Shown here: in pieces, positions 1 to 59,641 of the stretch
Position numbering within the stretch: position 1 is the stretch's first letter
Layout: every line of letters starts with the position of its first letter
Assembly (NCBI GenBank): GCA_014379105.1
Contig: JACMML010000038.1
Location: forward strand, 1 to 59,641
Reading direction: 5' to 3'
DNA from: Phycisphaerae bacterium
GTDB taxonomy: Bacteria > Planctomycetota > Phycisphaerae > Tepidisphaerales > Tepidisphaeraceae
Length of the DNA stretch: 59,641 bases
Program-made: the position numbers and the translations under genes
The notes under the pieces: generated by a model
Told to the model about the DNA's origin: nothing
Database searches by the model: none
What the model saw: the letters and a program-made list of their open reading frames with translations, nothing else

Positions 1-1194
1 GAATTTCAGACAACGATCCTCGCAGGCAGCGACCGCATCCGCGTTGCAGACCAGAAAATCTTCAAGGACCGCTTTGGCCAGATCTCGATCCTCCCTGAGG
101 CGGCTAAAGATTTTGGCGTGCGGGTTCAACCCGTCGCAGTTGAAACACTTGTGCCCATAATCACCGTTCCAGCGCGCGTATCGTACGACACGGAGCGCAT
201 GGCGCACGTCGGCTCCGCCGTCACGGGGCGCGTGTCTGATCTGAAAGTCCGTCAAGGAGATCATGTAAAGCGCGGCGACGCGCTGCTGGTTGTCGATAGC
301 CCGGAACTTGGCGAAGCGCAAAGCGAATTCCTCCAGCGCCGCACGATGATCGCCACAGCGACGCCCGCCGTCGCACTGGCGCAGAGTGCATTTGATCGTG
401 CGCAGCAGTTGTTCGACAAGAGCCAGGGTATTGCGCTCACCGAAGTGCATAAGCGTCAGGCGGAACTGCAGAATGCGCAGGGCGCACTGTCCACCGCGCA
501 GGCATCGCTGACCGCCGCCGGCAGCAAGCTCGCGCTGCTGGGCATGGATGACCAGGACATCAAGACGCTCGAAGACTCCGGCAAGATCACCTCCATGTAC
601 ACCATCCGCGCCGCGATTGACGGCCAGGTGATTCGCCGCGCGGTCACGCTCGGAGAGCTTGTTTCCCCGGATCGCGACTCATTGTTGGTGCTCGCCGACA
701 CCACGAGCGTGTGGGTGATCGCCGAAGTGCCCGAAGCAAAGTTGAAGGACGTGGCAGTTAGCGCGACTGCGAAAGTAACACTGGCTGCGTTGCCCGGCGA
801 AACCTTCGACGGAACAGTGTCCTTCATCGCGCCTGAACTGGATGAAGCCACTCGAAGCGCGCGCGTCCGTATCGTGGTCAAGAACGACAAAGCCCGCCTG
901 CGCCCGGGCATGTTCGCCAATGTACAGATCTCGTCCGGGGCAACATCCACAACTCAGCAGGCATTGGCGGTGCCGGACTCCGCGGTGCAAACGATCGGAG
1001 GGCAGACCGTCGTCTTCGTACCGATGGCCGACAAGCCTGACACGTATCTCAAGCGCGTCGTTACGCTCGAACCCACTGTCGGCGGGCTGTGGCCGGTGCG
1101 GTATGGCCTGTTCGAAGGCGAACAGATCGTGACCTCAGGCAGCTTCATCATGAAGGCGGAACTCGGCAAGGTTGGCGCGGAGCACGGGCATTGA
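1..1194 (+). CDS. Efflux RND transporter periplasmic adaptor subunit (HlyD/CusB-CzcB-like), 5'-truncated by window edge
   Basis: Frame 1 has no stop from nt 1 up to the GTG listed at 118, so the gene starts upstream of the window. The product has an adaptor-like layout (coiled-coil segment QSEFLQRR...AELQNAQGAL, then beta-rich C-terminal part). It ends 65 nt upstream of a CusA/CzcA-type pump. Confidence 0.85.
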   Translation, partial: EFQTTILAGSDRIRVADQKIFKDRFGQISILPEAAKDFGVRVQPVAVETLVPIITVPARVSYDTERMAHVGSAVTGRVSDLKVRQGDHVKRGDALLVVDSPELGEAQSEFLQRRTMIATATPAVALAQSAFDRAQQLFDKSQGIALTEVHKRQAELQNAQGALSTAQASLTAAGSKLALLGMDDQDIKTLEDSGKITSMYTIRAAIDGQVIRRAVTLGELVSPDRDSLLVLADTTSVWVIAEVPEAKLKDVAVSATAKVTLAALPGETFDGTVSFIAPELDEATRSARVRIVVKNDKARLRPGMFANVQISSGATSTTQQALAVPDSAVQTIGGQTVVFVPMADKPDTYLKRVVTLEPTVGGLWPVRYGLFEGEQIVTSGSFIMKAELGKVGAEHGH

Positions 1195-1259
1195 AATTCC
1201 GCCATGACCATGCGCCCGACCGCGCGATGTAACCCGCGTTAAATATCCAAGGACAGATC

Positions 1260-4200
1260 ATGCTCGAAAGCATCCTCAGCTTCTCAATAAAAAACCGCTG
1301 GCTCGTCTTGCTGTTCACCGTCGGCGTGGCGACGGTGGGCGTCTTCTCATTGCGCAATCTGCCTATCGATGCGGTGCCGGATATCACCAACAACCAGGTG
1401 CAGATCAACACCAGTTTCCGGGCGCTCTCGCCGACCGAGATGGAAAAACAGGTGACATACCCGATCGAGACCGCGCTGGCAGGCATCCCCGGGCTGGAGT
1501 ACACGCGGTCATTGTCGCGCAATGGATTCTCACAGGTCACAGCCGTTTTTGAAGATAGCATTGACATCTACTTTGCCCGCCAGCAGGTGAACGAGCGGCT
1601 CGGCGAAGCGAGCGAACAGTTGCCGCCGGGCGCCGAGCCTCGCATGGGTCCGATCAGTACGGGGCTCGGCGAAGTCTACATGTACACCGTCGAGTATGAA
1701 CACCCCCGCGGCAAGGGCGCGCCTGTGATGCCCGGTCAATCAGGCTGGCAACCCGACGGCACATATCTCACGCCCGAACGCCGGACGCTGAGGAATGATT
1801 TTGAACTGGCAGCATACCTGCGCGAGGTGCAGGATTGGATCATCCGTCCGCAACTCAAGGGCGTAAAGGATGTCGCCGGAGTCGATTCCATCGGCGGGTA
1901 TGTCAAGCAATATCACGTTCAACCCGACCCGATGAAGCTCGTCAGCTACGGCCTGACGTTCAGCGATGTGATCACGGCCTTGGAGGACAACAACCTCAGC
2001 ACCGGCGCGGGCTACGTCGAGCACAAAGGCGAAGGCTACGTCGTTCGCGCCGCCGGGCGCATCTCCAGCGAAGAGGAGCTTGCGGATGTCGTCGTCGGGC
2101 AGAAGAACGGCACGCCGATCTACGTCCGCGACATCGGCATGGTCGGCATAGGAAAGGAAATGCGGACCGGGGCCGCGGGCGAGAATGGTGAAGAAGTCGT
2201 CGTTGGCACAGCGATGATGCTGATCGGCGCGAACAGCCGAACGGTATCGCAGGCCGTTGATGAAAAGATCAATGCCATTAACAAATCGCTTCCACCTGAC
2301 ATTCGTGCAAAGGTGGTCCTGAACCGCATGAAACTGGTCGATGCGACGATAGCGACGGTTACGAAGAATCTGGCCGAAGGAGCCGTCCTGGTCATCGTGG
2401 TGTTGTTCCTTCTGCTGGGCAACATCCGGGCGGCGATCATCTGCGCGCTGGCGATTCCACTATCGATGTTGATGACCGCGTTTACCATGACGCAGAACAA
2501 GATCAGCGGCAACCTGATGAGCCTGGGCGCGATTGATTTCGGCATCATCATCGATGGCGCGGTGATCATAGTCGAGAACTGCCTGCGCGTGCTCGGCGAG
2601 AAGCAGCATCACCTGGGTCGGCGGCTGGCGCTGGCAGAACGGTTGGCAGCCGTCACCGAGGCGACCAGGCAGATGGTCCGGCCGTCGGTCTTCGGACAGG
2701 CAATCATCGTAACGGTGTATCTGCCAATACTGTTCCTCACCGGTGTCGAAGGAAAGATGTTCACGCCGATGGCGATCACCGTCATCATCGCACTGGTCGC
2801 CGCATTCATTCTGTCCCTCACGTTCATACCGGCGATGGTGGCACTACTGGTCAGCGGAAAGGTGAGTGAGAAAGAGAACTTCGCGGTGCGTGGCGTGAAG
2901 CGCGTCTACACCCCTGTTTTAGAATGGGCGGTGCGCGCACGGTGGGTGGTCGTGCCCGCGGCGGTAGCGATCTTCATCGCATCGCTGCTGCTCTTCACCC
3001 GTCTTGGGCAGGAATTCGCGCCGACGCTTGACGAACAAGATATCGCGATGCACGGCCTGCGGATCCCGAGTACGGGTCTGACACAGTCCATGGAGATTCA
3101 GACGCACATCGAGAAGGCCGTGCGAAGTATCCCCGAAGTTGCATTTGTCTATTCCAAAACCGGCACAGCGGAGATGGCGTCGGACCCGATGCCGCCGAGC
3201 ACATCCGACAACTTCATCATCCTCAAACCCCGATCCGAATGGCCAAATCCCCGCATCGACAAAGCCGATGTCGTGCGCCGGATTGATGAAGCCGTCTCGA
3301 GAGTACCAGGCAGCAAGTACGAATTCCTCCAGCCGATCCAGATGCGATTCAATGAACTCATCGCCGGCGTACGCAGCGACGTGGCGGTCAAAGTGTTTGG
3401 CGACGAGTTCGATCAACTCGTACCGCTGGCCGAACAGATGATGAAGGTGCTCGAAAGTGTTCCCGGTGCATATGATGCGCAGGTCGAACAGACCGAAGGG
3501 CTGCCAGTGATGAGCATCGAGATCGACCGGCGTGCCATGGCCCGTTACGGCATTAGCGTGAAGGACGTGCATGACATCATCGCCACCGCGATCGGCGGGC
3601 GCGAGACAGGGCTTGTATTTGAAGGCGATCGTCGCTTCCAATTGCTCGTGCGGCTGCCGGATGAAATGCGTGAGGATATCGCGGCGATTCGCGAGTTGCC
3701 GATACCGCTTCGGGCACACGAGGGGTCGAATTCTGACGCGCTCATGGCGTCGGCGGCTGACGACTTTTCGGGCGCAGGTTCCCGCCCCGGCTATATCCCG
3801 CTGTCGTCGGTCGCGAGTGTCGTTCTCACCGAAGGTCCGAACCAGATCAGCCGCGAGAACGGCAAACGCCGCGTCGTCGCACAAGCGAACGTACGCGGCC
3901 GCGATATTGGCTCGTTTGTCGCCGAGGCGCAAAGGCGGATCGACGCCGAAGTGAAACTCCCACCCGGTTACTACATCGACTGGGGCGGACAGTTTGAAAA
4001 CCTGATGGCTGCACGCCAGCGGCTGATGATCGTCGTCCCCATCTGCTTCTTCCTCATCTTCCTGCTGCTGTTCAGCACGTTTAACTCGGTCAAGTATGCA
4101 CTAATGGTCTTCACCGGGGTACCGCTCGCGCTCACCGGCGGAATCGTAGCGCTGTGGCTGCGCGACATGCCGTTCAGCATCACGGCCGCAGTCGGGTTCA

Positions 4201-4544
4201 TCGCACTCTCGGGCGTAGCAGTGCTCAACGGGCTGGTGATGGTGACATTCATCAACCAGTTGCGAAGCGAAGGGGTGACTTTACACGAAGCCATCGTGCG
4301 CGGCTCGCTCACTCGGATGCGTCCGGTGCTGATGACGGCGCTTGTCGCAGCCTTGGGCTTCGTGCCGATGGCGATCGCGACCGGCACAGGCGCCGAAGTG
4401 CAACGTCCGCTGGCGACAGTGGTGATCGGCGGGATCGTTTCATCCACGCTGCTCACCCTTGTCGTGCTGCCGGCGCTGTATCGGATGTGGAGCCGCGATA
4501 ATCCGGGCGCGGCGATCGGCGCGCCCGTAGTGGGCGCGCATTGA
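1260..4544 (+). CDS. CusA/CzcA family heavy-metal efflux RND transporter
   Basis: 1094-aa polytopic protein. The N-terminus (SIKNRWLVLLFTVGV...LPIDAVPDITNNQVQI) and the two large periplasmic loops flanked by TM bundles are typical of HME-RND pumps. It directly follows the adaptor gene. Confidence 0.95.
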   Translation: MLESILSFSIKNRWLVLLFTVGVATVGVFSLRNLPIDAVPDITNNQVQINTSFRALSPTEMEKQVTYPIETALAGIPGLEYTRSLSRNGFSQVTAVFEDSIDIYFARQQVNERLGEASEQLPPGAEPRMGPISTGLGEVYMYTVEYEHPRGKGAPVMPGQSGWQPDGTYLTPERRTLRNDFELAAYLREVQDWIIRPQLKGVKDVAGVDSIGGYVKQYHVQPDPMKLVSYGLTFSDVITALEDNNLSTGAGYVEHKGEGYVVRAAGRISSEEELADVVVGQKNGTPIYVRDIGMVGIGKEMRTGAAGENGEEVVVGTAMMLIGANSRTVSQAVDEKINAINKSLPPDIRAKVVLNRMKLVDATIATVTKNLAEGAVLVIVVLFLLLGNIRAAIICALAIPLSMLMTAFTMTQNKISGNLMSLGAIDFGIIIDGAVIIVENCLRVLGEKQHHLGRRLALAERLAAVTEATRQMVRPSVFGQAIIVTVYLPILFLTGVEGKMFTPMAITVIIALVAAFILSLTFIPAMVALLVSGKVSEKENFAVRGVKRVYTPVLEWAVRARWVVVPAAVAIFIASLLLFTRLGQEFAPTLDEQDIAMHGLRIPSTGLTQSMEIQTHIEKAVRSIPEVAFVYSKTGTAEMASDPMPPSTSDNFIILKPRSEWPNPRIDKADVVRRIDEAVSRVPGSKYEFLQPIQMRFNELIAGVRSDVAVKVFGDEFDQLVPLAEQMMKVLESVPGAYDAQVEQTEGLPVMSIEIDRRAMARYGISVKDVHDIIATAIGGRETGLVFEGDRRFQLLVRLPDEMREDIAAIRELPIPLRAHEGSNSDALMASAADDFSGAGSRPGYIPLSSVASVVLTEGPNQISRENGKRRVVAQANVRGRDIGSFVAEAQRRIDAEVKLPPGYYIDWGGQFENLMAARQRLMIVVPICFFLIFLLLFSTFNSVKYALMVFTGVPLALTGGIVALWLRDMPFSITAAVGFIALSGVAVLNGLVMVTFINQLRSEGVTLHEAIVRGSLTRMRPVLMTALVAALGFVPMAIATGTGAEVQRPLATVVIGGIVSSTLLTLVVLPALYRMWSRDNPGAAIGAPVVGAH

Positions 4545-4571
4545 TTGTCGCAGACGGTTCAGAGGACTGGT

Positions 4572-6056
4572 TTATTCCGCGGAGTATGCGTCGAGGATCC
4601 GCTTGATGACATTGCTGGTGGATCGGCCGTCGATCAGTGGCGCCAGTGCGACGTGGCCGCCTCGGGCTTCGACTAGCTCCCAGCCGACGACCTGCTGCTT
4701 GGCGTAATCCGCGCCTTTGACCAGCACGTCCGGCTGTACCAGCTTGATCAGATCCAGCGGCGTGTCGCTGTCGAATTTGATCAGGTAATCGATGCTCTCG
4801 AGCTCTTCGAGCACGCCGATGCGGTCGTCTTCATTCACCCCGGGGCGTTTCTCCCCTTTGAGTCGACGGTTGCTGGCATCGGTGTTGACGCCGACCACCA
4901 GCACGTCTCCCTGGGCTTTTGCGAATTGGAAATACTTCACGTGGCCGAGGTGGACCAGATCAAAACAGCCATTGGTGAACACGATCCGTCGGCCGGCGCG
5001 GCGGTGCGTTGCCAGCTCGGTCATTAGAGAATCGTGGCTGCGTTCCTTACCCGCGTGCTGGCGCTGCTCGCTTTGCAGATCGGCGATGATCTCGTCGCGC
5101 GTGATCGGCACGCAGCCGAGCTTTTCCACCTCGAGCCCGCCGACGACATTCGCCAGCTCCACCGCCTCGTGCCAGTCGGCCCCGCTGGCGCTGGACATCG
5201 CCAGCGCCGCCAGCACCATGTCGCCGGCCCCGGTCGCGTCGGCCACCTGGCGCGGGCGCGACGCCAGCAATTCGCGCTTGCCGTCGCGCAGCGCGAGATA
5301 GCTGCCTTTGTCGTTCATCGTGATGACCACCGCGTGCAGGTCCAGCGTCTCCAGCAGCAATGCCGCGGCCTTCTCGCACGATTCGGCATCGGTGATCTTC
5401 AATCCAGTGGCTTTTTCGGTCTCCGGGCGGTTGAGTTTGATCAGCGTGGCGCCGAGGTATTTGCCGTAATCACTTAGCCGGGCGGGATCGATCAGCACTG
5501 GGATGTTTTTAGATTTCGCCAACGCGATAAGCCGCTGTGTGAGCGATTCGGTGAGAACGCCTTTGTTGTAATCCTCGAGGCACAGCACGGCCGCGGCGTC
5601 GAGGGCGTTTTGGGCGGCGTTGAATAGCCGGTCCTCGGTCGCGCGATCCACCGGCTGCGTGTCTTCGATATCCAGCCGGATCATCTGCTGGGCCGTGCGG
5701 TCCTCGCTGGACCCCAGCAGCCGCACCTTCTCCACCGTCGGCCGATCGCAGCGCACGAGCCCGGCGCTGTCACAGCCAAAGGCGCTGATGCGCTCACACA
5801 GGCTCTCCCCGGCCCGATCATTCCCGCACACGCCAATGGCGGACACCCTGGCCCCCAGCGTCGACAGACCCGCCAGTACAAACCCCGCCCCACCCAGCCG
5901 AATCTCTTCGCGCCGAAACCGCAGCACGGGAATCGGCGCTTCCGGCGACACGCGATCGGTCGATCCGAAGATGTACCGATCAATCATGAAATCGCCGACC
6001 AGAACGACTTTCGGCGATGAAAACCCTTGAACAATCTCGACTAAACTGGCTGCCAT
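4572..6056 (-). CDS. hldE: Bifunctional D-glycero-beta-D-manno-heptose-7-phosphate kinase / heptose-1-phosphate adenylyltransferase
   Basis: 494 aa. N-terminal PfkB-type sugar kinase half (GDFMIDRY...EAPIPVL...GGAG). C-terminal cytidylyltransferase half with FTNGCFDLVHLGHVKYF (HxGH-type motif). Confidence 0.93.
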   Translation of the reverse strand: MAASLVEIVQGFSSPKVVLVGDFMIDRYIFGSTDRVSPEAPIPVLRFRREEIRLGGAGFVLAGLSTLGARVSAIGVCGNDRAGESLCERISAFGCDSAGLVRCDRPTVEKVRLLGSSEDRTAQQMIRLDIEDTQPVDRATEDRLFNAAQNALDAAAVLCLEDYNKGVLTESLTQRLIALAKSKNIPVLIDPARLSDYGKYLGATLIKLNRPETEKATGLKITDAESCEKAAALLLETLDLHAVVITMNDKGSYLALRDGKRELLASRPRQVADATGAGDMVLAALAMSSASGADWHEAVELANVVGGLEVEKLGCVPITRDEIIADLQSEQRQHAGKERSHDSLMTELATHRRAGRRIVFTNGCFDLVHLGHVKYFQFAKAQGDVLVVGVNTDASNRRLKGEKRPGVNEDDRIGVLEELESIDYLIKFDSDTPLDLIKLVQPDVLVKGADYAKQQVVGWELVEARGGHVALAPLIDGRSTSNVIKRILDAYSAE

Positions 6057-6097
6057 AAGGGTCTAATATACACTCGACCGCCACCCGACGCCGCAGA

Positions 6098-6616
6098 TCA
6101 CCGCGACGCATTGGACTCGAATTCGATATTACCCTGCTTGAAATCCTGGTAATACAAGCGGCATCTAGTGATCAATTCATAGTACACTGATTCAATGATC
6201 GGGAAACGGTCCTCAAATCTCTCACGTAATCTGTCCCACCAATCGGCCATAACGTCGGGTGAGAAATCAGGCCCGACATCCAGCCGGGCATTGGCAAAAT
6301 CCAGAAGGTAAGGCGGGGTGACGATCGACATCTCGATCGCCAGCAAGTCATCGCTATACCCGAGCATCTCCGGTACGGTGAATTGTTGAATCTTCTTGAT
6401 CCTGCGATTTTTCAGTCGCTTATAAGCCATTACCTCTCGTCGGTAGTTTTCAGCATTACTGTGAATCTTGATGGCGTGAGTCAATATAAGGGGCGATACG
6501 AAGACAACCCCGGCGATTCCATAACCGAGAACTTCCAAAGGGCCGGCGGTGCCGATATATTGCTGGGCAGACTCTTTCGCCTTGGGATGGATAAGATTGA
6601 AGCCTCCGGAAGACAC
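6098..6616 (-). CDS. Hypothetical protein, minimal protein-kinase-like fold (truncated after catalytic loop)
   Basis: 172 aa. Gly-rich stretch LGYGIAGVVF, AIKI (VAIK-like Lys), then YYQDFKQGNIEF resembling the D-x-K-x-x-N catalytic loop only about 10 aa from the stop. No DFG or activation segment. Lies in an AT-richer stretch: hand count of 6121-6180 gives 23/60 G+C. Confidence 0.55.
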   Translation of the reverse strand: MSSGGFNLIHPKAKESAQQYIGTAGPLEVLGYGIAGVVFVSPLILTHAIKIHSNAENYRREVMAYKRLKNRRIKKIQQFTVPEMLGYSDDLLAIEMSIVTPPYLLDFANARLDVGPDFSPDVMADWWDRLRERFEDRFPIIESVYYELITRCRLYYQDFKQGNIEFESNASR

Positions 6617-6978
6617 TATTCGATACTCCGCTGAGGTCGGCCTGTGGCTCGACTGCTTCGACTTCGGAAAATTTCCGCTTGCTCAGGCAGCATCCACGTT
6701 CGTCGTGACATGTTCACCGCAAGTCGTACCCGCCTGCGACGCAATGCTCATCGTAACCATTGACGGCCGCGAGTATAAAAGGCCTGTTACACTCGTCGGT
6801 GGCATGGGTGCGGATAGTACCGAAGCAATGATACTGGATCGCGATGATATCTCGCCGTTCTAATCACGGCCAGAATTGCAATACCCACTCCGCTGGATAC
6901 ATCTGCATCCGTCGCTTTTGCTAAAATGAACTTAAAAAAGATGCCGCATCTGCCTTTGTAGATGTCGGTAAAGGCAAC

Positions 6979-7869
6979 TCATCTCCCCAAATGCCGCGCC
7001 AATGCCGCGATCAGCGGATCCGCGTCGGTATCGAAAATATCGTTGTGATCACTATACGGTTGATAAAGCGTCGTCACCGGGCTGGTGGCTCGGGCGGCCA
7101 GGGTACGGGACATTTCCGGTGGGATCGTGGTGTCGCGCTGGCCGTGGATGAGGAGGATTGGGCACTGGACCTGTGCGATCTTGTCGATGCTGCGAAACGG
7201 GTGCCGCAGTATCAGCGACACGGGCAGAAACGGGGCAGTGTGGCGGCCCATATCGGCCATGCTGGTGTAGGCGGAAATCGTCGTCAGCGATCTTGGCCGC
7301 ACGCGCGCGGCAAGATCGATCGCGACTCCACTGCCGAGTGACCAGCCGACAATGTGCAATTGGCTGTGATCAATATCCGTGCGAGATTGCAGATATTTCC
7401 AACACGTGTCGGCGGCCGCGAACAGCGATGCCTCCGATGGCACTCCGCCGCTCATGCCGTAGCCTGGATAATCGGGCGTCAGCACGTTGCACCCGAGCTG
7501 TTGGAAAATGTAGATCACCCCGCCGGTGGTCCGGGCGCATTGGCCGTTGCCATAGAAGACCAGCACCGTCGGCGCGGCCGCGGGATCAACTCGCGCCGCC
7601 AAGTCATACCGCGCGACAATCGGCGTGCCGTCGGCGAGATTCAGTCTGATCAATCGCGTAGTCGGCGCCTCGGCGACAACCGCATCCGCCCGCCCCTGCG
7701 TGGCCTTGCCGGGGAAGATTATCTGATCCTGAAGAAAGTAAAACGCCGCGCACAGTACGAGGTATACGACGCAGACAATCGCCGCTAGCCGGCGCAGATA
7801 AACGAGAGGACGGGCGCGTTGCGGTGTGTTTGGCGGTGTCATGGTTTCTTGCGTCATGGTTTTCTTCAC
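6979..7869 (-). CDS. Alpha/beta hydrolase (membrane-anchored, BEM46-like)
   Basis: 296 aa. N-terminal TM segment (LAAIVCVVYLVLCAAFYFL), nucleophile elbow GWSLGSG, later HGQRD and a C-terminal DH pair consistent with a Ser-Asp-His triad. Confidence 0.85.
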   Translation of the reverse strand: MKKTMTQETMTPPNTPQRARPLVYLRRLAAIVCVVYLVLCAAFYFLQDQIIFPGKATQGRADAVVAEAPTTRLIRLNLADGTPIVARYDLAARVDPAAAPTVLVFYGNGQCARTTGGVIYIFQQLGCNVLTPDYPGYGMSGGVPSEASLFAAADTCWKYLQSRTDIDHSQLHIVGWSLGSGVAIDLAARVRPRSLTTISAYTSMADMGRHTAPFLPVSLILRHPFRSIDKIAQVQCPILLIHGQRDTTIPPEMSRTLAARATSPVTTLYQPYSDHNDIFDTDADPLIAALARHLGR

Positions 7870-7893
7870 GGTTGCGCGCGCCCCTGAGTGCGA

Positions 7894-8187
7894 TCAGTGA
7901 CGATTGAATGGCCATCCGTCATTCCGCCACTCCCATACGATGAAAGCCACGACGGTCAGTGACGCGAGCAACCGGCCGGCTTTTCGCGGCAAAAACCACA
8001 TTATGAAAACCACGATAACGCCAATCACTGCAAGCCTCAGAAAAGCGGACGCAATGGGACGCCGTTCGCCAAATGTTGATTCGTTGTAGCACTCGACCGC
8101 CTTGCGCCGCTCAATCTCAGAATTTCCCTCGTGCACATGCTCTTGCGGTGGGGACGAGTAGTCGAGGATTGGCTTCGGACGCTCCAC
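7894..8187 (-). CDS. Small hypothetical membrane protein
   Basis: 97-aa ORF with two hydrophobic segments (FLRLAVIGVIVVFIMWFL, LLASLTVVAFIVWEW). No recognisable domain. Confidence 0.45.
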   Translation of the reverse strand: MERPKPILDYSSPPQEHVHEGNSEIERRKAVECYNESTFGERRPIASAFLRLAVIGVIVVFIMWFLPRKAGRLLASLTVVAFIVWEWRNDGWPFNRH

Positions 8188-8396
8188 GGATCACGCTCAC
8201 AATACTGTGACGAGTTCGAACTGGTGACGCAATCGGATCATTAACTCTCATTTAAGAAGGACTCAATCCATGCTTGCGCGATCCATTTTCAGTTTGTCGC
8301 CAAGCCCAATCCGCTGTCAAGAAACTTCCGGACCAACTACTTGACATCCCGCCTAAATCGGATCAAATAGTCCTTTGATATACGGCGGAGCCAGTC

Positions 8397-11201
8397 ATGC
8401 AATCTACGGAGACGGTCCACGATGTTTTGCGGCACGAGCGTCAGCCGCTGGATTCAATCTTTGCGCCAACGAGCGTCGCGCTGATCGGCGCAACGGAGAC
8501 CGCAAACTCTGTCGGCCGCACGCTGTTGTGGAATCTGATGTCCAACCCGTTTGGCGGGACGATCTATCCGGTGAATCCCAAGCGGTCTTCGGTGCTGGGG
8601 ATCCCGGCGTATGCGAGCATCAAGGATGTCCCTCAGCAGGTGGACCTGGCGGTGATCGTCACGCCGGCGGCGGCGGTTCCGGGGATTGTCGGACAGTGCG
8701 CGGATGCGGGCGTGAAGGGCGCGATCGTCATCAGCGCGGGATTTAAGGAACAGGGCGCTCCCGGCGCGGCGCTGGAGACGCAATTGCTCGCCGAGGCGCG
8801 GCGCGGGCGGATGCGGATCATCGGGCCCAATTGCCTGGGCGTGATGAACCCGCTGAGCGGGCTCAACGCGACCTTCGCCAAGGGAATGGCCAAGCCCGGG
8901 CGCGTGGCGTTCATCTCGCAATCGGGCGCGCTCTGCACGGCCGTGCTGGACTGGAGCCTGCGCGAGCGCGTGGGGTTCAGCGCGTTTGTCTCGATCGGAT
9001 CGATGCTGGATATCGGCTGGGGCGATCTGATCGACTACCTCGGCAACGACCCGCGCACACAGGCGATCCTGATCTACATGGAATCCATCGGCGACGCGCG
9101 CGGCTTCCTCAGCGCGGCGCGCGAGGTGGCGCTGAACAAGCCGATCATCGTCATCAAGCCCGGCCGCAGCGAAGCGGCGGCGCGGGCGGCGGCGAGCCAT
9201 ACGGGTGCGATGACCGGCTCGGACGAAGTGCTCGACGCCGCGTTCAAACGCGTGGGCGTGCTGCGCGTAAATAACATCGCCGAGCTGTTTTACATGGCCG
9301 AGGTATTGAACAAGCAACCGAGGCCGCGCGGCAACCGGCTTACAATCGTCACCAACGCCGGCGGCCCGGGCGTACTTGCGACCGACGCGCTGATCGGCAA
9401 TGGCGGTGCGCTGACGTCGCTGAGCCAGCAGACGGTGCAGCAGCTCAACTCTTTTCTGCCGCCAGCGTGGAGCCATAATAATCCGATCGACGTGCTCGGC
9501 GACGCCGGCGCCGATCGATACGCCAAAACCTTGGAAATTGCCGCCAAAGACGAAAATTCTGACGGGCTGCTTGTCGTCCTCACCCCGCAGGACATGACCG
9601 AATCGACCAAGACCGCCGACCTGCTCAAGCAGTATGCGCAGATCGACGGCAAGCCGGTGCTGGCGAGCTGGATGGGCGGCACGGACGTCGCCGCCGGCGA
9701 GGCGATCCTCAACGCGGCTGGCATTCCCACATTTCCCTATCCCGACACCGCGGCCCGCATGTTCTGCCATATGCACAAGTACGCCAAGAATCTGCGACTG
9801 CTCTATGAGACGCCGTCGATGGATAGCGAGATTGAGCCTGACGACGCGTTGGCGGCGGCGATCATCAACACCGCGCTCTCGGCCGGGCGAACGCTGCTGG
9901 ATGAATACGAATCGAAGCGCCTGCTCACGGCGTACGGCATTCAGGTGGCGCCGACGTTTGTTGCCGCAACCCCCGATGACGCCGTAGCGCGGGCGGCGGA
10001 AGTCGGCTACCCGTGCGTTCTCAAGCTTCATTCGCACATCGTCACGCATAAGACCGATGTCGGCGGAGTGAAACTGAATCTGCAGAGCGCCGACGAAGTG
10101 CGCATGGCGTTTGACGTGATCAAAGCGAATGTTGCCCGAGCGCATCCCTCTTCACTTGAAGCGGCCAACGGGACCGCTCGCCTGGAATCCGACGATGTGC
10201 TGCTTCGGTCTGCTCTCCCACACGGGGAGATGGGGGAAGTATTTCTCGGCGTCACAGTGCAGCCGATGGTGAAAATGGCCGACGCGTATGAGCTGATTCT
10301 TGGCAGCTCGATCGATCCGCAATTCGGGCCGGTGCTGCTGTTCGGCATGGGCGGGCAGTTGGTTGAGGTTTTCAAGGATCGATCGCTCGGATTACCCCCG
10401 CTCAATGCAACGCTGGCGAAGCGAATGATGGAGCAGACGCGGATCTACACAGCGCTGCAAGGCGTGCGCGGACGCCCGCCGGTGAACATCGAGCAACTGG
10501 CAAGCATCCTCGTGCGCTTCAGCCGGCTGGTGACGTGTCAGCCGCGGATCGCGGAACTGGACATCAACCCGCTGCTGGTCTCGCACCGGGGCATGATCGC
10601 GCTGGACGCGCGCGTCGTTCTCCACCCGCCCGCCGTCACGGATGCGGCGCTGCCGCGGACGGCGATTCGTCCGTATCCGTCGCAGTACGTCACACCGCTT
10701 CGGCTTAAGAACGGTCAGGACCTGACCATCCGCCCGATCCGCCCGGAAGACGAACCGCTGATGGTGAATTTCCACGAGCAGCTCAGCGAGCGATCAGTGC
10801 GATTGCGGTATTTCCACACGATGAAGCTCAGCCAGCGCACCAGCCATGGTCGGCTAACTCGTGTCTGTTTCAATGATTATGATCGCGAGCTGGCGCTGGT
10901 CGTCGAACGGATCGATGCCGACCACACGCACCATATCCTCGGCGTCGGCCGGCTAAGCCGAATGCCGGGGCTGAATGAGGCGGAATTTGCTGTCCTGATC
11001 GCCGACGCTGATCAAGGGAAAGGGATCGGCAGCGCCCTGCTCGAGCGGATCGTGGAAGTGGCCAGAAGCGAGCGGATCGGCGTGCTGCGGGCGGATATCC
11101 TCAATGATAACTTTGGAATGCAAAGGCTGTGTCAGCGCTTGGGATTCGCATTCACCCGCCAGGACGCCGACGGCACGATGATCGCCGAGTTGCGTCTATG
11201 A
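8397..11201 (+). CDS. Pat-type bifunctional acyl-CoA synthetase (ADP-forming)-like / GNAT protein acetyltransferase
   Basis: 934 aa. N-terminal CoA-binding/succinyl-CoA-synthetase-like part (VALIGATE...[10 protein letters not shown]...ISQSGAL), ATP-grasp middle (YESKRLL...GYPCVLKL), C-terminal GNAT ([11 protein letters not shown]...[10 protein letters not shown]). Confidence 0.92.
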
Positions 11202-11404
11202 CGCTTTTCTTCTGATGCCTGGCTTCGCGGTAAGCATGGTGGCCGAGGGGGTCGGATCACACCAGGCGCTACCCGTCGCAGGATAAAATTAAGTTGTCAC
11301 CAATCGCCGAACCTCGATACATTAGTGTTCAGTGAAGATGAGTGGACGGGCCATATCCTTTTCCCGTCCTGGGTAGTAGCGCTTGCCTCAAAGGCGAGGG
11401 TCGT

Positions 11405-11893
11405 ATGGTTGAAACCACGGCTGGTTTCCCGCCGATGCCGGAGATCGGTCTCCCGGAGTCGGCGTACGCCCAGATGGCCAAGCAGGCGGAGCGCGAAGGC
11501 AACGAACACGCTCGCGCCGCGGCCAAAGTGGGGCAATACGTGACGCTCGCGATGGACCGCTCCCTCGATTGGGACCAGAAGCTCCGCTATTTCAAACATA
11601 CGCTGAGCCGCCATTGTTTCCCCCCAAGATTTGCCGGCGACAAGTGCTGGACCTTCTACCACAACCTCGCAGACGTCGTCCGCGAATACTGCGGCCGCGA
11701 GGCGCTGCGCATCGCGTCCACCGAAGATGACCTCTACGCCTCCCGGCTCGACATGGGCCAACTCCGCGAAAAGATCGAGGCCGAGGCCGAGGCATTCTTC
11801 GACAAGCTCATGGGCGGATTCACCGATTGCCCGGAACACTACGACCAGGAAGACTGGGCGCAGTTGAAGTTGATACGGGATCAATGGATTTGA
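11405..11893 (+). CDS. Hypothetical protein
   Basis: The plus-strand frame has GC-rich third positions and a GAGG 6-9 nt before ATG 11405. The ORF-track start at 11342 is an upstream extension. The overlapping minus ORF 11297-11884 looks like a shadow frame. No domain recognised. Confidence 0.6.
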   Translation: MVETTAGFPPMPEIGLPESAYAQMAKQAEREGNEHARAAAKVGQYVTLAMDRSLDWDQKLRYFKHTLSRHCFPPRFAGDKCWTFYHNLADVVREYCGREALRIASTEDDLYASRLDMGQLREKIEAEAEAFFDKLMGGFTDCPEHYDQEDWAQLKLIRDQWI

Positions 11894-12036
11894 AGGTCGG
11901 TGTTATTGCTCCAGTTCAGATCGATGCGCTGCGTATTCACATACGCCGCCAGCGCCGACGGCGCATCTGGCTCGGCCGCGCCCGTGGAGGGCAAGCGGTA
12001 GTGCCACTCTTTCTCCTCCTGCGGTATCATTCCCTC

Positions 12037-12486
12037 TTAGACGTTTCGCCGAATCACCGAAAACCCGCTTAGTGCTTCTGGCCGTGTCGTACGCCACTGG
12101 TGCCTGAGCGACAATAATACGATCGGTATATATACAGCAGACATCAAACAGCCATAGACTAGCGCCCACTCAACGTGGTGCAGTAGTCTCTTGCTGGATT
12201 TAAGAATGATGTTCAGTGACGGACTTTGCAAAATATTATTTGCGAGAACTGCACTAATATTAATTACTAGAATAACGACTACCAAAATACAGCCTCTACT
12301 AATTGGCCTCGAAAAGTAGCTTGTCAAGAAAGAGATTGTCACGACTTCCGCTAACAAAGTACCAATGCAGAAGACAACTATCTGAAGAATTTCGAGCAGT
12401 GAGGCACCCATAGCAGCCGCACCCAGGGCCACCAAAGGCGCTAGACACAAGCAAGCGAAAAATGCGCGCGCGATAGATGAATACAT
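12037..12486 (-). CDS. Hypothetical 4-TM membrane protein (AT-rich gene)
   Basis: 149 aa with four hydrophobic segments. Starts 17 nt downstream of the giant secreted-protein gene on the same strand. Hand counts of 12181-12240 and 12241-12300 are 21/60 G+C each. Confidence 0.6.
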   Translation of the reverse strand: MYSSIARAFFACLCLAPLVALGAAAMGASLLEILQIVVFCIGTLLAEVVTISFLTSYFSRPISRGCILVVVILVINISAVLANNILQSPSLNIILKSSKRLLHHVEWALVYGCLMSAVYIPIVLLSLRHQWRTTRPEALSGFSVIRRNV

Positions 12487-12503
12487 CGGATGCCACGAGA
12501 CTC

Positions 12504-15500
12504 TTAAAAAATTGTTCCGGATGCCGAGACTCCGAATTCTTCAGGGGGCCCAAGACTCAACGGAGTTTGGTCAGCACTGTCGTGCTGATAGATTAGTTCA
12601 TGATAGAGATAAACTTCATAACAAGGGAAACCATCATGCGCACCTTCAATCCACCAATTAAGATATCCGTCAGCGTTGACTTGAATAGTCAATACAAGGT
12701 CATAATTGATTGCCGGAGCAGCAACTGCTAATGGATTTCCAGCTTCCCCAACTATTGTAATCTCGATAGTTCTACTATCAATCGATCTGGTAGACATCGT
12801 CATGCCGCCCGTGCCCGCTTGGCCCACATCCACTTTCAAGACGTCATCGTCCAGAATATCGTCGTCCATTGCTGCTTGGCTGATGGTGACCCAGGGGTCA
12901 AAAATTGGCAAACCGCTATGACCAACCGTTGACGTCGAAGCATTGTATCTGACTGAAATACCAGTCTGCGCGCTTATTGAAGATGGTACCAAGAGCAAAT
13001 TGCCTGCGCTTGGTTCATTAGGGTCTACAACAAACTCGAGATCGGCGATTTGCCGGGTTTTAAAACGCGTGTTTTCTTCATCGAACTCAGCCGGGCCGTT
13101 CCCCGTCAATCCGCCGCGTCCATCGCCTTGGAAAATGCTGTCAAATCGCCCGGGGTCCTCAACCAAATACTGCTTTATGAATGTCGAAATCTGAAGACGG
13201 ACAGGCTGATCATATATGAACCCCAACGCTTTTTTCTGACCTATGAGATAATCTTCAGAGGGCTGGACCTGCACAGCTAGGTTCTCCATTCCCTCTAGCT
13301 TTCTATCGACTGCAACTCCGATCTCGATATGTCTCGTCGTTTCGCCGGCTTCAAAGCTCACTGTAGTCGGCGGCGCTATCTTTAAGTCGTTTCCGCTGGC
13401 AGTACTGGGCGCGACAAACCATTCTAATGGGGCCACTAATGGGAACCTCTCTGCACCATACATATTCCTGGTAACCGTGTAGACAAGTTTCTGAGTGTCC
13501 CCCTCCATAACCTCGGACCCGTCAAGAACCGAAACACTTGGCATGATCGTGCTCAGCCAGAATGACTGAATCCACCAAGCGTGGCTTGCCCTGCTGTAGT
13601 TCGCGCCGGTTATGGTGAGTGTCAGCGTGTCGTCGGTGTGCGGGATGATGTTCTCGCCTTCCACAGGGCTCCAAGATTCGTAGAACAAAGGTCTGTTCCA
13701 GCCCGGTTCGGAGAAGCTGCCTTCCATCGGCACCTCCGTGCCGTCCACCTTTATGGCCAGTTGCCCGTGGGACGCGCCTTCGGGGCGCACATAGCTGTCT
13801 TCGTCGGCATTGAGAAGCAGGCCCAGGTCGATGTATCGGTGCGTTTTCAATCCGGTGAATATGATCGTCACGGTCTCGTCGTGCAGTTCGGCGGTCTTGT
13901 AGTATTCGACCGTCTGGCCATTCGGGTAAGTCGTGTCCTCCATTGGCGTCCAGTCCACACTGATGTACGGCGGCGTCAGCTCGGGGTGATCGAGACCAAA
14001 TACGCCGATGCGGCCAGCTTGCACGCCCGTTGTGAAATTCGCCGACTGCGATGGACCGCCTCCGCTCCCACCTCCTCCGCCGCCCGCGTCCGGATCAAGC
14101 GGAATCAGTTCAAACTCATACTCCGTCTCCGACTCAAGTCCGCCGAGATCGAATGATCCGCTGCCATCGCCGTTCGCGCCGATCGTCACCGTTACCCACT
14201 CGCCGAACGTGCCGTCGCCGTTGACGACCCTGTACCGCAGTGAGTATCCGGATTCGTCGCTCGCGTTGTCCGTCCACGTCAGGCGGACGGTGTTGCCGTC
14301 GATCGATTCGATGTTCAATTCCTCCGCCGCCGGCAAATCACCGTGGCCCCAGGCGGGCGTGGTCACCACCGCGCTGGCGCGGAACAGCGAATCACGCTCA
14401 CCGACGGCCTTGATGCGGAACTGATAATCCGTCTGGGCCGTCAGGCCGGTGACGCGATAGCTCTGCGTGTTCGCCGGCGTCGTCGCCAGCGGCAGCCATT
14501 CCTCGTTGATGAAGTCGTACGATTCGATCACGTAGCCCGCCTCATACGGGTTGGGATCGGTCCAGTTTAGATCGATCGTCGACCAATTGACGATCTCGGG
14601 ATACAGACCCACAGGCCGCTTCAATATCGCTAGCGCGCTGGACGTGTTGGACGGAGCCGAATCCCCCATCGCGTTGCGCGCTATCACCCGGTAGTAATAC
14701 GTCTTTCCCCCGGCGGCGGTGTTGTCGTAAAACGTCGTCACGCCCGCCGCCACGGTCGCGATCTCCGCGAAGCTCGATCCATTCTCGCCGCGCAGGACCA
14801 CAAAGCCCGTCTCGTTATTCGAGTTGTCGGTCCAGGTCAGATCGATCCGCTGCGTATTCAAATACGCCGCCGCCGCCAGCGCAGTCGGCGCGTCCGGCTC
14901 GCCCGCCGCCGGCGGCGAGGGATATGGATAACCCGTGTGATCCGAACCGTCGTCCTCAGCGATCTGTTCAGCCCACTCAAGCTTTGTCACCGGGTGAAGC
15001 GCTTCGCGTGTACGGGAAGTGCTGATGTGCTGCTGGGTTGCGGTGCCGCTCGCGTACACCGCCGCCACGCGGAAGCGAACCTGGCCGGCGATGGGGCTGC
15101 GGAAGTCGTAGTGCGTCGCGCCGCTCACCTCGGCCACCTGCACGTAATCGCCCTCATCCATGCTGGCGAAGACGATGTACTTCGACGCCGACCCGCGCCA
15201 TGACACCCGCGCCGCGCCTTCCCACAGCGGCTGAACGTAGATGCTCGAGGGCGCCGCGTTATAGATCCCGATCGCGCCGACGAACTGCGAGGAAAAGCCG
15301 GTGTCGGCGAAAGCGTAGTCGCTGCCGTTGACGACCAGATCGATATTGAAATCACCATAGAACCAATCGTCGTGCCCGCTGCTTAATCCGGTGTCCGTCA
15401 ATGCGTAGTCCGAGCCGTTCACCCGGCCGTCGAGATTCGCATCACCGAACCACGTGTAGCTTACGATGACGGCCTTATTCGGAATATTCTTGAACGTGCC

Positions 15501-16376
15501 CATTTCGGTGATCTGCCCGCCGATCAAGCCGTTGTCCACAACGCCGAGCGTCGTACCCTGCACCGCGGTGACGAACTCGGTCTGCAGCCCAACGCCGAGC
15601 CCATCGCCGCCCAGATACGTCAGTCCGTGCCGAAGCTTGTCCACCATGTAGGTGTAGGGAGAACTCGTTGGCGTGGCGGAATAGTCGATCAGCAGCACGT
15701 TGCTGTTGACGTTGAACTTTCCGAGGCTCCCCAGATCGAACGATTTGGTGCTGACCAGGCTCGCCGGCCCGACCGCGATCTCGCCGGCGGCGCTGCCGGT
15801 GAAATTCAACGACTGGAACGCCTGCGATCCTGCGAGCACCACTTTCACCGGCGAATTGACATGCAGCGAATCCAGCACCACACCGCTCACCCGGCCATCA
15901 AACCGATACGCCTCAAAGCCCTCGATCGACGCGGTGATGCCCGATTCGGTCAGCGCGATGACACCGGCATCCACCAAACTGCCGCCGCCGTCGACAGAAC
16001 CAATGACGACCAAGTCGGCGCTGGTCGTCCCGACGATCGACAGTGTGTCGCCGGCACCCGTGCCGGCATCGACGGTTGTATTATCCACAATCGCACTGCT
16101 AATCGTGACCTTGTCATTGCCGCCCAGCGCGTTGATGACGATGGAATCCACATCGGTGCTGGGAAACAGGCTGACGATGCTGTCAGCGAGATCACTGACG
16201 ACGACCTTGTAATCCGTGCCCACACGCAGCACCGAAATCGTGTCGGCATCGCTCGTCCCGGTAACGGTCAAGAGACGAGAAGTCGAATCAAGCGAAGCGC
16301 TGAGCAATTGTCGTGTTTCCAGCGATTCGACGAGCGGACGGACGGCGCGTGCCAAGACAGATGCGGTATTTTTCAT
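12504..16376 (-). CDS. Giant secreted multi-domain protein (4x FN3, dockerin-like Ca-binding repeats, Calx-beta-like module, unknown C-terminal domain)
   Basis: Start moved to ATG 16376 (MKNTASVLARAVRPLVESLETRQLLSAS). Two dockerin-like repeats (GDANLDGRVNGSDYALTD, GDFNIDLVVNGSDYAFAD). Four FN3-like units with LTWTD/LNWTD motifs. GGGGGGSGGG linker. Calx-beta-like block (VSVLDGSEVMEGD...VSFEAGETTRHIEIGV). About 230-aa C-terminal domain ending HDGFPCYEVYLYH.... Confidence 0.85.
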   Translation of the reverse strand: MKNTASVLARAVRPLVESLETRQLLSASLDSTSRLLTVTGTSDADTISVLRVGTDYKVVVSDLADSIVSLFPSTDVDSIVINALGGNDKVTISSAIVDNTTVDAGTGAGDTLSIVGTTSADLVVIGSVDGGGSLVDAGVIALTESGITASIEGFEAYRFDGRVSGVVLDSLHVNSPVKVVLAGSQAFQSLNFTGSAAGEIAVGPASLVSTKSFDLGSLGKFNVNSNVLLIDYSATPTSSPYTYMVDKLRHGLTYLGGDGLGVGLQTEFVTAVQGTTLGVVDNGLIGGQITEMGTFKNIPNKAVIVSYTWFGDANLDGRVNGSDYALTDTGLSSGHDDWFYGDFNIDLVVNGSDYAFADTGFSSQFVGAIGIYNAAPSSIYVQPLWEGAARVSWRGSASKYIVFASMDEGDYVQVAEVSGATHYDFRSPIAGQVRFRVAAVYASGTATQQHISTSRTREALHPVTKLEWAEQIAEDDGSDHTGYPYPSPPAAGEPDAPTALAAAAYLNTQRIDLTWTDNSNNETGFVVLRGENGSSFAEIATVAAGVTTFYDNTAAGGKTYYYRVIARNAMGDSAPSNTSSALAILKRPVGLYPEIVNWSTIDLNWTDPNPYEAGYVIESYDFINEEWLPLATTPANTQSYRVTGLTAQTDYQFRIKAVGERDSLFRASAVVTTPAWGHGDLPAAEELNIESIDGNTVRLTWTDNASDESGYSLRYRVVNGDGTFGEWVTVTIGANGDGSGSFDLGGLESETEYEFELIPLDPDAGGGGGGSGGGPSQSANFTTGVQAGRIGVFGLDHPELTPPYISVDWTPMEDTTYPNGQTVEYYKTAELHDETVTIIFTGLKTHRYIDLGLLLNADEDSYVRPEGASHGQLAIKVDGTEVPMEGSFSEPGWNRPLFYESWSPVEGENIIPHTDDTLTLTITGANYSRASHAWWIQSFWLSTIMPSVSVLDGSEVMEGDTQKLVYTVTRNMYGAERFPLVAPLEWFVAPSTASGNDLKIAPPTTVSFEAGETTRHIEIGVAVDRKLEGMENLAVQVQPSEDYLIGQKKALGFIYDQPVRLQISTFIKQYLVEDPGRFDSIFQGDGRGGLTGNGPAEFDEENTRFKTRQIADLEFVVDPNEPSAGNLLLVPSSISAQTGISVRYNASTSTVGHSGLPIFDPWVTISQAAMDDDILDDDVLKVDVGQAGTGGMTMSTRSIDSRTIEITIVGEAGNPLAVAAPAINYDLVLTIQVNADGYLNWWIEGAHDGFPCYEVYLYHELIYQHDSADQTPLSLGPPEEFGVSASGTIF

Positions 16377-16573
16377 TGAAAGACCCAAAAACGGGACTGG
16401 CGAAAACGATCGCACCCCTTGTGCTCCCTCTCCTCGACCACGAATCTGGGGAAAGTTTAGCGCTCTGAAAAGCATGAGTCAAGAAAAATATCGGGTTTCT
16501 CCCGATGGCATCGTGGCTCGCTCTGGGCACCGCGCCTGCGGTTCTGATGATCACGCATCGCTCGCGTTTTCCG

Positions 16574-16762
16574 GCGCATCGGTCGCTGCGCACTGCGTTT
16601 CAGTCGCTGCGCACTCCGCATCGGTCCCTGCGCACTGCGCATCGGTCGCCGCGCACTGCGCATCGGTCGCCGCGCACTGCGCATCGGTGACCGCGTACTG
16701 CGCATCGGTCCCTGCGCACTGCGCATCGGTGATTGCGTAGTGCGCATTGGTCGTTGGTTCGC
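16574..16762. repeat. Tandem array, about 9 copies of a 21-bp unit (consensus GCGCATCGGTCGCCGCGCACT)
   Basis: Read directly: units start at 16574, 16595, 16616, 16637, 16658, 16679, 16700, 16721 and 16742. The central units are near-identical and the outer ones degenerate. Unit junctions form GCGCA-C-TGCGC palindromes. The array lies in the 656-bp gap between divergent genes. Confidence 0.9.
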
Positions 16763-17031
16763 GGTGGCGCGCGACGCGAATTGCGGTTTTGATGGCGTTG
16801 CGGCGGGATTCTATCGGACCCGCGTTAGTGGTGCCGATCATCGCGGCGGGTTGTCCGGCTTTTCGCAAATTTTTCTACTCAACAATCTAAACCGCACATC
16901 TCGCGAGGCCGATTGATTGGGTGTGTGACGGAAAATGAGCGGCGCGATTTTAAACCCGATCATGTGATCGCGGACGCACCGGCTTGCTCGGACGGGCTCG
17001 GGTCACCACTGTCTATAACGGGAGCGCTAAC

Positions 17032-17706
17032 ATGAGCGTTATGCCAATTGACAAGATCGGGAAGATTGAGTTCTGCGAGAATCATACCGCGCCTTGGACG
17101 ACCAATGCGGTCGCCATCGGCACATCCAGCGCAACGGTCACTGATTTGACCACCAAAACGACGGCGGCGCGGACGGCGTTTAACGCGCAGCAGGCGGCGC
17201 AGAACGCGGCCAAGGCGGCGACAAACACCTATAATCTCGCAGTCCGGGCGATGGCGACGGCGGCTCAGGACATCATCGAACAGGTGCGCATCAAGGCATC
17301 GACTGCCGGTGACAGCGTGTATTCATTGGCGCAAATCCCCGCGCCGGCGACACCTACTCCGATGGGCCCGCTGGGCACACCGCGCGATTTCACCTGCACG
17401 CTCGACCAGACCGGTGCATTGCAATTAAAGTGGAAGTGCACAAACCCGCGCAACGCCAGCGGAGTGCTCTATCAGATTTGGCGGCGCATCGGCTCGACCG
17501 GCGAGTTCACGTACATCGGCGGCGTGGGCGAGAAGAGTTACACGGACTTGGCCGTGCCCGCACCCATCTCGCAGGTGCAGTACCAGATCCAGGCGGCACG
17601 CTCGACGAGCGTCGGCCCGTGGGCGCTGTTCATCGTCAACTTCGGTGCTGGCAGCAACGAGACCGCATCGGTCGTCGAAGGCACACCGGCGAAACTGGCT
17701 GCGTGA
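17032..17706 (+). CDS. Hypothetical protein with Ala/Thr-rich helical N-terminal half and FN3-like C-terminal domain
   Basis: ATG 17032 is preceded by GGGAG. The C-terminal part (PRDFTCTLDQTGALQLKWKCTNP...YQIWRR...YTDLAVP...YQIQA) fits an FN3 beta-sandwich pattern. Confidence 0.65.
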   Translation: MSVMPIDKIGKIEFCENHTAPWTTNAVAIGTSSATVTDLTTKTTAARTAFNAQQAAQNAAKAATNTYNLAVRAMATAAQDIIEQVRIKASTAGDSVYSLAQIPAPATPTPMGPLGTPRDFTCTLDQTGALQLKWKCTNPRNASGVLYQIWRRIGSTGEFTYIGGVGEKSYTDLAVPAPISQVQYQIQAARSTSVGPWALFIVNFGAGSNETASVVEGTPAKLAA

Positions 17707-17714
17707 ATGGAACC

Positions 17715-17779
17715 AGTGGAGAGTGGAAAGCGAAGAGTGGCAAGAAGCCATTCCTCGCCTTCCCTCTCCACTCTCCACT
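17715..17779 (+). promoter_or_regulatory. Intercistronic hairpin (13-bp perfect stem AGTGGAGAGTGGA / TCCACTCTCCACT)
   Basis: Arms at 17715-17727 and 17767-17779 are exact reverse complements, with further imperfect pairing inward. It lies between the stop at 17706 and ATG 17803. The 16-nt word AGTGGAGAGTGGAAAG recurs at 50737-50752. Confidence 0.6.
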
Positions 17780-17802
17780 TTCAACTTTTCACAGAGGCAC
17801 CC

Positions 17803-18201
17803 ATGCCCATTCCATCCTCCGTTATCCCTTCAAAGCCGCGTGTGAGTCGCAAGCGCCCGGCTACGGTGACCACACCCGCCCCGCCGGCGCTGGCACTCGT
17901 GGCTGCGGTCTATAGCGAGGTTGATCTGACGATCACGCTGACGTTTGATCGGGCGATTGATTACACCGGATTCGACGGCACACAGATCAGCGTGTTTGAC
18001 CCGGTTGACAACAATCAGCAATACCTCGGCACGGGCGGCGTGAGTTTCATGGCTGCCGATACGATTGAAGTGCAACTGGTAAGCACCGGCGCGTACGCGG
18101 GCGACTTCATCCACCTGGACGTAACGGCGGCGACTGGAATCATCGCAACCGATGGCGGCGCGTGGGCGGGGGTTATGGATCTGGTGTTGCCGTTTCCATA
18201 A
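17803..18201 (+). CDS. Hypothetical small protein, Ig-like/beta-sandwich-like
   Basis: ATG 17803 with AGAGG upstream. 132 aa with a basic Pro-rich N-terminus and a beta-rich body (VDLTITLTFDRAIDYTGFDGTQISVFDP...). The ORF-track start at 17707 reads through the hairpin and is unlikely. Confidence 0.6.
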   Translation: MPIPSSVIPSKPRVSRKRPATVTTPAPPALALVAAVYSEVDLTITLTFDRAIDYTGFDGTQISVFDPVDNNQQYLGTGGVSFMAADTIEVQLVSTGAYAGDFIHLDVTAATGIIATDGGAWAGVMDLVLPFP

Positions 18202-18208
18202 ATACTTA

Positions 18209-18340
18209 CGCAAAGACCGCGGAGACGCAGAGAGCGCGGAGCACAAATTCATTTTGTCCACGAATCTTCACGAATGGACACAAATATAAATAAATTGAAT
18301 TTGTTTTCTTTGCGTTTTCTGCGTCTCTGCGCTCTCTGCG
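18209..18340. repeat. Word-built imperfect palindromic intergenic element
   Basis: The left arm (GCGGAGACGCAGAGAGCGCGGAG...CACAAATTCA) pairs imperfectly with the right arm (TGAATTTGTT...GCGTCTCTGCGCTCTCTGCGG). The AT-rich core contains a nested TTGTCCA...TGGACAA hairpin. Confidence 0.7.
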
Positions 18341-18364
18341 GTAAACGAGTCAAGCGAGTGCATC

Positions 18365-19396
18365 ATGTCATCAATTATCCCAATAAACTTGCCAGTACCG
18401 ATCCCCGCGCCGTGCGAGCCGATCAGTATTCGTGCCGCAATGATGGGCGATTTGTCATTCATCGACGCGCTACAGAAAAAACACACGAAGATGGTTGGTT
18501 GGATGCCGACAAAGACGCTGGAAGGCAAGATCGAGTTGGGGCACGTGATCGTCGCCGAAGCGAACGGCGAACATGCCGGATATTGCATCGGGAACGACCG
18601 ATATTTTAAGCACGATGATGTTGGGATTATCTATCAGATGAATGTTGTGCCCGATCGCCAACGGGGATTTATCGGTGCGACGTTGTTGAAGGCGATGTTT
18701 GATCGGGCCGCGTATGGGTGTCGGCTGTTCTGTTGCTGGTGCGCGCAGGATATTGAAGCGAACAAGTTCTGGGAATCGATGGGGTTTGTAGCGCTCGCCT
18801 ACCGCGCAGGATCGGAGACGCGCGGGAAGAACGGCGGCGCTCGCGTGCATATTTTCTGGCAGAAGAAGATTCGCGCGAAGGATGATGCGGTGAACTGGTG
18901 GTTCCCGTCGAAGACGGATCAGGGGGCATTGCGCGCGGACCGGATCGTGTTGCCGATCCCGCCGGGGGTGCATTGGAGCGCGGTGAAGCCGGTCGCGCTG
19001 CCGGATACAGTGGAAAGTGAAGAGCGGTTCGGGATGGGTGAGAATCTTGTGGCTCGTCACTCGCCGGTATCAACTCAGAAGCTTCGTCACGCAAAAGAAG
19101 CGCCGACACTCCGGCAACCAACGCGGCAGCGCGCGCTGTTGGGTCCCCCACCAGCGAATCCTCGACCTACACCAGAAATCACCCCGGCTGTGATGAAAGA
19201 GAAACCTCCTAAACCGATAAAGCATAAGGTTAAGCTCGATCCGAAGTACGTCGCTGCGGCGCGCGAGCTTCGCGACCGATACTTGGAACAGGTGAATGAC
19301 GGCAAATTTCAATTGTCGAGTGCGGGGAAATACCATCTTGTCCGGCGACTCGCCGATGCGCCGACGGCACCGGCCCCGCTGCAATTGGCGGCGTGA
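18365..19396 (+). CDS. GNAT family N-acetyltransferase with long Pro/Lys-rich C-terminal extension
   Basis: The N-terminal ~170 aa are GNAT-like (IYQMNVVPDRQRGFIGATLLKAMF...ANKFWESMGF). The C-terminal ~170 aa are low-complexity and basic, ending in a helical block DPKYVAAARELRDRYLEQV. Confidence 0.8.
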   Translation: MSSIIPINLPVPIPAPCEPISIRAAMMGDLSFIDALQKKHTKMVGWMPTKTLEGKIELGHVIVAEANGEHAGYCIGNDRYFKHDDVGIIYQMNVVPDRQRGFIGATLLKAMFDRAAYGCRLFCCWCAQDIEANKFWESMGFVALAYRAGSETRGKNGGARVHIFWQKKIRAKDDAVNWWFPSKTDQGALRADRIVLPIPPGVHWSAVKPVALPDTVESEERFGMGENLVARHSPVSTQKLRHAKEAPTLRQPTRQRALLGPPPANPRPTPEITPAVMKEKPPKPIKHKVKLDPKYVAAARELRDRYLEQVNDGKFQLSSAGKYHLVRRLADAPTAPAPLQLAA

Positions 19397-19399
19397 GGG

Positions 19400-20197
19400 T
19401 TACCGCGTCGCCTGCCCGTCGCCCCAGCCCGGGCCGGCGATGTGGCCTTCTTCGATCTTCAGGTCTTCACGGCGGCTGATCTTGGCGACCGTGCCGTCGC
19501 TGATCCAGATGATGCGGTCGCTGACCGCCAGCATCTTGTGATCGTGCGTGGCGCTTATGATCGTGACGCCTTTTTCCTTGTTCAGACCGCGCAGCAGCTC
19601 GATGATGATTTTGCCCGTATTCAGGTCCAGATTGCCCGTCGGCTCGTCGGCCAGGATGATCGTCGGATCGTTGGCGAATGCCCGCGCGATTGCGACGCGC
19701 TGCTGCTGGCCGCCGGAGAGTTCGCTGGGTTTGTTTTTCCAGCGGTGCTGTAGATCGACGCGCTTCAGAATCTCCATCCCCTTGTCCTGAGCGTCGGCGG
19801 TGTTCAAGCCGGCGAAGACCATCGGCAGCGTGACGTTCTCCAGCGCCGTCATTACCGGGATGAGATTAAACGTCTGGAAGATGTACCCGATCTTACGGCA
19901 GCGCATCCACGCCAACTCGTAACTGTCCAGCTGCGCGATATCCACTTCGTCGATATAGACCTTGCCCTCACTTGGCTTATCCAGGCCGCCGATCATGTTG
20001 AAGAACGTGGACTTGCCCGAGCCCGATGGGCCCATGATGGAGATGTATTCGCCGCGCTCGATCGAGACGGTGACGCCTTTGAGCGCCCGCACGATCTCCG
20101 TGCCCATCTTGTACTCGCGCTTCACGTCGATCGTGCGAACGGTGTATTCGGCGAGTTCGGTGGACGGGCCGTTGGTTGCTTCCGCGGCTTGTGTCAT
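19400..20197 (-). CDS. ABC transporter ATP-binding protein (MacB/LolD/FtsE-type)
   Basis: Walker [10 protein letters not shown], signature [14 protein letters not shown], Walker [14 protein letters not shown]-loop ATHD. Start moved to ATG 20197, which is preceded by GGAGAG. The ORF-track start at 20317 would overlap hicA. Confidence 0.93.
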
Positions 20198-20211
20198 TTT
20201 TCTCTCCGCGG

Positions 20212-20439
20212 TTACTGATCTCGAATAAATTCCTGCCACGTCATTCCAATGTCTTTCGCAATCTGTTGCAGCATCGGCGGGCGGATATCTTCTCCGTGAT
20301 CCGATACGGTAGTACACCGTCCGTCTAGGTGACGAAATTGCCTGTGTGAACCGCGTTGACGCACTTCGACAAATCCGAGTTTCAACAGAATCCGAGCAAC
20401 TTCACGGGGTTTTAGTACCGGCGCCTTGGGCATTGTCAC
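20212..20439 (-). CDS. hicA: Type II toxin-antitoxin system HicA family toxin (mRNA interferase)
   Basis: 75 aa. LKPREVARILLKLGFVEVRQRGSHRQFRH matches the HicA/YcfA dsRBD-like signature including the GSH motif. The GTG start overlaps the hicB stop (GTGA). An alternative ATG lies at 20433. Confidence 0.88.
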   Translation of the reverse strand: MTMPKAPVLKPREVARILLKLGFVEVRQRGSHRQFRHLDGRCTTVSDHGEDIRPPMLQQIAKDIGMTWQEFIRDQ

Positions 20440-20645
20440 GCAACCTTTACATTCTGCGTGCCCACAAACTCAGCCTGAAGCTGAGGCTCTCCGTCTTCCA
20501 GCAGCATCTGGATTACTTCGGTCAGTCGTTGGTTCAGTTCTTCGGTCGTTCGACCTTGCGCATGAGCGCCCGGAAAACCGGGAACATATGCAACCAACAT
20601 GTCTGAATCGGCTTCGCGTTCGATGATGGCTGTGAAATTTCGCAT
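20436..20645 (-). CDS. hicB: Type II toxin-antitoxin system HicB family antitoxin (short form, no DNA-binding domain)
   Basis: 69 aa. FTAIIEREADSDMLVAYVPGFPGAHAQGRTTEELNQRLTEVIQMLLE matches the HicB/UPF0150 N-terminal fold. It lies immediately upstream of hicA. Confidence 0.85.
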   Translation of the reverse strand: MRNFTAIIEREADSDMLVAYVPGFPGAHAQGRTTEELNQRLTEVIQMLLEDGEPQLQAEFVGTQNVKVA

Positions 20646-20664
20646 ATTTCAATTATAGCAACAA

Positions 20665-21666
20665 TCAGGCGTCCACCCGCATCGCGGCGATCGGTTCCAT
20701 CCGGGCGGCCTGCAATGCCGGGAGGATCGCGCCGCCGACGCTGAGGACCATGCCTACCAGCAGTGTGATGAGCACATTGGTCCAGACCTGATCCCAGAGC
20801 ACGTGATAAAACGCCGCCCCGCCGAAGCTGAGCGCGGCCATGCCGAAACTGACGCCGAGGCCGACAATTATGCCAAGCAGCGTGCCGACCGTGCCTTGAA
20901 ACAGGCTCTCCAGCAGGAATAGTTTGACGATGAACCCGTCGAGCGCGCCCAGGCACTTCATCGTGCCGATTTCGCGGAAACGTTCGGTCACGCTCATCAG
21001 CATCGCGTTGAGAATGCCGACAAACGCCACCAGCAGCGCCAGCGCCATCACCCAGCGCGTCTGGATGCGGTTGCCTTCGATCTCCTTCGGCTCGATGGGC
21101 ACGCCCTTGCTCAGCATCACGGCCTTGAGGTCTTCGGGCAGATTGATTTCGCGGCGGACGGCTTGGCGTTCGATCGATTTGTCGATCAGCAGCTTCACGG
21201 ATTTAAGCATCTCCGGTTCGGATGTCAGCAGCTTGTTCAGGTCTCCCCCCGCCAACGGGAGCGGGCCGCCTAGCGATTCTTTGACCGCGTCCCAATCGTC
21301 GCCATTGAATGCCTGTTTCGGATCGAACGGCGTCGCGTCCTTCGCGGCCGGGGGCGCGTACTGGGCGGCTTTGCGGATGTCCCCTTCCAGGGATTTTATC
21401 TCCGCATCGAGCGTATCCCGCTTCTTCTTCAGGGTCTTCACCGCTTCATTGTCCGGCCGCTGCATTTCCTGGGTCCATTGACGCATCCCATCGACGAGTG
21501 TCTCGGTGGTCATGATTGAACACAGAAACGCGAGCGCCAGCACGATCGCGCTGGTGACAAGCATGCTGCGGCTGAGCCGCAGACGAATGGATTTCCACGC
21601 GATCTCGATCGCCTTGCTGAGCGGCAATTTGATCTGGCGGGCGACGTTTTGCTTTTGCTTCGACAT
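20665..21666 (-). CDS. ABC transporter permease, FtsX-like (4 TM, helical ectodomain)
   Basis: 333 aa. TM1 (MLVTSAIVLALAFLCSIM), then a ~170-aa charged, coiled-coil-like extracytoplasmic region. C-terminal FtsX module (GILNAMLMSVTERFREIGTMKCLGA... plus two further TMs). Confidence 0.88.
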   Translation of the reverse strand: MSKQKQNVARQIKLPLSKAIEIAWKSIRLRLSRSMLVTSAIVLALAFLCSIMTTETLVDGMRQWTQEMQRPDNEAVKTLKKKRDTLDAEIKSLEGDIRKAAQYAPPAAKDATPFDPKQAFNGDDWDAVKESLGGPLPLAGGDLNKLLTSEPEMLKSVKLLIDKSIERQAVRREINLPEDLKAVMLSKGVPIEPKEIEGNRIQTRWVMALALLVAFVGILNAMLMSVTERFREIGTMKCLGALDGFIVKLFLLESLFQGTVGTLLGIIVGLGVSFGMAALSFGGAAFYHVLWDQVWTNVLITLLVGMVLSVGGAILPALQAARMEPIAAMRVDA

Positions 21667-21676
21667 ACTTTTTATT

Positions 21677-21808
21677 GGCCGCAGGTGAACGCAGATGGAC
21701 GCAGATCATTCAAATAAAAGACATTCGAATCACAATCCAAGGCGCGTTACTGACGTCATTCTTTTCGTTCCATTCTTCATCCGCGAAAATCCGCGTTCAT
21801 CTGCGGCC
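21677..21808. repeat. Inverted-repeat-bounded AT-rich intergenic element
   Basis: GGCCGCAGGTGAACGC (21677-21692) versus GCGTTCATCTGCGGCC (21793-21808): 15/16 complementary. The arms are built from CGCAGAT-type words. It fills the gap between the PqqD-like gene and the FtsX permease gene. Confidence 0.6.
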
Positions 21809-21817
21809 AAAACTCTT

Positions 21818-22192
21818 CTATTTCTTCTCCAACGGGATGCCGACCAGCCCTTTGCGGATCAGCATTTCCAGGAACTTGACCGTCGGCACCTGGGCCTCGC
21901 GGAGATTTAGATCGTACCGCGCCGCGAGGCGCTTGATGATCTGGCGGACGGTGGTTTTTCCGTCGATGCTTTCCCAGACGAAGACGCCGATCGTATCAAA
22001 CTCGTAGGACTTGGTGGCGTTCTCCGGCAGACGGAAGATCAGCCGGCCCCACTTGGGTTGACGCATCTGCACCTTCAGCATGCCGCCGTCGTCGGGCAGC
22101 GGCTGCATAACGGCCTCGACAAGCCGGATCGGCTTGGCCTCGAGCGCCTGCTCGGGGGTGAGGCGAGGTTTTTTCTTTCGGAACAGCATCAC
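21818..22192 (-). CDS. PqqD-like (RiPP-recognition-element-like) small protein
   Basis: 124 aa. YEFDTIGVFVWESIDGKTTVRQIIKRLAARYDLNLREAQVPTVKFLEMLIRKGLV follows the PqqD winged-helix pattern (ligand strand, then 'G.rtv.eI...l...y....e....dv..fl..L...gl'). Confidence 0.75.
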   Translation of the reverse strand: MMLFRKKKPRLTPEQALEAKPIRLVEAVMQPLPDDGGMLKVQMRQPKWGRLIFRLPENATKSYEFDTIGVFVWESIDGKTTVRQIIKRLAARYDLNLREAQVPTVKFLEMLIRKGLVGIPLEKK

Positions 22193-22210
22193 TCAGTACT
22201 AGATCATCCG

Positions 22211-23125
22211 TCACATATTCTTAGCCCAGCCGACGCTGGTCAGTAATTCGGTCATCGCCGTCGGCTCGTTGCCCTGCACGATAACAATGCGATTTCTCGT
22301 TTCATCGTGCAATCCGAGCACCGTCAGCTCCTTTGCCAGAGTCCGCATCCAGAAAAAGCGGCGCTTGCGTCGCAGGATTCCCTGTCGAACCTTCACCGGC
22401 TCGGCGGCCGTTTCGAGCGCCAGGTCGGTGACGCTACGGAGCAGCTTATAGAACTTTCGGACCGTCTTTTCTTGCTGGGCAAGCCAGGAATCAATCGGCT
22501 GCCTAATCAGCGCCAGTGAAGCCGGGCCGATCTGCCGGAGTGTCATCGTCGAACGCTTTTTGCGAAACGACAACGACAAATCCCCGGCATTAAGCCGATA
22601 CCACTGCATCGTCCACCCGGCCGGGGTGCGGCAGGAGATGTCAAAGAGCGACCACGCCTGCGGCACATCACGCAATTGCTCCTGCAATGACGGCAAGACC
22701 TTCGCCGCCAGCACCGTATCCCGTTCTTTCACGTGATGGACGATTTCCATCACCCGGCCGCTGCGTTCACTCCAGCCGAGCCACACGTCGCGGCCGGGCG
22801 GGTCGGCCTCGACGTACAATCGCGAAACGCGCCACGCCGCCGCATCCGGCATCGCGTGATCCTTCGCTTCCGCCGCGGCGAGCGCGCCCACTTCCGACCG
22901 CATGGCGCGCTCGGCCCATTTCGCCGAATCGCCGCGCTTCATCATCCGCCAGCGAATCCCCAGCTTCGCCTGCTGCAGGTCCGCCAGCAGGATCATTCCC
23001 TGATCCCAATCGCCGTCCACTTTCACCGGATTCCACGAATCCGGAATTCGGAGCTGCCAGCCGTGCCAGGCGAGCAGTTGCGATTTGCGATTTGCGATTT
23101 GCGATTCTTCAGTACGTTCGGACAT
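22211..23125 (-). CDS. Hypothetical cytoplasmic protein (no recognisable domain)
   Basis: 304-aa ORF with GC-rich third positions, 18 nt upstream of the PqqD-like gene and 22 nt downstream of the OPT-like gene. No TM segments or known motifs were seen. Confidence 0.75.
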   Translation of the reverse strand: MSERTEESQIANRKSQLLAWHGWQLRIPDSWNPVKVDGDWDQGMILLADLQQAKLGIRWRMMKRGDSAKWAERAMRSEVGALAAAEAKDHAMPDAAAWRVSRLYVEADPPGRDVWLGWSERSGRVMEIVHHVKERDTVLAAKVLPSLQEQLRDVPQAWSLFDISCRTPAGWTMQWYRLNAGDLSLSFRKKRSTMTLRQIGPASLALIRQPIDSWLAQQEKTVRKFYKLLRSVTDLALETAAEPVKVRQGILRRKRRFFWMRTLAKELTVLGLHDETRNRIVIVQGNEPTAMTELLTSVGWAKNM

Positions 23126-23146
23126 CTGTCTCTCAATCGCAAATCG
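23079..23146 (-). promoter_or_regulatory. (TGCGATT)x4 heptamer repeat in codons 7-16, plus a complementary 12-nt copy in the 5' leader; the hairpin encloses the RBS and start codon
   Basis: Four exact TGCGATT units lie at 23079-23106. AATCGCAAATCG at 23135-23146 is their reverse complement. ATG 23125 and GAGAG lie between the arms. Confidence 0.7.
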
Positions 23147-23147
23147 T

Positions 23148-25160
23148 TCAATATGGCGACTGAAACACGCTCTTACTAATAAACACCAGTCCCAGCGCCA
23201 GCATCATCATCAATCCCATGCCGCAACTGAAGCCGGCGAAAAAGACGATGATGTACTGCTTCCACATATCTCCGAATTTTTTCGCGAAATAGAACCGGCC
23301 CAGCAGCGCGCCGATGAACTGCGGAATGATCACATGCGGCGCGGCCTGATCGAGCCCGCGGATCAGCCCGTAAACCAGCAGGATCGGGGCGCCGAAGAAT
23401 CGCAGGATGCCGAATGACGCGACGGCGGTTCCGAAGCCCGCGTAGAGGACCCACGGCTTGAACGCCTCGGCGAACGCGCTGTTCTCCCCGCCGGGCATCG
23501 TGCGGCTCATCAATACGCCTTGCCGGTAGGCTTGCGCTTCCCACATCTTCTCGGTGAACGGAAACGACTGGCTCGGCACCGGTGCGATGCTCCAGATGAA
23601 CTGGCTGAAGACCAGCGTGGAGATGAATGCGATCGGTAGGATGAAGATCTCGGCCTTGAACATGGAGATTATCTTCGTGCCGGTTAACTCCGTCTTGCGG
23701 AAATAGAGCGTCTGCGATCCGTAATTGTGCGCCGGGAACGGCGCGAACCAGATGGCGGCGCCCTGGTAGCCGGTGAGGATGAACGTGGCCTCGCGGACGA
23801 AGGGGATATTCACCGAGTTGCCGACGATGCCTTCCATCCTGGCCGAGACGTAGCTGATGATGGGCGTGTAGACGAATCCGTAGAACACAAACACGCCCAG
23901 CAGCACCCAGGTCACTTCCGAGCCGAGCCCGTCCTTATGAGCCGCGCGCAGAAGGATGTATGCGGTGAGAATGGTGATGGAGGTGACCGTCACGTAAATC
24001 AGCACCGCGATCCAGAGCTTAATATCTCCTCGCCCCGCCGGCGGGTGCAGGAACGCGGCCAAGCCTTGCCGCTCGCCGCCGGACTGATTGCCCTTCATCT
24101 TGCGGGCGGCGCGCAGGCTTTGGAAGACGTGGTAGAAGCCGATCGCCGCGATCGCGAACGTGAGGCCTAGTCCGAAGCTGAAATAGAAATCCAGCGTGTT
24201 GCTGTTGAGCGTGCGGATCGCGCCCATCCCCGGCGACCAGTTGTGCAGCGCCCCCGAGTGATAAAGCACTTGGTTGAGAATGATGCCGATCACCAGCCCC
24301 GCGAAGCTGCCGATCATCGCCCAGAACGGGAGCACCATGCCGAGGATGACCAGCCCGATATCAAACGACAACATCATCGGCACGGCCGGGAGGAGGCGCT
24401 CGGTGTTGTCGGTGAGGTCCTTGAACGGCAGCGGGAATATCTCGATCTTCTCCGGCAGAAACGCCCCGCTGACCGCCGGCAGCGCCAGGTAGATCGTGGC
24501 GAACGCCATGCCCAGCACCGAGCCGAAGCTGAAGACGCGCCATCGCCAGGTCTCCTGCCCGCCGGACGCGTCCGCCAGCGCCGTCACGCCCGCCGCACCG
24601 ACCGGCGCCATCGGGAACGGGAGTTTTTCCACGTCGCTGGTGATGCGGTACATGATGTACCCGAGCCCGAAGTTATCGAACCGGCTGAGCACCATCCCCA
24701 GCGCCATCAGCCCGATCGGCGCAAGCCATTCGCGGTGCAGAAAACTGCGCGAGCCCAATACGTCCACCGATTGCGGCGCGTACCACGACGGTATCTTGTC
24801 GGCGATGCCGAACTTCCGCATTTCCTCCGACTGCACGAGAAACTGCTGCCAAATGAGCCCCTGTCCGATGCCCGAATGCACCAGCGTCGCACCGGCCATG
24901 TAATACAAAAGGTAAATTTCCGGCCGCGAGAGTTGCGTGAAGGAACGGCGTGCGACTTCCATGAAAAGGATGATCGTCACCCACTGCGCCGCCGGCCCGA
25001 TATCCGCCCCGGTCACCAGCTGCATATACATGCTGGCCGGCGTCATGATCAGCCCGACAAAGAGCCCACCAAGGATCGCCTTAAGCCCGAACGCATCCAC
25101 CCACGTATCGGGCGGCTTCATCAGGTCGCGGAATTGTTGGAGTTCTTTGTCTTCAGTCAT
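23148..25160 (-). CDS. Polytopic (~16 TM) membrane protein, OPT-family-like putative peptide transporter
   Basis: 670 aa with about 16 hydrophobic segments by eye. The N-terminal block FGLKAILGGLFVGLIMTPASMYMQLVTGADIG resembles the OPT signature (T.RA...G...G......n.Y.gLk.G). The family assignment is not verified. Confidence 0.8.
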   Translation of the reverse strand: MTEDKELQQFRDLMKPPDTWVDAFGLKAILGGLFVGLIMTPASMYMQLVTGADIGPAAQWVTIILFMEVARRSFTQLSRPEIYLLYYMAGATLVHSGIGQGLIWQQFLVQSEEMRKFGIADKIPSWYAPQSVDVLGSRSFLHREWLAPIGLMALGMVLSRFDNFGLGYIMYRITSDVEKLPFPMAPVGAAGVTALADASGGQETWRWRVFSFGSVLGMAFATIYLALPAVSGAFLPEKIEIFPLPFKDLTDNTERLLPAVPMMLSFDIGLVILGMVLPFWAMIGSFAGLVIGIILNQVLYHSGALHNWSPGMGAIRTLNSNTLDFYFSFGLGLTFAIAAIGFYHVFQSLRAARKMKGNQSGGERQGLAAFLHPPAGRGDIKLWIAVLIYVTVTSITILTAYILLRAAHKDGLGSEVTWVLLGVFVFYGFVYTPIISYVSARMEGIVGNSVNIPFVREATFILTGYQGAAIWFAPFPAHNYGSQTLYFRKTELTGTKIISMFKAEIFILPIAFISTLVFSQFIWSIAPVPSQSFPFTEKMWEAQAYRQGVLMSRTMPGGENSAFAEAFKPWVLYAGFGTAVASFGILRFFGAPILLVYGLIRGLDQAAPHVIIPQFIGALLGRFYFAKKFGDMWKQYIIVFFAGFSCGMGLMMMLALGLVFISKSVFQSPY

Positions 25161-25199
25161 GGATGCAAAATCCGAATCACGAAATCAGAAATCTGAACA

Positions 25200-25316
25200 A
25201 ATGACGAAACTCGAATGACGAATCAATGAGGAAATGTTCAATGACAGAATGACTAAGAAACTCTGCTTTCGTCATTCCGTCATTCGGATTTGATTCGTCA
25301 TTCGAGTTTCGTCATT
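25200..25316. repeat. Perfect 27-bp inverted repeat bounding a 63-nt AT-rich core (word GAATGACGA)
   Basis: AATGACGAAACTCGAATGACGAATCAA (25200-25226) is the exact reverse complement of 25290-25316. It lies between the giant permease stop and the OPT-like gene start. Confidence 0.85.
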
Positions 25317-25339
25317 CGTCATTCAAGATCCTTTCCAGT

Positions 25340-28300
25340 CTATGCAAGGCGGACAACCTCACTTGCCTCCGTTGTCACCACCTCGTCCGGCACCACCTTG
25401 AACAGCTTCTTACTTTCGTCAACGTAGTCTTTCATGCGCAGCGGGCTGAGGGATCGCCATTGCAGGAACTGTTTGCGGAGTTCGGTCAGGAAGCTGCGGT
25501 TCATGCGCCACCAGCTGCCGTCGTCGCCGCTGAGGCGCTGGAGGACGACCTGCACTTCGTAGATGTCGGGGAATTCGCCGGGGTGGATCAGCAGAAGCAG
25601 GTGCTGGCGGACGCCGAGATCGAACGGGGTGAGCCAGATCACCGTCTTGAGCCCGCGCGTGGGTTTGCCGTCGCCGCTTTGGCCTGAGAAGGCCTCGATC
25701 TTTCCGGCGCTGAATTTGCCGATCGACCCTTCCTGATGCGCCTCGAAAAACTCGGCAAGGTACGCGACGACGCCTTGCGCGGCGGTGCGGTTAATCGTGA
25801 ACGGGAGCCCGGCGATGATCTGGTCGTCCTTCGGCGCCGGGACGCGCCAGCTTCGCTCGATGCTCGGGGCGGCGATCTTGCTGGCGAGCCTGGCCGGGAC
25901 CAGCGCCGACAGCAGGACGATCAGCAGGATCAGACCCATCGTCATCATCGCGCTGGTGCCAGAATAGTTCATCGTGACATTGCCCAGCCAGCCGAGCTTG
26001 AGCAGCGCGGTGCCGGCGCCCTGGCCGATGATATAGCCGAAGACTGAGCCGATCAGGCCGTACGTCAGCGCCTCGGCGACGAAGAGCACGCCTACGTGAA
26101 ATGGCGCTAGTCCGAGTGAGGTATAGACGTGGATCTCACGCCGCCGCTCGGCGATGGAGCCCATCATCGTGTTGAAGATGATCAACCCGCCGATCGCAAG
26201 CGGAATCGCGACATTCGCCCCGCCGCCGATGCTGGAAAGATTGCTGGCGGACACCAGCTTCACGCCGTCGCTGTAACCGGCGAAGGTCGCCAGTGCGAAG
26301 CGTTTGGTCATGTCATCCACTATCGCTTTAACCTTCGCATCCCGATCGGCGGGCTTGTCGTCATCGGCCGCGACGCGGACGCCGACGGTGCGCAGCGTCG
26401 TATTCTCCAGCCGCTTGCTGATCGCGGCCGGCACGATCGCGAACTGCGTGGAGGGCAGGTGCTCGTAAGTCGCCGACGCCTCGGCGGCGGATGAATTTGC
26501 ATCGAGATCGAGCGTGTTGGCGTCATTCCCGTCGGTGAGCTTGCGGCCGCTGGCATCGAGCGCGCCGGAGCTGTATTTCAGCGGCGCGATCGATTCTCCG
26601 GAAAGCGTATTCACGCGCTGGTCAAAATCATTAGCGTCATACGTGCCGGCGATTTCCAGCTGCATCCCCGCGATCTGCAGCTTGCCGCCGACCTTCAGCT
26701 TCATCTGGTCCAGCGTGGATTGCGAGAGATAGACGATGTTGGTCTCGCCGTTCTCGAGCCGGTCAAAATTAGTGATGACCTGGCTGATCGGCGAGAGCAA
26801 GCTTTCACCAGGCGAGAGCCCGAGCATCGCCTGCACCGGAACCACGCGGGCGGCCGCGCCGTCGATCCCGACGCCGCCGGCAACCAGATGCACCTGGTCC
26901 TTGGTGTCGCCGGCGTTGAGCGTCCACCAGCGCTGTACGAACGTCTGGCCGACATACGCCGACTTCAGCGAATCAATCGCCTCAACCGGCATCGATCGGA
27001 AACCGCGCTGCCGCAGCAGCAAACCGGGATACGTGGCATCAACGCCGGTCGGCAGGGAGATCGTGCTTTGGTAGCGGCTGGCCGACGTGAAACACAGGAC
27101 CGCGAACGTGATCAGCACCACCGTGATGCTCGTCAGCGCCGTGCGGAACTTGCGGCGGCGCATGTTCGCGATGCCGAGCATCACCGCGCTCATCAGCACG
27201 CTCGCGCTGGCAATGCTCGCCCCGTCGGACGTGCCGCGGCCGGAGCGGAGGCGCTTTAGCTCGGTATCGAATTTCCCGTACACCACGCTGATGACGATCA
27301 GCGACATCAACACGATCGCGAACGCAAGAATGATGATCAGCGGACTGGAGCTGATCTTAAATGCCGGGTGAAACATCCACAGCGCCGCGGCCATCAGCGC
27401 GAAGATGCCTGATGCGTAGGCGATCTGGCGATAGATGCTCGGCGTGCCGATCACCAGGCGCTCCATGCAGAACGCAAACGGCACCGACAGCAGCAGCAGG
27501 AAGATCGCGGCATAGATCACGTCATTGGCCATCTTCTGCACCGCGTCGTAGACGCGCGCTTCGTCGGCCCAACCGCCGGTGGCGTTACGCATCATGCCGT
27601 CGGCATCGTCGGCCTGGAGCAGTTTTTTGGCGGTGTCGATTTGCGCCGCGGCGTTGCCGTGCATCGTGTCAATCAGCGTGCTGCTGACGCCGGCCTTACG
27701 GTATTGTTCGATGCGCGATTCATTGAGCCGCCAGAAATCGGTCGCGGTGACCAGCGCGATCGGACCCAGCCGACTGAGCTCCTTAACCAGGTAGCCGTCC
27801 CCTTCGCCGCGAGCGCCTTCCTGCTGGCGCGGCTTGTTGGCTTCGGGCATGTTGAGCAGTGCGATGCGGTTCCCGATTCGGCCATACCGAAACAGCAGAT
27901 ACGCGCGCGATCCCGGCTCCAGCGCCCCGGCCATCATCTGGTTGTAGAGCGCGGCGTTGAATCGCTGCGGCTCGGAGTTGCGCCGGGCATCCATCAGCTG
28001 CACTTCGCCGAGCGATTGCAGAAAGCGCGGGTCATAGAGCCCAAGCAGTGTGTATTCCTGACAATCGAAAACGACCGATTTAAGCGGCACGATCGTCTGG
28101 TCGAGGTTGACAGTCTGCTTGAGGTCCGCCGCCTGCTTGCCGAGGTCGGTGCAGGAGAGGATAGCGCCGGTGCCGGGCTCGAAGCGGTAGACGTTGACCG
28201 CCATCAGCTTCAGATCGCCGACGCGCGGCAGGCCTTCAAATTCATACCGGCCTTCCGAATCGCAATTCACGATTTCCAATCGCCGCACGCCCACCGCATA

Positions 28301-30397
28301 CGGCATCCATCGCACGGGCGGAATTTTCCGCACGGACGTGATGTATTCGTAGGTCGCGATAAACCCGTCGCGCGGCAGGTCAGGGATCGGCTTGCCCGAT
28401 GCGGTGGAGACGACTTGGACTTTAAAGTCGTTGATGTTCCGGCGGTATTCCGGTTGGCCGAGGAATTTGGGGTCGTCCCACGCCTGGCGCAGCAGATCGA
28501 GCACCGCGGCGGCCTGGAGCTTGATCGAATCGAGCCTGAGATTCGCCAGCGTGTCGGCCGGGGTGTCGCGGCGCGGGCGCAGGTCTTCCAGCGTCGCCAT
28601 TGTGAACGCGGGAATTCCCCACGGCACGCCGACTTCCACCGGCAGCCCGATCGGCGCGGTAAGATAGGAGACCGGCGTTCGCGTGAGCTTCAGCGGCTCA
28701 AAATCCATCACCTTCGCCAGCGGCTTGAACCATGCCGCCGCCGTCTCGGGCTTGCCATTGCCGGCCGCTTTTTCGAACCATTCGCGATGTTCCTGAATCT
28801 GCGTAATCGCCGACTGCTTCGCCACCGCGCCCCAGTACACCGGCCCGACGCGCTGGCCCATGTCCGCCAAGTCCAGGCCAACCATCAGCTCGATCAGGCG
28901 GTCATCGTTGTTTCGCGGATTCGGGTCGTTGCTGCGTTGGACCGAGCCGGGCAGATCGTCATTCAGGTTCTTCGCCAGCCACTGGTAAAGCTCGATGCGT
29001 CGCTCGAGTTGCTGCTTACGGTGCTGCCACTGCTGGAGCAGGCCTTCGGTGCCGGACGTGTCGCCGAGCCGCGTCATCACGCGCTGGAGCATCGCCGGCG
29101 CGTCCTGCCCGAATTCGGCAAGGGATTTAGGGCTCGCGGTGACATGGAAGCGGATCTGCCCCAGGCGAATCAATCGCGACTGGACGTCGTCAATCTGTTT
29201 GCGCTTCGCGTCATCGAGTTGCTCCGCCGGCAACACGCGGAGGCGAAACAGCTCGTCCTGACCCAGCGCAACGTCGGTTTCGATGACCTTAATGATGCGG
29301 TTGATCAGCGTGCGATGTCGGACGATATCCAGCCAGGTGGGATCGCCATTCAATCCGCGCGCGAGGGAGAGATCGTGCTCGATCGCTTTAAGCTGCGGGT
29401 CCGCCTCTTCGTCAATTTTTCCCTGCCAGGGACGCGGCGCATCGCCCAGGGCCATCATCATCTGGCGCGAGCCCATGAGGTTGTAGGCATCAGCACCGGT
29501 GAACGCGACCATCACCGGTCGCCGTGGCGGGTTGTTGGCAAAGTCGCGTAGCATTTCCAGCGCCGCCGCGGTCTGCACCGCCTGGCCGGCCGCGGGGGAC
29601 AGGTCGTACGCGACGCCGGTTGCGTCAAACGGCGCGACGATCGTCAGCGCCGCCCACGCCTTGCCGGCATTCCCGCGCTCGAAGCTGGCCGGCAGCGGGT
29701 TTTTCGGAGAAACGTACGCGTAAAGATTCGACGCCTTCACGCGTTTCCAACTCGCAGACACCTTCAGATATCCGTCGGCCACGCCGGAGGACCGCATCTG
29801 CTCGGCAAATCCGTCGTCGCCGACAAAGAACCTCGGCAAGTTCACGGCGATCGGCAACTCGTGCGATCGCATCTCCAGTTGAGACAGATCCTTCGACCCG
29901 ATGATGATGACTGCGCGGGCACCGAAGTAGAACAGGTTGCGCCACTTGTCCTTGGCGGATGATTCCACCACCGCGATGTTGCCGTCGATCAGCGTCGGCT
30001 TGAGCTCTTTGTATTCGGCCGTTCCGCAATAGACGAGCTTGCCGGTAAGCCCTTCGGCGGGCGTCGTATTCAGGCGCACGCCGGCCGGGAAAAGTGGGAA
30101 AACCGGGACGCTTCGTCCGGCGATCGTCAGCGTTGCTTCGGTCGTCTGCGGCACGAGCATGTCGAACTCATGCACCTGCAGTTTTACGCCGGGCAATGCG
30201 CGGATTTCGGTTGTGAGATAGTTGAGTGCCGCGTTATATCCAGGCGATCCGGCGCTCCGCGTGCTCGGCGCGGCAAGTGCCTGTAAATCGCGGGAAAATC
30301 GCTCGCCGTCAAACGCCGCGTGGACGGTGGCCGCGAGCCCGAGCAGGCCCAGCAGAACCAGTCGCATTAACGTGGCCGGGCGATTGATCATCAGCAT
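25340..30397 (-). CDS. Giant fused double-FtsX (MacB-type) permease with ~1000-aa PA/M28-like ectodomain
   Basis: Start moved to ATG 30397 (MLMINRPATLMRLVLLGLLGLAATVHA signal/anchor). PA-like block GKLVYCG...GNIAVVESS...GARAVIIIGS. M28-like blocks TIVAPFDATG, SPAAGQAVQTAAALEMLRDF, VMVAFTGADAYNLMGSRQ. Three TMs follow, then RRRKFRTALTSITVVLITFAVLCF, a ~330-aa ectodomain and an FtsX module (IIFNTMMGSIAERRREIHVYTSLGL). A ~190-aa C-terminal soluble tail completes the protein. Confidence 0.88.
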   Translation of the reverse strand: MLMINRPATLMRLVLLGLLGLAATVHAAFDGERFSRDLQALAAPSTRSAGSPGYNAALNYLTTEIRALPGVKLQVHEFDMLVPQTTEATLTIAGRSVPVFPLFPAGVRLNTTPAEGLTGKLVYCGTAEYKELKPTLIDGNIAVVESSAKDKWRNLFYFGARAVIIIGSKDLSQLEMRSHELPIAVNLPRFFVGDDGFAEQMRSSGVADGYLKVSASWKRVKASNLYAYVSPKNPLPASFERGNAGKAWAALTIVAPFDATGVAYDLSPAAGQAVQTAAALEMLRDFANNPPRRPVMVAFTGADAYNLMGSRQMMMALGDAPRPWQGKIDEEADPQLKAIEHDLSLARGLNGDPTWLDIVRHRTLINRIIKVIETDVALGQDELFRLRVLPAEQLDDAKRKQIDDVQSRLIRLGQIRFHVTASPKSLAEFGQDAPAMLQRVMTRLGDTSGTEGLLQQWQHRKQQLERRIELYQWLAKNLNDDLPGSVQRSNDPNPRNNDDRLIELMVGLDLADMGQRVGPVYWGAVAKQSAITQIQEHREWFEKAAGNGKPETAAAWFKPLAKVMDFEPLKLTRTPVSYLTAPIGLPVEVGVPWGIPAFTMATLEDLRPRRDTPADTLANLRLDSIKLQAAAVLDLLRQAWDDPKFLGQPEYRRNINDFKVQVVSTASGKPIPDLPRDGFIATYEYITSVRKIPPVRWMPYAVGVRRLEIVNCDSEGRYEFEGLPRVGDLKLMAVNVYRFEPGTGAILSCTDLGKQAADLKQTVNLDQTIVPLKSVVFDCQEYTLLGLYDPRFLQSLGEVQLMDARRNSEPQRFNAALYNQMMAGALEPGSRAYLLFRYGRIGNRIALLNMPEANKPRQQEGARGEGDGYLVKELSRLGPIALVTATDFWRLNESRIEQYRKAGVSSTLIDTMHGNAAAQIDTAKKLLQADDADGMMRNATGGWADEARVYDAVQKMANDVIYAAIFLLLLSVPFAFCMERLVIGTPSIYRQIAYASGIFALMAAALWMFHPAFKISSSPLIIILAFAIVLMSLIVISVVYGKFDTELKRLRSGRGTSDGASIASASVLMSAVMLGIANMRRRKFRTALTSITVVLITFAVLCFTSASRYQSTISLPTGVDATYPGLLLRQRGFRSMPVEAIDSLKSAYVGQTFVQRWWTLNAGDTKDQVHLVAGGVGIDGAAARVVPVQAMLGLSPGESLLSPISQVITNFDRLENGETNIVYLSQSTLDQMKLKVGGKLQIAGMQLEIAGTYDANDFDQRVNTLSGESIAPLKYSSGALDASGRKLTDGNDANTLDLDANSSAAEASATYEHLPSTQFAIVPAAISKRLENTTLRTVGVRVAADDDKPADRDAKVKAIVDDMTKRFALATFAGYSDGVKLVSASNLSSIGGGANVAIPLAIGGLIIFNTMMGSIAERRREIHVYTSLGLAPFHVGVLFVAEALTYGLIGSVFGYIIGQGAGTALLKLGWLGNVTMNYSGTSAMMTMGLILLIVLLSALVPARLASKIAAPSIERSWRVPAPKDDQIIAGLPFTINRTAAQGVVAYLAEFFEAHQEGSIGKFSAGKIEAFSGQSGDGKPTRGLKTVIWLTPFDLGVRQHLLLLIHPGEFPDIYEVQVVLQRLSGDDGSWWRMNRSFLTELRKQFLQWRSLSPLRMKDYVDESKKLFKVVPDEVVTTEASEVVRLA

Positions 30398-30626
30398 TTG
30401 ACCTGGGGCAACGACTAAGGCAGGCGCCAACCCGCCGATGGTCCGGCGATTATGCCGGGTAAAGGGGTAAATGCAAAACAGTAACGACTTTGCACGCATC
30501 GACGCGCCCGTGATTTTGCGTCCCGCAATGGCTTGCAAATCGACTTACGCATGTAGAGAATCTTCCCGCATCACCGGTGCGGAGCCGGCGACGCCACTTC
30601 GGGGATTTTTGATCTGGGACCACCGC

Positions 30627-31637
30627 ATGATCGCACTCACGACCGCCGTTACCTTGCTTGCGCTAACAACATTCACCGCGATCGCCGTCGCGCAGGACAC
30701 GCCGTCGTCGTCAACAGCGCCCACCACGATACCGGCCGCGTTGCCGGGCAACGGGCTCAGTCAGCACGATTTTCTCTACGCCGGCGAATGGGACACGCGC
30801 AAACCCGTCCAGACGGCGTTCATCATCCGCGGCGGCAAGGTCGTGTGGAGTTTTGAGATTCCCTCGAAGAAGGGTGAGATCAGCGACGCCTCGCTGCTCA
30901 GCAATGGCAACGTCATCATCGGGCACCAGCACGGCGCGCTGGTCGTCACGCAGGATAAGAAAGTCATTTGGACCTACGAATGCCCGCCGGGTACGGAAGT
31001 GCACACGATCCAGGCGATCGGCCTGGATAAGGTGATGATCTTCAGCAACGGCCCGGATCCCAAAGTCATGCTGTTTGATATCAAGACCAACGCGGTGGAG
31101 AGCAGTTTCTCGGTCCCGGTCGGCAATCTAAAAAGCACGCACGGCCAATGCCGGCACATGCGGATCACGCCGGGCAATACACTGCTGATCGCACACATGG
31201 ACAACAAAGAGATCGGCGAATACACGCTGGACGGCAAGAAGATCGGCTCGACCATGCTCGAAGGCGGCGTTTGGTCAGCCGTGCGGCTTCGCAGCGGAAA
31301 TACGCTGGCCAGCACGAAGAAGACGCAGATCGTCGAACTCGATCCGTCCGGCAAAATCGTGTGGGAACTCGCGCCTTCCGACATCCCCGAGATCAAGCTC
31401 CACAACATTCAGGAAGTCGCGCGGCTCGACAATGGCAACACCGTCTTCACCAATTGGGTTCCCGGCAGCGCCAAGGCGCCGCAGTGGCCGGGCACGGTGC
31501 AGGTGGTGGAGGTGACGCCGTCGAAGAAAGTTGTCTGGGCGCTGAGCGAGTGGTCCGATCCCGACCTCGGCCCGGCGACGTGCATCCAGTTGCTCGATCA
31601 ATCCGGCAAGGCCGAGGAACACACGATCCAGCGGTGA
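30627..31637 (+). CDS. Secreted beta-propeller repeat protein
   Basis: Start moved to ATG 30627 (MIALTTAVTLLALTTFTAIAVAQ signal peptide). Recurrent blade-like motifs are present (GGKVVWSF, DKKVIWTY, SGKIVWEL, SKKVVWAL). Confidence 0.75.
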   Translation: MIALTTAVTLLALTTFTAIAVAQDTPSSSTAPTTIPAALPGNGLSQHDFLYAGEWDTRKPVQTAFIIRGGKVVWSFEIPSKKGEISDASLLSNGNVIIGHQHGALVVTQDKKVIWTYECPPGTEVHTIQAIGLDKVMIFSNGPDPKVMLFDIKTNAVESSFSVPVGNLKSTHGQCRHMRITPGNTLLIAHMDNKEIGEYTLDGKKIGSTMLEGGVWSAVRLRSGNTLASTKKTQIVELDPSGKIVWELAPSDIPEIKLHNIQEVARLDNGNTVFTNWVPGSAKAPQWPGTVQVVEVTPSKKVVWALSEWSDPDLGPATCIQLLDQSGKAEEHTIQR

Positions 31638-31832
31638 GCGCGGCGCGCGTCAATGACGTCGCTCAATCAGCAATCAGAATCTCTCCCGGCGATCTCTTGA
31701 AGTCTGATGGGAAATCGTGACGATACATTACAGCCGGTTTAACCCGGCGGCTGGGGCCTTCGAGATCGAGAGGAACTGATCTCGGTTCGGGCACGGCGCA
31801 GTCCCTTCTTTACAAGATAGGATCGTTCAAGG

Positions 31833-32201
31833 ATGAACGCCACCAAGAGCCTGGATGCTCCGATCTATCACCATATGACCCAACAACCCGCCCACGACGC
31901 GACCCGCGCCTCGCTCAGCGACCGCCGCCACTCGCTCCGGGGACCCGTGCAGAGCAAGGCGAAAGTCGCGCTGCTCGACGGGGACAAACCCGGCGTAAAG
32001 CACGACGTGCTGACACGGGATGCGTCGCTCAGCGGAATCTCGTTTCTTCTGCGCGAGAGCTGGCAGGTCGGGCAGCAGTGCGAAATTGAGTTTGAAGCCA
32101 ACGGCCATCCGGCGCGGAAGTATCACGCGGAAGTCGTCCGCTCGCGCCCCATCTCCGCCGGCCGGTTCGAGATGGCCGTGCAGTTTCGTAAGCAGGTCTG
32201 A
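31833..32201 (+). CDS. PilZ domain protein (putative c-di-GMP receptor)
   Basis: 122 aa with RRHSLR (RxxxR) and DASLSGISF (D/NxSxxG) at the spacing typical of PilZ. Confidence 0.8.
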   Translation: MNATKSLDAPIYHHMTQQPAHDATRASLSDRRHSLRGPVQSKAKVALLDGDKPGVKHDVLTRDASLSGISFLLRESWQVGQQCEIEFEANGHPARKYHAEVVRSRPISAGRFEMAVQFRKQV

Positions 32202-32228
32202 TGCCGGCTCAGCGCGGGCGTCGTCGCC

Positions 32229-33173
32229 TCAGCGCGGTCGTCTATAGAGCCGGCCCAGCGCCGGCAGCATCCACCCACCGATATTCGCCAGCGACCACTC
32301 CGGCGTCGGCACGCCTTTCTCGCCGCGAATCAGCGCGCGGCCCGTTATCCCGATGATCCGAAACGGCGCCGCCAGCCGAGTGCGCCATGTCATCCGGGCG
32401 GTCGCGGGATTCGGGCGGAACAGCAGCACGGTGATGTCGTCGCCGGTGATGAGGTTGCCGCAGTGCGATTCGATCGCATGGACAACGCGCGGGATCAGCG
32501 TGGCCGGGTCGGCGATGTCGACAGACTCAACGATCTTCAGCAGCCCGGCCATATCAAGGCACGAGCCGTCGCGGCAGCGGGCCTCCGGCAGCGAATCGGT
32601 GTAGCACATGACCAAGTCATCGCGCTCAAGCTGCACATTAAACTGCTGGTAATCCGCCAGATCGACGATGCCCAGCGGCACGTCGGCGAGATCTTCACCG
32701 ACGTAATCGGCGTGCTCGATGTACCGCCAGCTCTTCTCCTTCGCGCGATACAGCAGCGGCGGCGGGTGACCGGCATTGCACAATGAAAGCGAACACGTCG
32801 GCGCAAAGTACGTGGTCACCACCGCAGTCGCGAACGAGCCGAACGTGGATTGCAGGACGAATTGCTCATTCATCCGGCGGACGAATTTCACCTGATCAAT
32901 GTGATTCACATGCTGGCGCATCAACTGCCGCAGCGAAACCGCCAACTCCGAGACCGCGTTGCCGTGCCCGGACACGTCCGCGACCAGCAGACGTGTAATC
33001 CGCCCGGTCGCGCAACTGGAGACATAATACACATCGCCGCCGCCGTCGGCCTGCTCGTATGGCTTGGAGTAGACCCACGCGTCGAGTCCGGCGAGGCGCA
33101 CGGAGCTGTTCACCGCCTGGTTGCCGCCCCAGACTTCCATGCAAACCAGAGAATGTTCCTCCTCGTCAGCCAT
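32229..33173 (-). CDS. PP2C-type (SpoIIE/RsbU-like) serine phosphatase
   Basis: Start moved to ATG 33173 (MADEEEHSLVCMEVWGGN). GGDVYYV...LLVADVSGHG...ATAVVTTY...LCNAGHPPP...YTDSLPEA are the conserved SpoIIE-family blocks. The 141-aa upstream extension in the ORF track overlaps a better plus-strand gene. Confidence 0.88.
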   Translation of the reverse strand: MADEEEHSLVCMEVWGGNQAVNSSVRLAGLDAWVYSKPYEQADGGGDVYYVSSCATGRITRLLVADVSGHGNAVSELAVSLRQLMRQHVNHIDQVKFVRRMNEQFVLQSTFGSFATAVVTTYFAPTCSLSLCNAGHPPPLLYRAKEKSWRYIEHADYVGEDLADVPLGIVDLADYQQFNVQLERDDLVMCYTDSLPEARCRDGSCLDMAGLLKIVESVDIADPATLIPRVVHAIESHCGNLITGDDITVLLFRPNPATARMTWRTRLAAPFRIIGITGRALIRGEKGVPTPEWSLANIGGWMLPALGRLYRRPR

Positions 33174-33245
33174 CTTGCTCAATCGCGTGGACCCGATTGT
33201 ACGCCAAAGTGGCGCGCCACGGTCGGCCGGGCTAAGATACGCGAC

Positions 33246-33725
33246 ATGCAACGCAGGAAGCTGGATTTCGTGTCGTTCGATCAATTCCGCGACGACGTCC
33301 GCGCCCTTGCCGCCGGGCCGTACGACCGCGCCGGGCAATGGTCGCTGGCGCAGGCGGCCGATCACATCGCGATGTTTCTGGAAATGTCGATGGAAGGCTT
33401 TAGCGTGCGGGTGCCGTGGTATCTCCGCATCGGCGGCCGACCGATGAAGTGGATCACGCTGCGTCGCCGATCGATCCCATCGGGTATCAAAGGACCGCCC
33501 GGGCTGATGCCTCCCGAGGGGCGGACCGACAAAGAGGCCGCCGAGCGGCTTTTGGGCGCGATCGCGCGCTACACCGCTCATACCCAGCCGCTGCACCCGA
33601 GCCCGCTATTTGGACGTCTGCCGCGAGAAGAATGGGACCAGATTCATCTGATCCACGCGGCCCATCATTTCAGTTTCCTGATTCCCGGGCAGCCGATCGT
33701 CACACCCGCGGCAGGACGACCGTAA
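33246..33725 (+). CDS. DUF1569/DinB-superfamily protein
   Basis: Start moved to ATG 33246. The C-terminal block HPSPLFGRLPREEWDQIHLIHAAHHFSFL matches the DUF1569 signature (HP.fG.l...eW...h..H..HH). Confidence 0.7.
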   Translation: MQRRKLDFVSFDQFRDDVRALAAGPYDRAGQWSLAQAADHIAMFLEMSMEGFSVRVPWYLRIGGRPMKWITLRRRSIPSGIKGPPGLMPPEGRTDKEAAERLLGAIARYTAHTQPLHPSPLFGRLPREEWDQIHLIHAAHHFSFLIPGQPIVTPAAGRP

Positions 33726-34497
33726 ATGTCGTCCCACGCCCGACTTCGCTCTGCACTTCGATCCGCCCGCCATGATGCTCGATGATTTCGCGGCAGATCG
33801 CCAGACCCAGCCCGGTCCCGCGCGGCTCGCCGCGGCGGGCGGTGCCTTTGGTGGTGAAGAACGGATCGAAGATGCGCGGCAGATTTTTCTCCGCAATCCC
33901 TGAACCCGTGTCGCTCACGCAGATGCGCGCTTCGGTATCCTCAGCCGTCGCTTTGATTGTCAGTGATCCGCCGCTCTTTCCGGTCATCGCCTGGCGCGCG
34001 TTGATGAGCAGATTCAACAGCACCTGCTCCAACTGCACGGGATCGGCATCGACTCGCAGGTCCGGCGGCACTTGCACGCGCAGCGCGATCCCGTCTTTCT
34101 GAGGGTCGCGGGCCATCACCAGTAGTGTCTCATCGACAATCGTCTGTACAAGGCACGTGCTCGTCTGCGATTCGCCACGGGCAAGCCCGAGCATCGACGT
34201 GCATATCCGCCCGGCCTTGGTCGCGCCGGCAAAGCTCTTGGATAGGGCTTTTTTGATCAGCTCCGCATCCGGCTTCTCACTCTCAGCCGACTGCAAGGCG
34301 TATTGGGAGTAGCTGATAATCGGCGTCAGGATGTTATTAAACTCATGCGCGATCACCGCCGCGATCGTGCCGATGGTCGCGAGACGCTGCGACTGCGTCA
34401 GTTGCTCTTTCAAAAGCGACAAATCGCCGGCCGCCTCCAGGAGACGGTCCTCCAGGGCCTTGACGAATTCCGATGGCGGGGCAGATTGGGTACTCAC
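33700..34497 (-). CDS. Soluble orphan sensor histidine kinase (HisKA + HATPase_c only)
   Basis: 265 aa. H-box IAHEFNNILTPI, N-box LLNLLINARQA, G1 DTGSGI, G2 GTGLGLAICREI. No TM or sensor domain, and no response regulator adjacent. Confidence 0.9.
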   Translation of the reverse strand: MSTQSAPPSEFVKALEDRLLEAAGDLSLLKEQLTQSQRLATIGTIAAVIAHEFNNILTPIISYSQYALQSAESEKPDAELIKKALSKSFAGATKAGRICTSMLGLARGESQTSTCLVQTIVDETLLVMARDPQKDGIALRVQVPPDLRVDADPVQLEQVLLNLLINARQAMTGKSGGSLTIKATAEDTEARICVSDTGSGIAEKNLPRIFDPFFTTKGTARRGEPRGTGLGLAICREIIEHHGGRIEVQSEVGRGTTFTVVLPRV

Positions 34498-34543
34498 ACG
34501 TCGTTGATCTATCGGCGTTTACGGCGCGAGGGGATGATGGGGA

Positions 34544-34630
34544 TTTGCAAATGGCAATTGTCAGTATGCACTTTATGGGACGTAGCTGGCTAACGTATTC
34601 AATTGCAAAATTGACAATTGCAAATTGCAA
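34544..34630. repeat. Word-built imperfect palindromic element (word TTGCAAA/CAATTG)
   Basis: TTTGCAAATGGCAATTGTCA (34544-34563) versus TGACAATTGCAAATTGCAA (34612-34630): about 17/20 complementary. It lies downstream of argJ and upstream of the histidine kinase gene. Confidence 0.65.
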
Positions 34631-34635
34631 CTTGA

Positions 34636-35835
34636 TCACGTGTGGTAATCCGCGTTGATCGTCACGTATTCCTTGGAGAAATCGCACGTCCACACCGTCG
34701 CTTCACCGGTTCCGGCGCCGCAGTGCAGGTCGGCGATCACTTCTTTGGATTTGAGCGACGCGCTCACTTTGGCGGCATCAAACACTACCGGCGTACCGCG
34801 GCGATAGACGACGGCGCCCTGGAGCGTGAGCTTCGACTTGTCGGGGCTGAACTTCGCTCCGCACATCCCCGCCGCCGAGACGATGCGGCCCCAGTTGGGG
34901 TCGTTGCCGTGGATTGCGCATTTGACCAGCGCGCTGTCGGCAATCGCGCGAGCGATCTTGCGCGCGTCAGCATCGCTAGTAGCCGCCCGGACGCGGACGG
35001 TGAAGATCTTGGTCGCACCTTCGCCATCGGCGGCGATCTGCCGGGCGAGGGATTGGGTGACCTCATCGAGCGCCTTTAGGAACTTGTCACGGGCCGCACG
35101 ATTGGCGACCTTCGCCCCGGATTCGGCGCTGGCCATCAGCACTGCGGTGTCGTTGGTGCTCATGTGGTTATCGATCGTGACGCAGTTGAAGCTGCGATCC
35201 ACGGTGCGGGCGAGCAGTTCCCGCAGTGTCTTGGAAGGAATGGCCGCGTCGGTGAGGAGGTAGCCGAGCATCGTCGCCTGCGGGACGTTCATGCGCGGGC
35301 CGATCATGCCGGCGCCTTTGCAAATTCCAGTGATGGTGACTTTTTTCCCCCCGATGCGCAGTGTCGCGGCGGCGAATTTTCGCACCGTATCGGTCGTGAG
35401 GATGCAATCGGTAAATGCCAGCGCGTGCTCTTGCGAATCCCCCATATCGGCGGCCGCGGCGCGGATTCCCGCAAAGACATTATCCATCGGAAGCAGGTGC
35501 CCAATGATGCCGGTCGAAGACGGCAAAAACAGGTCCGCATCGCTCTGGGTGAGCTGCGCCGCAAGTGTGCACATCCGGTTGGCATCGCGAAGGCCTTGCT
35601 TGCCGGTGCAGGCGTTGGCGTTGCCGGAATTGAGCACGACGCCCTTCAAAACACCGCCGCGAATGTGCTTTCGTCCGACCTTGATCGGGGCGGCGAACAC
35701 CTTGTTGGTTGTAAATGCTGCCGCCGCGGTGGCGTAGGTTTCGGCAATCAGAAGGCCGACGTCCTTCTTGCCCGAAACCTTGATCCCCGCCGACACTCCG
35801 CCGGCGAGAAATCCTTTAGCTGATAGCAGATGCAT
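34636..35835 (-). CDS. argJ: Bifunctional glutamate N-acetyltransferase / amino-acid acetyltransferase (ornithine acetyltransferase)
   Basis: Start moved to ATG 35835. KGFLAGGVSAGIK, NSGNANACTG and the autoproteolysis site PQATMLGYLLTDA are hallmark ArgJ motifs. Confidence 0.93.
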   Translation of the reverse strand: MHLLSAKGFLAGGVSAGIKVSGKKDVGLLIAETYATAAAAFTTNKVFAAPIKVGRKHIRGGVLKGVVLNSGNANACTGKQGLRDANRMCTLAAQLTQSDADLFLPSSTGIIGHLLPMDNVFAGIRAAAADMGDSQEHALAFTDCILTTDTVRKFAAATLRIGGKKVTITGICKGAGMIGPRMNVPQATMLGYLLTDAAIPSKTLRELLARTVDRSFNCVTIDNHMSTNDTAVLMASAESGAKVANRAARDKFLKALDEVTQSLARQIAADGEGATKIFTVRVRAATSDADARKIARAIADSALVKCAIHGNDPNWGRIVSAAGMCGAKFSPDKSKLTLQGAVVYRRGTPVVFDAAKVSASLKSKEVIADLHCGAGTGEATVWTCDFSKEYVTINADYHT

Positions 35836-36043
35836 GTCACCTTCCAATTCGAGCGGCAGAAGCGTATCCGGCGGTGGAGGAAACGCCAGCACGGTATCAG
35901 AAACACGGGTTCTACGGATTGCCGGACACATCCCCGGATTTTTCGTTGGAACCTCGGGAAAATGAGCGGTATTCTAAACCTGCATACCGGCCCGGTGCTA
36001 TGATCGGTTCAGGGGTGCGGATTTCATCCAGAGGAGAGGTGTT

Positions 36044-37756
36044 GTGCTCGTTTATCGGACCCTGGCCGCGTCTCTAGCTATCGCCGTCGCTGCGCGGCTG
36101 TCTATCGCGACCGATTATTACGTTTCGCCCACGGGCAACGACGCCGCTGCGGGCAATTCGTCGGGCACGGCCTGGGCGAGTCTGAGCAAGGTCAATTCGT
36201 CAACCTTCAACCCTGGCGACCGCATCCTGCTACAGCGCGGCGGGGAATGGCGCGAATCGCTGGTAGTCCCCTCGTCCGGAACGGCCGCTGCGCCGCTTGT
36301 CATCGATGCATATGGCTCGGGTGCGAAGCCCAAGCTGTGGGGAAGCGATCCGATTCCCGCTGCCTCTTTCCAGCCGTACTCAGGCAACGCCTACGTCGCT
36401 AACTATGGCCAAACCGTCAATGCCGTACTGTCGAACCAGGTATTCTACAACCACGCCATCAAGCTGAGTGGATTGAGCCAGAACAATCCGGCCAACATTA
36501 CTTACGTCCGCGACCATCCCGGCACCTGGTATCAGGCGGACGACGGCAAAGTCTACATCAACGCGCACGGCACCGATCCCCGGAACGGCACGGTCAATTT
36601 CACTGCTGCTGTTCGCGATGACGTCGTAAATGTCACGGATAAACACAACGTCGTTATCCGCAATGTGGTCGTGGATGAATCCGCCAAGGACAACGCCGGC
36701 TATGCGTTCCGGGTGATGCAAAGCTCGAACATCCGGATCGAGGACAGCGAAGCGTACCGCGCGGGCAAGCATCATTTTGGTACGATCAACTCGACGGGTT
36801 TTGTCGGCAAGGGGCTTTACAGCGCCTTCGTGCTGCCCAACCAGATCAGTTCCTCCGCGTACGTCTCCTACAGCGACGCGAGCAGGACTGACGACACCTC
36901 AGACTGGGACACCATCACAGCGGAGAACATGCCCGGGGCCGGGGCGTTTTACGCGCACGGGGACGGAAACGGGATTGGCAGAGTCAGCGTTAAGAACGTC
37001 ATTGCGCGTGGCACGCACGTGGACGCCAACCTTCGTCCGGGAACGCTCAGCCTGCAGAATATCACGCTCGAACAGGGTGCATCGCTCAACGTGGGCACGG
37101 ACTATACAATCGTCGATGGCGTGCAGGTGAAAGGCTACAACTCCTATATTTTTGTGACTGCGAGCAGTTCAATTCTTCAGAATATTGTTGCAAACAAGTA
37201 CGTCAATCAGACGCGCTACTACTCAGTGATCGATGACCACGGCCGGAATAATATCGTCCGGTTCAGCACGTTTGATATTGAGGATGGCGCGGCCTTGTCA
37301 TCGGTGGGCGGCAACGCGAACACGCAGTTTTATGGGAATATCGTGCGGAGCAAATCCGGCTTAGCGCTTCGCTGGCTTGGCAAAGACAACGGCTTGCGGG
37401 CGCACGATAATCTCTATTGGGGGCCGGGCCGCAACCGAATTTTGATCGATTTGGGCTATTTTGTGAACTATACCCCCGAGGAGTGGGCCGCGCTGGGTCT
37501 CGAGAGCAACTCCCACTTTGCCGATCCGCTCTTTCGCGATGCAGCAAATGGCGACTACACGCTTCTGCCCGGATCGCCGGCGCTGGGTTGGATCGGTATG
37601 AACGGCGGACTCAGCTCGATGCCGCTCTACGACGCGATGGGCAATCGGCGAACTAACGGCTACTACACGCTGGGTGCATTCGCCGGCACTGTTCCCGAGC
37701 CGAGCCTCTTGCTCCCGCTCGCGGCCGGTATCGGGCTGCTTCGTCGACGTCGATAA
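36044..37756 (+). CDS. Secreted right-handed beta-helix (pectate-lyase-fold) protein with PEP-CTERM sorting signal
   Basis: GTG start preceded by GGAGAGG, and a signal peptide. YYVSPTGNDAAAGNSSGTAWASL is a typical beta-helix N-cap. The C-terminus VPEPSLLLPLAAGIGLLRRRR has the PEP motif, a TM helix and an Arg cluster. Confidence 0.85.
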   Translation: MLVYRTLAASLAIAVAARLSIATDYYVSPTGNDAAAGNSSGTAWASLSKVNSSTFNPGDRILLQRGGEWRESLVVPSSGTAAAPLVIDAYGSGAKPKLWGSDPIPAASFQPYSGNAYVANYGQTVNAVLSNQVFYNHAIKLSGLSQNNPANITYVRDHPGTWYQADDGKVYINAHGTDPRNGTVNFTAAVRDDVVNVTDKHNVVIRNVVVDESAKDNAGYAFRVMQSSNIRIEDSEAYRAGKHHFGTINSTGFVGKGLYSAFVLPNQISSSAYVSYSDASRTDDTSDWDTITAENMPGAGAFYAHGDGNGIGRVSVKNVIARGTHVDANLRPGTLSLQNITLEQGASLNVGTDYTIVDGVQVKGYNSYIFVTASSSILQNIVANKYVNQTRYYSVIDDHGRNNIVRFSTFDIEDGAALSSVGGNANTQFYGNIVRSKSGLALRWLGKDNGLRAHDNLYWGPGRNRILIDLGYFVNYTPEEWAALGLESNSHFADPLFRDAANGDYTLLPGSPALGWIGMNGGLSSMPLYDAMGNRRTNGYYTLGAFAGTVPEPSLLLPLAAGIGLLRRRR

Positions 37757-37818
37757 CGCGGTCTGCGCAGCTTGGTGAAGCGCACGATCGCGCGTACAAC
37801 ACTAGTACGCACGTCCCC

Positions 37819-39072
37819 ATGATCAAGCTCTTCCGCAGCCCGCTCTCTCCTCTCATCATCGCGATCCTGTGCGCGGCGGTCTGGTCCACCGCGACCTTCG
37901 TCGCTCCGAATCGCGGAACGCCGTGGGCGGATGAAGTGCAGTACCACGTCCCCACGATCCGCGAGTTCGCGAATCAGTTCCCGCGATTCGATCTGGTCCA
38001 TTACAACGCCGCCACGACGCCCGGCTACCACCTGGCGCTGGCGTTAGTTCTTAAGCTGACTGGCTCCGATGCCGCGCTGCGGATCGCCAATGCGTGCTTC
38101 GCCGCCGGTTGCCTGCTGGCGGTGATGCTGGCTTGTCGTTCGCGGGTGAAATGGGGATGGGTGTTTGCGCTGGCGCTATTGGCTTCTCCATATTTTCACT
38201 ATTCCGCGCTATGGATTCGGCCGGACAATGCGAGTTGGATGCTGGTGTTTATTCTGCTCGCGCTTGCCAGCCAGCCCCGTTTTACCGTTCGAAAAATGCT
38301 TCTCGCTGCGTTAGTGCTCGTGCTGCTGGTCCTGTTCCGGCACGTGCATCTCTGGGCCGCCGCCGTGCTTTGGGCGGCCGCTTATCTGGATGAGGATGGC
38401 GCTCTGCTTCCGAGCCGACCGAAGCTCCGGCGTCTCGGGATGATGATGACGCTGACACTCCCGGCGTTCGCGATGGTCGCGTACTTCGTCCGCATCTGGC
38501 ACGGCCTGGTGCCACCGGGTTTCCAAACCGTCTCCGGCGCGCTCCCGCCCGGCCATTCCACGTGGCAGCACGAAGGGCCGAATTGGTCGGTGCCGATGTT
38601 CATCATGGCGCTGTTCGGATTAATCGGATCGCTCTTTCTGCCGATGATCGCCCGCCGACTGCGCCCTGTGAAAATGGCGATGCGCCCGATCGCGTGCGGG
38701 ATCGCAATCGCGCTGCCGATCGCGCTTCTGGTTCCCAGCAACTGGGACGAATCACACGGCCGGCGCTCGGGGCTTTGGAACATCGCCCAGCAGCTTCCGG
38801 CGCCGATGGACCGTTCGGTTCTCCTCGTGCCGCTCTCTCTGCTTGGCGGCGCTGTGCTGGCATGGATGCTCGCGAGCCTGCCGCGCCGGGCCCGAGTTAT
38901 TGCGATTGTGACACTGCTGGCGTTCGTCGCCGCCCAGACAGCGAACGCGATGGCGTGGCAAAAGTATTACGAGCCGTTTGTAGTTGGATGGCTGGGATTA
39001 ATTTGCGCCCAACTGTCTCGCGAAAACGATCCCCTCACTCCACAATCGGCCGCCGATCCGCAACCGCATTGA
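37819..39072 (+). CDS. Polytopic membrane protein, GT-C-like (ArnT/PMT-type) glycosyltransferase candidate
   Basis: 417 aa with more than 10 hydrophobic segments. The first loop carries an acidic motif (PWADEVQYH) as in GT-C enzymes. The family is not verified. Confidence 0.7.
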   Translation: MIKLFRSPLSPLIIAILCAAVWSTATFVAPNRGTPWADEVQYHVPTIREFANQFPRFDLVHYNAATTPGYHLALALVLKLTGSDAALRIANACFAAGCLLAVMLACRSRVKWGWVFALALLASPYFHYSALWIRPDNASWMLVFILLALASQPRFTVRKMLLAALVLVLLVLFRHVHLWAAAVLWAAAYLDEDGALLPSRPKLRRLGMMMTLTLPAFAMVAYFVRIWHGLVPPGFQTVSGALPPGHSTWQHEGPNWSVPMFIMALFGLIGSLFLPMIARRLRPVKMAMRPIACGIAIALPIALLVPSNWDESHGRRSGLWNIAQQLPAPMDRSVLLVPLSLLGGAVLAWMLASLPRRARVIAIVTLLAFVAAQTANAMAWQKYYEPFVVGWLGLICAQLSRENDPLTPQSAADPQPH

Positions 39073-40300
39073 ACCACCCCGCGACCGTTTCCACCTGTCG
39101 CGACCAGCGGAAGTCTTCGCAATAGGTTTTATACTGCTCGGTGTCCGGCGCAATACTCGCGCCGTTGGCTTGAATCAGCGCTGCCGCAAGCGCTTGATCT
39201 GACGCGTCGTCCAGCCTCTTCACCTGCGGCCAATGACGCGCGAATCGGCGGTTGGACCAAGTCGGGTTTACCTCCACAACCGGCTTTCTCGTCGCGATAT
39301 ACTCGATGAGCTTTGTGCTGATGATCATCCCTGAGCGGCGCTGATCGCTGAGATAGTTGACCAGCACATCCGCGCCCAGAATCTCGGCCACGGCGCGGTC
39401 ATATCGAACATATCCAGTAGCGATAACCCGATCGCCGAGTAATTCACGCATCTGTGGCAATGTCTCGGGCAAACGGCCGACGAACCGCAGCTCCATGTCA
39501 TGTCCGCCTCGCACCATCCGCGCCACCGCCTGCGCGATTTTCAGCGCGTCACCGTCGAGGCACGTTCCGACGACGCGAACACTCCGCCGCCCACCGCTGG
39601 CTAATTCCGGCGCAATTGAGCCGTCGATCAGCGCGTCGGAGAATCCGTTGATCATCGTGACGCACTTGTGCTTCGCAAACGGATATTGCCGACGAGCCCA
39701 TCGCTGGTGGACAGGGAGTTGGTGAATCACCAACGCCGCCTGCTGATAAACGTCCTTTTCGTACTTCCGATATGCCGGCCACTGCCATGTGTGCAGTCCG
39801 CGCGGACGATATCGCGGATCGGCGATAAACGCCTCGCGGAAATCAGCGACCCAGGGGATGCCGGTCTTGCGGGCTAGCCGCATGCCGGCACGGTGGATCC
39901 CGTATGGCGGCGCGGTGGTGAGAATCACTTCGGGCTTGAATTCATCGACAAGTGCAAGCAACTTGTGATCGATCGATGTCCAGAACCGAGCGGACGCGTC
40001 TGGCGAATAGACGAGCGAAGCCAGCGCAGTCTGTATCTGCCGCAGCGGACTCCAAGTGCGCTCCTGTGCGCGAACCCGGTCAACGGTCGGGGCGGCGGTC
40101 AGGTGGCGGACCTCAACGCCGGGATGGACCTTATCGTCGAGGACTTCGCGCGTCGCGTCATACCCGTAATGCCGACACGCGACGATCGGCTGCCAGCCCT
40201 TATCCGGCAGGTGCCGACACCACTGTGTCATCCGAATGGCGGCTACCTGCGGGTCCGGGAAAAATGTCGTCGAGACGATAAGTACCCGGCGGCTTGTCAT
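39035..40300 (-). CDS. Glycosyltransferase, GT-B fold (GT4-like)
   Basis: 421 aa. The N-terminus VLIVSTTFFPDPQVAAIRM is typical of GT4 N-domains, and the C-terminal half is Rossmann-like. It overlaps the convergent gene by 38 nt. Confidence 0.8.
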   Translation of the reverse strand: MTSRRVLIVSTTFFPDPQVAAIRMTQWCRHLPDKGWQPIVACRHYGYDATREVLDDKVHPGVEVRHLTAAPTVDRVRAQERTWSPLRQIQTALASLVYSPDASARFWTSIDHKLLALVDEFKPEVILTTAPPYGIHRAGMRLARKTGIPWVADFREAFIADPRYRPRGLHTWQWPAYRKYEKDVYQQAALVIHQLPVHQRWARRQYPFAKHKCVTMINGFSDALIDGSIAPELASGGRRSVRVVGTCLDGDALKIAQAVARMVRGGHDMELRFVGRLPETLPQMRELLGDRVIATGYVRYDRAVAEILGADVLVNYLSDQRRSGMIISTKLIEYIATRKPVVEVNPTWSNRRFARHWPQVKRLDDASDQALAAALIQANGASIAPDTEQYKTYCEDFRWSRQVETVAGWFNAVADRRPIVE

Positions 40301-40532
40301 TGCACCGATGCTCCAAAACCATCTGCGGCCCGAATATACTCCACTTCAAACTCAATCTCCGGTGAGGAACTCGGTGAGGAACTTCGTCAGGCTTCGGAGC
40401 AAGTTATTGACAATGGATCATATCTCGTTCGTCGCCAAATGCGACCCTTTACAACACAATCGAATTGAACTGTGCCGTGCTGAGATCAAGCTGCCCCGAT
40501 ATCGCCCTCAAGTCATGGAAACTCGCGGCGAT

Positions 40533-41525
40533 TTACTCCTGTGCGGACATCCTGCCAATCAGCGCGTTGGTTTCCTCTGAGAGGTACTGAGGTTTGAATG
40601 ACGCGTCGAAGCGCGGCCGTCGAAGGTCCAACAGAGAGACGCCGGTTGCATACAAAAGCCGTGTGGCGACACGCTGCCGAACCGGGCGGACGTGGTTGTA
40701 CCTGGGACTCTCCGTAAGCGGCGTGCCCGGCGTCCAGTGCAGCAGCGGGCCCGAATCGACCAGGCTGGAATCAGCGATCCCGACCTTTCTGCTCTGCGCT
40801 TCGCTACCGCCAACATCATCGACGACATCCTGCCGCCAGTCGTCCAGCTTCCAGTGCCCGCCGGCGGCGGCCTTGAGCTTCATCATCTCGGCGCGCAGGC
40901 GGTATCGGCGCGCCATCTGCAGCGGGTCGCGGTGGGGATAGTGGAGGATCGGTATTCGCTCGCGCGCGACATACCCGGCATTGAACGGGAAGCTGATCGT
41001 CTCCGGCCACTGCATGGTCCGGCGGTAGCGGAACATCCGCGGCTCGGCGTAATCGCTGATCTTGTAGTAGCGCCGCCGCTCGATGATGGATCGTTGCCGA
41101 TCGGCCATCACATCCACGCGCCCGCTTTCATAGTCGGCGACTTCCTGATGAGTGAGCCGGAAAAAATACCACTGCAGATGCACCGCCGACTCGTGCTTCG
41201 TCATTCGCTCCTGAACAAACTGAGGCGGCGGCACGTGATAAAATTCGTCTGCATCCAGTCGCAGCACCCAGTCGCCGTGCCGCAGCCTGTTACGGAGATG
41301 GTGGAACATGTAGCTGCGCAGGTTGTCGCTGTAGACGATCGGCGCGTGCTCGAACGGAATGATGCGCTTCTCGCGCCGGGCATAGTCTTGGACGATCTCC
41401 CACGTGCGATCGGTGCTGCCCAGGTCGAGGATGTACAGCCCGTCAACCCACGTCAGCAGGTGATCCAGATTTTGCTGAATCACGTCTTCTTCATCGCGCA
41501 GGAGCATAAAGCCGTGAAAAGCCAT
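40533..41525 (-). CDS. Glycosyltransferase family 2-like (GT-A fold)
   Basis: 330 aa. LLRDEEDVI...LDLGSTDRTWEIV and the DxD-type motif LRLDADEFY. Confidence 0.8.
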   Translation of the reverse strand: MAFHGFMLLRDEEDVIQQNLDHLLTWVDGLYILDLGSTDRTWEIVQDYARREKRIIPFEHAPIVYSDNLRSYMFHHLRNRLRHGDWVLRLDADEFYHVPPPQFVQERMTKHESAVHLQWYFFRLTHQEVADYESGRVDVMADRQRSIIERRRYYKISDYAEPRMFRYRRTMQWPETISFPFNAGYVARERIPILHYPHRDPLQMARRYRLRAEMMKLKAAAGGHWKLDDWRQDVVDDVGGSEAQSRKVGIADSSLVDSGPLLHWTPGTPLTESPRYNHVRPVRQRVATRLLYATGVSLLDLRRPRFDASFKPQYLSEETNALIGRMSAQE

Positions 41526-41545
41526 TTATCGCTTTCAATAGAAGA

Positions 41546-42346
41546 TCAGCGATACTTTGCCGGCAGGAGCATCGATGACGAGCGGGCTCCACCCAATATT
41601 CGCTTCATCCGAAATCGAACGCTCCGTCCGACTTGCGCAGGAAGGGTTCGCGCCAGAAGTCCAAGCGTAAGGTTTTTGGGGTCGCTCCGCGCACGCCAAA
41701 TGGACGGGTGAACGCGCGCCAGCCGGCCATCGGTTGTTTTGTTTCGTTCGGACTTTAGAAAGTCGTTCTGCTCCACGACGGAAGCCTCGACGAACAGAAA
41801 AAGATTCTGGGCATAGAAATATTCAACTGCCGGATCGTTCCAGATTTGTGGCCGAATACAGTCAATCGCGACATACCCGCATTCTGCAAAAAGGTCCGCC
41901 CAATATTCCGGCCACTGCTCGTTGATATGGAAGGTTCCCCCTTGGTCGGGAACGGCGGCGGAAAACATCACAACCGGGGCGTGTTTTACCAAAGATCGCA
42001 CGAAACCCGCCGCCGACGCCGCTGGTAGATGCTCCGCGACCTCGCAGCTGCAGACCAGGTCGAATCGCCGTCCCAGATCGAACGGCTTGGATAGGTCCTT
42101 GGACTCGAACCGCTCCGGAGGGATCGCCAGTTTGCTGCGATCGACGTAGTCACCGTCGATACCTCGAAAATCCAATACCTTGTGCTCCGAAAACGCGGCG
42201 AGCCATGTTCCAATGCCACATCCCACGTCAAGAACGCTCTTCGGCTGGATGATCCGGCTTACCAGCGGAACAACCGTGCGCGCCGAACTGAGGGAACCTA
42301 AAGACTGACTGTTGTAAAAATCAGAAGAATACGGGGTGTCCGACAT
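41546..42346 (-). CDS. Class I SAM-dependent methyltransferase
   Basis: Start moved to ATG 42346. Motif I VLDVGCGIGTW and post-I/II blocks FDLVCSCEVAEHL. Confidence 0.85.
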   Translation of the reverse strand: MSDTPYSSDFYNSQSLGSLSSARTVVPLVSRIIQPKSVLDVGCGIGTWLAAFSEHKVLDFRGIDGDYVDRSKLAIPPERFESKDLSKPFDLGRRFDLVCSCEVAEHLPAASAAGFVRSLVKHAPVVMFSAAVPDQGGTFHINEQWPEYWADLFAECGYVAIDCIRPQIWNDPAVEYFYAQNLFLFVEASVVEQNDFLKSERNKTTDGRLARVHPSIWRARSDPKNLTLGLLARTLPAQVGRSVRFRMKRILGGARSSSMLLPAKYR

Positions 42347-42366
42347 GATACGTCTCCTGATCCGTG

Positions 42367-43512
42367 TTAATTGGAAGCGCCCGCGACGCATTTGCGAAAC
42401 ATGGCCGTATAATCAGACTGTAACGACTTCCACGCAAAACGCGTACGCACGGATTCACGCCGCTCGATGGCCGCCGCGGGATCAAAAGGCTTGCTCAACT
42501 CCGTCGCCAACGCCAGAGAGCACGCTCCCGGCGCGGCCATGTCCACGTGAATCCCCAGCCCCCCAAGCACATATCGCATTATCGGGTGATCGTGAACCAC
42601 GCAAGGCAAACCCGCGATCATGGCTTCAATGTAAACACGTCCGAACCCCTCGGATAATGAGGCCAGAGTAAAAACATCCGCGGCTTTATAGTACTCGCCA
42701 ACATGGCCGTACGGCACGCTTGTAAGTTGGTAGTTGTCGTGCCCCAGCACCTCATCGGCGAGCTTTGTAAATTCGATGCGGCCTTCTTCCACAGGCCCGA
42801 GCAATAACAGGAATGGTCGTGGCGTTGCCATTCGTCCCACTTCCCGAATCAGATGCGGCATCCGCTTATGCGTTTTCATTCCGATTGCCCCGACGCTGAG
42901 AATGATCTTCCGATCGGCCGGCAGGCCTAGCTTTCGTCTCACATCGGCTCGCAGCTGCGGATCGATCAACGGTGGGCCTTGGGGAACAATGATGCCGTAG
43001 GGAACCAGTGTATTGCGATTCACCGACTCGCCGACCGCCAGAGCTTGCTCGTAATAAAATGGCGTAACCTGGTGGACGTGGTCCGTCATCAGGATCGGAG
43101 ATGCGAGCGGCGCGCCGTTCGAAAATAGTAACTTGTAGGAGTCACCAATCCAGTTCCGGTACTTATACAAGTTCATACCGACACTTGCATCGCTGTAGAA
43201 AATGATCGCGGGCCGATGTTTGCGGATTTCTTTGATAAGCCCCGGCAGAAACGTCAGCTGCTCCACGACGTACCCGCTCCGCCGAATGGCCTTGCCCAGC
43301 AACCGGCCAAGACGGCTTTCCTTGGGAACACATCGAATTCGCTTTTCTCGGTCGCCGTCACGGCCACCGCCTTTATAGAGCGTGATGTCCAATCCGGGAG
43401 CATCCTTTAAACCTTCAAACGCTTCACGAAAAAAGCTCTCTATCCCGCGCCGACTGAGGTCGACGCCGGTACAGACGAAAAAAATCTTAATAGGATGGCC
43501 TTCTTCGCTCAT
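42367..43512 (-). CDS. Glycosyltransferase family 4 (GT-B)
   Basis: 381 aa. The C-terminal EGFGRVYIEAMIAGLPCVVHD block (E-x7-E type) is typical of GT4/GT1 retaining transferases. Confidence 0.88.
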   Translation of the reverse strand: MSEEGHPIKIFFVCTGVDLSRRGIESFFREAFEGLKDAPGLDITLYKGGGRDGDREKRIRCVPKESRLGRLLGKAIRRSGYVVEQLTFLPGLIKEIRKHRPAIIFYSDASVGMNLYKYRNWIGDSYKLLFSNGAPLASPILMTDHVHQVTPFYYEQALAVGESVNRNTLVPYGIIVPQGPPLIDPQLRADVRRKLGLPADRKIILSVGAIGMKTHKRMPHLIREVGRMATPRPFLLLLGPVEEGRIEFTKLADEVLGHDNYQLTSVPYGHVGEYYKAADVFTLASLSEGFGRVYIEAMIAGLPCVVHDHPIMRYVLGGLGIHVDMAAPGACSLALATELSKPFDPAAAIERRESVRTRFAWKSLQSDYTAMFRKCVAGASN

Positions 43513-43571
43513 ACTGAACCGCTAATTCGTGCAGTGAACCATAAATTAGTTGACCGATTGAAGATCCCCGG

Positions 43572-44342
43572 TCACTTCCGGGGGGTCATCCACAGCCACC
43601 ACATTTGAACCGGCCGCCATTCGTTGACAGCGTGAGTGATGCGAGCGTTGCCAAGCGCCCGTGTGTACAGCGTTGTTTTAGGAAACTCCGACGCGTTGCG
43701 CGGAATGGCCATGATTTGCGTTATGTCATGCGTGGGGGCGAATCGCTCCTTGAGTTCCTCGGTCAGTCCCGCAACTAAGAAATCATGGCACTCCACCAGA
43801 ATTGTCGCCTTGGCAAGGTCAGGAGACCGAAGCGGGTCAAGGAGTATATGTTCATATCCTTCGCAGTCGACAATCAACAGCGCCCGGTCCGTTTCCGCGA
43901 GAATGGTCTTCACCTCGGCGCGCGTGCAGTATCCCCGTATGTCGATGCGATCGCTCACGCCATTGATCTTGGCCATTTGTGCGTTGAGTTTGCGGGCTTC
44001 TTGTTCGCCTTCAAAAGCGATGATTTTCGAGTCCGCGCAACGTATCGCCATTCCGCATGCGTAATATCCTTCGGCCGCACCGATATCCAGAATCACGGGG
44101 AACTTCTTCGCGATTGCGCTTTCGATAAAAGGATAAACCTCGCGTTCATAAATGCCCAAGAGCTTCGGCATATAGGCCGAATAGAACGATTCCCCGATAT
44201 ACTTCATCCCCTTAAACGGACCGGCCGCCACTTTCCCGCCGACGTGATCCCAGACGAGCTTGTGCATGTAGCCGACCGGACGCAGGTGCGCGGGGATCAC
44301 TCGGCGAATCAGGTTACCTAGCATGCGGGGTTTCCACGTCAT
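43572..44342 (-). CDS. FkbM family methyltransferase
   Basis: 256 aa. VILDIGAAEGYYACGMA (SAM motif I in FkbM style) and LIVDCEGYEH. The exact start is uncertain (44342 or 44324). Confidence 0.8.
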   Translation of the reverse strand: MTWKPRMLGNLIRRVIPAHLRPVGYMHKLVWDHVGGKVAAGPFKGMKYIGESFYSAYMPKLLGIYEREVYPFIESAIAKKFPVILDIGAAEGYYACGMAIRCADSKIIAFEGEQEARKLNAQMAKINGVSDRIDIRGYCTRAEVKTILAETDRALLIVDCEGYEHILLDPLRSPDLAKATILVECHDFLVAGLTEELKERFAPTHDITQIMAIPRNASEFPKTTLYTRALGNARITHAVNEWRPVQMWWLWMTPRK

Positions 44343-45831
44343 CGGCAGCGACTGGCTGCGTACGGTTGCGGGCGGTCAATTGCAGCAGCCGCCTGCCCAT
44401 GGCCGGCTGGAGAACGATCGTGAGGATAATGTACAACAAGAACACGACAACGCTGACCACGATCAGCCGTAAAATTGCGTCCAGCGGAATCGGCTTGCCG
44501 AACAGTTGGTCCGGTAACCATGACGCCCCCCACCCGGCAAGCCTGCCGATCGGCCCGGCGAGGTAATGTGCCGTCAGCGCGCAGACCACGCCTTGCACTA
44601 AAGAAACTAGAGGGGACACCGCCGCTCGCGCAATGGCGTTTCGCAGGAGAACCATCACCCAGATGATCAGGAACAGACCGACGAAGTATCGCGAGCCCGC
44701 GTAAATCGCCGTGATCGATTCGGCATCCTTGCCTCGCAGCAGGAACATCGGCGAAAAGATCGCGAGCATCATCATCTGGACGAGCAGCAGCACGCCGGTG
44801 CGACCCATCGCGTATGACGCGGCGTATCCGACGCCATAAATCCCACCGGCGGGCACGGCGATCGCCAGCACGCGCATCATCGGCACGGCGTCGGCCCATT
44901 CGCGCCCGAGCATCACGCGCACCAGATCCTCGGCCGACACGTAAAACCACGCGGCCATTCCGCAGGCGACGACCATGTAGATGCCTGTTCCTTGCACAAC
45001 CAGCGCGCGGCGATGCGCATCATCTTTGGCCGCGCAGAAGGAAGTGAAGAACACTCGGTCCAGCGCCGCCAGCAGATTCTGCGAAAGCAGACTCTGCACG
45101 CGCGTCGCCTTCTCCCAGCAGCCGAGCAGGTGATTACCGCCCAGGGTCTTAAAAACGATCGAAACCACGCTGGCGAATAAATTGCCCAGATATGCAGCCG
45201 CGCTGACCTTCGCGCCCAGCGCGATATATCGCTTCGCGACGGTCCAGGAAAAGCTCGTCGGCACAGTGAGCGGCGACTGCCGTAGGATCGCAATATTCGC
45301 GATCGCCTGACCGGCCAGCGCCTGAATCGCCAGTGCGTAGACGCCCCAGCCATAGATCGCCAGCACGATCCCGGTCGCCGCCTGACTTGCGGCGAAAATG
45401 ATGTTCTGCAGAGACTCCGCGCCGAACCGCATGCGGCGATTCAACCGCGCCAACTGGATCGCATACAGTTCGGCCAGCAGATTGGTGATGGCGAGGATGA
45501 CGCTGATTCCGATCAGGCGATAATCTTGCCCCATGTGCACCAGGAAAACGCCGGTCCCGATGGTTGCCATTCCATAAATCAGATAGAGACCGATTCCCAG
45601 CACGACCGCGGTATCGGTTGACGTCTTCTCGTCGATCTCGCGAGTTTGCACCAGCGATGAGGGGATGCCGAAATCCGCGAACCCCGTCAGCACCACCGCC
45701 GAGGCGAGCAGCAGCGCGTAGACGCCTGAATCGTGCGGGCCGACGAAGCGGGCGACGACCAGCATCGCCAGCACGCGGATTAGCTGCGCAAGAAAGATCG
45801 AGGTGACAAGCTGTGCCCGCGGACTGATCAC
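44314..45831 (-). CDS. Wzx-like oligosaccharide flippase (MOP/polysaccharide biosynthesis protein family)
   Basis: 505 aa with about 12-14 TMs. The N-terminus LIRVLAMLVVARFVGPHDSGVYALL...FADFGIPSSLVQ matches the PST-family signature. Confidence 0.85.
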   Translation of the reverse strand: MISPRAQLVTSIFLAQLIRVLAMLVVARFVGPHDSGVYALLLASAVVLTGFADFGIPSSLVQTREIDEKTSTDTAVVLGIGLYLIYGMATIGTGVFLVHMGQDYRLIGISVILAITNLLAELYAIQLARLNRRMRFGAESLQNIIFAASQAATGIVLAIYGWGVYALAIQALAGQAIANIAILRQSPLTVPTSFSWTVAKRYIALGAKVSAAAYLGNLFASVVSIVFKTLGGNHLLGCWEKATRVQSLLSQNLLAALDRVFFTSFCAAKDDAHRRALVVQGTGIYMVVACGMAAWFYVSAEDLVRVMLGREWADAVPMMRVLAIAVPAGGIYGVGYAASYAMGRTGVLLLVQMMMLAIFSPMFLLRGKDAESITAIYAGSRYFVGLFLIIWVMVLLRNAIARAAVSPLVSLVQGVVCALTAHYLAGPIGRLAGWGASWLPDQLFGKPIPLDAILRLIVVSVVVFLLYIILTIVLQPAMGRRLLQLTARNRTQPVAADDVETPHAR

Positions 45832-45888
45832 TATTTGCCCGTGTCCAATCTACTCTGGCTCGTGGGACGCGCCGAAGTCTGAATCAGG

Positions 45889-47100
45889 TTACATCTCACG
45901 GCGAGCCCCGCAAGCAACGTCGCCGCGCAGGTCGTAGTAGATTTCTATCGACTTAGCGGCAATCGAAGCCCATGTATATTTCCCCGAGACGAGACTTCTT
46001 CCCGCGACGCCCATCGCGTCACGTGTAGCCTGGTCAGACAACACTCGGCCAAGGGCGCCTGCGATTTCCAGCGGCCTGAGTTCGGTGATGATTCCCGCGC
46101 CGGCGCCTTGCACCTCCGGAAAATGACAGGCACGGCTGATTACAACCGGTACGCCGCACGCCATCGCTTCGACGATCGCGACGCTAAATCCTTCCTGCCG
46201 GCTCGGCAGACAGAAGACGGCCGCATCCGCGAATGCCTCGATCTTACGCCGGCCATAGAGCGGGCCGACCAGATGCACCCGAGCGCCCAAACCGGCCTCG
46301 GCGATCGCACGCTGGAAATTCGTGCCTTCGCCATCATCCGGACCGGCGACGACGAGGTCGATCTCCAGCATCTTCCCCGCCAGTTCCGCAAATGCCGCCG
46401 CGAGGTAGTCCAGACCCTTCTTGAAATGCAGCCGGCCGAGGAACAGCACGTACGGCCGATCGCCCAGCGCAGGGTGCGCTTTTCTGAAGCTGCCGGGCTC
46501 GGGCAGCGGATTGATCTCATCGAGATAGATCCCGTTCGGCAGGATCACCTTTCTGGCTGTGAGTCGCAGTGGCGCCAGCAGCGATTCCTCGTCGGCGTTC
46601 AGCAGGTGGAGCGCAGCCGCTCGATTGAGCATTCGGCGATACATCAGCACCAGTGCGATGCGCTTCTTCAGCTTTTTCTGCGACAGGCTCCACGGATCGA
46701 GCATTCCGTGCGGAGCGATCATGTACGGAACGCGGTGCTTGCTGGCTGCTGTTGCCGCATAACGAAGGACCGAATCCCACACGCCGTGCAGGTGCACGAT
46801 ATCAAACCTTGCGACAAGCTCATCACATTTGGCTCGGGCGGCCAGTGAGAATCGCCGCTCGATGAATCCGACACGCTCGAGGTAGATATTCTCAACCCGA
46901 CTGCTCTGGGGCACGTTCGCCAGATCTTTGGCCACACGATCGGCGATGCCCGCGCCGCCGTAGCTCAACGTGGCGACGCTGTGTCCCAGCGCCGCCTGCG
47001 CGGCCGCGAGCCGCAGCAGAACGTTCGGCGGCCCGCCGGCGGCGGGATCCAGCGAAGTGATGACGTGCAGAATGCGTAGTGACGGCCGGTTGACTTGCAC
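45889..47100 (-). CDS. Glycosyltransferase family 4 (GT-B)
   Basis: 403 aa. ILHVITSLDPAAGGP N-terminal motif and PSRQEGFSVAIVEAMACGVPVV C-terminal motif. Confidence 0.9.
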   Translation of the reverse strand: MQVNRPSLRILHVITSLDPAAGGPPNVLLRLAAAQAALGHSVATLSYGGAGIADRVAKDLANVPQSSRVENIYLERVGFIERRFSLAARAKCDELVARFDIVHLHGVWDSVLRYAATAASKHRVPYMIAPHGMLDPWSLSQKKLKKRIALVLMYRRMLNRAAALHLLNADEESLLAPLRLTARKVILPNGIYLDEINPLPEPGSFRKAHPALGDRPYVLFLGRLHFKKGLDYLAAAFAELAGKMLEIDLVVAGPDDGEGTNFQRAIAEAGLGARVHLVGPLYGRRKIEAFADAAVFCLPSRQEGFSVAIVEAMACGVPVVISRACHFPEVQGAGAGIITELRPLEIAGALGRVLSDQATRDAMGVAGRSLVSGKYTWASIAAKSIEIYYDLRGDVACGARREM

Positions 47101-47171
47101 CGCTTGTCCTTTTCAACTACCGCATCGTCCGTGTCAAGACGATCGAGCACAGCGACCGGACCGGACGATCC

Positions 47172-48362
47172 TTGAAGATGCAAGCAACCACCAAAACGCT
47201 GCCCACGCTGGCGATCATCACCAATGGTCCGACGCCGTATCGCACGCACTTCCACCAGCGCATCGTCCGTGAGATACCGGAGCTGCGTCTGCTCAGCATT
47301 TTCACGCACGAAGTGAGCAACTCGCCATGGTCGGCCACGCTGCCGCCGGAGATCAATCCGATCATGTTCGGCAGCGGACAGATCGCCACCGAATCTCCCG
47401 CGCGCACAATCGGCCGTGAGTGGGCAAAGGGCGGGCGGGTGATTGGCGAACTTGCTAGGCAGGATGTACGCGCCGTCGTCGTCTACGGCTATGCCGACGC
47501 GGGTCGCCTGCGAATCATCCGCTGGTGCCGCCAGCGCCGCATCCCGTGCTTCGTCTGGGGCGACAGCAACATGCGCAGCGAAGTTCGGACCGGCACTAAG
47601 GCGCGCCTCAAGCGGGTTGTGCTGCGGCGGGTCCTCAGTTGGTCAAGCGGCGTCATGTGCTGCGGATCGCTCGGGCAAGAATATTTCGAACATTACGGCG
47701 TCGATCCGAAACGAATCTACTGGGTCCCCTATGAGCCCGATTACGCGATGGTCGGCGCCATCAACCCGCAACAGATTGCCGATGTGAAAAATCGGTTCAA
47801 CCTTGATGACGGGCGCAGGCGAATCGTCTACTCCGGCCGGCTGGCGCCGGTGAAGCGGGTTGATCTGGCGATTGATGCATTCGTCCGCCTCGCGGCCGAG
47901 CGACCCATGTGGGATCTCATTATCGTTGGTGACGGCCCGCTGGGCCCGGAGCTTAGGTTGCGCGTACCCGTACAGCTGAAAGACCGCGTGATCTGGACGG
48001 GCTTTCTCGACGATCAGGCTACGATCAGCGCGCTGTACCGCGCCAGCGATATCCTGATCCTGCCGAGCGATTACGAACCGTGGGCGCTGGTGATCAATGA
48101 GGCCGCCGCCGCCGGGCTCGCGATCATCGCCAGCGACGTCGTCGGTGCGGCCGCGGAACTCGTGCGTGACGGGGTCAATGGCTTTACGTTCACTCACGGA
48201 GATCTCCAGCAGTTGATTGACGTCATGCGAATCGCGACCGATGAGGGACGATTGGAGACAACAAAAGCCGCGTCGGCCGGTATTCTTCAGGATTGGATTC
48301 GCCGTGCCGATCCGGTGGCCGGGCTGCGCCGCGCATTGAGCGAAACCGGAATCCTGGGCTGA
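47172..48362 (+). CDS. Glycosyltransferase family 4 (GT-B)
   Basis: 396 aa. LPSDYEPWALVINEAAAAGLAIIASD motif. Divergent from the previous GT4 gene across a 71-nt gap. Confidence 0.9.
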   Translation: MKMQATTKTLPTLAIITNGPTPYRTHFHQRIVREIPELRLLSIFTHEVSNSPWSATLPPEINPIMFGSGQIATESPARTIGREWAKGGRVIGELARQDVRAVVVYGYADAGRLRIIRWCRQRRIPCFVWGDSNMRSEVRTGTKARLKRVVLRRVLSWSSGVMCCGSLGQEYFEHYGVDPKRIYWVPYEPDYAMVGAINPQQIADVKNRFNLDDGRRRIVYSGRLAPVKRVDLAIDAFVRLAAERPMWDLIIVGDGPLGPELRLRVPVQLKDRVIWTGFLDDQATISALYRASDILILPSDYEPWALVINEAAAAGLAIIASDVVGAAAELVRDGVNGFTFTHGDLQQLIDVMRIATDEGRLETTKAASAGILQDWIRRADPVAGLRRALSETGILG

Positions 48363-48468
48363 AATTCTCTGAATCTGGTGTATAAGCTGCGTATAAAGGA
48401 AGCAGGGGAACGTCCGGTTCTGCGATGACGTCATTGTAAAACCAGCGTAAACAGGGACAGGTGCGTGC

Positions 48469-49776
48469 TTGAGCACATCGACTGAGCAATTGGACGAACA
48501 GACCGCGACTGACCACCGCCTGAGCGCCCATTCGTGGCGCGTGCTCGCGATCCTGGTTCTGTTCGCGCTCGTGGTTCGTATCGGATTATTGCTCGGCCTG
48601 CACCAGGTCACGCACGGCCGGGAGTTTGCGGACGATTTCAACGCGTACCGCACCTTTCTCAAGCACCCGCTGATCCTTTTCAGCGCCGACGGACTCGACG
48701 ACGTTCCCGATGCGGTCATCTACTCCCCTCTGATACCCGTTCAGGTCTGGTTTCCCGGGAAGTTACTCAGCGACGCGCTGGGCACCTTCTACGGCCATCG
48801 GCTGAGCATGATCCTGTACGACGTCACCGCGCTGTCGGTGACTGCATGGGCGATGCTGCGCGTGAATTCGCGCACGTGGAAAAAAAAGGAATGGATCGCG
48901 GCGTTGATGCTGATGTGCGTTCCCGGTTCCGTGGGCGCATCGGCGCTTTGGGGCCAGGAGGACTGCATCGCCGCGATGTGGACCTCGTTCGCGATGATCG
49001 CACTGCTGCGCGGGCATCCAACCATCGCAGCGCTCTTCGGCGGCATCGGGCTCTTTACCCACAAGCTCTTCGCGCTGTTGTTGTCGCTGGGCATTTTTCT
49101 CACCTCGCGCGCGAGCCGCGCCAAAATTCTCGTCACCACCGGCGCCATCACGATCATCTTCTTCATCTTCCTTTTCGTGCGCTGGAAGCTTACCGGGATG
49201 TTTCTCGATCGCTACGCGTATAACGCGATCTCCAACTCGCCGTCGCCGTGGGGATTGCTCGACCGCATGATGGGCGTTGACAAGCTCTCGTTCGAGACGC
49301 TTCGGCCGATCATCACTGTGACAACTGCCATCGCACTGGTCCTGATCTCCCTGGCGACGCTCTATTTCCGCGGCGGCCGGTCCAGCCCCGAGGCGTCGGT
49401 GGTGGCGACGCACACGACCTTCTTCGTCGTCTTCGTCGGCATCCAACCCGAGCACCACCAGTGGTTCATGCCGTTCCTCATCCTCTTCGCGTGGCGACGG
49501 TTCCTCGCCGGCGACTGGCTCACGTTCGCACTGGCGTGGAGCTTTTCCGGTCTGGCGTACGGCTTCAAAATCTCCTACGGCCTGCAGGCGCGCCAGAGCA
49601 TCGCGTCGGCTGGCAAGGATGTCTTCCGCGAGTGGCTCGGCGCCAGCGCCGGCGAGACGCTGTGGGGCCTGCAGTTGGCGTTTCACCTGTTGACGATGCT
49701 GGTCGGTATCCTCCTGGTTTATCGAGCCGTCACCGCCGACGAAACCCGCGAGCTGTCGCTGGAGCCGCTCGGATGA
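48469..49776 (+). CDS. Polytopic membrane protein (GT-C/DUF2029-like glycosyltransferase or polymerase candidate)
   Basis: 435 aa with more than 10 TMs and a TTG start as given by the ORF track. Its stop overlaps the next gene's ATG (ATGA at 49773-49776). The family is not verified. Confidence 0.7.
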   Translation: MSTSTEQLDEQTATDHRLSAHSWRVLAILVLFALVVRIGLLLGLHQVTHGREFADDFNAYRTFLKHPLILFSADGLDDVPDAVIYSPLIPVQVWFPGKLLSDALGTFYGHRLSMILYDVTALSVTAWAMLRVNSRTWKKKEWIAALMLMCVPGSVGASALWGQEDCIAAMWTSFAMIALLRGHPTIAALFGGIGLFTHKLFALLLSLGIFLTSRASRAKILVTTGAITIIFFIFLFVRWKLTGMFLDRYAYNAISNSPSPWGLLDRMMGVDKLSFETLRPIITVTTAIALVLISLATLYFRGGRSSPEASVVATHTTFFVVFVGIQPEHHQWFMPFLILFAWRRFLAGDWLTFALAWSFSGLAYGFKISYGLQARQSIASAGKDVFREWLGASAGETLWGLQLAFHLLTMLVGILLVYRAVTADETRELSLEPLG

Positions 49777-50738
49777 AGATTTCCCGCCGATTCGTTCGCC
49801 GCGCGGGGGTCGCATTCGTAATCACCGTTGCGGTGCTCCTGGTCGGCACGGAGATCGTCGGCCGATTGATCGGCCTGTGCGATCCGCCGCTTTCGGTCGC
49901 GGATGACCGGATGGAATATCGCTTCGCGCCGAATCAGGACTGCACGTTTCTGGGCAATCGTATCATTATCAACCAGTTCTCTCAGCGCAGTCCGATGATC
50001 ACCGAGCGGGCGGAAAATGAGCTGCGCGTCCTCGTCATCGGCGACTCGATAGCCTACGGCGGCAACCAACTGGACCAGTCGGACATCGCCACCACGCGCT
50101 TAGCGGCGATGCTCACCCGCGAGTTCGACCACCGACGGGTCCAGGTGCTCAACGCGTCGGCCGGCAGTTGGGGTCCGGCGAATGAACTCGCGTACGTCGA
50201 TGCGTTCGGCGATTTCGGCGCCGACGTGTCGATCGTCATCCTCTCCACGCAGGACGCCGATGACCGAATGACCTTCGCGCCCACCGTCGGCGTTAGCAGC
50301 AGCTATCCGGATAAAAAGCCCACCAGCGCGCTGTCGGTCCTGTTCAGCCGATACATTCCACGATTTTTCGCGATCCGCGCCGCCCAGGATTCCGCGACCC
50401 AAACCGCAACACCCACGCCCGACCCGGCCGTGATGGAAACAATCACAAAACTCGTACGACGACTCAGTTCCGGCGCGCGCCCGGTGATCGTCGTGATGCA
50501 CCCACAGCGCGAAGAACTGAACGCCCCCGACAACCCCGCATGGACCGCCATCCACACCGCCGCCGAGACCGCCGGCGCGACATTCATCGACGCCCGCCCC
50601 ACGTACCGAGAAGCCGCCCGCGCCGGCCCGCCGCTGTACCGCGACGCAATCCATCCCACATCCGCCGGCCAGCAAGTCCTGAGCGCGGTACTTCACGACG
50701 CGGTCTTGGCTGCCGTCACGCCGAAGTCGGGACAATAG
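49773..50738 (+). CDS. SGNH/GDSL hydrolase family protein (membrane-anchored)
   Basis: Start moved to ATG 49773 (MKISRRFVRRAGVAFVITVAVLLVG anchor). Block I VLVIGDSIAYGGN and block V RDAIHPTSAGQ. Confidence 0.8.
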   Translation: MKISRRFVRRAGVAFVITVAVLLVGTEIVGRLIGLCDPPLSVADDRMEYRFAPNQDCTFLGNRIIINQFSQRSPMITERAENELRVLVIGDSIAYGGNQLDQSDIATTRLAAMLTREFDHRRVQVLNASAGSWGPANELAYVDAFGDFGADVSIVILSTQDADDRMTFAPTVGVSSSYPDKKPTSALSVLFSRYIPRFFAIRAAQDSATQTATPTPDPAVMETITKLVRRLSSGARPVIVVMHPQREELNAPDNPAWTAIHTAAETAGATFIDARPTYREAARAGPPLYRDAIHPTSAGQQVLSAVLHDAVLAAVTPKSGQ

Positions 50739-51582
50739 TGGAGAGTGGAAAGTGATGAGTGGGTGAGTGGTGAGTGGAAAGCGACGAGCGATGAGGGGAA
50801 AAGTGATCAGGGACAAGGGCTTGGGGCTTGGTGGTTTGGCTTTGTTCGTTCGAATTGTTTCCACCAAACCCCTGACCCCGGTCCCCACGCCCCACCTCAG
50901 GCTTCGTTTGTTCCGTCCCCTCTCCCCCCGGGAGAGGGCTAGGGTGAGGGGGCTGGCTATCGTGCAAGCCGCCCGGTGGGTTCGTTTGTTCGGGATGGTG
51001 ATTGGGGACAGGGGCTTGGGGACGGGTAGTTTGGCTTCGTTCGTCCGAATCGTTTTCACCAGACCCCTGACCCCAATCCCCAAGCCCCTCCCCCTCCTTC
51101 TTCACTTTGCGCAATTCATTCAGCGCACGGTAAAACGCGCGTTCCTGTCGCATCTGATAGATTTGCAATCGATTGAGCATCGAGTTATGGCTCCCGATGT
51201 CGTGCCCCAGCGCCCCGGCGGCATCGAGCTTCTTGCCGAAGCGGGTCATGTTCTGCTCGATCGCCTTGGCCTCAGCGCCGGCCAATCTCGACATCCGCCA
51301 GGCCGAGTGCGCCAACTGCGTCACCAAAACCGTTTCGACGACGGTCTGCGGATCGTGCTCGATGAACAACTGATCCCGAATCAATTCGAAGTCGGATAAA
51401 TCCTCCCCCGGCGCGACGATCGCGGCCGCGCACAGGCCATGCCGGATCGCGTTCATCGCGGAGCGGGCTTTTCCTTCCACAGACCGCGGGCCGGTGGATT
51501 TCAGCGCGTTCTGACGATTGGCCAGCAGCTTGGCATCGGAAATGGTTGGCTGGGACTGCGGAAAGGAGGCGTCGGAGATCAT
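50716..51582 (-). CDS. Hypothetical protein (conserved ANRQNALKSTGPRS...NAIRHGL N-terminal block) with repeat-encoded C-terminal extension
   Basis: The N-terminal ~160 aa look like a genuine helical protein. From about aa 165 the frame runs through G-rich/C-rich repeat DNA (GEGLGDWGQGSG..., GRGDRGQGFGG...), so the true 3' end is uncertain. Confidence 0.6.
   Translation of the reverse strand: MISDASFPQSQPTISDAKLLANRQNALKSTGPRSVEGKARSAMNAIRHGLCAAAIVAPGEDLSDFELIRDQLFIEHDPQTVVETVLVTQLAHSAWRMSRLAGAEAKAIEQNMTRFGKKLDAAGALGHDIGSHNSMLNRLQIYQMRQERAFYRALNELRKVKKEGEGLGDWGQGSGENDSDERSQTTRPQAPVPNHHPEQTNPPGGLHDSQPPHPSPLPGGEGTEQTKPEVGRGDRGQGFGGNNSNEQSQTTKPQALVPDHFSPHRSSLSTHHSPTHHFPLSTIVPTSA
50803..50893. 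repeat. 91-nt repeat, copy A (G-rich 5' block, C-rich 3' block)
   Basis: A hand alignment with copy B (50998-51088) gives about 76/91 identities. Shared blocks: GGGACA(A/G)GGGCTTGGGG ... GTTTGGCTT.GTTCGT.CGAAT.GTTT.CACCA.ACCCCTGACCCC..TCCCCA.GCCCC. Confidence 0.8.
50998..51088. repeat. 91-nt repeat, copy B
   Basis: See copy A. It contains the 23-mer GGGGACAGGGGCTTGGGGACGGG (51004-51026), which recurs exactly at 51606-51628. Confidence 0.8.
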
Positions 51583-51605
51583 GGGAACCTCGGGGTATGG
51601 GGATA

Positions 51606-51628
51606 GGGGACAGGGGCTTGGGGACGGG
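51606..51628. repeat. 23-nt exact direct repeat partner of 51004-51026
   Basis: GGGGACAGGGGCTTGGGGACGGG was read at both positions. This copy lies 24 nt upstream of the start codon at 51582 (minus strand). Confidence 0.9.
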
Positions 51629-51803
51629 AGTGAAAACGCGGACAGACACTGGGCTGGTAGCCCGTGTGCACGATGGTCGATTCGCAGCTATGAAAAGCTA
51701 CGCAACTAGACCGTACAATAACCTAACAAACGAACTGATGTCAAGTCAAAAGTTTTGCGTCCCCGCACTTCCTCACCTTACATTGCGGAGAACGAAGGAT
51801 TAG

Positions 51804-52160
51804 ATGCTCAGCGCGAACAAACAGATCGTTCAAAAGTTCATGGATGGGTTCAACAAGTCGGATCACGCACAGATTCTCTCGTGCTTGACCGATGACATTG
51901 AGTGGATCATTCCCGGCGCGTTTCATCATCGGGGCAAAGAGGCATTTGATAAGGAAATTGAGAATGAGGCATTTGTTGGAAGACCGATTGTTGCGGTCGA
52001 TCGGATGATTGAAGAGAACGACATCGTGGTGGCGGAGGGATCGGTGCGCTGCCAGCGCCGGGCGAGCGGCTGGATGAATGGGGTTTTTTGCGATGTGTTT
52101 GTGATGCGAGACGGGTTGATCAAGAAGCTGACGTCTTACCTAGCGGAGATCAAAGAATAG
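51804..52160 (+). CDS. SnoaL-like / NTF2-fold (ketosteroid-isomerase-like) protein
   Basis: 118 aa. NKQIVQKFMDGFNKSDHAQILSCLTDDIEWIIPG...VAEG...DVFVMRDGLIKKLTSY is the classic SnoaL-like pattern. Confidence 0.85.
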   Translation: MLSANKQIVQKFMDGFNKSDHAQILSCLTDDIEWIIPGAFHHRGKEAFDKEIENEAFVGRPIVAVDRMIEENDIVVAEGSVRCQRRASGWMNGVFCDVFVMRDGLIKKLTSYLAEIKE

Positions 52161-52203
52161 GAATCGGGTAGTCACTCCCTCTCAGTCCTAGGCAGAGAAC
52201 GCA

Positions 52204-52285
52204 GAGACGCCAAGACGCCGAGAGCGCCAAGAAGACATAAAAAAATTCGTATGAATTCCTTGGCGTTCTTGGCGTCTTGGCGTTC
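52204..52285. repeat. Word-built imperfect palindromic element (word GCCAAGA)
   Basis: GAGACGCCAAGACGCCGAGAGCGCCAAGA (52204-52232) versus CCTTGGCGTTCTTGGCGTCTTGGCGTTC (52258-52285), with 3-4 mismatches. Loop: AGACATAAAAAAATTCGTATGAATT. Confidence 0.7.
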
Positions 52286-52365
52286 ATCCGGATTCCGACC
52301 TATCACGCCGCCGAAATCCCCGACCGATTGCCAATCTCATCTCACTTGTTCAAAATCATCCACAC

Positions 52366-53034
52366 ATGAAAACCATTCTCTGCTTCGGCGATTCGAACAC
52401 ACACGGCACGAGCCCCAAAGACTGGAGCCGGTTTGATGCCAATACGCGCTGGCCGGGCGTGATGAGGAATGAGCTGCGGATTGGACGGGCCGAGTCAGCC
52501 GGCGACGGCTACGCGGTCATCGAAGAAGGGTGTGGCGGACGGACGACGATCTGGGAGGACCCGATTGAATCACCCGGCTCGGGCAGCAAGAACGGATCGG
52601 CGTACCTGCGGCCTTGCCTGCATAGCCACGCGCCGATCGATCTGGTGATCATCCTGCTGGGAACCAATGACCTCAAGCACCGCTTCTGCGCCGGCGGCGA
52701 CGACATCGCGCGCGGCGCGGGGGTGCTGGTGGACATCTGCCAGAAAAGCACGGCCGGGGTGAAGAATCAGCCGCCGAAGGTTCTGCTGATCGCCCCGCCG
52801 CCGGTCGGGCCGCTGAAGGGAACGCCGTTCGAGGAGATGATCGCCGGCGGTGAAGAAAAGAGCCGGCTGTTCGGCAAGTGGTTCGCGCAAGTCGCGCGTG
52901 AAAAAGGGTGCGCGTTCCTCGATGCCGGACAGATCATCATCAGCAGTCCGACCGAGGGCGTGCACTGGGAGGCATCGGAGCACGCCAAACTCGGCAAAGC
53001 GGTTGCGGTGCGCGTACGGGAGATGCTGGCGTGA
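52366..53034 (+). CDS. SGNH/GDSL hydrolase (arylesterase/lipase-like)
   Basis: 222 aa. Block I ILCFGDSNTHG, block II GCGGRTT, block III LGTND, and a block V-like GVHW. Confidence 0.88.
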   Translation: MKTILCFGDSNTHGTSPKDWSRFDANTRWPGVMRNELRIGRAESAGDGYAVIEEGCGGRTTIWEDPIESPGSGSKNGSAYLRPCLHSHAPIDLVIILLGTNDLKHRFCAGGDDIARGAGVLVDICQKSTAGVKNQPPKVLLIAPPPVGPLKGTPFEEMIAGGEEKSRLFGKWFAQVAREKGCAFLDAGQIIISSPTEGVHWEASEHAKLGKAVAVRVREMLA

Positions 53035-53058
53035 CGTTGATCGCGCGAGTCAGGTGCG

Positions 53059-53943
53059 CTACCACCAAAACCAGTCAACCGGGGTGCCGCTGTTGGAATG
53101 GGCGGCGATCGCGTTGTTGGCCGTGCTCGTCAGCGCCGCGTCGGCGCGGAGTTGTTTACCAGCGCCGACCGACGCGAATGATGTCACCCATTCGGCGTGT
53201 CCGTCTGCGAAGACCTGATTAGCGCCAGCTGCGCCAATGGGATACGTAGTTCCAAGAGCGATAGACTTCTTCTTGCGATCGATGTGGTTGATCCACCAGT
53301 CGTTGGCCGGCCAGGTGGCGGCCGTCGCGCCGAACATCACCGTATCGGCAAACAGAATGCACTTGGCTGCGCCTTTTTCGGAGATGCGCTGCAGGCGGAA
53401 TTGGAGCGTGCGATCTGTTCGTGTGCGGTCCCATCCGCCGTTGAGTTGACTCGCGCCGCGCGGGACGTAGACGTAGGAAATTTCATAGGTCTCTTCCCAA
53501 CCGTAGATGGCCGGCTGGGACATAAATCGCCAACGCTGGGTATATGAAGGGCACACCCACAGTGAATTGGAATTCTCCGGCATCAAGACATTGCCCACCG
53601 CCCCGGCCGGGCGCGTCCAACTGCCGCCTTTGAGAATCTGCTTGGTGATGTATTCGTAAGGGACCTTGCCAAGTCCGTCAGGCTTCCAGTTGAGGTCGCC
53701 GGTGTTGACGGTCTGTGGCGGCAGCCAACCTTTTCCGGTGTTTCGCCCGGACGTGCCGACCGAGGCCTCGTTGCAATACATCATCATCGCCGTGCCGAGC
53801 TGGCGAAGATTCGCCAGACACTTGACGCGCTTGGCGCTTTCGCGGGCCTTATTCAGCGATGGGAGCAGGATGGAGATGAGCAGCGCGATGATGCCGATGA
53901 CGACAAGCAGCTCGACGAGCGTGAATCCACGGTTTTTTCGCAT
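53059..53943 (-). CDS. Prepilin-type N-terminal cleavage/methylation domain protein (DUF1559-like, H-X9-DG-type C-terminal block)
   Basis: N-terminus [44 protein letters not shown] block. Ends in WFWW. Confidence 0.9.
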
Positions 53944-54100
53944 GATCGACTTGTTTTAGGACTGGCCGCGACAGGAACCGAATCCGCGCTTCGGTACGGC
54001 CAGTGACTATAACAATCGATCCCGAGTTTTCACAAGAATTGTTTGGAAAAAACTTGCGTTCCTGGAATACAGATCGCGCTTATGGGAAAAACTGTTGAGT

Positions 54101-55093
54101 TTACCACCAGAACCAAGCTACGCCGCCAGCAACCGGATCGTGAATGCCCAGTGCATTGTTCGGGTCGCTCGGAGCACTCGCGGCGGACGAGACTCTTGAA
54201 GGAGACGGCCCGGCGACGAGTTGCTCTTTGCCGTTTGCTCGCACTGTGTAGGGGAATGAAGTCACCCACTCGGCGTGTCCGTCCCCGAACACCTGATTCG
54301 CGCCGGCGGCTCCAAGGGGCCAGGATATACCGTCGCCCATTGAGGTCTTCTTTTTATCAATATGATTGATGTACCAGTTGTGCGTTGCCCCGCCATCCAG
54401 GGAAACGCCGCCGAACATAATGCAATCCGAAAAGATGACCTTACGCGCCGCGCCTTTTTCTGAAAACTTCTTGAGGCGTGGTTCGGGGAGCCCGCTGGCG
54501 CGGTCTTGGAACGCAGGATTTGGATTGGTTTTGTCGGTGCGGTCGAAAATGGCCGCGCTGTAGTTTTCGCCTTGCGGTATGTAGAGATATCCAATTTGAT
54601 AGCTCGTGGCCCATTCGGTTGGACCGGGTGAGCCACCCGCGAAATCGCTGCTCACTTCCACCAGAAATCGCCACTGCTGTGAATACGACGGGCAAACCCA
54701 GATCTGATTGGTATTTTCAGGAATCAGATGCTTCGATCCCGTTGCCGGCACGGGCGTTTCGGGCATTTTCCAAGAACCGTCGCGAAGGATTCGCTTGCTG
54801 ATGTATTCGTAAGGCACCTTGGCCATGCCGTCGGGCTTCCATCGTCCGCCGCTGTTGGTAAGTTGATTCGGCGCAAAACCCTTGCGCGACATCTTTCCGC
54901 CGGTCTGCGGCATTCCCTCGTTCGACGCCATCATTGCCGCCATCCCAAGTTGGCGAAGATTCGCCAGGCACTTCACCCGCTTGGCGCTCTCGCGCGCTTT
55001 GTTCAGCGACGGAAGTAGAATCGAGATCAGCAGCGCGATGATGCCGATGACGACGAGCAATTCGACGAGGGTAAATCCGTGTTTTTTCCGCAT
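54101..55093 (-). CDS. Prepilin-type N-terminal cleavage/methylation domain protein (DUF1559-like), paralogue 2
   Basis: Start moved to ATG 55093 ([35 protein letters not shown]). FGDGHAEWV block. Ends in WFWW. Confidence 0.9.
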
Positions 55094-55301
55094 AGGGCAC
55101 CCGCCACAGGTAAGAGCACATCTTGTAAAATGGCTCGCAAACAATCCGCCGGTTCGGCAACGCGATTTGCGCCGCCATTCATGTACGCTTAACAGTATTG
55201 CAAGGCGCGCCACTATTTGGCTACTTCTTAATGCGCAAATGTTTTTCTCATTTGCGCAGACGGCGGGAGGAAAGCCTGTCGGCGCGTTCAAAGGTGCGGA
55301 T

Positions 55302-56204
55302 TTACCACCAAAACCATGTCGTGGCGGTGCTTGAATGCGTCCCCATTGAGTTATTCAGGGAATTTGCGCCAGCCGACTCGGCGCGGAGTACATTGCTTGC
55401 GCCTGTGGATTTGAAGCTCGTTACCCATTCGGCGTGTCCATCCCCAAAGACCTGATTGGCCCCGGCAGCGCCGATCGGAGAGGTCACGCCGTTGGCAATC
55501 GATTTTTTCTTCCGATCGACATGGTTGATCCACCAGCCGACGTTGCTGGTGCCGCTAAAGTCGGTGACGGCGCCATACATCACCGAGTCGGCGAAGATGA
55601 TCTTCCGCGCGGCGCTTTTTTCCGAAATCTTTTGCAAGCGCGGCAGATAGTTTGTCGCCTCGACGACGGTTCGATCCCAGCCGGCATTGGTGCGTGTGCT
55701 CGTGCCTCGCGCGAGATAGAGATACGACGTGTCGTAGGTGAATTTCCAAGTGGCGTTGTTCTGCACGACAAATCGCCAGGACTGTTTGTAGGACGGGCAC
55801 ACCCAAAGATTATTGACGTTCTGCGGGATCAATATCGGAGTCGAGCCGACCGTCGGCGGCGGGTCAGCGATCCATCCTCCGGCCTTGAGCACCGATTTGG
55901 TGATGTGCTCATAGGAGCTATCGTACATCCCGTCGGGCTTCCATCCGCCGCTGACATCGACTTGTGGCGGCAGCCAGCCTTTGCGGATTTTCGTGCCGTC
56001 TTTATTCAGCATCCCCTCATTGGTGATCATGATGATCGCGGTGCCGAGCTGGCGCAGATTGGCCATGCATTTGACGCGGTTCGCGCTCTCGCGCGCCTTG
56101 TTCAGCGACGGCAGCAGGATCGAAATTAATAATGCAATGATGCCGATGACAACAAGAAGCTCAACGAGCGTAAATCCACGGCCGGCGCGGGGAAGCGTCT
56201 TCAT
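55302..56204 (-). CDS. Prepilin-type N-terminal cleavage/methylation domain protein (DUF1559-like), paralogue 3
   Basis: Start moved to ATG 56204 ([39 protein letters not shown]). FGDGHAEWV block. Ends in WFWW. Confidence 0.9.
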
Positions 56205-56291
56205 TTTTAATGCTCCGCAGAGGAGATGTGACCAATTCCAACCGGCGCATTGTACAAATCGCGCGACCGGTCGTAATGGCAATTCTTGAAA

Positions 56292-56834
56292 TTATTCTTG
56301 CAATTGCCGCAGCTTGATGGCGGTTGCAGGATTCCCCACGGCGACGATTCCCGCTGGGAGATCGCGCGGGACGCTGGATCGCGCGCCGACCACCGTGCGA
56401 TCGCCGATCGTCACACCCGGGCCGACAAACACGTCGGCGGCGATCCACACGTCGCGTCCTAGCGTGATCGGCGGCTTGAGCAGCGGCAGCTTGAGGCTCG
56501 TGTGATCGTGCGAGCCGGCGCACAGGTAGCTGTGCTGGCTGACCATGCTCGCTTCGCCGATGGTAATGTTTCCCAGCGAATAGAGCGTGACGAAATCGCC
56601 GATGACGACGCCGTCGGCGAGATCGATGTTCCAGGGGATCTCTACGCGCGCCGTCGGGCGGATGCGCACCGCCCGGCCGACCCGCGCGCCGAAAAGTCGC
56701 AGAAGAAATCGACGCCAGGCGTACATATTGTGCCACGACCAGCGAAAGAGCGACGCCTGGACAATCATCCACAGCGCGCGTGCGGCCTTCTGCTTGAACG
56801 TCCATTCGCTGGTGTGCGCGTATTGCTGACTCAT
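56292..56834 (-). CDS. WcaF-like hexapeptide-repeat (LbH) polysaccharide O-acetyltransferase
   Basis: Start moved to ATG 56834, which overlaps the upstream stop (ATGA). N-terminal membrane-associated WRRFLLRLFGARVG, then hexapeptide repeats and HDH..., as in colanic-acid WcaF-type enzymes. Confidence 0.88.
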   Translation of the reverse strand: MSQQYAHTSEWTFKQKAARALWMIVQASLFRWSWHNMYAWRRFLLRLFGARVGRAVRIRPTARVEIPWNIDLADGVVIGDFVTLYSLGNITIGEASMVSQHSYLCAGSHDHTSLKLPLLKPPITLGRDVWIAADVFVGPGVTIGDRTVVGARSSVPRDLPAGIVAVGNPATAIKLRQLQE

Positions 56835-58036
56835 GGCGATGCCGGGCCTGTCGCGGGCGGTCGTGTATACGATCCCGCGAGCGACTCTTTGAATATCGGC
56901 ACAATCTCCCCGGCAAGCCACTTACCGAATATCTCAGCGCCCGGGCGATTGTGGTGCTGGAGATCGCTGAAATGCACTTCCCCGAGCTTGAACGGCTGCA
57001 CCTCGGCGGGGATGAACCGCACGCCCTCCTCGCTGGCGATACGAGAAACCGTGTTATCGAACGCCGTCGCCATGTCCGCGGCGATCAGATCGTTCTGCAG
57101 CGGCTCGGCCACGCCCATCTCGACGATTACGACGGCGATCCCCCGCTCCTTGAGGGCCGTGAGCATCGACCGAAGCCGCTGTACCATCGCCGGCGACGGC
57201 TCGGGGGATTCGGCCCATGCGTAGCTGTCGCGGGCGCGAGCGAGCATTCGCCGCATTGAAATGCGCGTCCTGGCGATCTCAAGCGTCTTCAACCCGCGGC
57301 CGCCGGTGAGTTGGAACGTCGTTTCACCGATGATTGGGTTGCCTTCCCGGCGATAGTCGATGCCGAGCGGCTTCAACGGCCTGGTCAGGTCCATCGCGAT
57401 CTGGTCTCGGTAGCGGAGCGTGTAGGAGATTTTTCCGAGTCCGTTGCGAATCACCACCGGCAGCGCGGGTGCTGCGTCAAATCCATGCGCGCGCAGTTCG
57501 GTCGTCCATCGTGAAAAATCCCAGAACACCGCCATGCGGGTTACGTCCGGTTCAGCGCCGCGCAGGTCGCGCACAGACAGACCGATCACCGCCAGCTTCG
57601 GCGGCCGCGGGTGAGTCGCCAGGTATTGAGTCACCGCCTCCATCGCATCGGCGCGAGCGCCGCGCAGCGCGTAGTTGGCGACGCGGACGTCGCCGAGTTG
57701 TGATCGGAGGTCATCGATTAGCGCCGGCATCCACACGCCCTCGCGCATCTGGCTGGAGCCGATCAGAGCGATGTCGGCCGGTGAGTCGGTGGCGATGAAC
57801 TCCCGCGCCGCGACGTACGTGACAGTCTGATCATCCGACGCGGCCAACTCCGGGTAGGCGATCAATGAGTGCGGGTCGCGCGTGCGCAGGAAAATCTCCA
57901 CGGCACAGACAATCCCGATCGCCAGCATCAGCGCGACGGGCATACCGCCGCCGACGCGATGCGCTGCGCGGCTATGCGACTTTGTCGGCTGCGCCGAAGG
58001 GTCATCAGAATTGGAAGTAGATGAACGTTCCGCCAC
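56831..58036 (-). CDS. Hypothetical membrane-anchored protein, DltD/AlgJ-like (SGNH-fold) partner of the MBOAT
   Basis: One N-terminal TM (MPVALMLAIGIVCAVEIFL). IALIGSSQMREG resembles the DltD/DUF1574 GSS nucleophile block. It lies directly downstream of and overlapping the MBOAT gene. The start could be 58036 or 57943. Confidence 0.6.
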   Translation of the reverse strand: MAERSSTSNSDDPSAQPTKSHSRAAHRVGGGMPVALMLAIGIVCAVEIFLRTRDPHSLIAYPELAASDDQTVTYVAAREFIATDSPADIALIGSSQMREGVWMPALIDDLRSQLGDVRVANYALRGARADAMEAVTQYLATHPRPPKLAVIGLSVRDLRGAEPDVTRMAVFWDFSRWTTELRAHGFDAAPALPVVIRNGLGKISYTLRYRDQIAMDLTRPLKPLGIDYRREGNPIIGETTFQLTGGRGLKTLEIARTRISMRRMLARARDSYAWAESPEPSPAMVQRLRSMLTALKERGIAVVIVEMGVAEPLQNDLIAADMATAFDNTVSRIASEEGVRFIPAEVQPFKLGEVHFSDLQHHNRPGAEIFGKWLAGEIVPIFKESLAGSYTRPPATGPASP

Positions 58037-59465
58037 CGAATTCTCCGTAGATCACCATTCCGAGCATCAGCGCCGCGTAGATCATCGCACGAACCGGGAC
58101 CGGTATGCGGAAAATAACATCGTGATCGTTGGACAGGTATTTCACCAGTTCCGCAGCCAGCAGCACCAGCGCCACGGCGCAGAGCGTCGCGATCATCGGC
58201 GGGGTCAAGTAGTTCTGTGCTGGCCAGGCTGCTTTGTCGATGCTGCGACCCAGCAGACGGGCGACGTTCTGCAACGTCGGCCCGCGGAAGAGCAGCCAGC
58301 CGAACGCGATGAACTGAAAGAAGACGACGATGCGAACCACCGTCCACGTGCCGGCTGCGAAGCGATTGCGTATTGTGAAATATTTATCCAGCAGCGGCTT
58401 GAGCGCCCGGTGCACACACAGCAACAGTCCGTGATAGACGCCCCACAGAACGAACAGCCACGTCGCGCCGTGCCAGAACCCGCCGAGGACCATCGTGAGC
58501 ATGAGGTTGCGATAAGTCGCCAATCGCCCGCCGCGATTGCCGCCGAGTGCGATATAGAGGTAGTCGCGCAGCCACGTCGAGAGGCTGATGTGCCAGCGCC
58601 GCCAGAAATCGCTGGGGTTTACCGCGAGATAGGGCAGGTCGAAGTTGCGCATCAGATCAAAACCCATCATTCGGGCGATGCCACGGGCGATGTCGCTGTA
58701 AGCGCTGAAATCGCAATATATCTGCAGCGAGAAGGCATAAATCCCGAGCACCGTGTTCCACCAGACCGGCGTGCCCTCGACCGGCGCATGCGGCGTGCCG
58801 AACACCGCGTCGGCGACCTTCGAGACGTTGTCCGCCAACACGATCTTCTTGAACATGCCGAGGCTGGCGAGGCAGAAGCCGTGATGGATATTGTCCCAGC
58901 TGATCACGCTGGGTGATTTGATCTGCGGCAGCAGGTGCGTCGCCCGCTCGATCGGACCGGCCACCAGCTGCGGGAAGAAGCCGACGAACGTCGCGTAGTG
59001 CAGCAGATTCCGCTCGGCCCGCAGGTGCCCGCGGTAGACATCCACCACGTACGCGATCGACTGAAACGTATAAAAGCTGATCCCGACCGGCAGCAGAATA
59101 TCGATCGTCCGACCGTGCGCGTCCCAGCCTATGTAGTGAGCTAGTTGGATGAACGAATCGATGAAGAAATTGCAGTATTTGAAGAACCCGAGCACCAGCA
59201 GATTGCACGCGATCGACGCGGCCAGCAGCACCTTGCGCCGCCGGACCAGGGCGTGGTCGGTATCATCGATCAACCGGGCGACGAAATAATCAAAAGTGCT
59301 CGTGCCGATCAGCAGAAACAGAAATCGCCAATCCCACGCGCCGTAGAAGCACCAACCGGCCAGCAGCAGGAAAATATTGCGCTTAACGACGTCGTTTCGC
59401 AGCAGGCAGACGACCGCGTAGACGACTGCGAAGAATGCGATAAACAGGAGGCTGTTAAACAGCAT
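58005..59465 (-). CDS. MBOAT family O-acyltransferase (AlgI/DltB-like)
   Basis: 486 aa, polytopic. Conserved SDFWRRWHISLSTWLRDYLYIALGGNR and FWHGATW blocks with the MBOAT catalytic His. Confidence 0.92.
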   Translation of the reverse strand: MLFNSLLFIAFFAVVYAVVCLLRNDVVKRNIFLLLAGWCFYGAWDWRFLFLLIGTSTFDYFVARLIDDTDHALVRRRKVLLAASIACNLLVLGFFKYCNFFIDSFIQLAHYIGWDAHGRTIDILLPVGISFYTFQSIAYVVDVYRGHLRAERNLLHYATFVGFFPQLVAGPIERATHLLPQIKSPSVISWDNIHHGFCLASLGMFKKIVLADNVSKVADAVFGTPHAPVEGTPVWWNTVLGIYAFSLQIYCDFSAYSDIARGIARMMGFDLMRNFDLPYLAVNPSDFWRRWHISLSTWLRDYLYIALGGNRGGRLATYRNLMLTMVLGGFWHGATWLFVLWGVYHGLLLCVHRALKPLLDKYFTIRNRFAAGTWTVVRIVVFFQFIAFGWLLFRGPTLQNVARLLGRSIDKAAWPAQNYLTPPMIATLCAVALVLLAAELVKYLSNDHDVIFRIPVPVRAMIYAALMLGMVIYGEFGGGTFIYFQF

Positions 59466-59520
59466 CGGCGAAACTCCGGGGCACGGTACAGAGCACCGGC
59501 GCGCGTGTCAAAGCAGTGAG

Positions 59521-59641
59521 GGAATTGGCCACAGAGGCACGGAGAACACAGAGAAGAATTCATTCGTTCGCGAAGGCGCGAAGAGACGAAGATTCGCGAA
59601 GAGTTCTTTTATTGTAAATTGAATCTCTTCCTTCGCGCACC
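59521..59641. repeat. Word-built palindromic element (word CGCGAAG), truncated by window end
   Basis: CGCGAAGGCGCGAAGAGACGAAGATTCGCGAAGAG ... CTCTTCCTTCGCGC, with an AT-rich core TTCTTTTATTGTAAATTGAATC that shares AAATTGAAT with the element at 18209-18340. Confidence 0.5.

Follow-up and report, generated by a model that had tools for sequence, protein, structure and literature searches.

Gene content of the locus

The window, i.e., the entire stretch of 59,641 nucleotides analysed here, contains a row of eight ORFs on the minus strand, all of which were confirmed in the ORF list at the coordinates first given for the row. The genes and intergenic features are, from the highest coordinate downwards:

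25340..30397, minus strand: large permease of 1685 aa (ORF with an FtsX match)
25161..25339, minus strand: intergenic long hairpin with 30-nt arms, 97% complementary (MFE -76.9 kcal/mol, z = -8.3)
23148..25160, minus strand: 670-aa polytopic membrane protein, divergent OPT-superfamily carrier (OPT through its relatives)
22211..23125, minus strand: 304-aa cytoplasmic protein (ORF without TM segments)
21818..22192, minus strand: 124-aa PqqD-like (RRE-type) protein, putative peptide binder (PF05402)
21667..21817, minus strand: intergenic long hairpin with 32-nt arms, 81% complementary (MFE -58.8 kcal/mol, z = -5.6)
20665..21666, minus strand: 333-aa four-TM FtsX permease (FtsX, 2.1e-19)
20436..20645, minus strand: hicB-like gene (23.4 bits, below the threshold of 27.3)
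20212..20439, minus strand: hicA (HicA, 1e-17)
19400..20197, minus strand: 265-aa ABC ATPase of the LolD/MacB/FtsE (type VII) kind (ABC_tran, 3.4e-35)

Recomputed gaps amounted to 14, 19, 18, and 22 nt plus 151 and 179 nt, in agreement with the original reading of 14–22 nt for all but two of them, and hicB and hicA overlap by 4 nt according to their coordinates. The two longer gaps had been said to hold one hairpin each, and both indeed fold strongly; that at 25161..25339 belongs to no Rfam family. The assignment of a LolD/MacB-type ATPase, two FtsX permeases, a PqqD-like protein, and HicA was backed by Pfam and NCBIfam.

Conservation of the cassette

Conservation was analysed in 82 related loci, 41 of them with enough flanking DNA; the phylum of each is the label on its MAG record. 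In 39 of the 41 well-flanked loci the large permease gene immediately precedes the OPT-like gene, and 28 of the 41 have all six core genes on one strand, arranged in two permuted orders. The core system consists of these six genes, encoding the large permease, the OPT-like protein, the 304-aa protein, the PqqD-like protein, the small FtsX permease, and the ATPase. Cassettes occur in Planctomycetota, Verrucomicrobiota, Omnitrophota, Sumerlaeota, Nitrospirota, and others, and at one locus (L071) they form one operon of overlapping or abutting genes. The synteny predicted for the row was thus clearly present, and we concluded that the six-gene membrane machine is real and has been kept together over several bacterial phyla.

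The genes flanking the cassette are not conserved among the related loci. No membrane-fusion protein, outer-membrane partner, radical-SAM enzyme, or cyclase is conserved near the cassette, and neither is a precursor peptide; the small ORFs that recur there are antisense shadows of coding genes. The lack of such partners, noted initially for the window, extends to its relatives. A seventh conserved gene, DUF6785/DUF6784, lies beside the cassette in 36 of the 82 loci and is absent from the window. In Fontivita the DUF6785 gene adjoins a Wza-like polysaccharide export gene, a context that was seen in this genome only. Some loci are partial: two have neither the 304-aa nor the PqqD gene (L019, L054), three have only the large permease and OPT-like genes (L022, L026, L041), and one retains the OPT-like gene without the others (L063). 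The modules can therefore be separated, as they are in Fontivita (L001 versus L026). One MAG carries paralogous copies (L073 and L081).

The hicB-hicA pair gave no tblastn match in any of the 82 related loci. It occupies the FtsX–ATPase junction, whose length in relatives lies between about 50 nt and 5.6 kb. The junction equivalent to 25161..25339 measures 2–20 nt in several loci of other phyla, and that equivalent to 21667..21817 measures 0–50 nt in many other loci. Judged by these comparisons, hicB-hicA and both hairpins are lineage-specific, later insertions that lie outside the system, and their earlier inclusion among its parts was not upheld.

The large permease

The start ATG of the large permease at 30397 agrees with the start of the homolog alignments. 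Pfam detected FtsX at residues 1400–1508 (1.1e-12) and in all 24 homologs, and MacB_PCD in 7 of these; the family profile also matched the YtrF, MacB, LolF, and LolE structures in the PDB. Family hydropathy yielded eight TM helices in a 1+3 / 1+3 arrangement, with the following parts, all encoded on the minus strand:

residues 10-28: TM1
residues 29-959: ectodomain 1, roughly 930 aa
residues 28-325 (29423..30316, minus strand): PA and M28-like pseudo-peptidase module in ectodomain 1 (family profile against the PDB)
residues 960-1039: TM2-4
residues 1086-1104: TM5
residues 1105-1389: ectodomain 2, MacB-periplasmic-like
residues 1390-1502: TM6-8, the FtsX domain
residues 1503-1685 (25343..25891, minus strand): cytoplasmic C-terminal domain

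This topology is that of the predicted double FtsX permease; however, a single FtsX domain is detectable by sequence, and hhalign detected no similarity between the first 3-TM bundle and the second FtsX unit (probability 0.5%).

The PA and M28-like module of ectodomain 1 is followed by a long helical insertion. In the PDB the family profile matched the aminopeptidases 2ek8 (2.3e-18) and YwaD (6.7e-11), nicastrin (5e-5), and, weakly, the transferrin receptor, and Pfam assigned M28 to 6, Nicastrin to 2, and PA to 1 of the 24 homologs. The proposed peptidase origin thus holds at the family level, whereas the window protein's own M28 match stayed below threshold (17.7 versus 21.3 bits). None of the 24 homologs has the catalytic Glu-Glu pair, two retain the His ligand, and the window clade has lost the Asp ligand. 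By the loss of these residues, the M28/PA ectodomain is predicted to be catalytically dead. In nicastrin and the transferrin receptor the PA/M28 fold serves as a ligand receptor, and the loss of catalytic residues in the large permease, as in these two proteins, suggests a receptor role for its ectodomain as well. Like nicastrin, the transferrin receptor, and GCPII, the large permease carries a PA and M28-like ectodomain on a membrane protein. In contrast to them, it is bacterial, the ectodomain is anchored to an ABC permease, and the helical insertion breaks up the M28 fold, after which come additional β-rich domains.

The C-terminal domain contains many invariant residues, lies outside the sole Pfam matches of the large permease, and has no sequence match in the PDB. 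Its AF2 model (pLDDT 84.6) consists of a β-sheet and two long helices, with weak fold matches (TM 0.3–0.44) to PsbP, DcrB, SciW, and START-like proteins.

The ATPase and the small FtsX permease

Walker A, signature, Walker B, and H-loop are all intact in the translated ATPase, which is 80–89% identical within Tepidisphaerales. The top NCBIfam models were LolD (230.9 bits), MacB (216), and FtsE (205), each under its equivalog cut-off, and the best PDB matches were MJ0796, MacB, LolD, YtrE, YbbA, and BceA. The 333-aa permease has a TM pattern that fits four TM helices and a helical ectodomain of about 150 aa. Outside Tepidisphaerales most loci lack this ectodomain (about residues 58–177), their protein having 217–250 aa; in the second clade it is enlarged to about 490 aa. 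Many lineages have two ATPase genes, and both this and the ectodomain-poor small FtsX fit a hetero-oligomeric engine. A pairing of the small FtsX with the large permease's FtsX unit, as between LolC and LolE, is probable.

With MacB and other type VII mechanotransducers (MacAB-TolC, YtrEF, YbbAP) the cassette shares the FtsX four-TM unit, the MacB-like periplasmic domain, and an NBD that is nearest to MJ0796, MacB, LolD, YtrE, and YbbA. The eight-TM single chain of the large permease recalls duplicated permeases of the YbbP/ADOP type. In contrast to these systems, the cassette has no fused NBD, membrane-fusion protein, or outer-membrane partner, and the first four-TM half of the large permease is not detectably FtsX. 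The large permease additionally has a pseudo-peptidase ectodomain of ~930 aa and a conserved cytoplasmic C-terminal domain, and it is obligately linked with an OPT-like carrier and a PqqD-like protein. The likeness to LolCDE lies in LolD as the top-scoring NBD model and in a possible hetero-pairing of two FtsX subunits with one or two NBDs. However, LolD reached 230.9 against a cut-off of 307.75 and lolCE 46 against 362, no Lol partners occur near the cassette, and its extra components have no Lol counterpart. With all equivalog scores far under the cut-offs, the cassette was not placed in LolCDE, FtsEX, or MacAB.

The OPT-like carrier

The window's 670-aa protein, originally termed OPT-like, has no Pfam match even at E = 10 and belongs to no NCBIfam family. 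In contrast, 13 of 22 diverse relatives match PF03169 (OPT; best 1.3e-16), and the ortholog at L071 scored 28.7 bits against a gathering score of 25.8, the one family member above it. We therefore count the protein as a member of the OPT superfamily because its relatives, rather than the window protein, match PF03169. It resembles the OPT family (TC 2.A.67) in its length of about 670 aa and its approximately 15–17 hydrophobic segments, as determined by family hydropathy, but represents a divergent subfamily. The carrier is the most conserved protein of the cassette, with >4494 homolog clusters; the 120 best listed matches are 65–85% identical, and the named ones are mostly from Tepidisphaeraceae. 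No OPT member working with an ABC engine was found in the literature, and we know of none so paired.

The 304-aa and PqqD-like proteins

The 304-aa protein has no family in Pfam or NCBIfam, yet it is no orphan, since its family comprises 1442 representatives at 50% identity. The AF2 model (pLDDT 94.7) predicts with high confidence a non-enzyme-like, binding-type fold of two β-sheet/helix lobes; matches to PsbP, TplEi, MucB/RseB, and Apa were weak (TM below 0.5). The PqqD gene, where present in the related loci, always lies directly downstream of the 304-aa gene, and in one MAG (L080) the two are fused. The 124-aa product matched PF05402 above the Pfam gathering score (46.6 versus 23.4 bits, 4.3e-12), in line with its designation as PqqD-like. 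The closest NCBIfam models, ScmD and lasso PqqD, stayed under their cut-offs, and the best PDB match was a lasso-peptide PqqD-family chaperone (9x90_B, 2.7e-5).

The cassette thus shares with RRE/PqqD chaperones of RiPP pathways (PqqD, lasso B1, ScmD) an above-threshold PqqD domain, a lasso-peptide chaperone as closest structure, and a dedicated adjacent, occasionally fused partner. In contrast to those pathways, neither a precursor peptide nor a radical-SAM enzyme, protease, or cyclase accompanies the PqqD-like protein, whose partner has two lobes and a non-enzyme-like fold and whose setting is a membrane transport cassette.

A possible function

No literature on the combination of ABC, OPT, and PqqD genes was found. 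Conserved synteny and the lack of placement in known systems support the original description as a candidate undescribed envelope or peptide-handling system; its function is one that we infer. We tentatively propose that the system uses ATP to capture and handle a peptide ligand and is coupled in this to the OPT-like carrier, a model in which complex formation, stoichiometry, ligand, and direction of transport are all predicted features. In type VII ABC proteins, ATP hydrolysis is converted into motion of extracytoplasmic domains, and no channel is formed. The LolD/MacB-type ATPase would drive FtsX-type permease units, with the small FtsX and the FtsX unit of the large permease paired up. The large permease, with its MacB-like periplasmic domain and its presumably dead PA/M28 ectodomain, would be the moving part, and the OPT-superfamily carrier would give the membrane path that the ABC engine itself lacks. 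A peptide or polypeptide ligand would be captured outside the membrane and then pass through the carrier. Cytoplasmic receipt or sensing of the ligand would fall to the PqqD-like protein, its obligate 304-aa partner, and the C-terminal domain of the permease, the 304-aa/PqqD pair acting as ligand acceptor or feedback sensor. Import is favoured because, to our knowledge, every characterised OPT transporter is an importer.

Several observations count against peptide import. RRE domains, which bind leader peptides, are familiar from pathways of peptide maturation and export, and a nutrient importer has no obvious need of an RRE-type protein. The window's 670-aa protein itself has no OPT match, and the modules are separable. 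That the OPT-like protein and the ATPase are very highly conserved suits a housekeeping envelope function as well, and the 304-aa protein and C-terminal domain yielded weak fold matches.

Leader-guided export of a peptide or protein is a rather unlikely alternative, in which the PqqD-like RRE and the 304-aa partner would bind a cytoplasmic peptide or hydrophobic cargo, the OPT-like carrier would move it outward, and the type VII engine would expel it or place it at the surface or in the periplasm, as MacB does with the enterotoxin STII. Leader-peptide binding by RRE/PqqD proteins, the lasso-peptide chaperone as nearest structure, and a 304-PqqD fusion akin to RRE-partner fusions would suit this reading, as would the fact that type VII ABC systems work on substrates already outside the cytoplasm. 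Fold matches to T6SS immunity/chaperone proteins (TplEi, and SciW in complex with a TM domain) point the same way but are weak, no small ORF, cargo gene, or modifying enzyme is conserved in or near the cassette, and the characterised OPT transporters known to us all import. We give a similarly low probability to a machine that builds or remodels the envelope along the lines of LolCDE, FtsEX, or LptB2FG. Its engine would act on a component of the envelope (lipoprotein, lipid-linked intermediate, or wall hydrolase) by extraction, positioning, or activation, with the OPT-like protein and DUF6785/6784 as flippase-like partners and the cytoplasmic proteins as regulators. LolD as nearest ATPase model, the housekeeping-level identity within Tepidisphaerales, the Wza-like neighbour in Fontivita, and the weak START/PsbP-like matches, which could indicate binding of a hydrophobic ligand, are consistent with it. 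However, the Lol and FtsEX scores are far under the equivalog cut-offs, no LolA/B-like or EnvC-like partner or hydrolase is conserved nearby, and we know of no OPT member that flips lipids. The polysaccharide context is moreover restricted to one genome, and paralogous copies in one MAG would be unusual for an essential single-copy machine.

A chance head-to-tail arrangement, in this genome, of two or three unrelated transport units might be suspected from the long intergenic gaps, the toxin-antitoxin insertion, and the separable modules in Fontivita. Linkage across phyla in two permuted orders amid unconserved flanking genes strongly disfavours it, as do the overlapping start and stop codons in L071 and the filling of the gaps by non-conserved insertions, and we regard it as highly improbable. 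An anti-phage defence module is equally improbable, even though the PADLOC model PDLC01991 (CARF_m8--CARF_LolE_TM) matches the large permease at 2.1e-56, the ATPase matches mad3, and a HicAB pair lies inside the row. The best PDLC01991 stretch spans only profile positions 362–606 of 810 at residues 1308–1562, i.e., from the last part of ectodomain 2 through TM6-8 into the beginning of the C-terminal domain. The ATPase matches reflect the generic ABC fold, no other protein of the row matches a defence-specific model, and HicAB is unique to the window. GC content is even over the whole region, and across phyla the synteny is stable and the sequences are highly conserved.

Conservation of the cassette across genomes

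ORF calling recovered all eight minus-strand genes of the original prediction with identical coordinates, and its internal starts for the large permease (ATG 30397) and the ATPase (ATG 20197) matched the alignment starts of the homologs. The boundaries of the row are clear, with a convergent GNAT gene ending at 19396 on one side and, beyond 30471 on the other, a divergent β-propeller gene; the further neighbors, encoding a SpoIIE phosphatase, a histidine kinase, and ArgJ, are unrelated. Spacing between the genes is 14, 19, 18, and 22 nt, hicB and hicA overlap by 4 nt, and two long gaps measure 151 and 179 nt. The features referred to below by position are:

25340-30397, minus strand: gene for the large permease (1685 aa)
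25161-25339: long gap with hairpin
21667-21817: long gap with hairpin
20212-20645, minus strand: hicB-hicA

Genome scanning with the 670-aa OPT-like protein yielded 80 loci; exact peptide patterns were used, so this number is not a census. According to the titles of the metagenome-assembled genomes (MAGs), these loci belong to Tepidisphaerales, other Phycisphaerae, Planctomycetia, Omnitrophota, Sumerlaeota, Nitrospirales, Opitutales, other Verrucomicrobia, Lentisphaerales, Kiritimatiellae, Anaerolineales, and Deltaproteobacterial and Polyangiaceae MAGs. The two MAGs labeled Anaerolineales by title sit in different clades. Gene content was then counted by tblastn and locally built HMMs.

Table. 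Cassette members at the 41 loci whose OPT-like gene has flanks of at least 9 kb (upstream) and at least 6 kb (downstream)
Large permease immediately upstream of OPT-like gene: 39/41
304-aa protein: 35/41
PqqD: 35/41
Small FtsX: 33/41
ATPase: 31/41
All six core genes on one strand: 28/41

Conservation of the neighborhood, on which the original prediction had staked its claim of a linked system, was thus observed in several phyla as judged by MAG titles, both for the permease-OPT pair (39/41) and for all six genes (28/41). Two gene orders recur. In 17 loci the order is permease, OPT, 304, PqqD, FtsX, ATPase, and at least 8 loci have 304, PqqD, FtsX, ATPase, permease, OPT, and a second ATPase. 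These orders define two modules, one comprising permease and OPT-like gene, the other 304, PqqD, FtsX, and ATPase. At related locus L071 the cassette genes abut or overlap one another and are flanked by unrelated genes. Exceptions occur: the OPT-like gene stands alone at one locus (L063), only permease and OPT-like gene are present at three (L022, L026, L041), and 304 and PqqD are missing at two (L019, L054). In the cultured Fontivita pretiosa the cassette is split, the permease-OPT pair (L026) lying approximately 390 kb from the other module (L001). The modules are therefore separable.

Among the related loci, no flanking family beyond the six core genes was conserved except DUF6785/DUF6784. 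This polytopic membrane protein of approximately 700 aa has its gene beside the cassette, in the same orientation, in 36 of 82 loci and constitutes a frequent seventh member, although its position varies between clades; it is absent from the window. Examples are:

L010:12106-14388, related locus, DUF6785+DUF6784
L036:3007-5004, related locus, DUF6785+DUF6784
L001:7810-9945, Fontivita pretiosa, DUF6785+DUF6784
33 more loci, DUF6785+DUF6784

The hicB-hicA pair had also been counted as part of the row. HicA is genuine (1e-17, 64.4 vs. 27 bits) and HicB scored below threshold, but the 82 related loci have neither gene, and we dropped both from the cassette. The pair lies between the small FtsX and ATPase genes; in Tepidisphaerales this junction is a hotspot of insertion, varying in length between about 50 nt and 5.6 kb. 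The predicted hairpins in both long gaps fold strongly (z = -8.3 for 25161-25339, z = -5.6 for 21667-21817) and consist of short repeated motifs (GAATGACGAA; GCAGATGAACGC), the core motifs being essentially confined to these gaps with no copies elsewhere in the window; neither gap matched an Rfam family. At the same two junctions many Tepidisphaerales relatives carry other strongly folding inserts, and in several loci from other phyla the junctions are 2-20 nt long. A promoter/terminator scan remained at chance level. The GC content is even throughout the cassette region; elsewhere in the window, a low-GC stretch (12001-14000, 0.505 vs. ~0.60) overlaps the 3' part of the gene for a 1323-aa fn3/DUF3238 protein (12504-16475, minus strand).

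The large permease carries a pseudo-peptidase ectodomain

Family-averaged hydropathy gave eight transmembrane helices for the large permease, arranged 1+3 / 1+3.

Table. Topology of the large permease from family-averaged hydropathy
Residues 10-28: TM1
Residues 29-959: ectodomain 1
Residues 960-1039: TM2-4
Residues 1086-1104: TM5
Residues 1105-1389: ectodomain 2
Residues 1390-1502: TM6-8
Residues 1503-1685: cytoplasmic C-terminal domain

FtsX (PF02687) was matched at residues 1400-1508 (1.1e-12, 48.6 bits vs. a cut-off of 25.5), and Pfam searches across 24 homologs returned FtsX in 24, MacB_PCD in 7, M28 in 6, Nicastrin in 2, and PA in 1. In a profile of 24 sequences compared to the PDB, the C-terminal half aligned with YtrF, MacB, LolF, and LolE; within the FtsX unit, a MacB_PCD-like extracytoplasmic domain separates TM1 from TM2 and aligns to MacB residues 481-662. 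Between the first three-helix bundle and the second FtsX unit hhalign detected no similarity (probability 0.5%), and thus the term 'double FtsX' is a statement on topology only.

In the same profile comparison, residues 28-325 matched M28 aminopeptidases that contain a PA domain (2ek8, 2.3e-18; YwaD, 6.7e-11) and nicastrin (5e-5), with a weak match to the transferrin receptor; Pfam M28 remained below threshold on the window's protein (17.7 vs. 21.3). M28 metallopeptidases bind zinc through His, Asp, Glu, Asp, and His and use a catalytic Glu. The Glu-Glu pair is replaced in 24/24 homologs (by D-A, D-N, D-G, G-A, or the like), just 2/24 keep the first zinc-binding His, and the window's clade has lost the Asp ligand. 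With the catalytic residues gone, the ectodomain is a pseudo-peptidase, bearing out the earlier suspicion of a peptidase origin. It probably resembles nicastrin and the transferrin receptor, as a receptor-like domain, rather than an M28 enzyme.

Conservation is strong in the C-terminal cytoplasmic domain, which lies outside the protein's only Pfam matches and gave no PDB sequence match. Its AF2 model (pLDDT 84.6) is a β-sheet with two long helices, for which comparison to solved folds gave weak matches to PsbP, DcrB, SciW, and START-like proteins.

At related loci L002/L058 (2189-5323 + 5320-7470; 7934-8485 / 8458-9930) and L004 (4657-7752 + 7688-9949) the large permease occurs as two ORFs. 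L002 additionally has a frameshifted OPT-like gene and a 23S_rRNA_IVP-family gene between permease and OPT-like gene. The split ORFs and the frameshift could be real fission or decay, or errors of long-read assembly. An antisense ORF of 636 aa within the permease gene (27641-29551, plus strand) is Arg/Ala/Pro-rich, as expected of a shadow ORF in high-GC DNA, and shows no sign of being a real gene.

The OPT-like protein, the PqqD/304 pair, and the ABC components

The 670-aa protein is the most conserved cassette member, with >4494 homolog clusters; the best 120 listed matches are 65-85% identical, the named ones being mostly from Tepidisphaeraceae. It has about 15-17 hydrophobic segments and matched nothing in Pfam, NCBIfam, PADLOC, or PDB sequence searches, nor did its family profile give a meaningful PDB match. 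OPT (PF03169) was matched by 13 of 22 diverse relatives (best 1.3e-16), though not by the window protein itself; the L071 ortholog passed the gathering score (28.7 vs. 25.8). Judged from these profile matches, the protein is best viewed as belonging to a divergent OPT-superfamily branch and would be OPT-like at the superfamily level only. OPT transporters mediate proton-coupled uptake of oligopeptides or metal chelates. The family aligned to DUF6785 over the N-terminal 190 columns, including a common E-x-LPFP motif, at an hhalign probability of 19.6% (E = 1.2e-3), which leaves homology unproven; no DUF6785 member matched OPT.

The 304-aa protein had been described as cytoplasmic and without a domain. 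In agreement, it has no transmembrane segments and no match in Pfam, NCBIfam, PADLOC, or PDB searches, and its family comprises 1442 representatives at 50% identity. The AF2 model (pLDDT 94.7) has two β-sheet/helix lobes, and the closest solved folds, all with low TM-scores, are the binding proteins PsbP, TplEi, MucB/RseB, and Apa; the comparison gave no enzyme-like match. The family had no homology to the permease C-terminal domain.

The PqqD assignment of the 124-aa protein was likewise upheld (46.6 bits vs. a gathering cut-off of 23.4), the closest solved relative being a lasso-peptide PqqD-family chaperone, while the PQQ_PqqD equivalog scored below its cut-off (23.5 vs. 46). By its profile scores it is a true PqqD-domain protein, and its surroundings are not those of PQQ biosynthesis or of a RiPP cluster. 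A Verrucomicrobia MAG encodes a 304-like region (residues 66-341) and a PqqD-like region (373-488) in one uninterrupted frame (L080:1213-2700, plus strand). This apparent natural Rosetta-stone fusion, for which an assembly error is possible, supports the two proteins forming a physical pair. A second candidate fusion at L082 was rejected as an ORF-extension artefact.

The 333-aa small FtsX protein scored 70.2 bits against FtsX (2.1e-19; cut-off 25.5), and its ectodomain between TM1 and TM2 is lost in most lineages. The ATPase matched ABC_tran (3.4e-35), and Walker A, signature, Walker B, and H-loop are intact in the translation. Its closest PDB matches are MJ0796, MacB, LolD, YtrE, YbbA, and BceA; the top NCBIfam models, LolD (230.9 bits), MacB (216), and FtsE (205.2), all remained under their equivalog cut-offs. 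Many lineages have two ATPase genes, and at one locus (L035) the ATPase is missing locally.

Comparison to known systems

The cassette shares the FtsX four-helix domain and a nucleotide-binding domain of the LolD/MacB/FtsE kind, with intact motifs, with type VII ABC systems of the FtsX/MacB superfamily. However, it scored below the equivalogs of LolCDE (LolD 230.9 vs. 307.75, lolCE 46 vs. 362.45) and FtsEX (FtsE 205.2 vs. 264.85, FtsX_Gneg 24.9 vs. 255), so that the placement in either system which would have undone the original prediction did not occur. MacAB-TolC has its nucleotide-binding domain fused to the permease together with membrane-fusion and outer-membrane partners, whereas the cassette has none of these (MacB 216 vs. 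966); as predicted, no such partner is conserved nearby, DUF6785/6784 being the sole added neighbor family. In PQQ biosynthesis and RiPP clusters a precursor peptide and a modifying enzyme accompany the RRE. The cassette has neither: a search for precursor peptides found no conserved small ORF, only antisense shadows of coding genes, and no enzyme family is conserved nearby, in line with the predicted lack of precursor, radical-SAM enzyme, and cyclase. In contrast to M28 enzymes with zinc ligands and catalytic Glu, the ectodomain has lost its catalytic machinery.

Full-text literature searches returned no paper with DUF6785 or DUF6784 and none combining PqqD, FtsX, and OPT; searches on nicastrin/FtsX/M28 gave nothing relevant, and those on the CARF_m8 model name and CARF/LolE nothing useful. 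What is new about the cassette is the combination: its parts belong to known superfamilies, and for three components no family has been described.

Possible function of the cassette

The cassette joins a type VII-style ABC engine with a receptor-like, dead-peptidase ectodomain to a tightly linked carrier of the OPT superfamily, and includes, in the cytoplasm, an RRE protein whose obligate partner, the 304-aa protein, does not look like an enzyme. In the function we propose, the ATPase would drive motion of the permease ectodomains, and these would bind a peptide or polypeptide outside the cytoplasm; a putative path across the membrane would be provided by the OPT-like protein, and the PqqD/304 pair together with the permease C-terminal domain may serve as acceptor or sensor on the cytoplasmic side. 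Import is the favored direction because, to our knowledge, characterized OPT proteins import. Small FtsX and the FtsX unit of the large permease may form a LolCDE-like hetero-complex, which we favor because the former is almost devoid of an ectodomain in most lineages and two ATPase genes are present in many. Taken as a whole, this reading is tentative, and we would put it somewhat short of an even chance.

Leader-guided export, to which an RRE protein would be suited and for which no conserved precursor ORF was found, appears unlikely. Envelope biogenesis of the Lol/FtsEX kind would fit an ATPase that scores best with LolD, but the cassette stays below the equivalog cut-offs of both LolCDE and FtsEX, and we consider this reading similarly improbable. 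Chance juxtaposition, with separable modules on one side and six genes on one strand in most of the loci counted on the other, is very improbable. A role in defense was suggested by the PADLOC model CARF_m8--CARF_LolE_TM, which matched the large permease at 2.1e-56 over profile positions 362-606 of 810. However, the best stretch (permease residues 1308-1562) is mostly the FtsX unit, and the CARF sensor domain that marks PADLOC's CARF-LolE effectors was absent from it; the defense reading was rejected on this ground and retains only a very slight chance. The match suggests that this FtsX subfamily may also have been recruited as a CRISPR-associated membrane effector.

Understanding of type VII ABC systems rests on a few models, namely MacB, LolCDE, FtsEX, and BceAB. 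A conserved engine tied to a secondary-carrier-type protein and an RRE would show coupling to a separate transmembrane path. It would also give a first functional context to three uncharacterized families (the 304-aa protein, the permease C-terminal domain, and DUF6785/DUF6784), give context to a large divergent OPT branch, and extend RRE biology past natural-product pathways. Conceivably, though we find it rather doubtful, the type VII mechanotransducer with a pseudo-peptidase receptor like nicastrin or the transferrin receptor, the OPT carrier, and a cytoplasmic RRE-adaptor pair (PqqD and 304) act as one complex, a new class of envelope machine widespread in the PVC superphylum and several further environmental phyla; this would be a new route of peptide or protein translocation and the first use of an RRE outside RiPP maturation. 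The carriers are abundant, little-studied environmental bacteria (Planctomycetota, Verrucomicrobiota, Omnitrophota, Sumerlaeota), and the cassette bears on their handling of peptides and macromolecules at the envelope.

Several local arrangements were also observed. The DUF6785-304-PqqD-FtsX-ATPase module of Fontivita pretiosa adjoins a Wza-like polysaccharide export gene and a gene for a weakly GT87-like protein (L001:6215-7675). Loci of Nitrospirales and Pirellulales (L043, L046, L051) have tandemly duplicated ATPase genes downstream of the small FtsX gene, and two contigs of one Planctomycetota MAG (L073 and L081) carry two paralogous permease-OPT-ATPase sets.

Follow-up and report, generated by a model that had tools for sequence, protein, structure and literature searches.

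A giant MacB-type permease with a degenerate M28/PA aminopeptidase module in a conserved bacterial gene cassette

The window, the whole 59,641-nucleotide stretch of DNA analyzed here, carries on its reverse strand a cassette in which the gene for a giant permease is followed by genes for an OPT-family transporter, a 304-residue protein, a PqqD-like protein, a small FtsX permease, and an ABC ATPase. The giant gene is a single intact open reading frame (25340–30397, reverse strand) that encodes 1685 residues and starts with the ATG at 30397, upstream of which the frame is open as far as a TTG at 30538. A frameshift or fusion artifact is excluded by 80 collinear relatives from many assemblies, the majority complete in length, and by the detection of family members in the genomes of at least 541 species, chiefly from the PVC group; the one-gene reading of the initial annotation stands, and two genes joined by a frameshift are ruled out. 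Existing annotations of the family are limited to "ABC transporter permease" or "hypothetical." Hydropathy identifies an N-terminal hydrophobic stretch at residues 10–28 and transmembrane (TM) helices at residues ~960–978, 992–1010, 1021–1039, 1086–1104, 1390–1415, 1435–1453, and 1482–1500, which, taken with the N termini of the family, gives seven TM helices after removal of a signal peptide. The large size first given for the leading ectodomain is correct, but hydropathy reduces it from ~1000 to ~930 residues; the second ectodomain becomes ~285 rather than ~330 residues, and the C-terminal tail ~175–185 rather than ~190.

The N-terminal segment (residues 1–28, 30314–30397), with a putative cleavage point between MLMINRPATLMRLVLLGLLGLAATVHA and A, is probably a cleaved signal peptide rather than a TM1 anchor, as judged from hydropathy and the N-terminal statistics of the family. 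Across the family, a median of 29 residues precedes the fold, the median apolar run is 13 residues, endings are A-X-A-like, and the segment abuts the M28 fold directly. It was described originally as a signal/anchor helix; the anchor part of that description is not borne out because the length and the A-X-A ending are typical of a cleavable signal peptide, and anchoring would be C-terminal instead.

The ~930-residue periplasmic module that follows has the fold of an M28 aminopeptidase with an inserted PA (protease-associated) domain. The N-terminal piece of the fold (residues 29–104, 30086–30313) was assigned by HMMER comparison with 2ek8 and YwaD, by AF2, and by Foldseek, and the PA domain (residues ~105–230, 29708–30085, with approximate boundaries) by alignment to the insert of the same two proteins. 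The M28-like core with degenerate ligand motifs (residues 231–320, 29438–29707) was placed from motif positions and profile alignments; it leads to a helical-bundle insertion within the M28 fold (residues ~321–500, 28898–29437), which was delimited by AF2 secondary structure, has six helices predicted with pLDDT >90, and varies in length among homologs. The C-terminal part of the fold (residues 501–650, 28448–28897) was defined by profile alignment and includes the GLD509LAD512 strand, Glu588, and a TPxDT motif with invariant Thr602, Pro613, and Asp615. Two further regions complete the module: β-rich periplasmic domains with no family match (residues ~651–869, 27791–28447; AF2 secondary structure) and a three-helix periplasmic stalk that runs into the membrane (residues ~870–955, 27533–27790; AF2).

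The M28 similarity to PDB sequences is reached by the family profile and not by a single sequence: residues 26–433 searched alone against PDB sequences gave no match, whereas the profile of 80 homologs matched 2ek8 (E 1.3e-17), YwaD (1e-9), and nicastrin (8e-7), the 2ek8 match running from the N-terminal M28 piece through the inserted domain into the core. With a spliced profile, the values were 3.5e-19 for 2ek8, 1e-7 for nicastrin, 2e-4 for TfR, and 7e-3 for nicalin, and in the alignment "gldl" corresponds to "QLDM" of 2ek8 and "dtPaDtld" to "HTPNDTLD." The AF2 model of residues 29–955 has a pLDDT of 94.2 and a pTM of 0.93, and its Foldseek matches include M28/PA relatives (2ek8, 4e-19; TfR1, 4e-14; GCPII, 1e-11), so that profile, model, and structure search bear out the M28-like fold with an inserted PA domain proposed initially. 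Alignment to the Pfam M28 model is less clear-cut, the giant protein alone remaining below threshold (17.7 versus 21.3 bits) and three distant homologs passing it (25.6–31.2 bits); a weak Pfam PA match was obtained in homolog P0074.

The bacterial PA-domain M28 aminopeptidases, namely 2ek8 (Aneurinibacillus AM-1), 6hc6 (Bacillus subtilis BSAP/YwaD), and 8ac7 (Pseudomonas aeruginosa PaAP), share the M28(N)-PA-M28 order and the C-terminal TPxDT motif with the giant protein and are its best profile and structure matches, ahead of TfR/PSMA. They are soluble, active di-zinc enzymes of ~450 residues, whereas the giant protein has four of the five ligands and the general base replaced and adds a helical bundle of ~180 residues within the fold, β domains, and a membrane domain. 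The "TfR/PSMA-like topology" suggested earlier is correct for the M28-PA-M28 order but not for the rest: the M28B proteins TfR and PSMA have an N-terminal type II anchor and a C-terminal helical dimerization domain, whereas the giant protein is anchored C-terminally and its helical bundle is inserted within the fold, not appended.

The motifs quoted in the initial annotation were all located (RSAGSPGY at residue 47, APFDA at 255, SPAAGQ at 267, and GADAYNLMGS at 301), and the His, Asp, and Glu-Glu ligands expected at the last three are replaced, as it had suggested. The His ligand is Pro256 (Pro256-Phe-Asp258 in place of HXD), the bridging Asp is Gly271/Gln272, and the Glu-Glu motif is Asp303-Ala304, in which Asp303 takes the place of the general-base Glu and Ala304 that of the ligand Glu. 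The second His ligand is also absent, there being no His within residues 575–600, the region for this position having been set by spacing from the GIP motif and not by structural superposition. Asp509 is the sole canonical metal ligand kept. Among 80 homologs, one of the five ligands is retained in 74 and two in the other six, never more, and the general-base position is occupied by Asp in 70 and Gln in 5, and by Glu in none. As judged from the sequences, the co-catalytic zinc site cannot form in the giant protein, and a putative acidic pocket is kept. Asp258 (as Asp or Glu) is present in all 80 homologs, Asp512 in 78, Asp509 in 74, Glu588 in 73, and Gln272 and Asp303 in 70 each, compared with an average identity in the pocket region of ~40–50% in the same set. 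Because the acidic pocket (Asp258, Asp303, Asp509, Asp512, and Glu588) is strongly conserved, the site appears to have been remodeled and not to have decayed; the term pseudo-peptidase is apt for the loss of the canonical metal site but not in its overtone of a dead relic.

The same five carboxylates could be taken for a noncanonical metal site in an active peptidase that trims peptides before the OPT-like transporter takes them up. Their conservation and the prevalence of Asp at the general-base position are compatible with such a site, and the pairing of a peptidase with an oligopeptide transporter is physiologically sensible; however, the giant protein has neither His ligand, nor the bridging Asp, nor the ligand Glu, and no homolog has more than two of the five. 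We know of no active M28 enzyme that lacks the canonical His/Asp/Glu ligands, and the sequence relatives without them (nicastrin, nicalin, and TfR) are, as far as is known, non-catalytic, which makes an active enzyme very improbable. The module resembles nicastrin of γ-secretase, nicalin, and transferrin receptor 1 in being an M28-like, membrane-tethered domain apparently suited to binding or gating instead of catalysis. A PA/apical domain is present in TfR and GCPII, and GCPII/PSMA is an active M28B relative. Members of the nicastrin/nicalin/TfR1 group differ from the giant protein: they come from eukaryotes, cross the membrane once (type I or II), have a C-terminal helical domain, and lack a link to an ABC motor.

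The membrane part opens with a bundle of three TM helices (residues 956–1040, 27278–27532) that was delimited by hydropathy, conservation, hhalign, and AF2 and is highly conserved (68–75%). It is followed by a cytoplasmic linker, an amphipathic elbow helix, and a MacB-type TM1 (residues 1041–1105, 27083–27277; AF2 and HMMER comparison with MacB), by a MacB-type periplasmic core domain (residues 1106–1389, 26231–27082; Foldseek, and Pfam MacB_PCD in a homolog), and by an FtsX module comprising TM2–TM4 with the coupling helix AERRREIHVYTSLGLAP (residues 1390–1510, 25868–26230; Pfam FtsX and PDB MacB). Pfam FtsX matches the giant protein at E 1.1e-12 (48.6 bits, threshold 25.5). MacB from the PDB matches the family profile at E 6.5e-9 in an alignment that takes in the ERxxEI coupling-helix motif, and HMMER aligns the profile segment running from "lmsAvlLG" to "TsiTiv" with the N-terminal region of MacB. 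Foldseek relates this second unit, whose AF2 model has a pLDDT of 81 and a pTM of only 0.55, to MacB (7e-12) and also to LolC/E, the LolE N-terminal domain (5udf), and the YknZ extracellular domain (5f9q); Pfam MacB_PCD is exceeded in homolog P0021 (28.7 bits, threshold 27). The complete MacB-type unit recognized at the outset is thus supported by Pfam FtsX, by Foldseek, and by MacB_PCD in homologs.

The features of this unit, TM1, a Porter/Sabre-type domain, FtsX TM2–TM4, and a coupling helix, are those of the type VII ABC systems (MacB, LolCDE, FtsEX, HrtBA, and YbbAP), the mechanism of which has been reviewed (PMC5985334, PMC12646458). A LolD/MacB/FtsE-like ATPase is encoded in the cassette, and the proposed arrangement of two different permeases would resemble LolC/LolE. 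The N-terminal ~930-residue pseudo-peptidase module, the conserved 3-TM bundle, and the C-terminal cytoplasmic domain go beyond type VII systems, and the giant protein is unlike them in that its scores against NCBIfam equivalogs are far below cutoff (lolCE, 9 versus 362 bits; FtsX_Gneg, 17 versus 255; ADOP, 20 versus 622) and in that an adaptor, an outer-membrane duct, and a LolA-like partner are absent from the window.

The initial annotation proposed a double-FtsX pseudo-dimer, with two FtsX halves in one chain; in such an arrangement, as in YbbP or BceB, a separate permease would be unnecessary. The first TM triple does run out-in-out-in like FtsX TM2–TM4, its last two helices are weakly in register with FtsX in hhalign (E 0.13), and YbbP (9ge7) is listed among the Foldseek matches of the second unit at E 5e-6. 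However, Pfam detects no second FtsX domain in the giant protein at E values up to 1, and the double-FtsX idea did not survive hhalign of the first triple against the FtsX module (probability 0.4%) and against the whole second unit. The AF2 model has ~4 residues between the first two TM helices, a cytoplasmic loop too short to hold a coupling helix, and because the N terminus is a probable signal peptide that abuts the M28 fold, the triple would have neither TM1 nor a stalk. The low ADOP score and the conserved separate FtsX permease of the cassette also argue against this arrangement. YbbP, BceB, and ADOP are, like the giant protein, large single-chain FtsX-family permeases, but each of these carries a pair of FtsX modules, with two coupling helices and 10 TM helices (PMC12646458), whereas the giant protein has one module and seven TM helices. 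An intramolecular pseudo-dimer is consequently extremely improbable; only one FtsX half is detectable in the giant protein, and assignment of the 3-TM bundle as an FtsX module is not supported.

The C terminus is formed by a cytoplasmic α/β domain (residues 1511–1685, 25340–25867 with the stop codon) that is specific to the family. It was described earlier as lacking a recognizable motif, and it indeed has no sequence match in Pfam, NCBIfam, or the PDB. At E up to 0.001, it matches 1341 representatives of 50% identity clusters; in the 150 of these that were listed, the domain lies at the C terminus of proteins of ~1500–1900 residues or in short, apparently truncated proteins, and no relatives beyond the giant-protein family were found among them. 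Weak START/Bet v1-like matches in the Foldseek search of the second unit may involve this domain.

The order of the cassette is kept in ~50 of 82 loci and is fixed across Tepidisphaerales/Planctomycetota, Verrucomicrobiota, Lentisphaerota (Lentisphaerae), Kiritimatiellia, and Sumerlaeota. The constant partner that adjoins the giant gene in most loci is an OPT-like polytopic transporter of 670 residues (23148–25160, reverse strand, as are all genes of the cassette given below). Pfam OPT matches 15 of 26 of its orthologs (best E 6e-12) but not the window protein itself; because the latter is 47% identical to an ortholog above the threshold, it can be assigned by transitivity as a probable divergent OPT member. 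Its identity to the ortholog at locus L004 is 47%, compared with ~30% for the giant protein, and it has no sequence relative in the PDB by single sequence or profile. The 304-residue protein, p304 (22211–23125), is a conserved cytoplasmic protein present in 55 loci that has no relatives in Pfam, NCBIfam, or the PDB by single sequence or profile; its profile retrieved only hypothetical proteins from 5.8 billion, and invariant Cys, His, or acidic residues of the kind that point to an enzyme are absent from it. The PqqD-family (RiPP-recognition-element-like) protein of 124 residues (21818–22192; Pfam PqqD, E 4e-12) was found in 50 loci, with Pfam PqqD above threshold in the window and in all nine orthologs tested, and with sub-threshold similarity in NCBIfam to ScmD and to lasso and PQQ chaperones. 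Its domain is apparently fused to p304 at several loci. The conserved small FtsX permease (333 residues, 20665–21666; Pfam FtsX, 2e-19) consists of an elbow helix, TM1, a short helical ectodomain, and TM2–TM4 with a coupling helix and scores below the equivalog cutoffs for lolCE (46 versus 362 bits) and MacB (42 versus 966 bits). The conserved LolD/MacB/FtsE-like ABC ATPase (19400–20317; Pfam ABC_tran, 4.5e-35), the true start of which is probably the ATG at 20197, is likewise sub-threshold for LolD (230 versus 308 bits) and for the MacB nucleotide-binding domain (215 bits). In the window, a HicAB pair sits between the small FtsX gene and the ATPase gene.

The PqqD-like protein raises the alternative of two-step export of a cytoplasmic, possibly modified RiPP-like peptide, in which the PqqD-like/p304 pair would bind the peptide, the OPT-like protein would move it to the periplasm, and the type VII engine with its pseudo-M28 clamp would expel it or hand it on. 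PqqD-family proteins are peptide chaperones in RiPP maturation, and the apparent fusions to p304 recall those of recognition elements to maturases. MacB-type systems, moreover, expel periplasmic peptides, MacAB-TolC reportedly expelling the enterotoxin STII. However, the PqqD domain is the only RiPP feature found in the cluster, p304 matching no enzyme family and lacking the invariant residues of one. Clustering of small ORFs (18–110 residues, outside large genes) from the 82 loci and the window revealed none that is conserved, in a search that could overlook a precursor of very small size or high divergence, and the cassette includes neither an adaptor nor an outer-membrane duct. The OPT members known to us are importers, and a gene order conserved across several phyla has the appearance of housekeeping rather than secondary metabolism. 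This route is therefore unlikely.

A regulator of the FtsEX-EnvC kind was also considered, in which movement of the helical bundle and of the degenerate peptidase domain, driven by the ATPase cycle, would activate or restrain an unlinked periplasmic enzyme such as a cell wall hydrolase, as the degenerate LytM domain of EnvC does for AmiA and AmiB (PMC7668044, PMC10214136). The design logic is equal, a type VII engine driving long helices and a metallopeptidase fold without metal ligands, and the small permease matches FtsX models, although only below threshold. Yet EnvC is a separate M23/LytM protein, whereas here an M28/PA fold is fused in cis with no evident amidase partner; no hydrolase gene is conserved beside the cassette, the constant OPT-like and PqqD-like partners have no place in such a system, and the FtsX equivalog score of the giant protein is very low, which leaves this reading distinctly unlikely.

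The giant protein is best read as a large subunit within a heteromeric ABC mechanotransducer of type VII (MacB/LolCDE type), with a non-catalytic peptide-receptor ectodomain. Synteny places an ABC ATPase and a candidate second permease half in the same operon, and conservation of that ATPase agrees with the general idea, put forward in the initial annotation, that an engine powered by ATP is coupled to an ectodomain without catalytic activity. The MacB-type unit of the giant protein (residues ~1083–1510) would form a heterodimer with the small FtsX protein, and the LolD-like ATPase would bind in two copies at the two coupling helices, an arrangement suggested by synteny and by analogy with LolC/LolE/LolD2. 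As in MacB, LolCDE, FtsEX, and YbbAP, ATP binding and hydrolysis would shift the TM1/TM2 stalks together with the periplasmic core domain, and the motion would be passed on to the ~930-residue module, which lies N-terminal to the TM domain on the same polypeptide. This module may serve, by analogy with nicastrin and TfR, as a receptor or clamp for a peptide or a protein N terminus; a captured peptide would be passed on to the OPT-family transporter, cross the inner membrane there, and be received on the cytoplasmic side by the PqqD-like/p304 pair. The gene neighborhood points to the peptide theme through the OPT-family transporter, the PqqD-like protein, and p304 beside the giant gene. The architecture is well supported, whereas what is said here of the ligand, of the transport direction, and of the roles of the partners is inference. 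ATP-powered capture and release of periplasmic peptides, handed to the OPT-family transporter, is the model to which we commit, tentatively and at somewhat less than an even chance. The characterized OPT transporters known to us are driven by protons and operate without an ABC motor, so that a coupling of the two has no ready explanation, and PqqD-like proteins usually act ahead of export in RiPP maturation, which suits the export route better. Near the cassette, moreover, no conserved gene was found for a precursor peptide, a periplasmic adaptor, an outer-membrane duct, or a partner hydrolase. The type VII systems known to us export, extract, or regulate, and none aids import.

Type VII ABC systems (MacB, LolCDE, FtsEX, BceAB, and YbbAP) form a small set in which cytoplasmic ATP powers mechanical tasks on the far side of the membrane, and knowledge of the cell envelope has grown with every cargo type added. 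The giant family would add an output module to this set, a pseudo-enzyme like nicastrin or the transferrin receptor, fused in cis. We found no paper that treats the giant family, DUF6785/6784, or this combination of genes, and no report of the joint occurrence of an M28/PA fold, an OPT transporter, and a PqqD-like element. It is conceivable, if rather doubtful, that the cassette as a whole is an undescribed PVC-wide envelope machine, in which the motor operates the pseudo-aminopeptidase receptor together with the OPT transporter and the PqqD-like/p304 pair; as an ATP-gated device for capturing and taking up peptides, or for peptide signaling, it would be the first type VII system to serve import or sensing instead of export, extraction, or hydrolase control. 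Cultured hosts, for example Fontivita pretiosa, exist, and the family therefore offers a testable way into the unexplored envelope physiology of the PVC bacteria.

The gene at positions 25340–30397 of the window (minus strand) is a single open reading frame of 1685 codons, with an ATG start at 30397 and a frame that stays open further upstream as far as a TTG at 30538. The encoded 1685-residue protein, here called the giant, contains every motif quoted in the initial annotation at the place assigned to it (RSAGSPGY at residue 47, APFDA at 255, SPAAGQ at 267, and GADAYNLMGS at 301). A search of 5.8 billion proteins gave 80 collinear relatives, mostly of 1560–1870 residues, the shorter ones coming from short contigs, and relatives are encoded by at least 541 of the genomes scanned, taken one per species. 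The gene is no assembly artefact, and the earlier concern that two genes might have been joined by a frameshift is removed by these relatives. The nearest of them (66–73% identity) come from Tepidisphaerales/Tepidisphaeraceae MAGs, which places the source of the window in the Phycisphaerae (Planctomycetota); in the databases the relatives are named "ABC transporter permease," "FtsX-like permease family protein," or "hypothetical." Hydropathy places a short hydrophobic segment at residues 10–28 and seven TM helices at approximately 960–978, 992–1010, 1021–1039, 1086–1104, 1390–1415, 1435–1453, and 1482–1500. The first ectodomain therefore comprises ~930 residues, the second ~285, and the C-terminal tail ~175–185, in each case somewhat below the lengths first estimated (~1000, ~330, and ~190).

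The giant alone scores 17.7 bits against Pfam M28, under the 21.3-bit threshold, and a PDB sequence search with its single sequence gave no match. At the level of the family, the similarity of the ectodomain to M28 and PA domains is unambiguous. A profile of 80 homologues matches the bacterial PA-containing M28 aminopeptidase 2ek8 with an E-value of 1.3e-17 at profile positions 26–320, a match running from the N-terminal M28 piece through the inserted domain into the core; the profile also matches B. subtilis YwaD (1e-9) and nicastrin (8e-7). Three distant giant homologues pass the Pfam M28 threshold themselves (25.6–31.2 bits), with weak PA and nicastrin matches. An AlphaFold2 model of residues 29–955, built from the 80-homologue alignment (pLDDT 94.2, pTM 0.93), has as its top Foldseek matches in the PDB 2ek8 (4e-19) and two further bacterial aminopeptidases, BSAP/YwaD (9e-18) and PaAP (9e-15), followed by transferrin receptor 1 (4e-14) and GCPII/PSMA (1e-11). 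Sequence profile and model thus bear out the M28-like ectodomain with an inserted PA domain that had been proposed. The accompanying comparison with TfR and PSMA holds for the order M28(N), PA, M28(core) of the first domains, but the bacterial PA-containing aminopeptidases are nearer in both sequence and structure, and the modelled fold is interrupted by a helical bundle of ~180 residues (~321–500) between the "E-E" strand and the following core strand. The remainder of the M28 fold (~501–650) leads in the model to β-rich domains (~651–869) and then to a three-helix stalk that continues into the first TM helix. In a distant homologue of 2183 residues (P0077), the helical insertion is much enlarged and includes two segments, …VKVLLAIVAVAVLLWLV… and …VALIVLPALICVLAAAGLYYVFVL…, that are strongly hydrophobic and TM-like.

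The metal-ligand positions were read from HMMER alignments to 2ek8 and YwaD together with column statistics for the 80 homologues. The His of the H-x-D motif is replaced by Pro256 (Pro in 57 of the 80), and its second-shell Asp corresponds to Asp258 (Asp or Glu in all 80). Gly271/Gln272 occupy the place of the bridging Asp (Gln in 70/80), Asp303 that of the general-base Glu (Asp in 70/80), and Ala304 that of the ligand Glu (Ser, Gly, or Ala across the 80). The ligand Asp of the "xLDM" motif is kept as Asp509 (Asp in 74/80); when the helical insertion is spliced out, "GLDL" of the giant pairs with the "QLDM" strand of 2ek8. The position of the second His was set by spacing from a conserved GIP motif, not by structural superposition; residues 575–600 of the giant contain no His, and the nearly invariant Glu588 lies close to the expected position. 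In a generous census, one canonical ligand is left in 74 of the 80 homologues and two are left in 6, and the general-base Glu is absent from its position in every one. To judge from this census and the missing general base, a canonical co-catalytic zinc site cannot form in the giant or any sampled relative, in agreement with the replacement of zinc ligands noted initially. The site has not decayed: the conservation of Asp258, Gln272, Asp303, Asp509, Asp512, and Glu588 and of a "T602...P613-x-D615-T" motif is far above the surrounding 40–50% average, suggesting a remodelled acidic pocket that is still functional. Residual peptidase activity at an unusual metal site could draw on this pocket; with no more than two of the five canonical ligands in any homologue, we consider it very improbable. 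Since the defining catalytic features of M28 fail here, the ectodomain is best classed among the non-peptidase homologues of that family.

By its membrane part the giant belongs to the type VII ABC (FtsX/MacB) permease superfamily and to none of the Lol, MacB, FtsX, or ADOP equivalogs. Pfam recognizes one FtsX module in the giant (residues 1400–1508, E-value 1e-12), with no further match beside it at E-values up to 1. An AlphaFold2 model of residues 940–1685 (pLDDT 81, pTM 0.55) is matched by Foldseek to MacB (7e-12), LolC/LolE, HrtB, YbbP, and the isolated periplasmic domains of LolE and YknZ, and giant homologues match Pfam MacB_PCD. From the elbow helix and TM1 through the periplasmic core domain to TM2 to TM4, residues ~1060–1510 thus form a complete MacB-type unit, as had been suggested for the second half of the protein; the coupling helix of the TM2 to TM4 module is AERRREIHVYTSLGLAP. 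The initial annotation went further and saw two FtsX halves forming a pseudo-dimer within one chain. The bundle of three TM helices that would supply the other half (residues 956–1040) is among the most conserved parts of the giant, but its profile-profile comparison with the FtsX module gave a probability of 0.4% (E-value 0.13), and only ~4 residues separate its first two helices in the model, so that it has no coupling helix. A true single-chain pseudo-dimer, such as YbbP or BceB, contains two coupling helices and a total of 10 TMs (PMC12646458). With one FtsX module the double-FtsX reading is therefore unsupported, and an intramolecular pseudo-dimer is scarcely credible. The duplicated-permease model ADOP, with 20 versus 622 bits, also speaks against a second half, as does the N-terminal hydrophobic segment, which abuts the M28 fold without a stalk. 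Across the family this segment has a median of 29 residues ahead of the fold, a median apolar run of 13, and A-x-A-like endings, and it behaves as a putative cleavable Sec signal peptide. The C-terminal cytoplasmic domain matches 1341 clusters (E-value up to 0.001); among the 150 matches listed it forms the C terminus of proteins of ~1500–1900 residues or belongs to short, apparently truncated proteins, and it is specific to the giant family. Its weak START/Bet v1-like Foldseek matches are only a lead.

Downstream of the giant, and also on the minus strand, lie genes for a 670-residue polytopic protein (23148–25160), a 304-residue protein, p304 (22211–23125), a 124-residue protein from an easily overlooked ORF with a GTG start (21818–22192), a small FtsX permease of 333 residues (20665–21666), and an ABC ATPase (19400–20317, start probably 20197). 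By tblastn of the window proteins, gene order and strand are alike in ~50 of 82 fetched loci, which range from Tepidisphaerales to Brocadiia, Pirellulales, Opitutales, Kiritimatiellia, Lentisphaerae/Victivallales, and Sumerlaeota. Pfam OPT is matched by 15 of 26 orthologues of the 670-residue protein (best E-value 6e-12), and the window protein is 47% identical to a threshold-passing orthologue, the giants there sharing only ~30%; it is predicted to be a divergent OPT-family transporter. Its cytoplasmic N-terminal peptide, MxEDKELQxFRDLM..PD (first 16 codons, 25113–25160, minus strand), hardly varies, even between Tepidisphaerales and Verrucomicrobiota or Lentisphaerae, and is a candidate site at which the PqqD-like protein or the giant's C-terminal domain may dock. 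The 124-residue protein belongs to the PqqD family and is RiPP-recognition-element-like, all 10 proteins tested scoring above the Pfam PqqD threshold; its ORF is kept in 50 of the 82 loci and is apparently fused to p304 in several. No relatives of p304 were detectable outside the cassette context. The small FtsX comprises an elbow helix, TM1, a variable ectodomain (~30 to 330 residues), and TM2 to TM4, and its coupling helix is highly conserved; the ATPase is nearest to LolD, the MacB NBD, and FtsE, with scores under the equivalog cut-offs.

The cassette varies between loci. In the window, genes for a HicA toxin (75 residues, Pfam HicA_toxin 1e-17) and a HicB-like antitoxin (69 residues) at 20212–20645 (minus strand) stand between those for the small FtsX and the ATPase, which are ~100 nt apart in the other loci examined (e.g. 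L008); the pair looks like a toxin-antitoxin insertion into the operon. A DUF6785/DUF6784 polytopic protein of ~690 residues, missing from the window, is part of the cassette in 24 loci (L049, 4927–6936; L012, 7538–9652; L004, 18988–23098; and 20 further loci). Its gene either immediately precedes that of the giant or separates those of the OPT-like protein and p304, and the product has borderline similarity to the OPT-like protein (hhalign probability 43%, E-value 2e-4). The most distant clade, whose giants exceed the Pfam M28 threshold, has the genes for small FtsX and ATPase first, then those for the giant and the OPT-like protein, and last one for a second, different ABC ATPase (L001, 13143–13877; L004, 16877–17623), which suggests a heterodimeric ATPase in that clade. 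The cassette can also be split: on the chromosome of Fontivita pretiosa, a cultured relative (L003/L013), of the cassette genes only those for the giant and the OPT-like protein stand next to each other, and a p304 homologue (P0273) is encoded at another place in the genome. Elsewhere in the window, a 21-nt unit is repeated in tandem at 16574–16753 (8.6 copies, 83% matches, consensus GCGCATCGGTCGCTGCGCACT), upstream of a gene (12504–16475, minus strand) whose 1323-residue product carries FN3 repeats and DUF3238, and a secreted protein of 570 residues (36044–37756, plus strand) ends in a PEP-CTERM-like sorting signal (VPEPSLLLPLAAGIGLLRRRR).

Mechanotransmission is established for the type VII ABC systems MacB, LolCDE, FtsEX, and YbbAP (PMC5985334, PMC12646458). 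By analogy, the MacB-type unit of the giant and the small FtsX would form a LolC/LolE-like heterodimer with two copies of the ATPase, and the ATP cycle would move the periplasmic domains and with them the fused pseudo-peptidase module. This module would bind rather than cleave its ligand, most plausibly a peptide or protein N terminus, a role suggested by the M28 fold, its non-catalytic relatives (nicastrin, nicalin, and TfR), and the conserved acidic pocket; as a putative binding M28 fold the ectodomain may be likened to nicastrin and the transferrin receptor. To judge by the partners, the ligand may be a peptide that the OPT-family protein carries across the inner membrane and that the PqqD-like/p304 pair handles on the cytoplasmic side. 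The direction would be uptake or capture, since characterised OPT transporters, to our knowledge, import. We are confident of the architecture, namely an M28/PA fold without a zinc site, one MacB-type unit, and a co-conserved second FtsX, ATPase, and OPT- and PqqD-family proteins. The full mechanism, in which a type VII engine, pseudo-peptidase binding, and peptide uptake through the OPT-like protein are combined, is offered tentatively.

Export of a RiPP-like peptide in two steps would suit the PqqD-like protein; no conserved small ORF, including a precursor-peptide gene near the PqqD-like ORF, accompanies the cassette in the 82 loci, no conserved companion gene at cassette loci encodes a periplasmic adaptor or outer-membrane duct, and we regard export as unlikely. 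For an FtsX-type engine driving a metallopeptidase fold that lacks metal ligands, FtsEX-EnvC offers a precedent, but there the fold is a different one and the activator is a separate protein; no hydrolase gene is a conserved companion of the cassette, and regulation of an unlinked hydrolase in this manner is quite improbable. Full-text searches found no paper on the giant family or on this combination of genes. New here are the output module, a pseudo-enzyme fused to a proposed type VII ABC mechanotransducer, and the widely conserved cassette that contains it.
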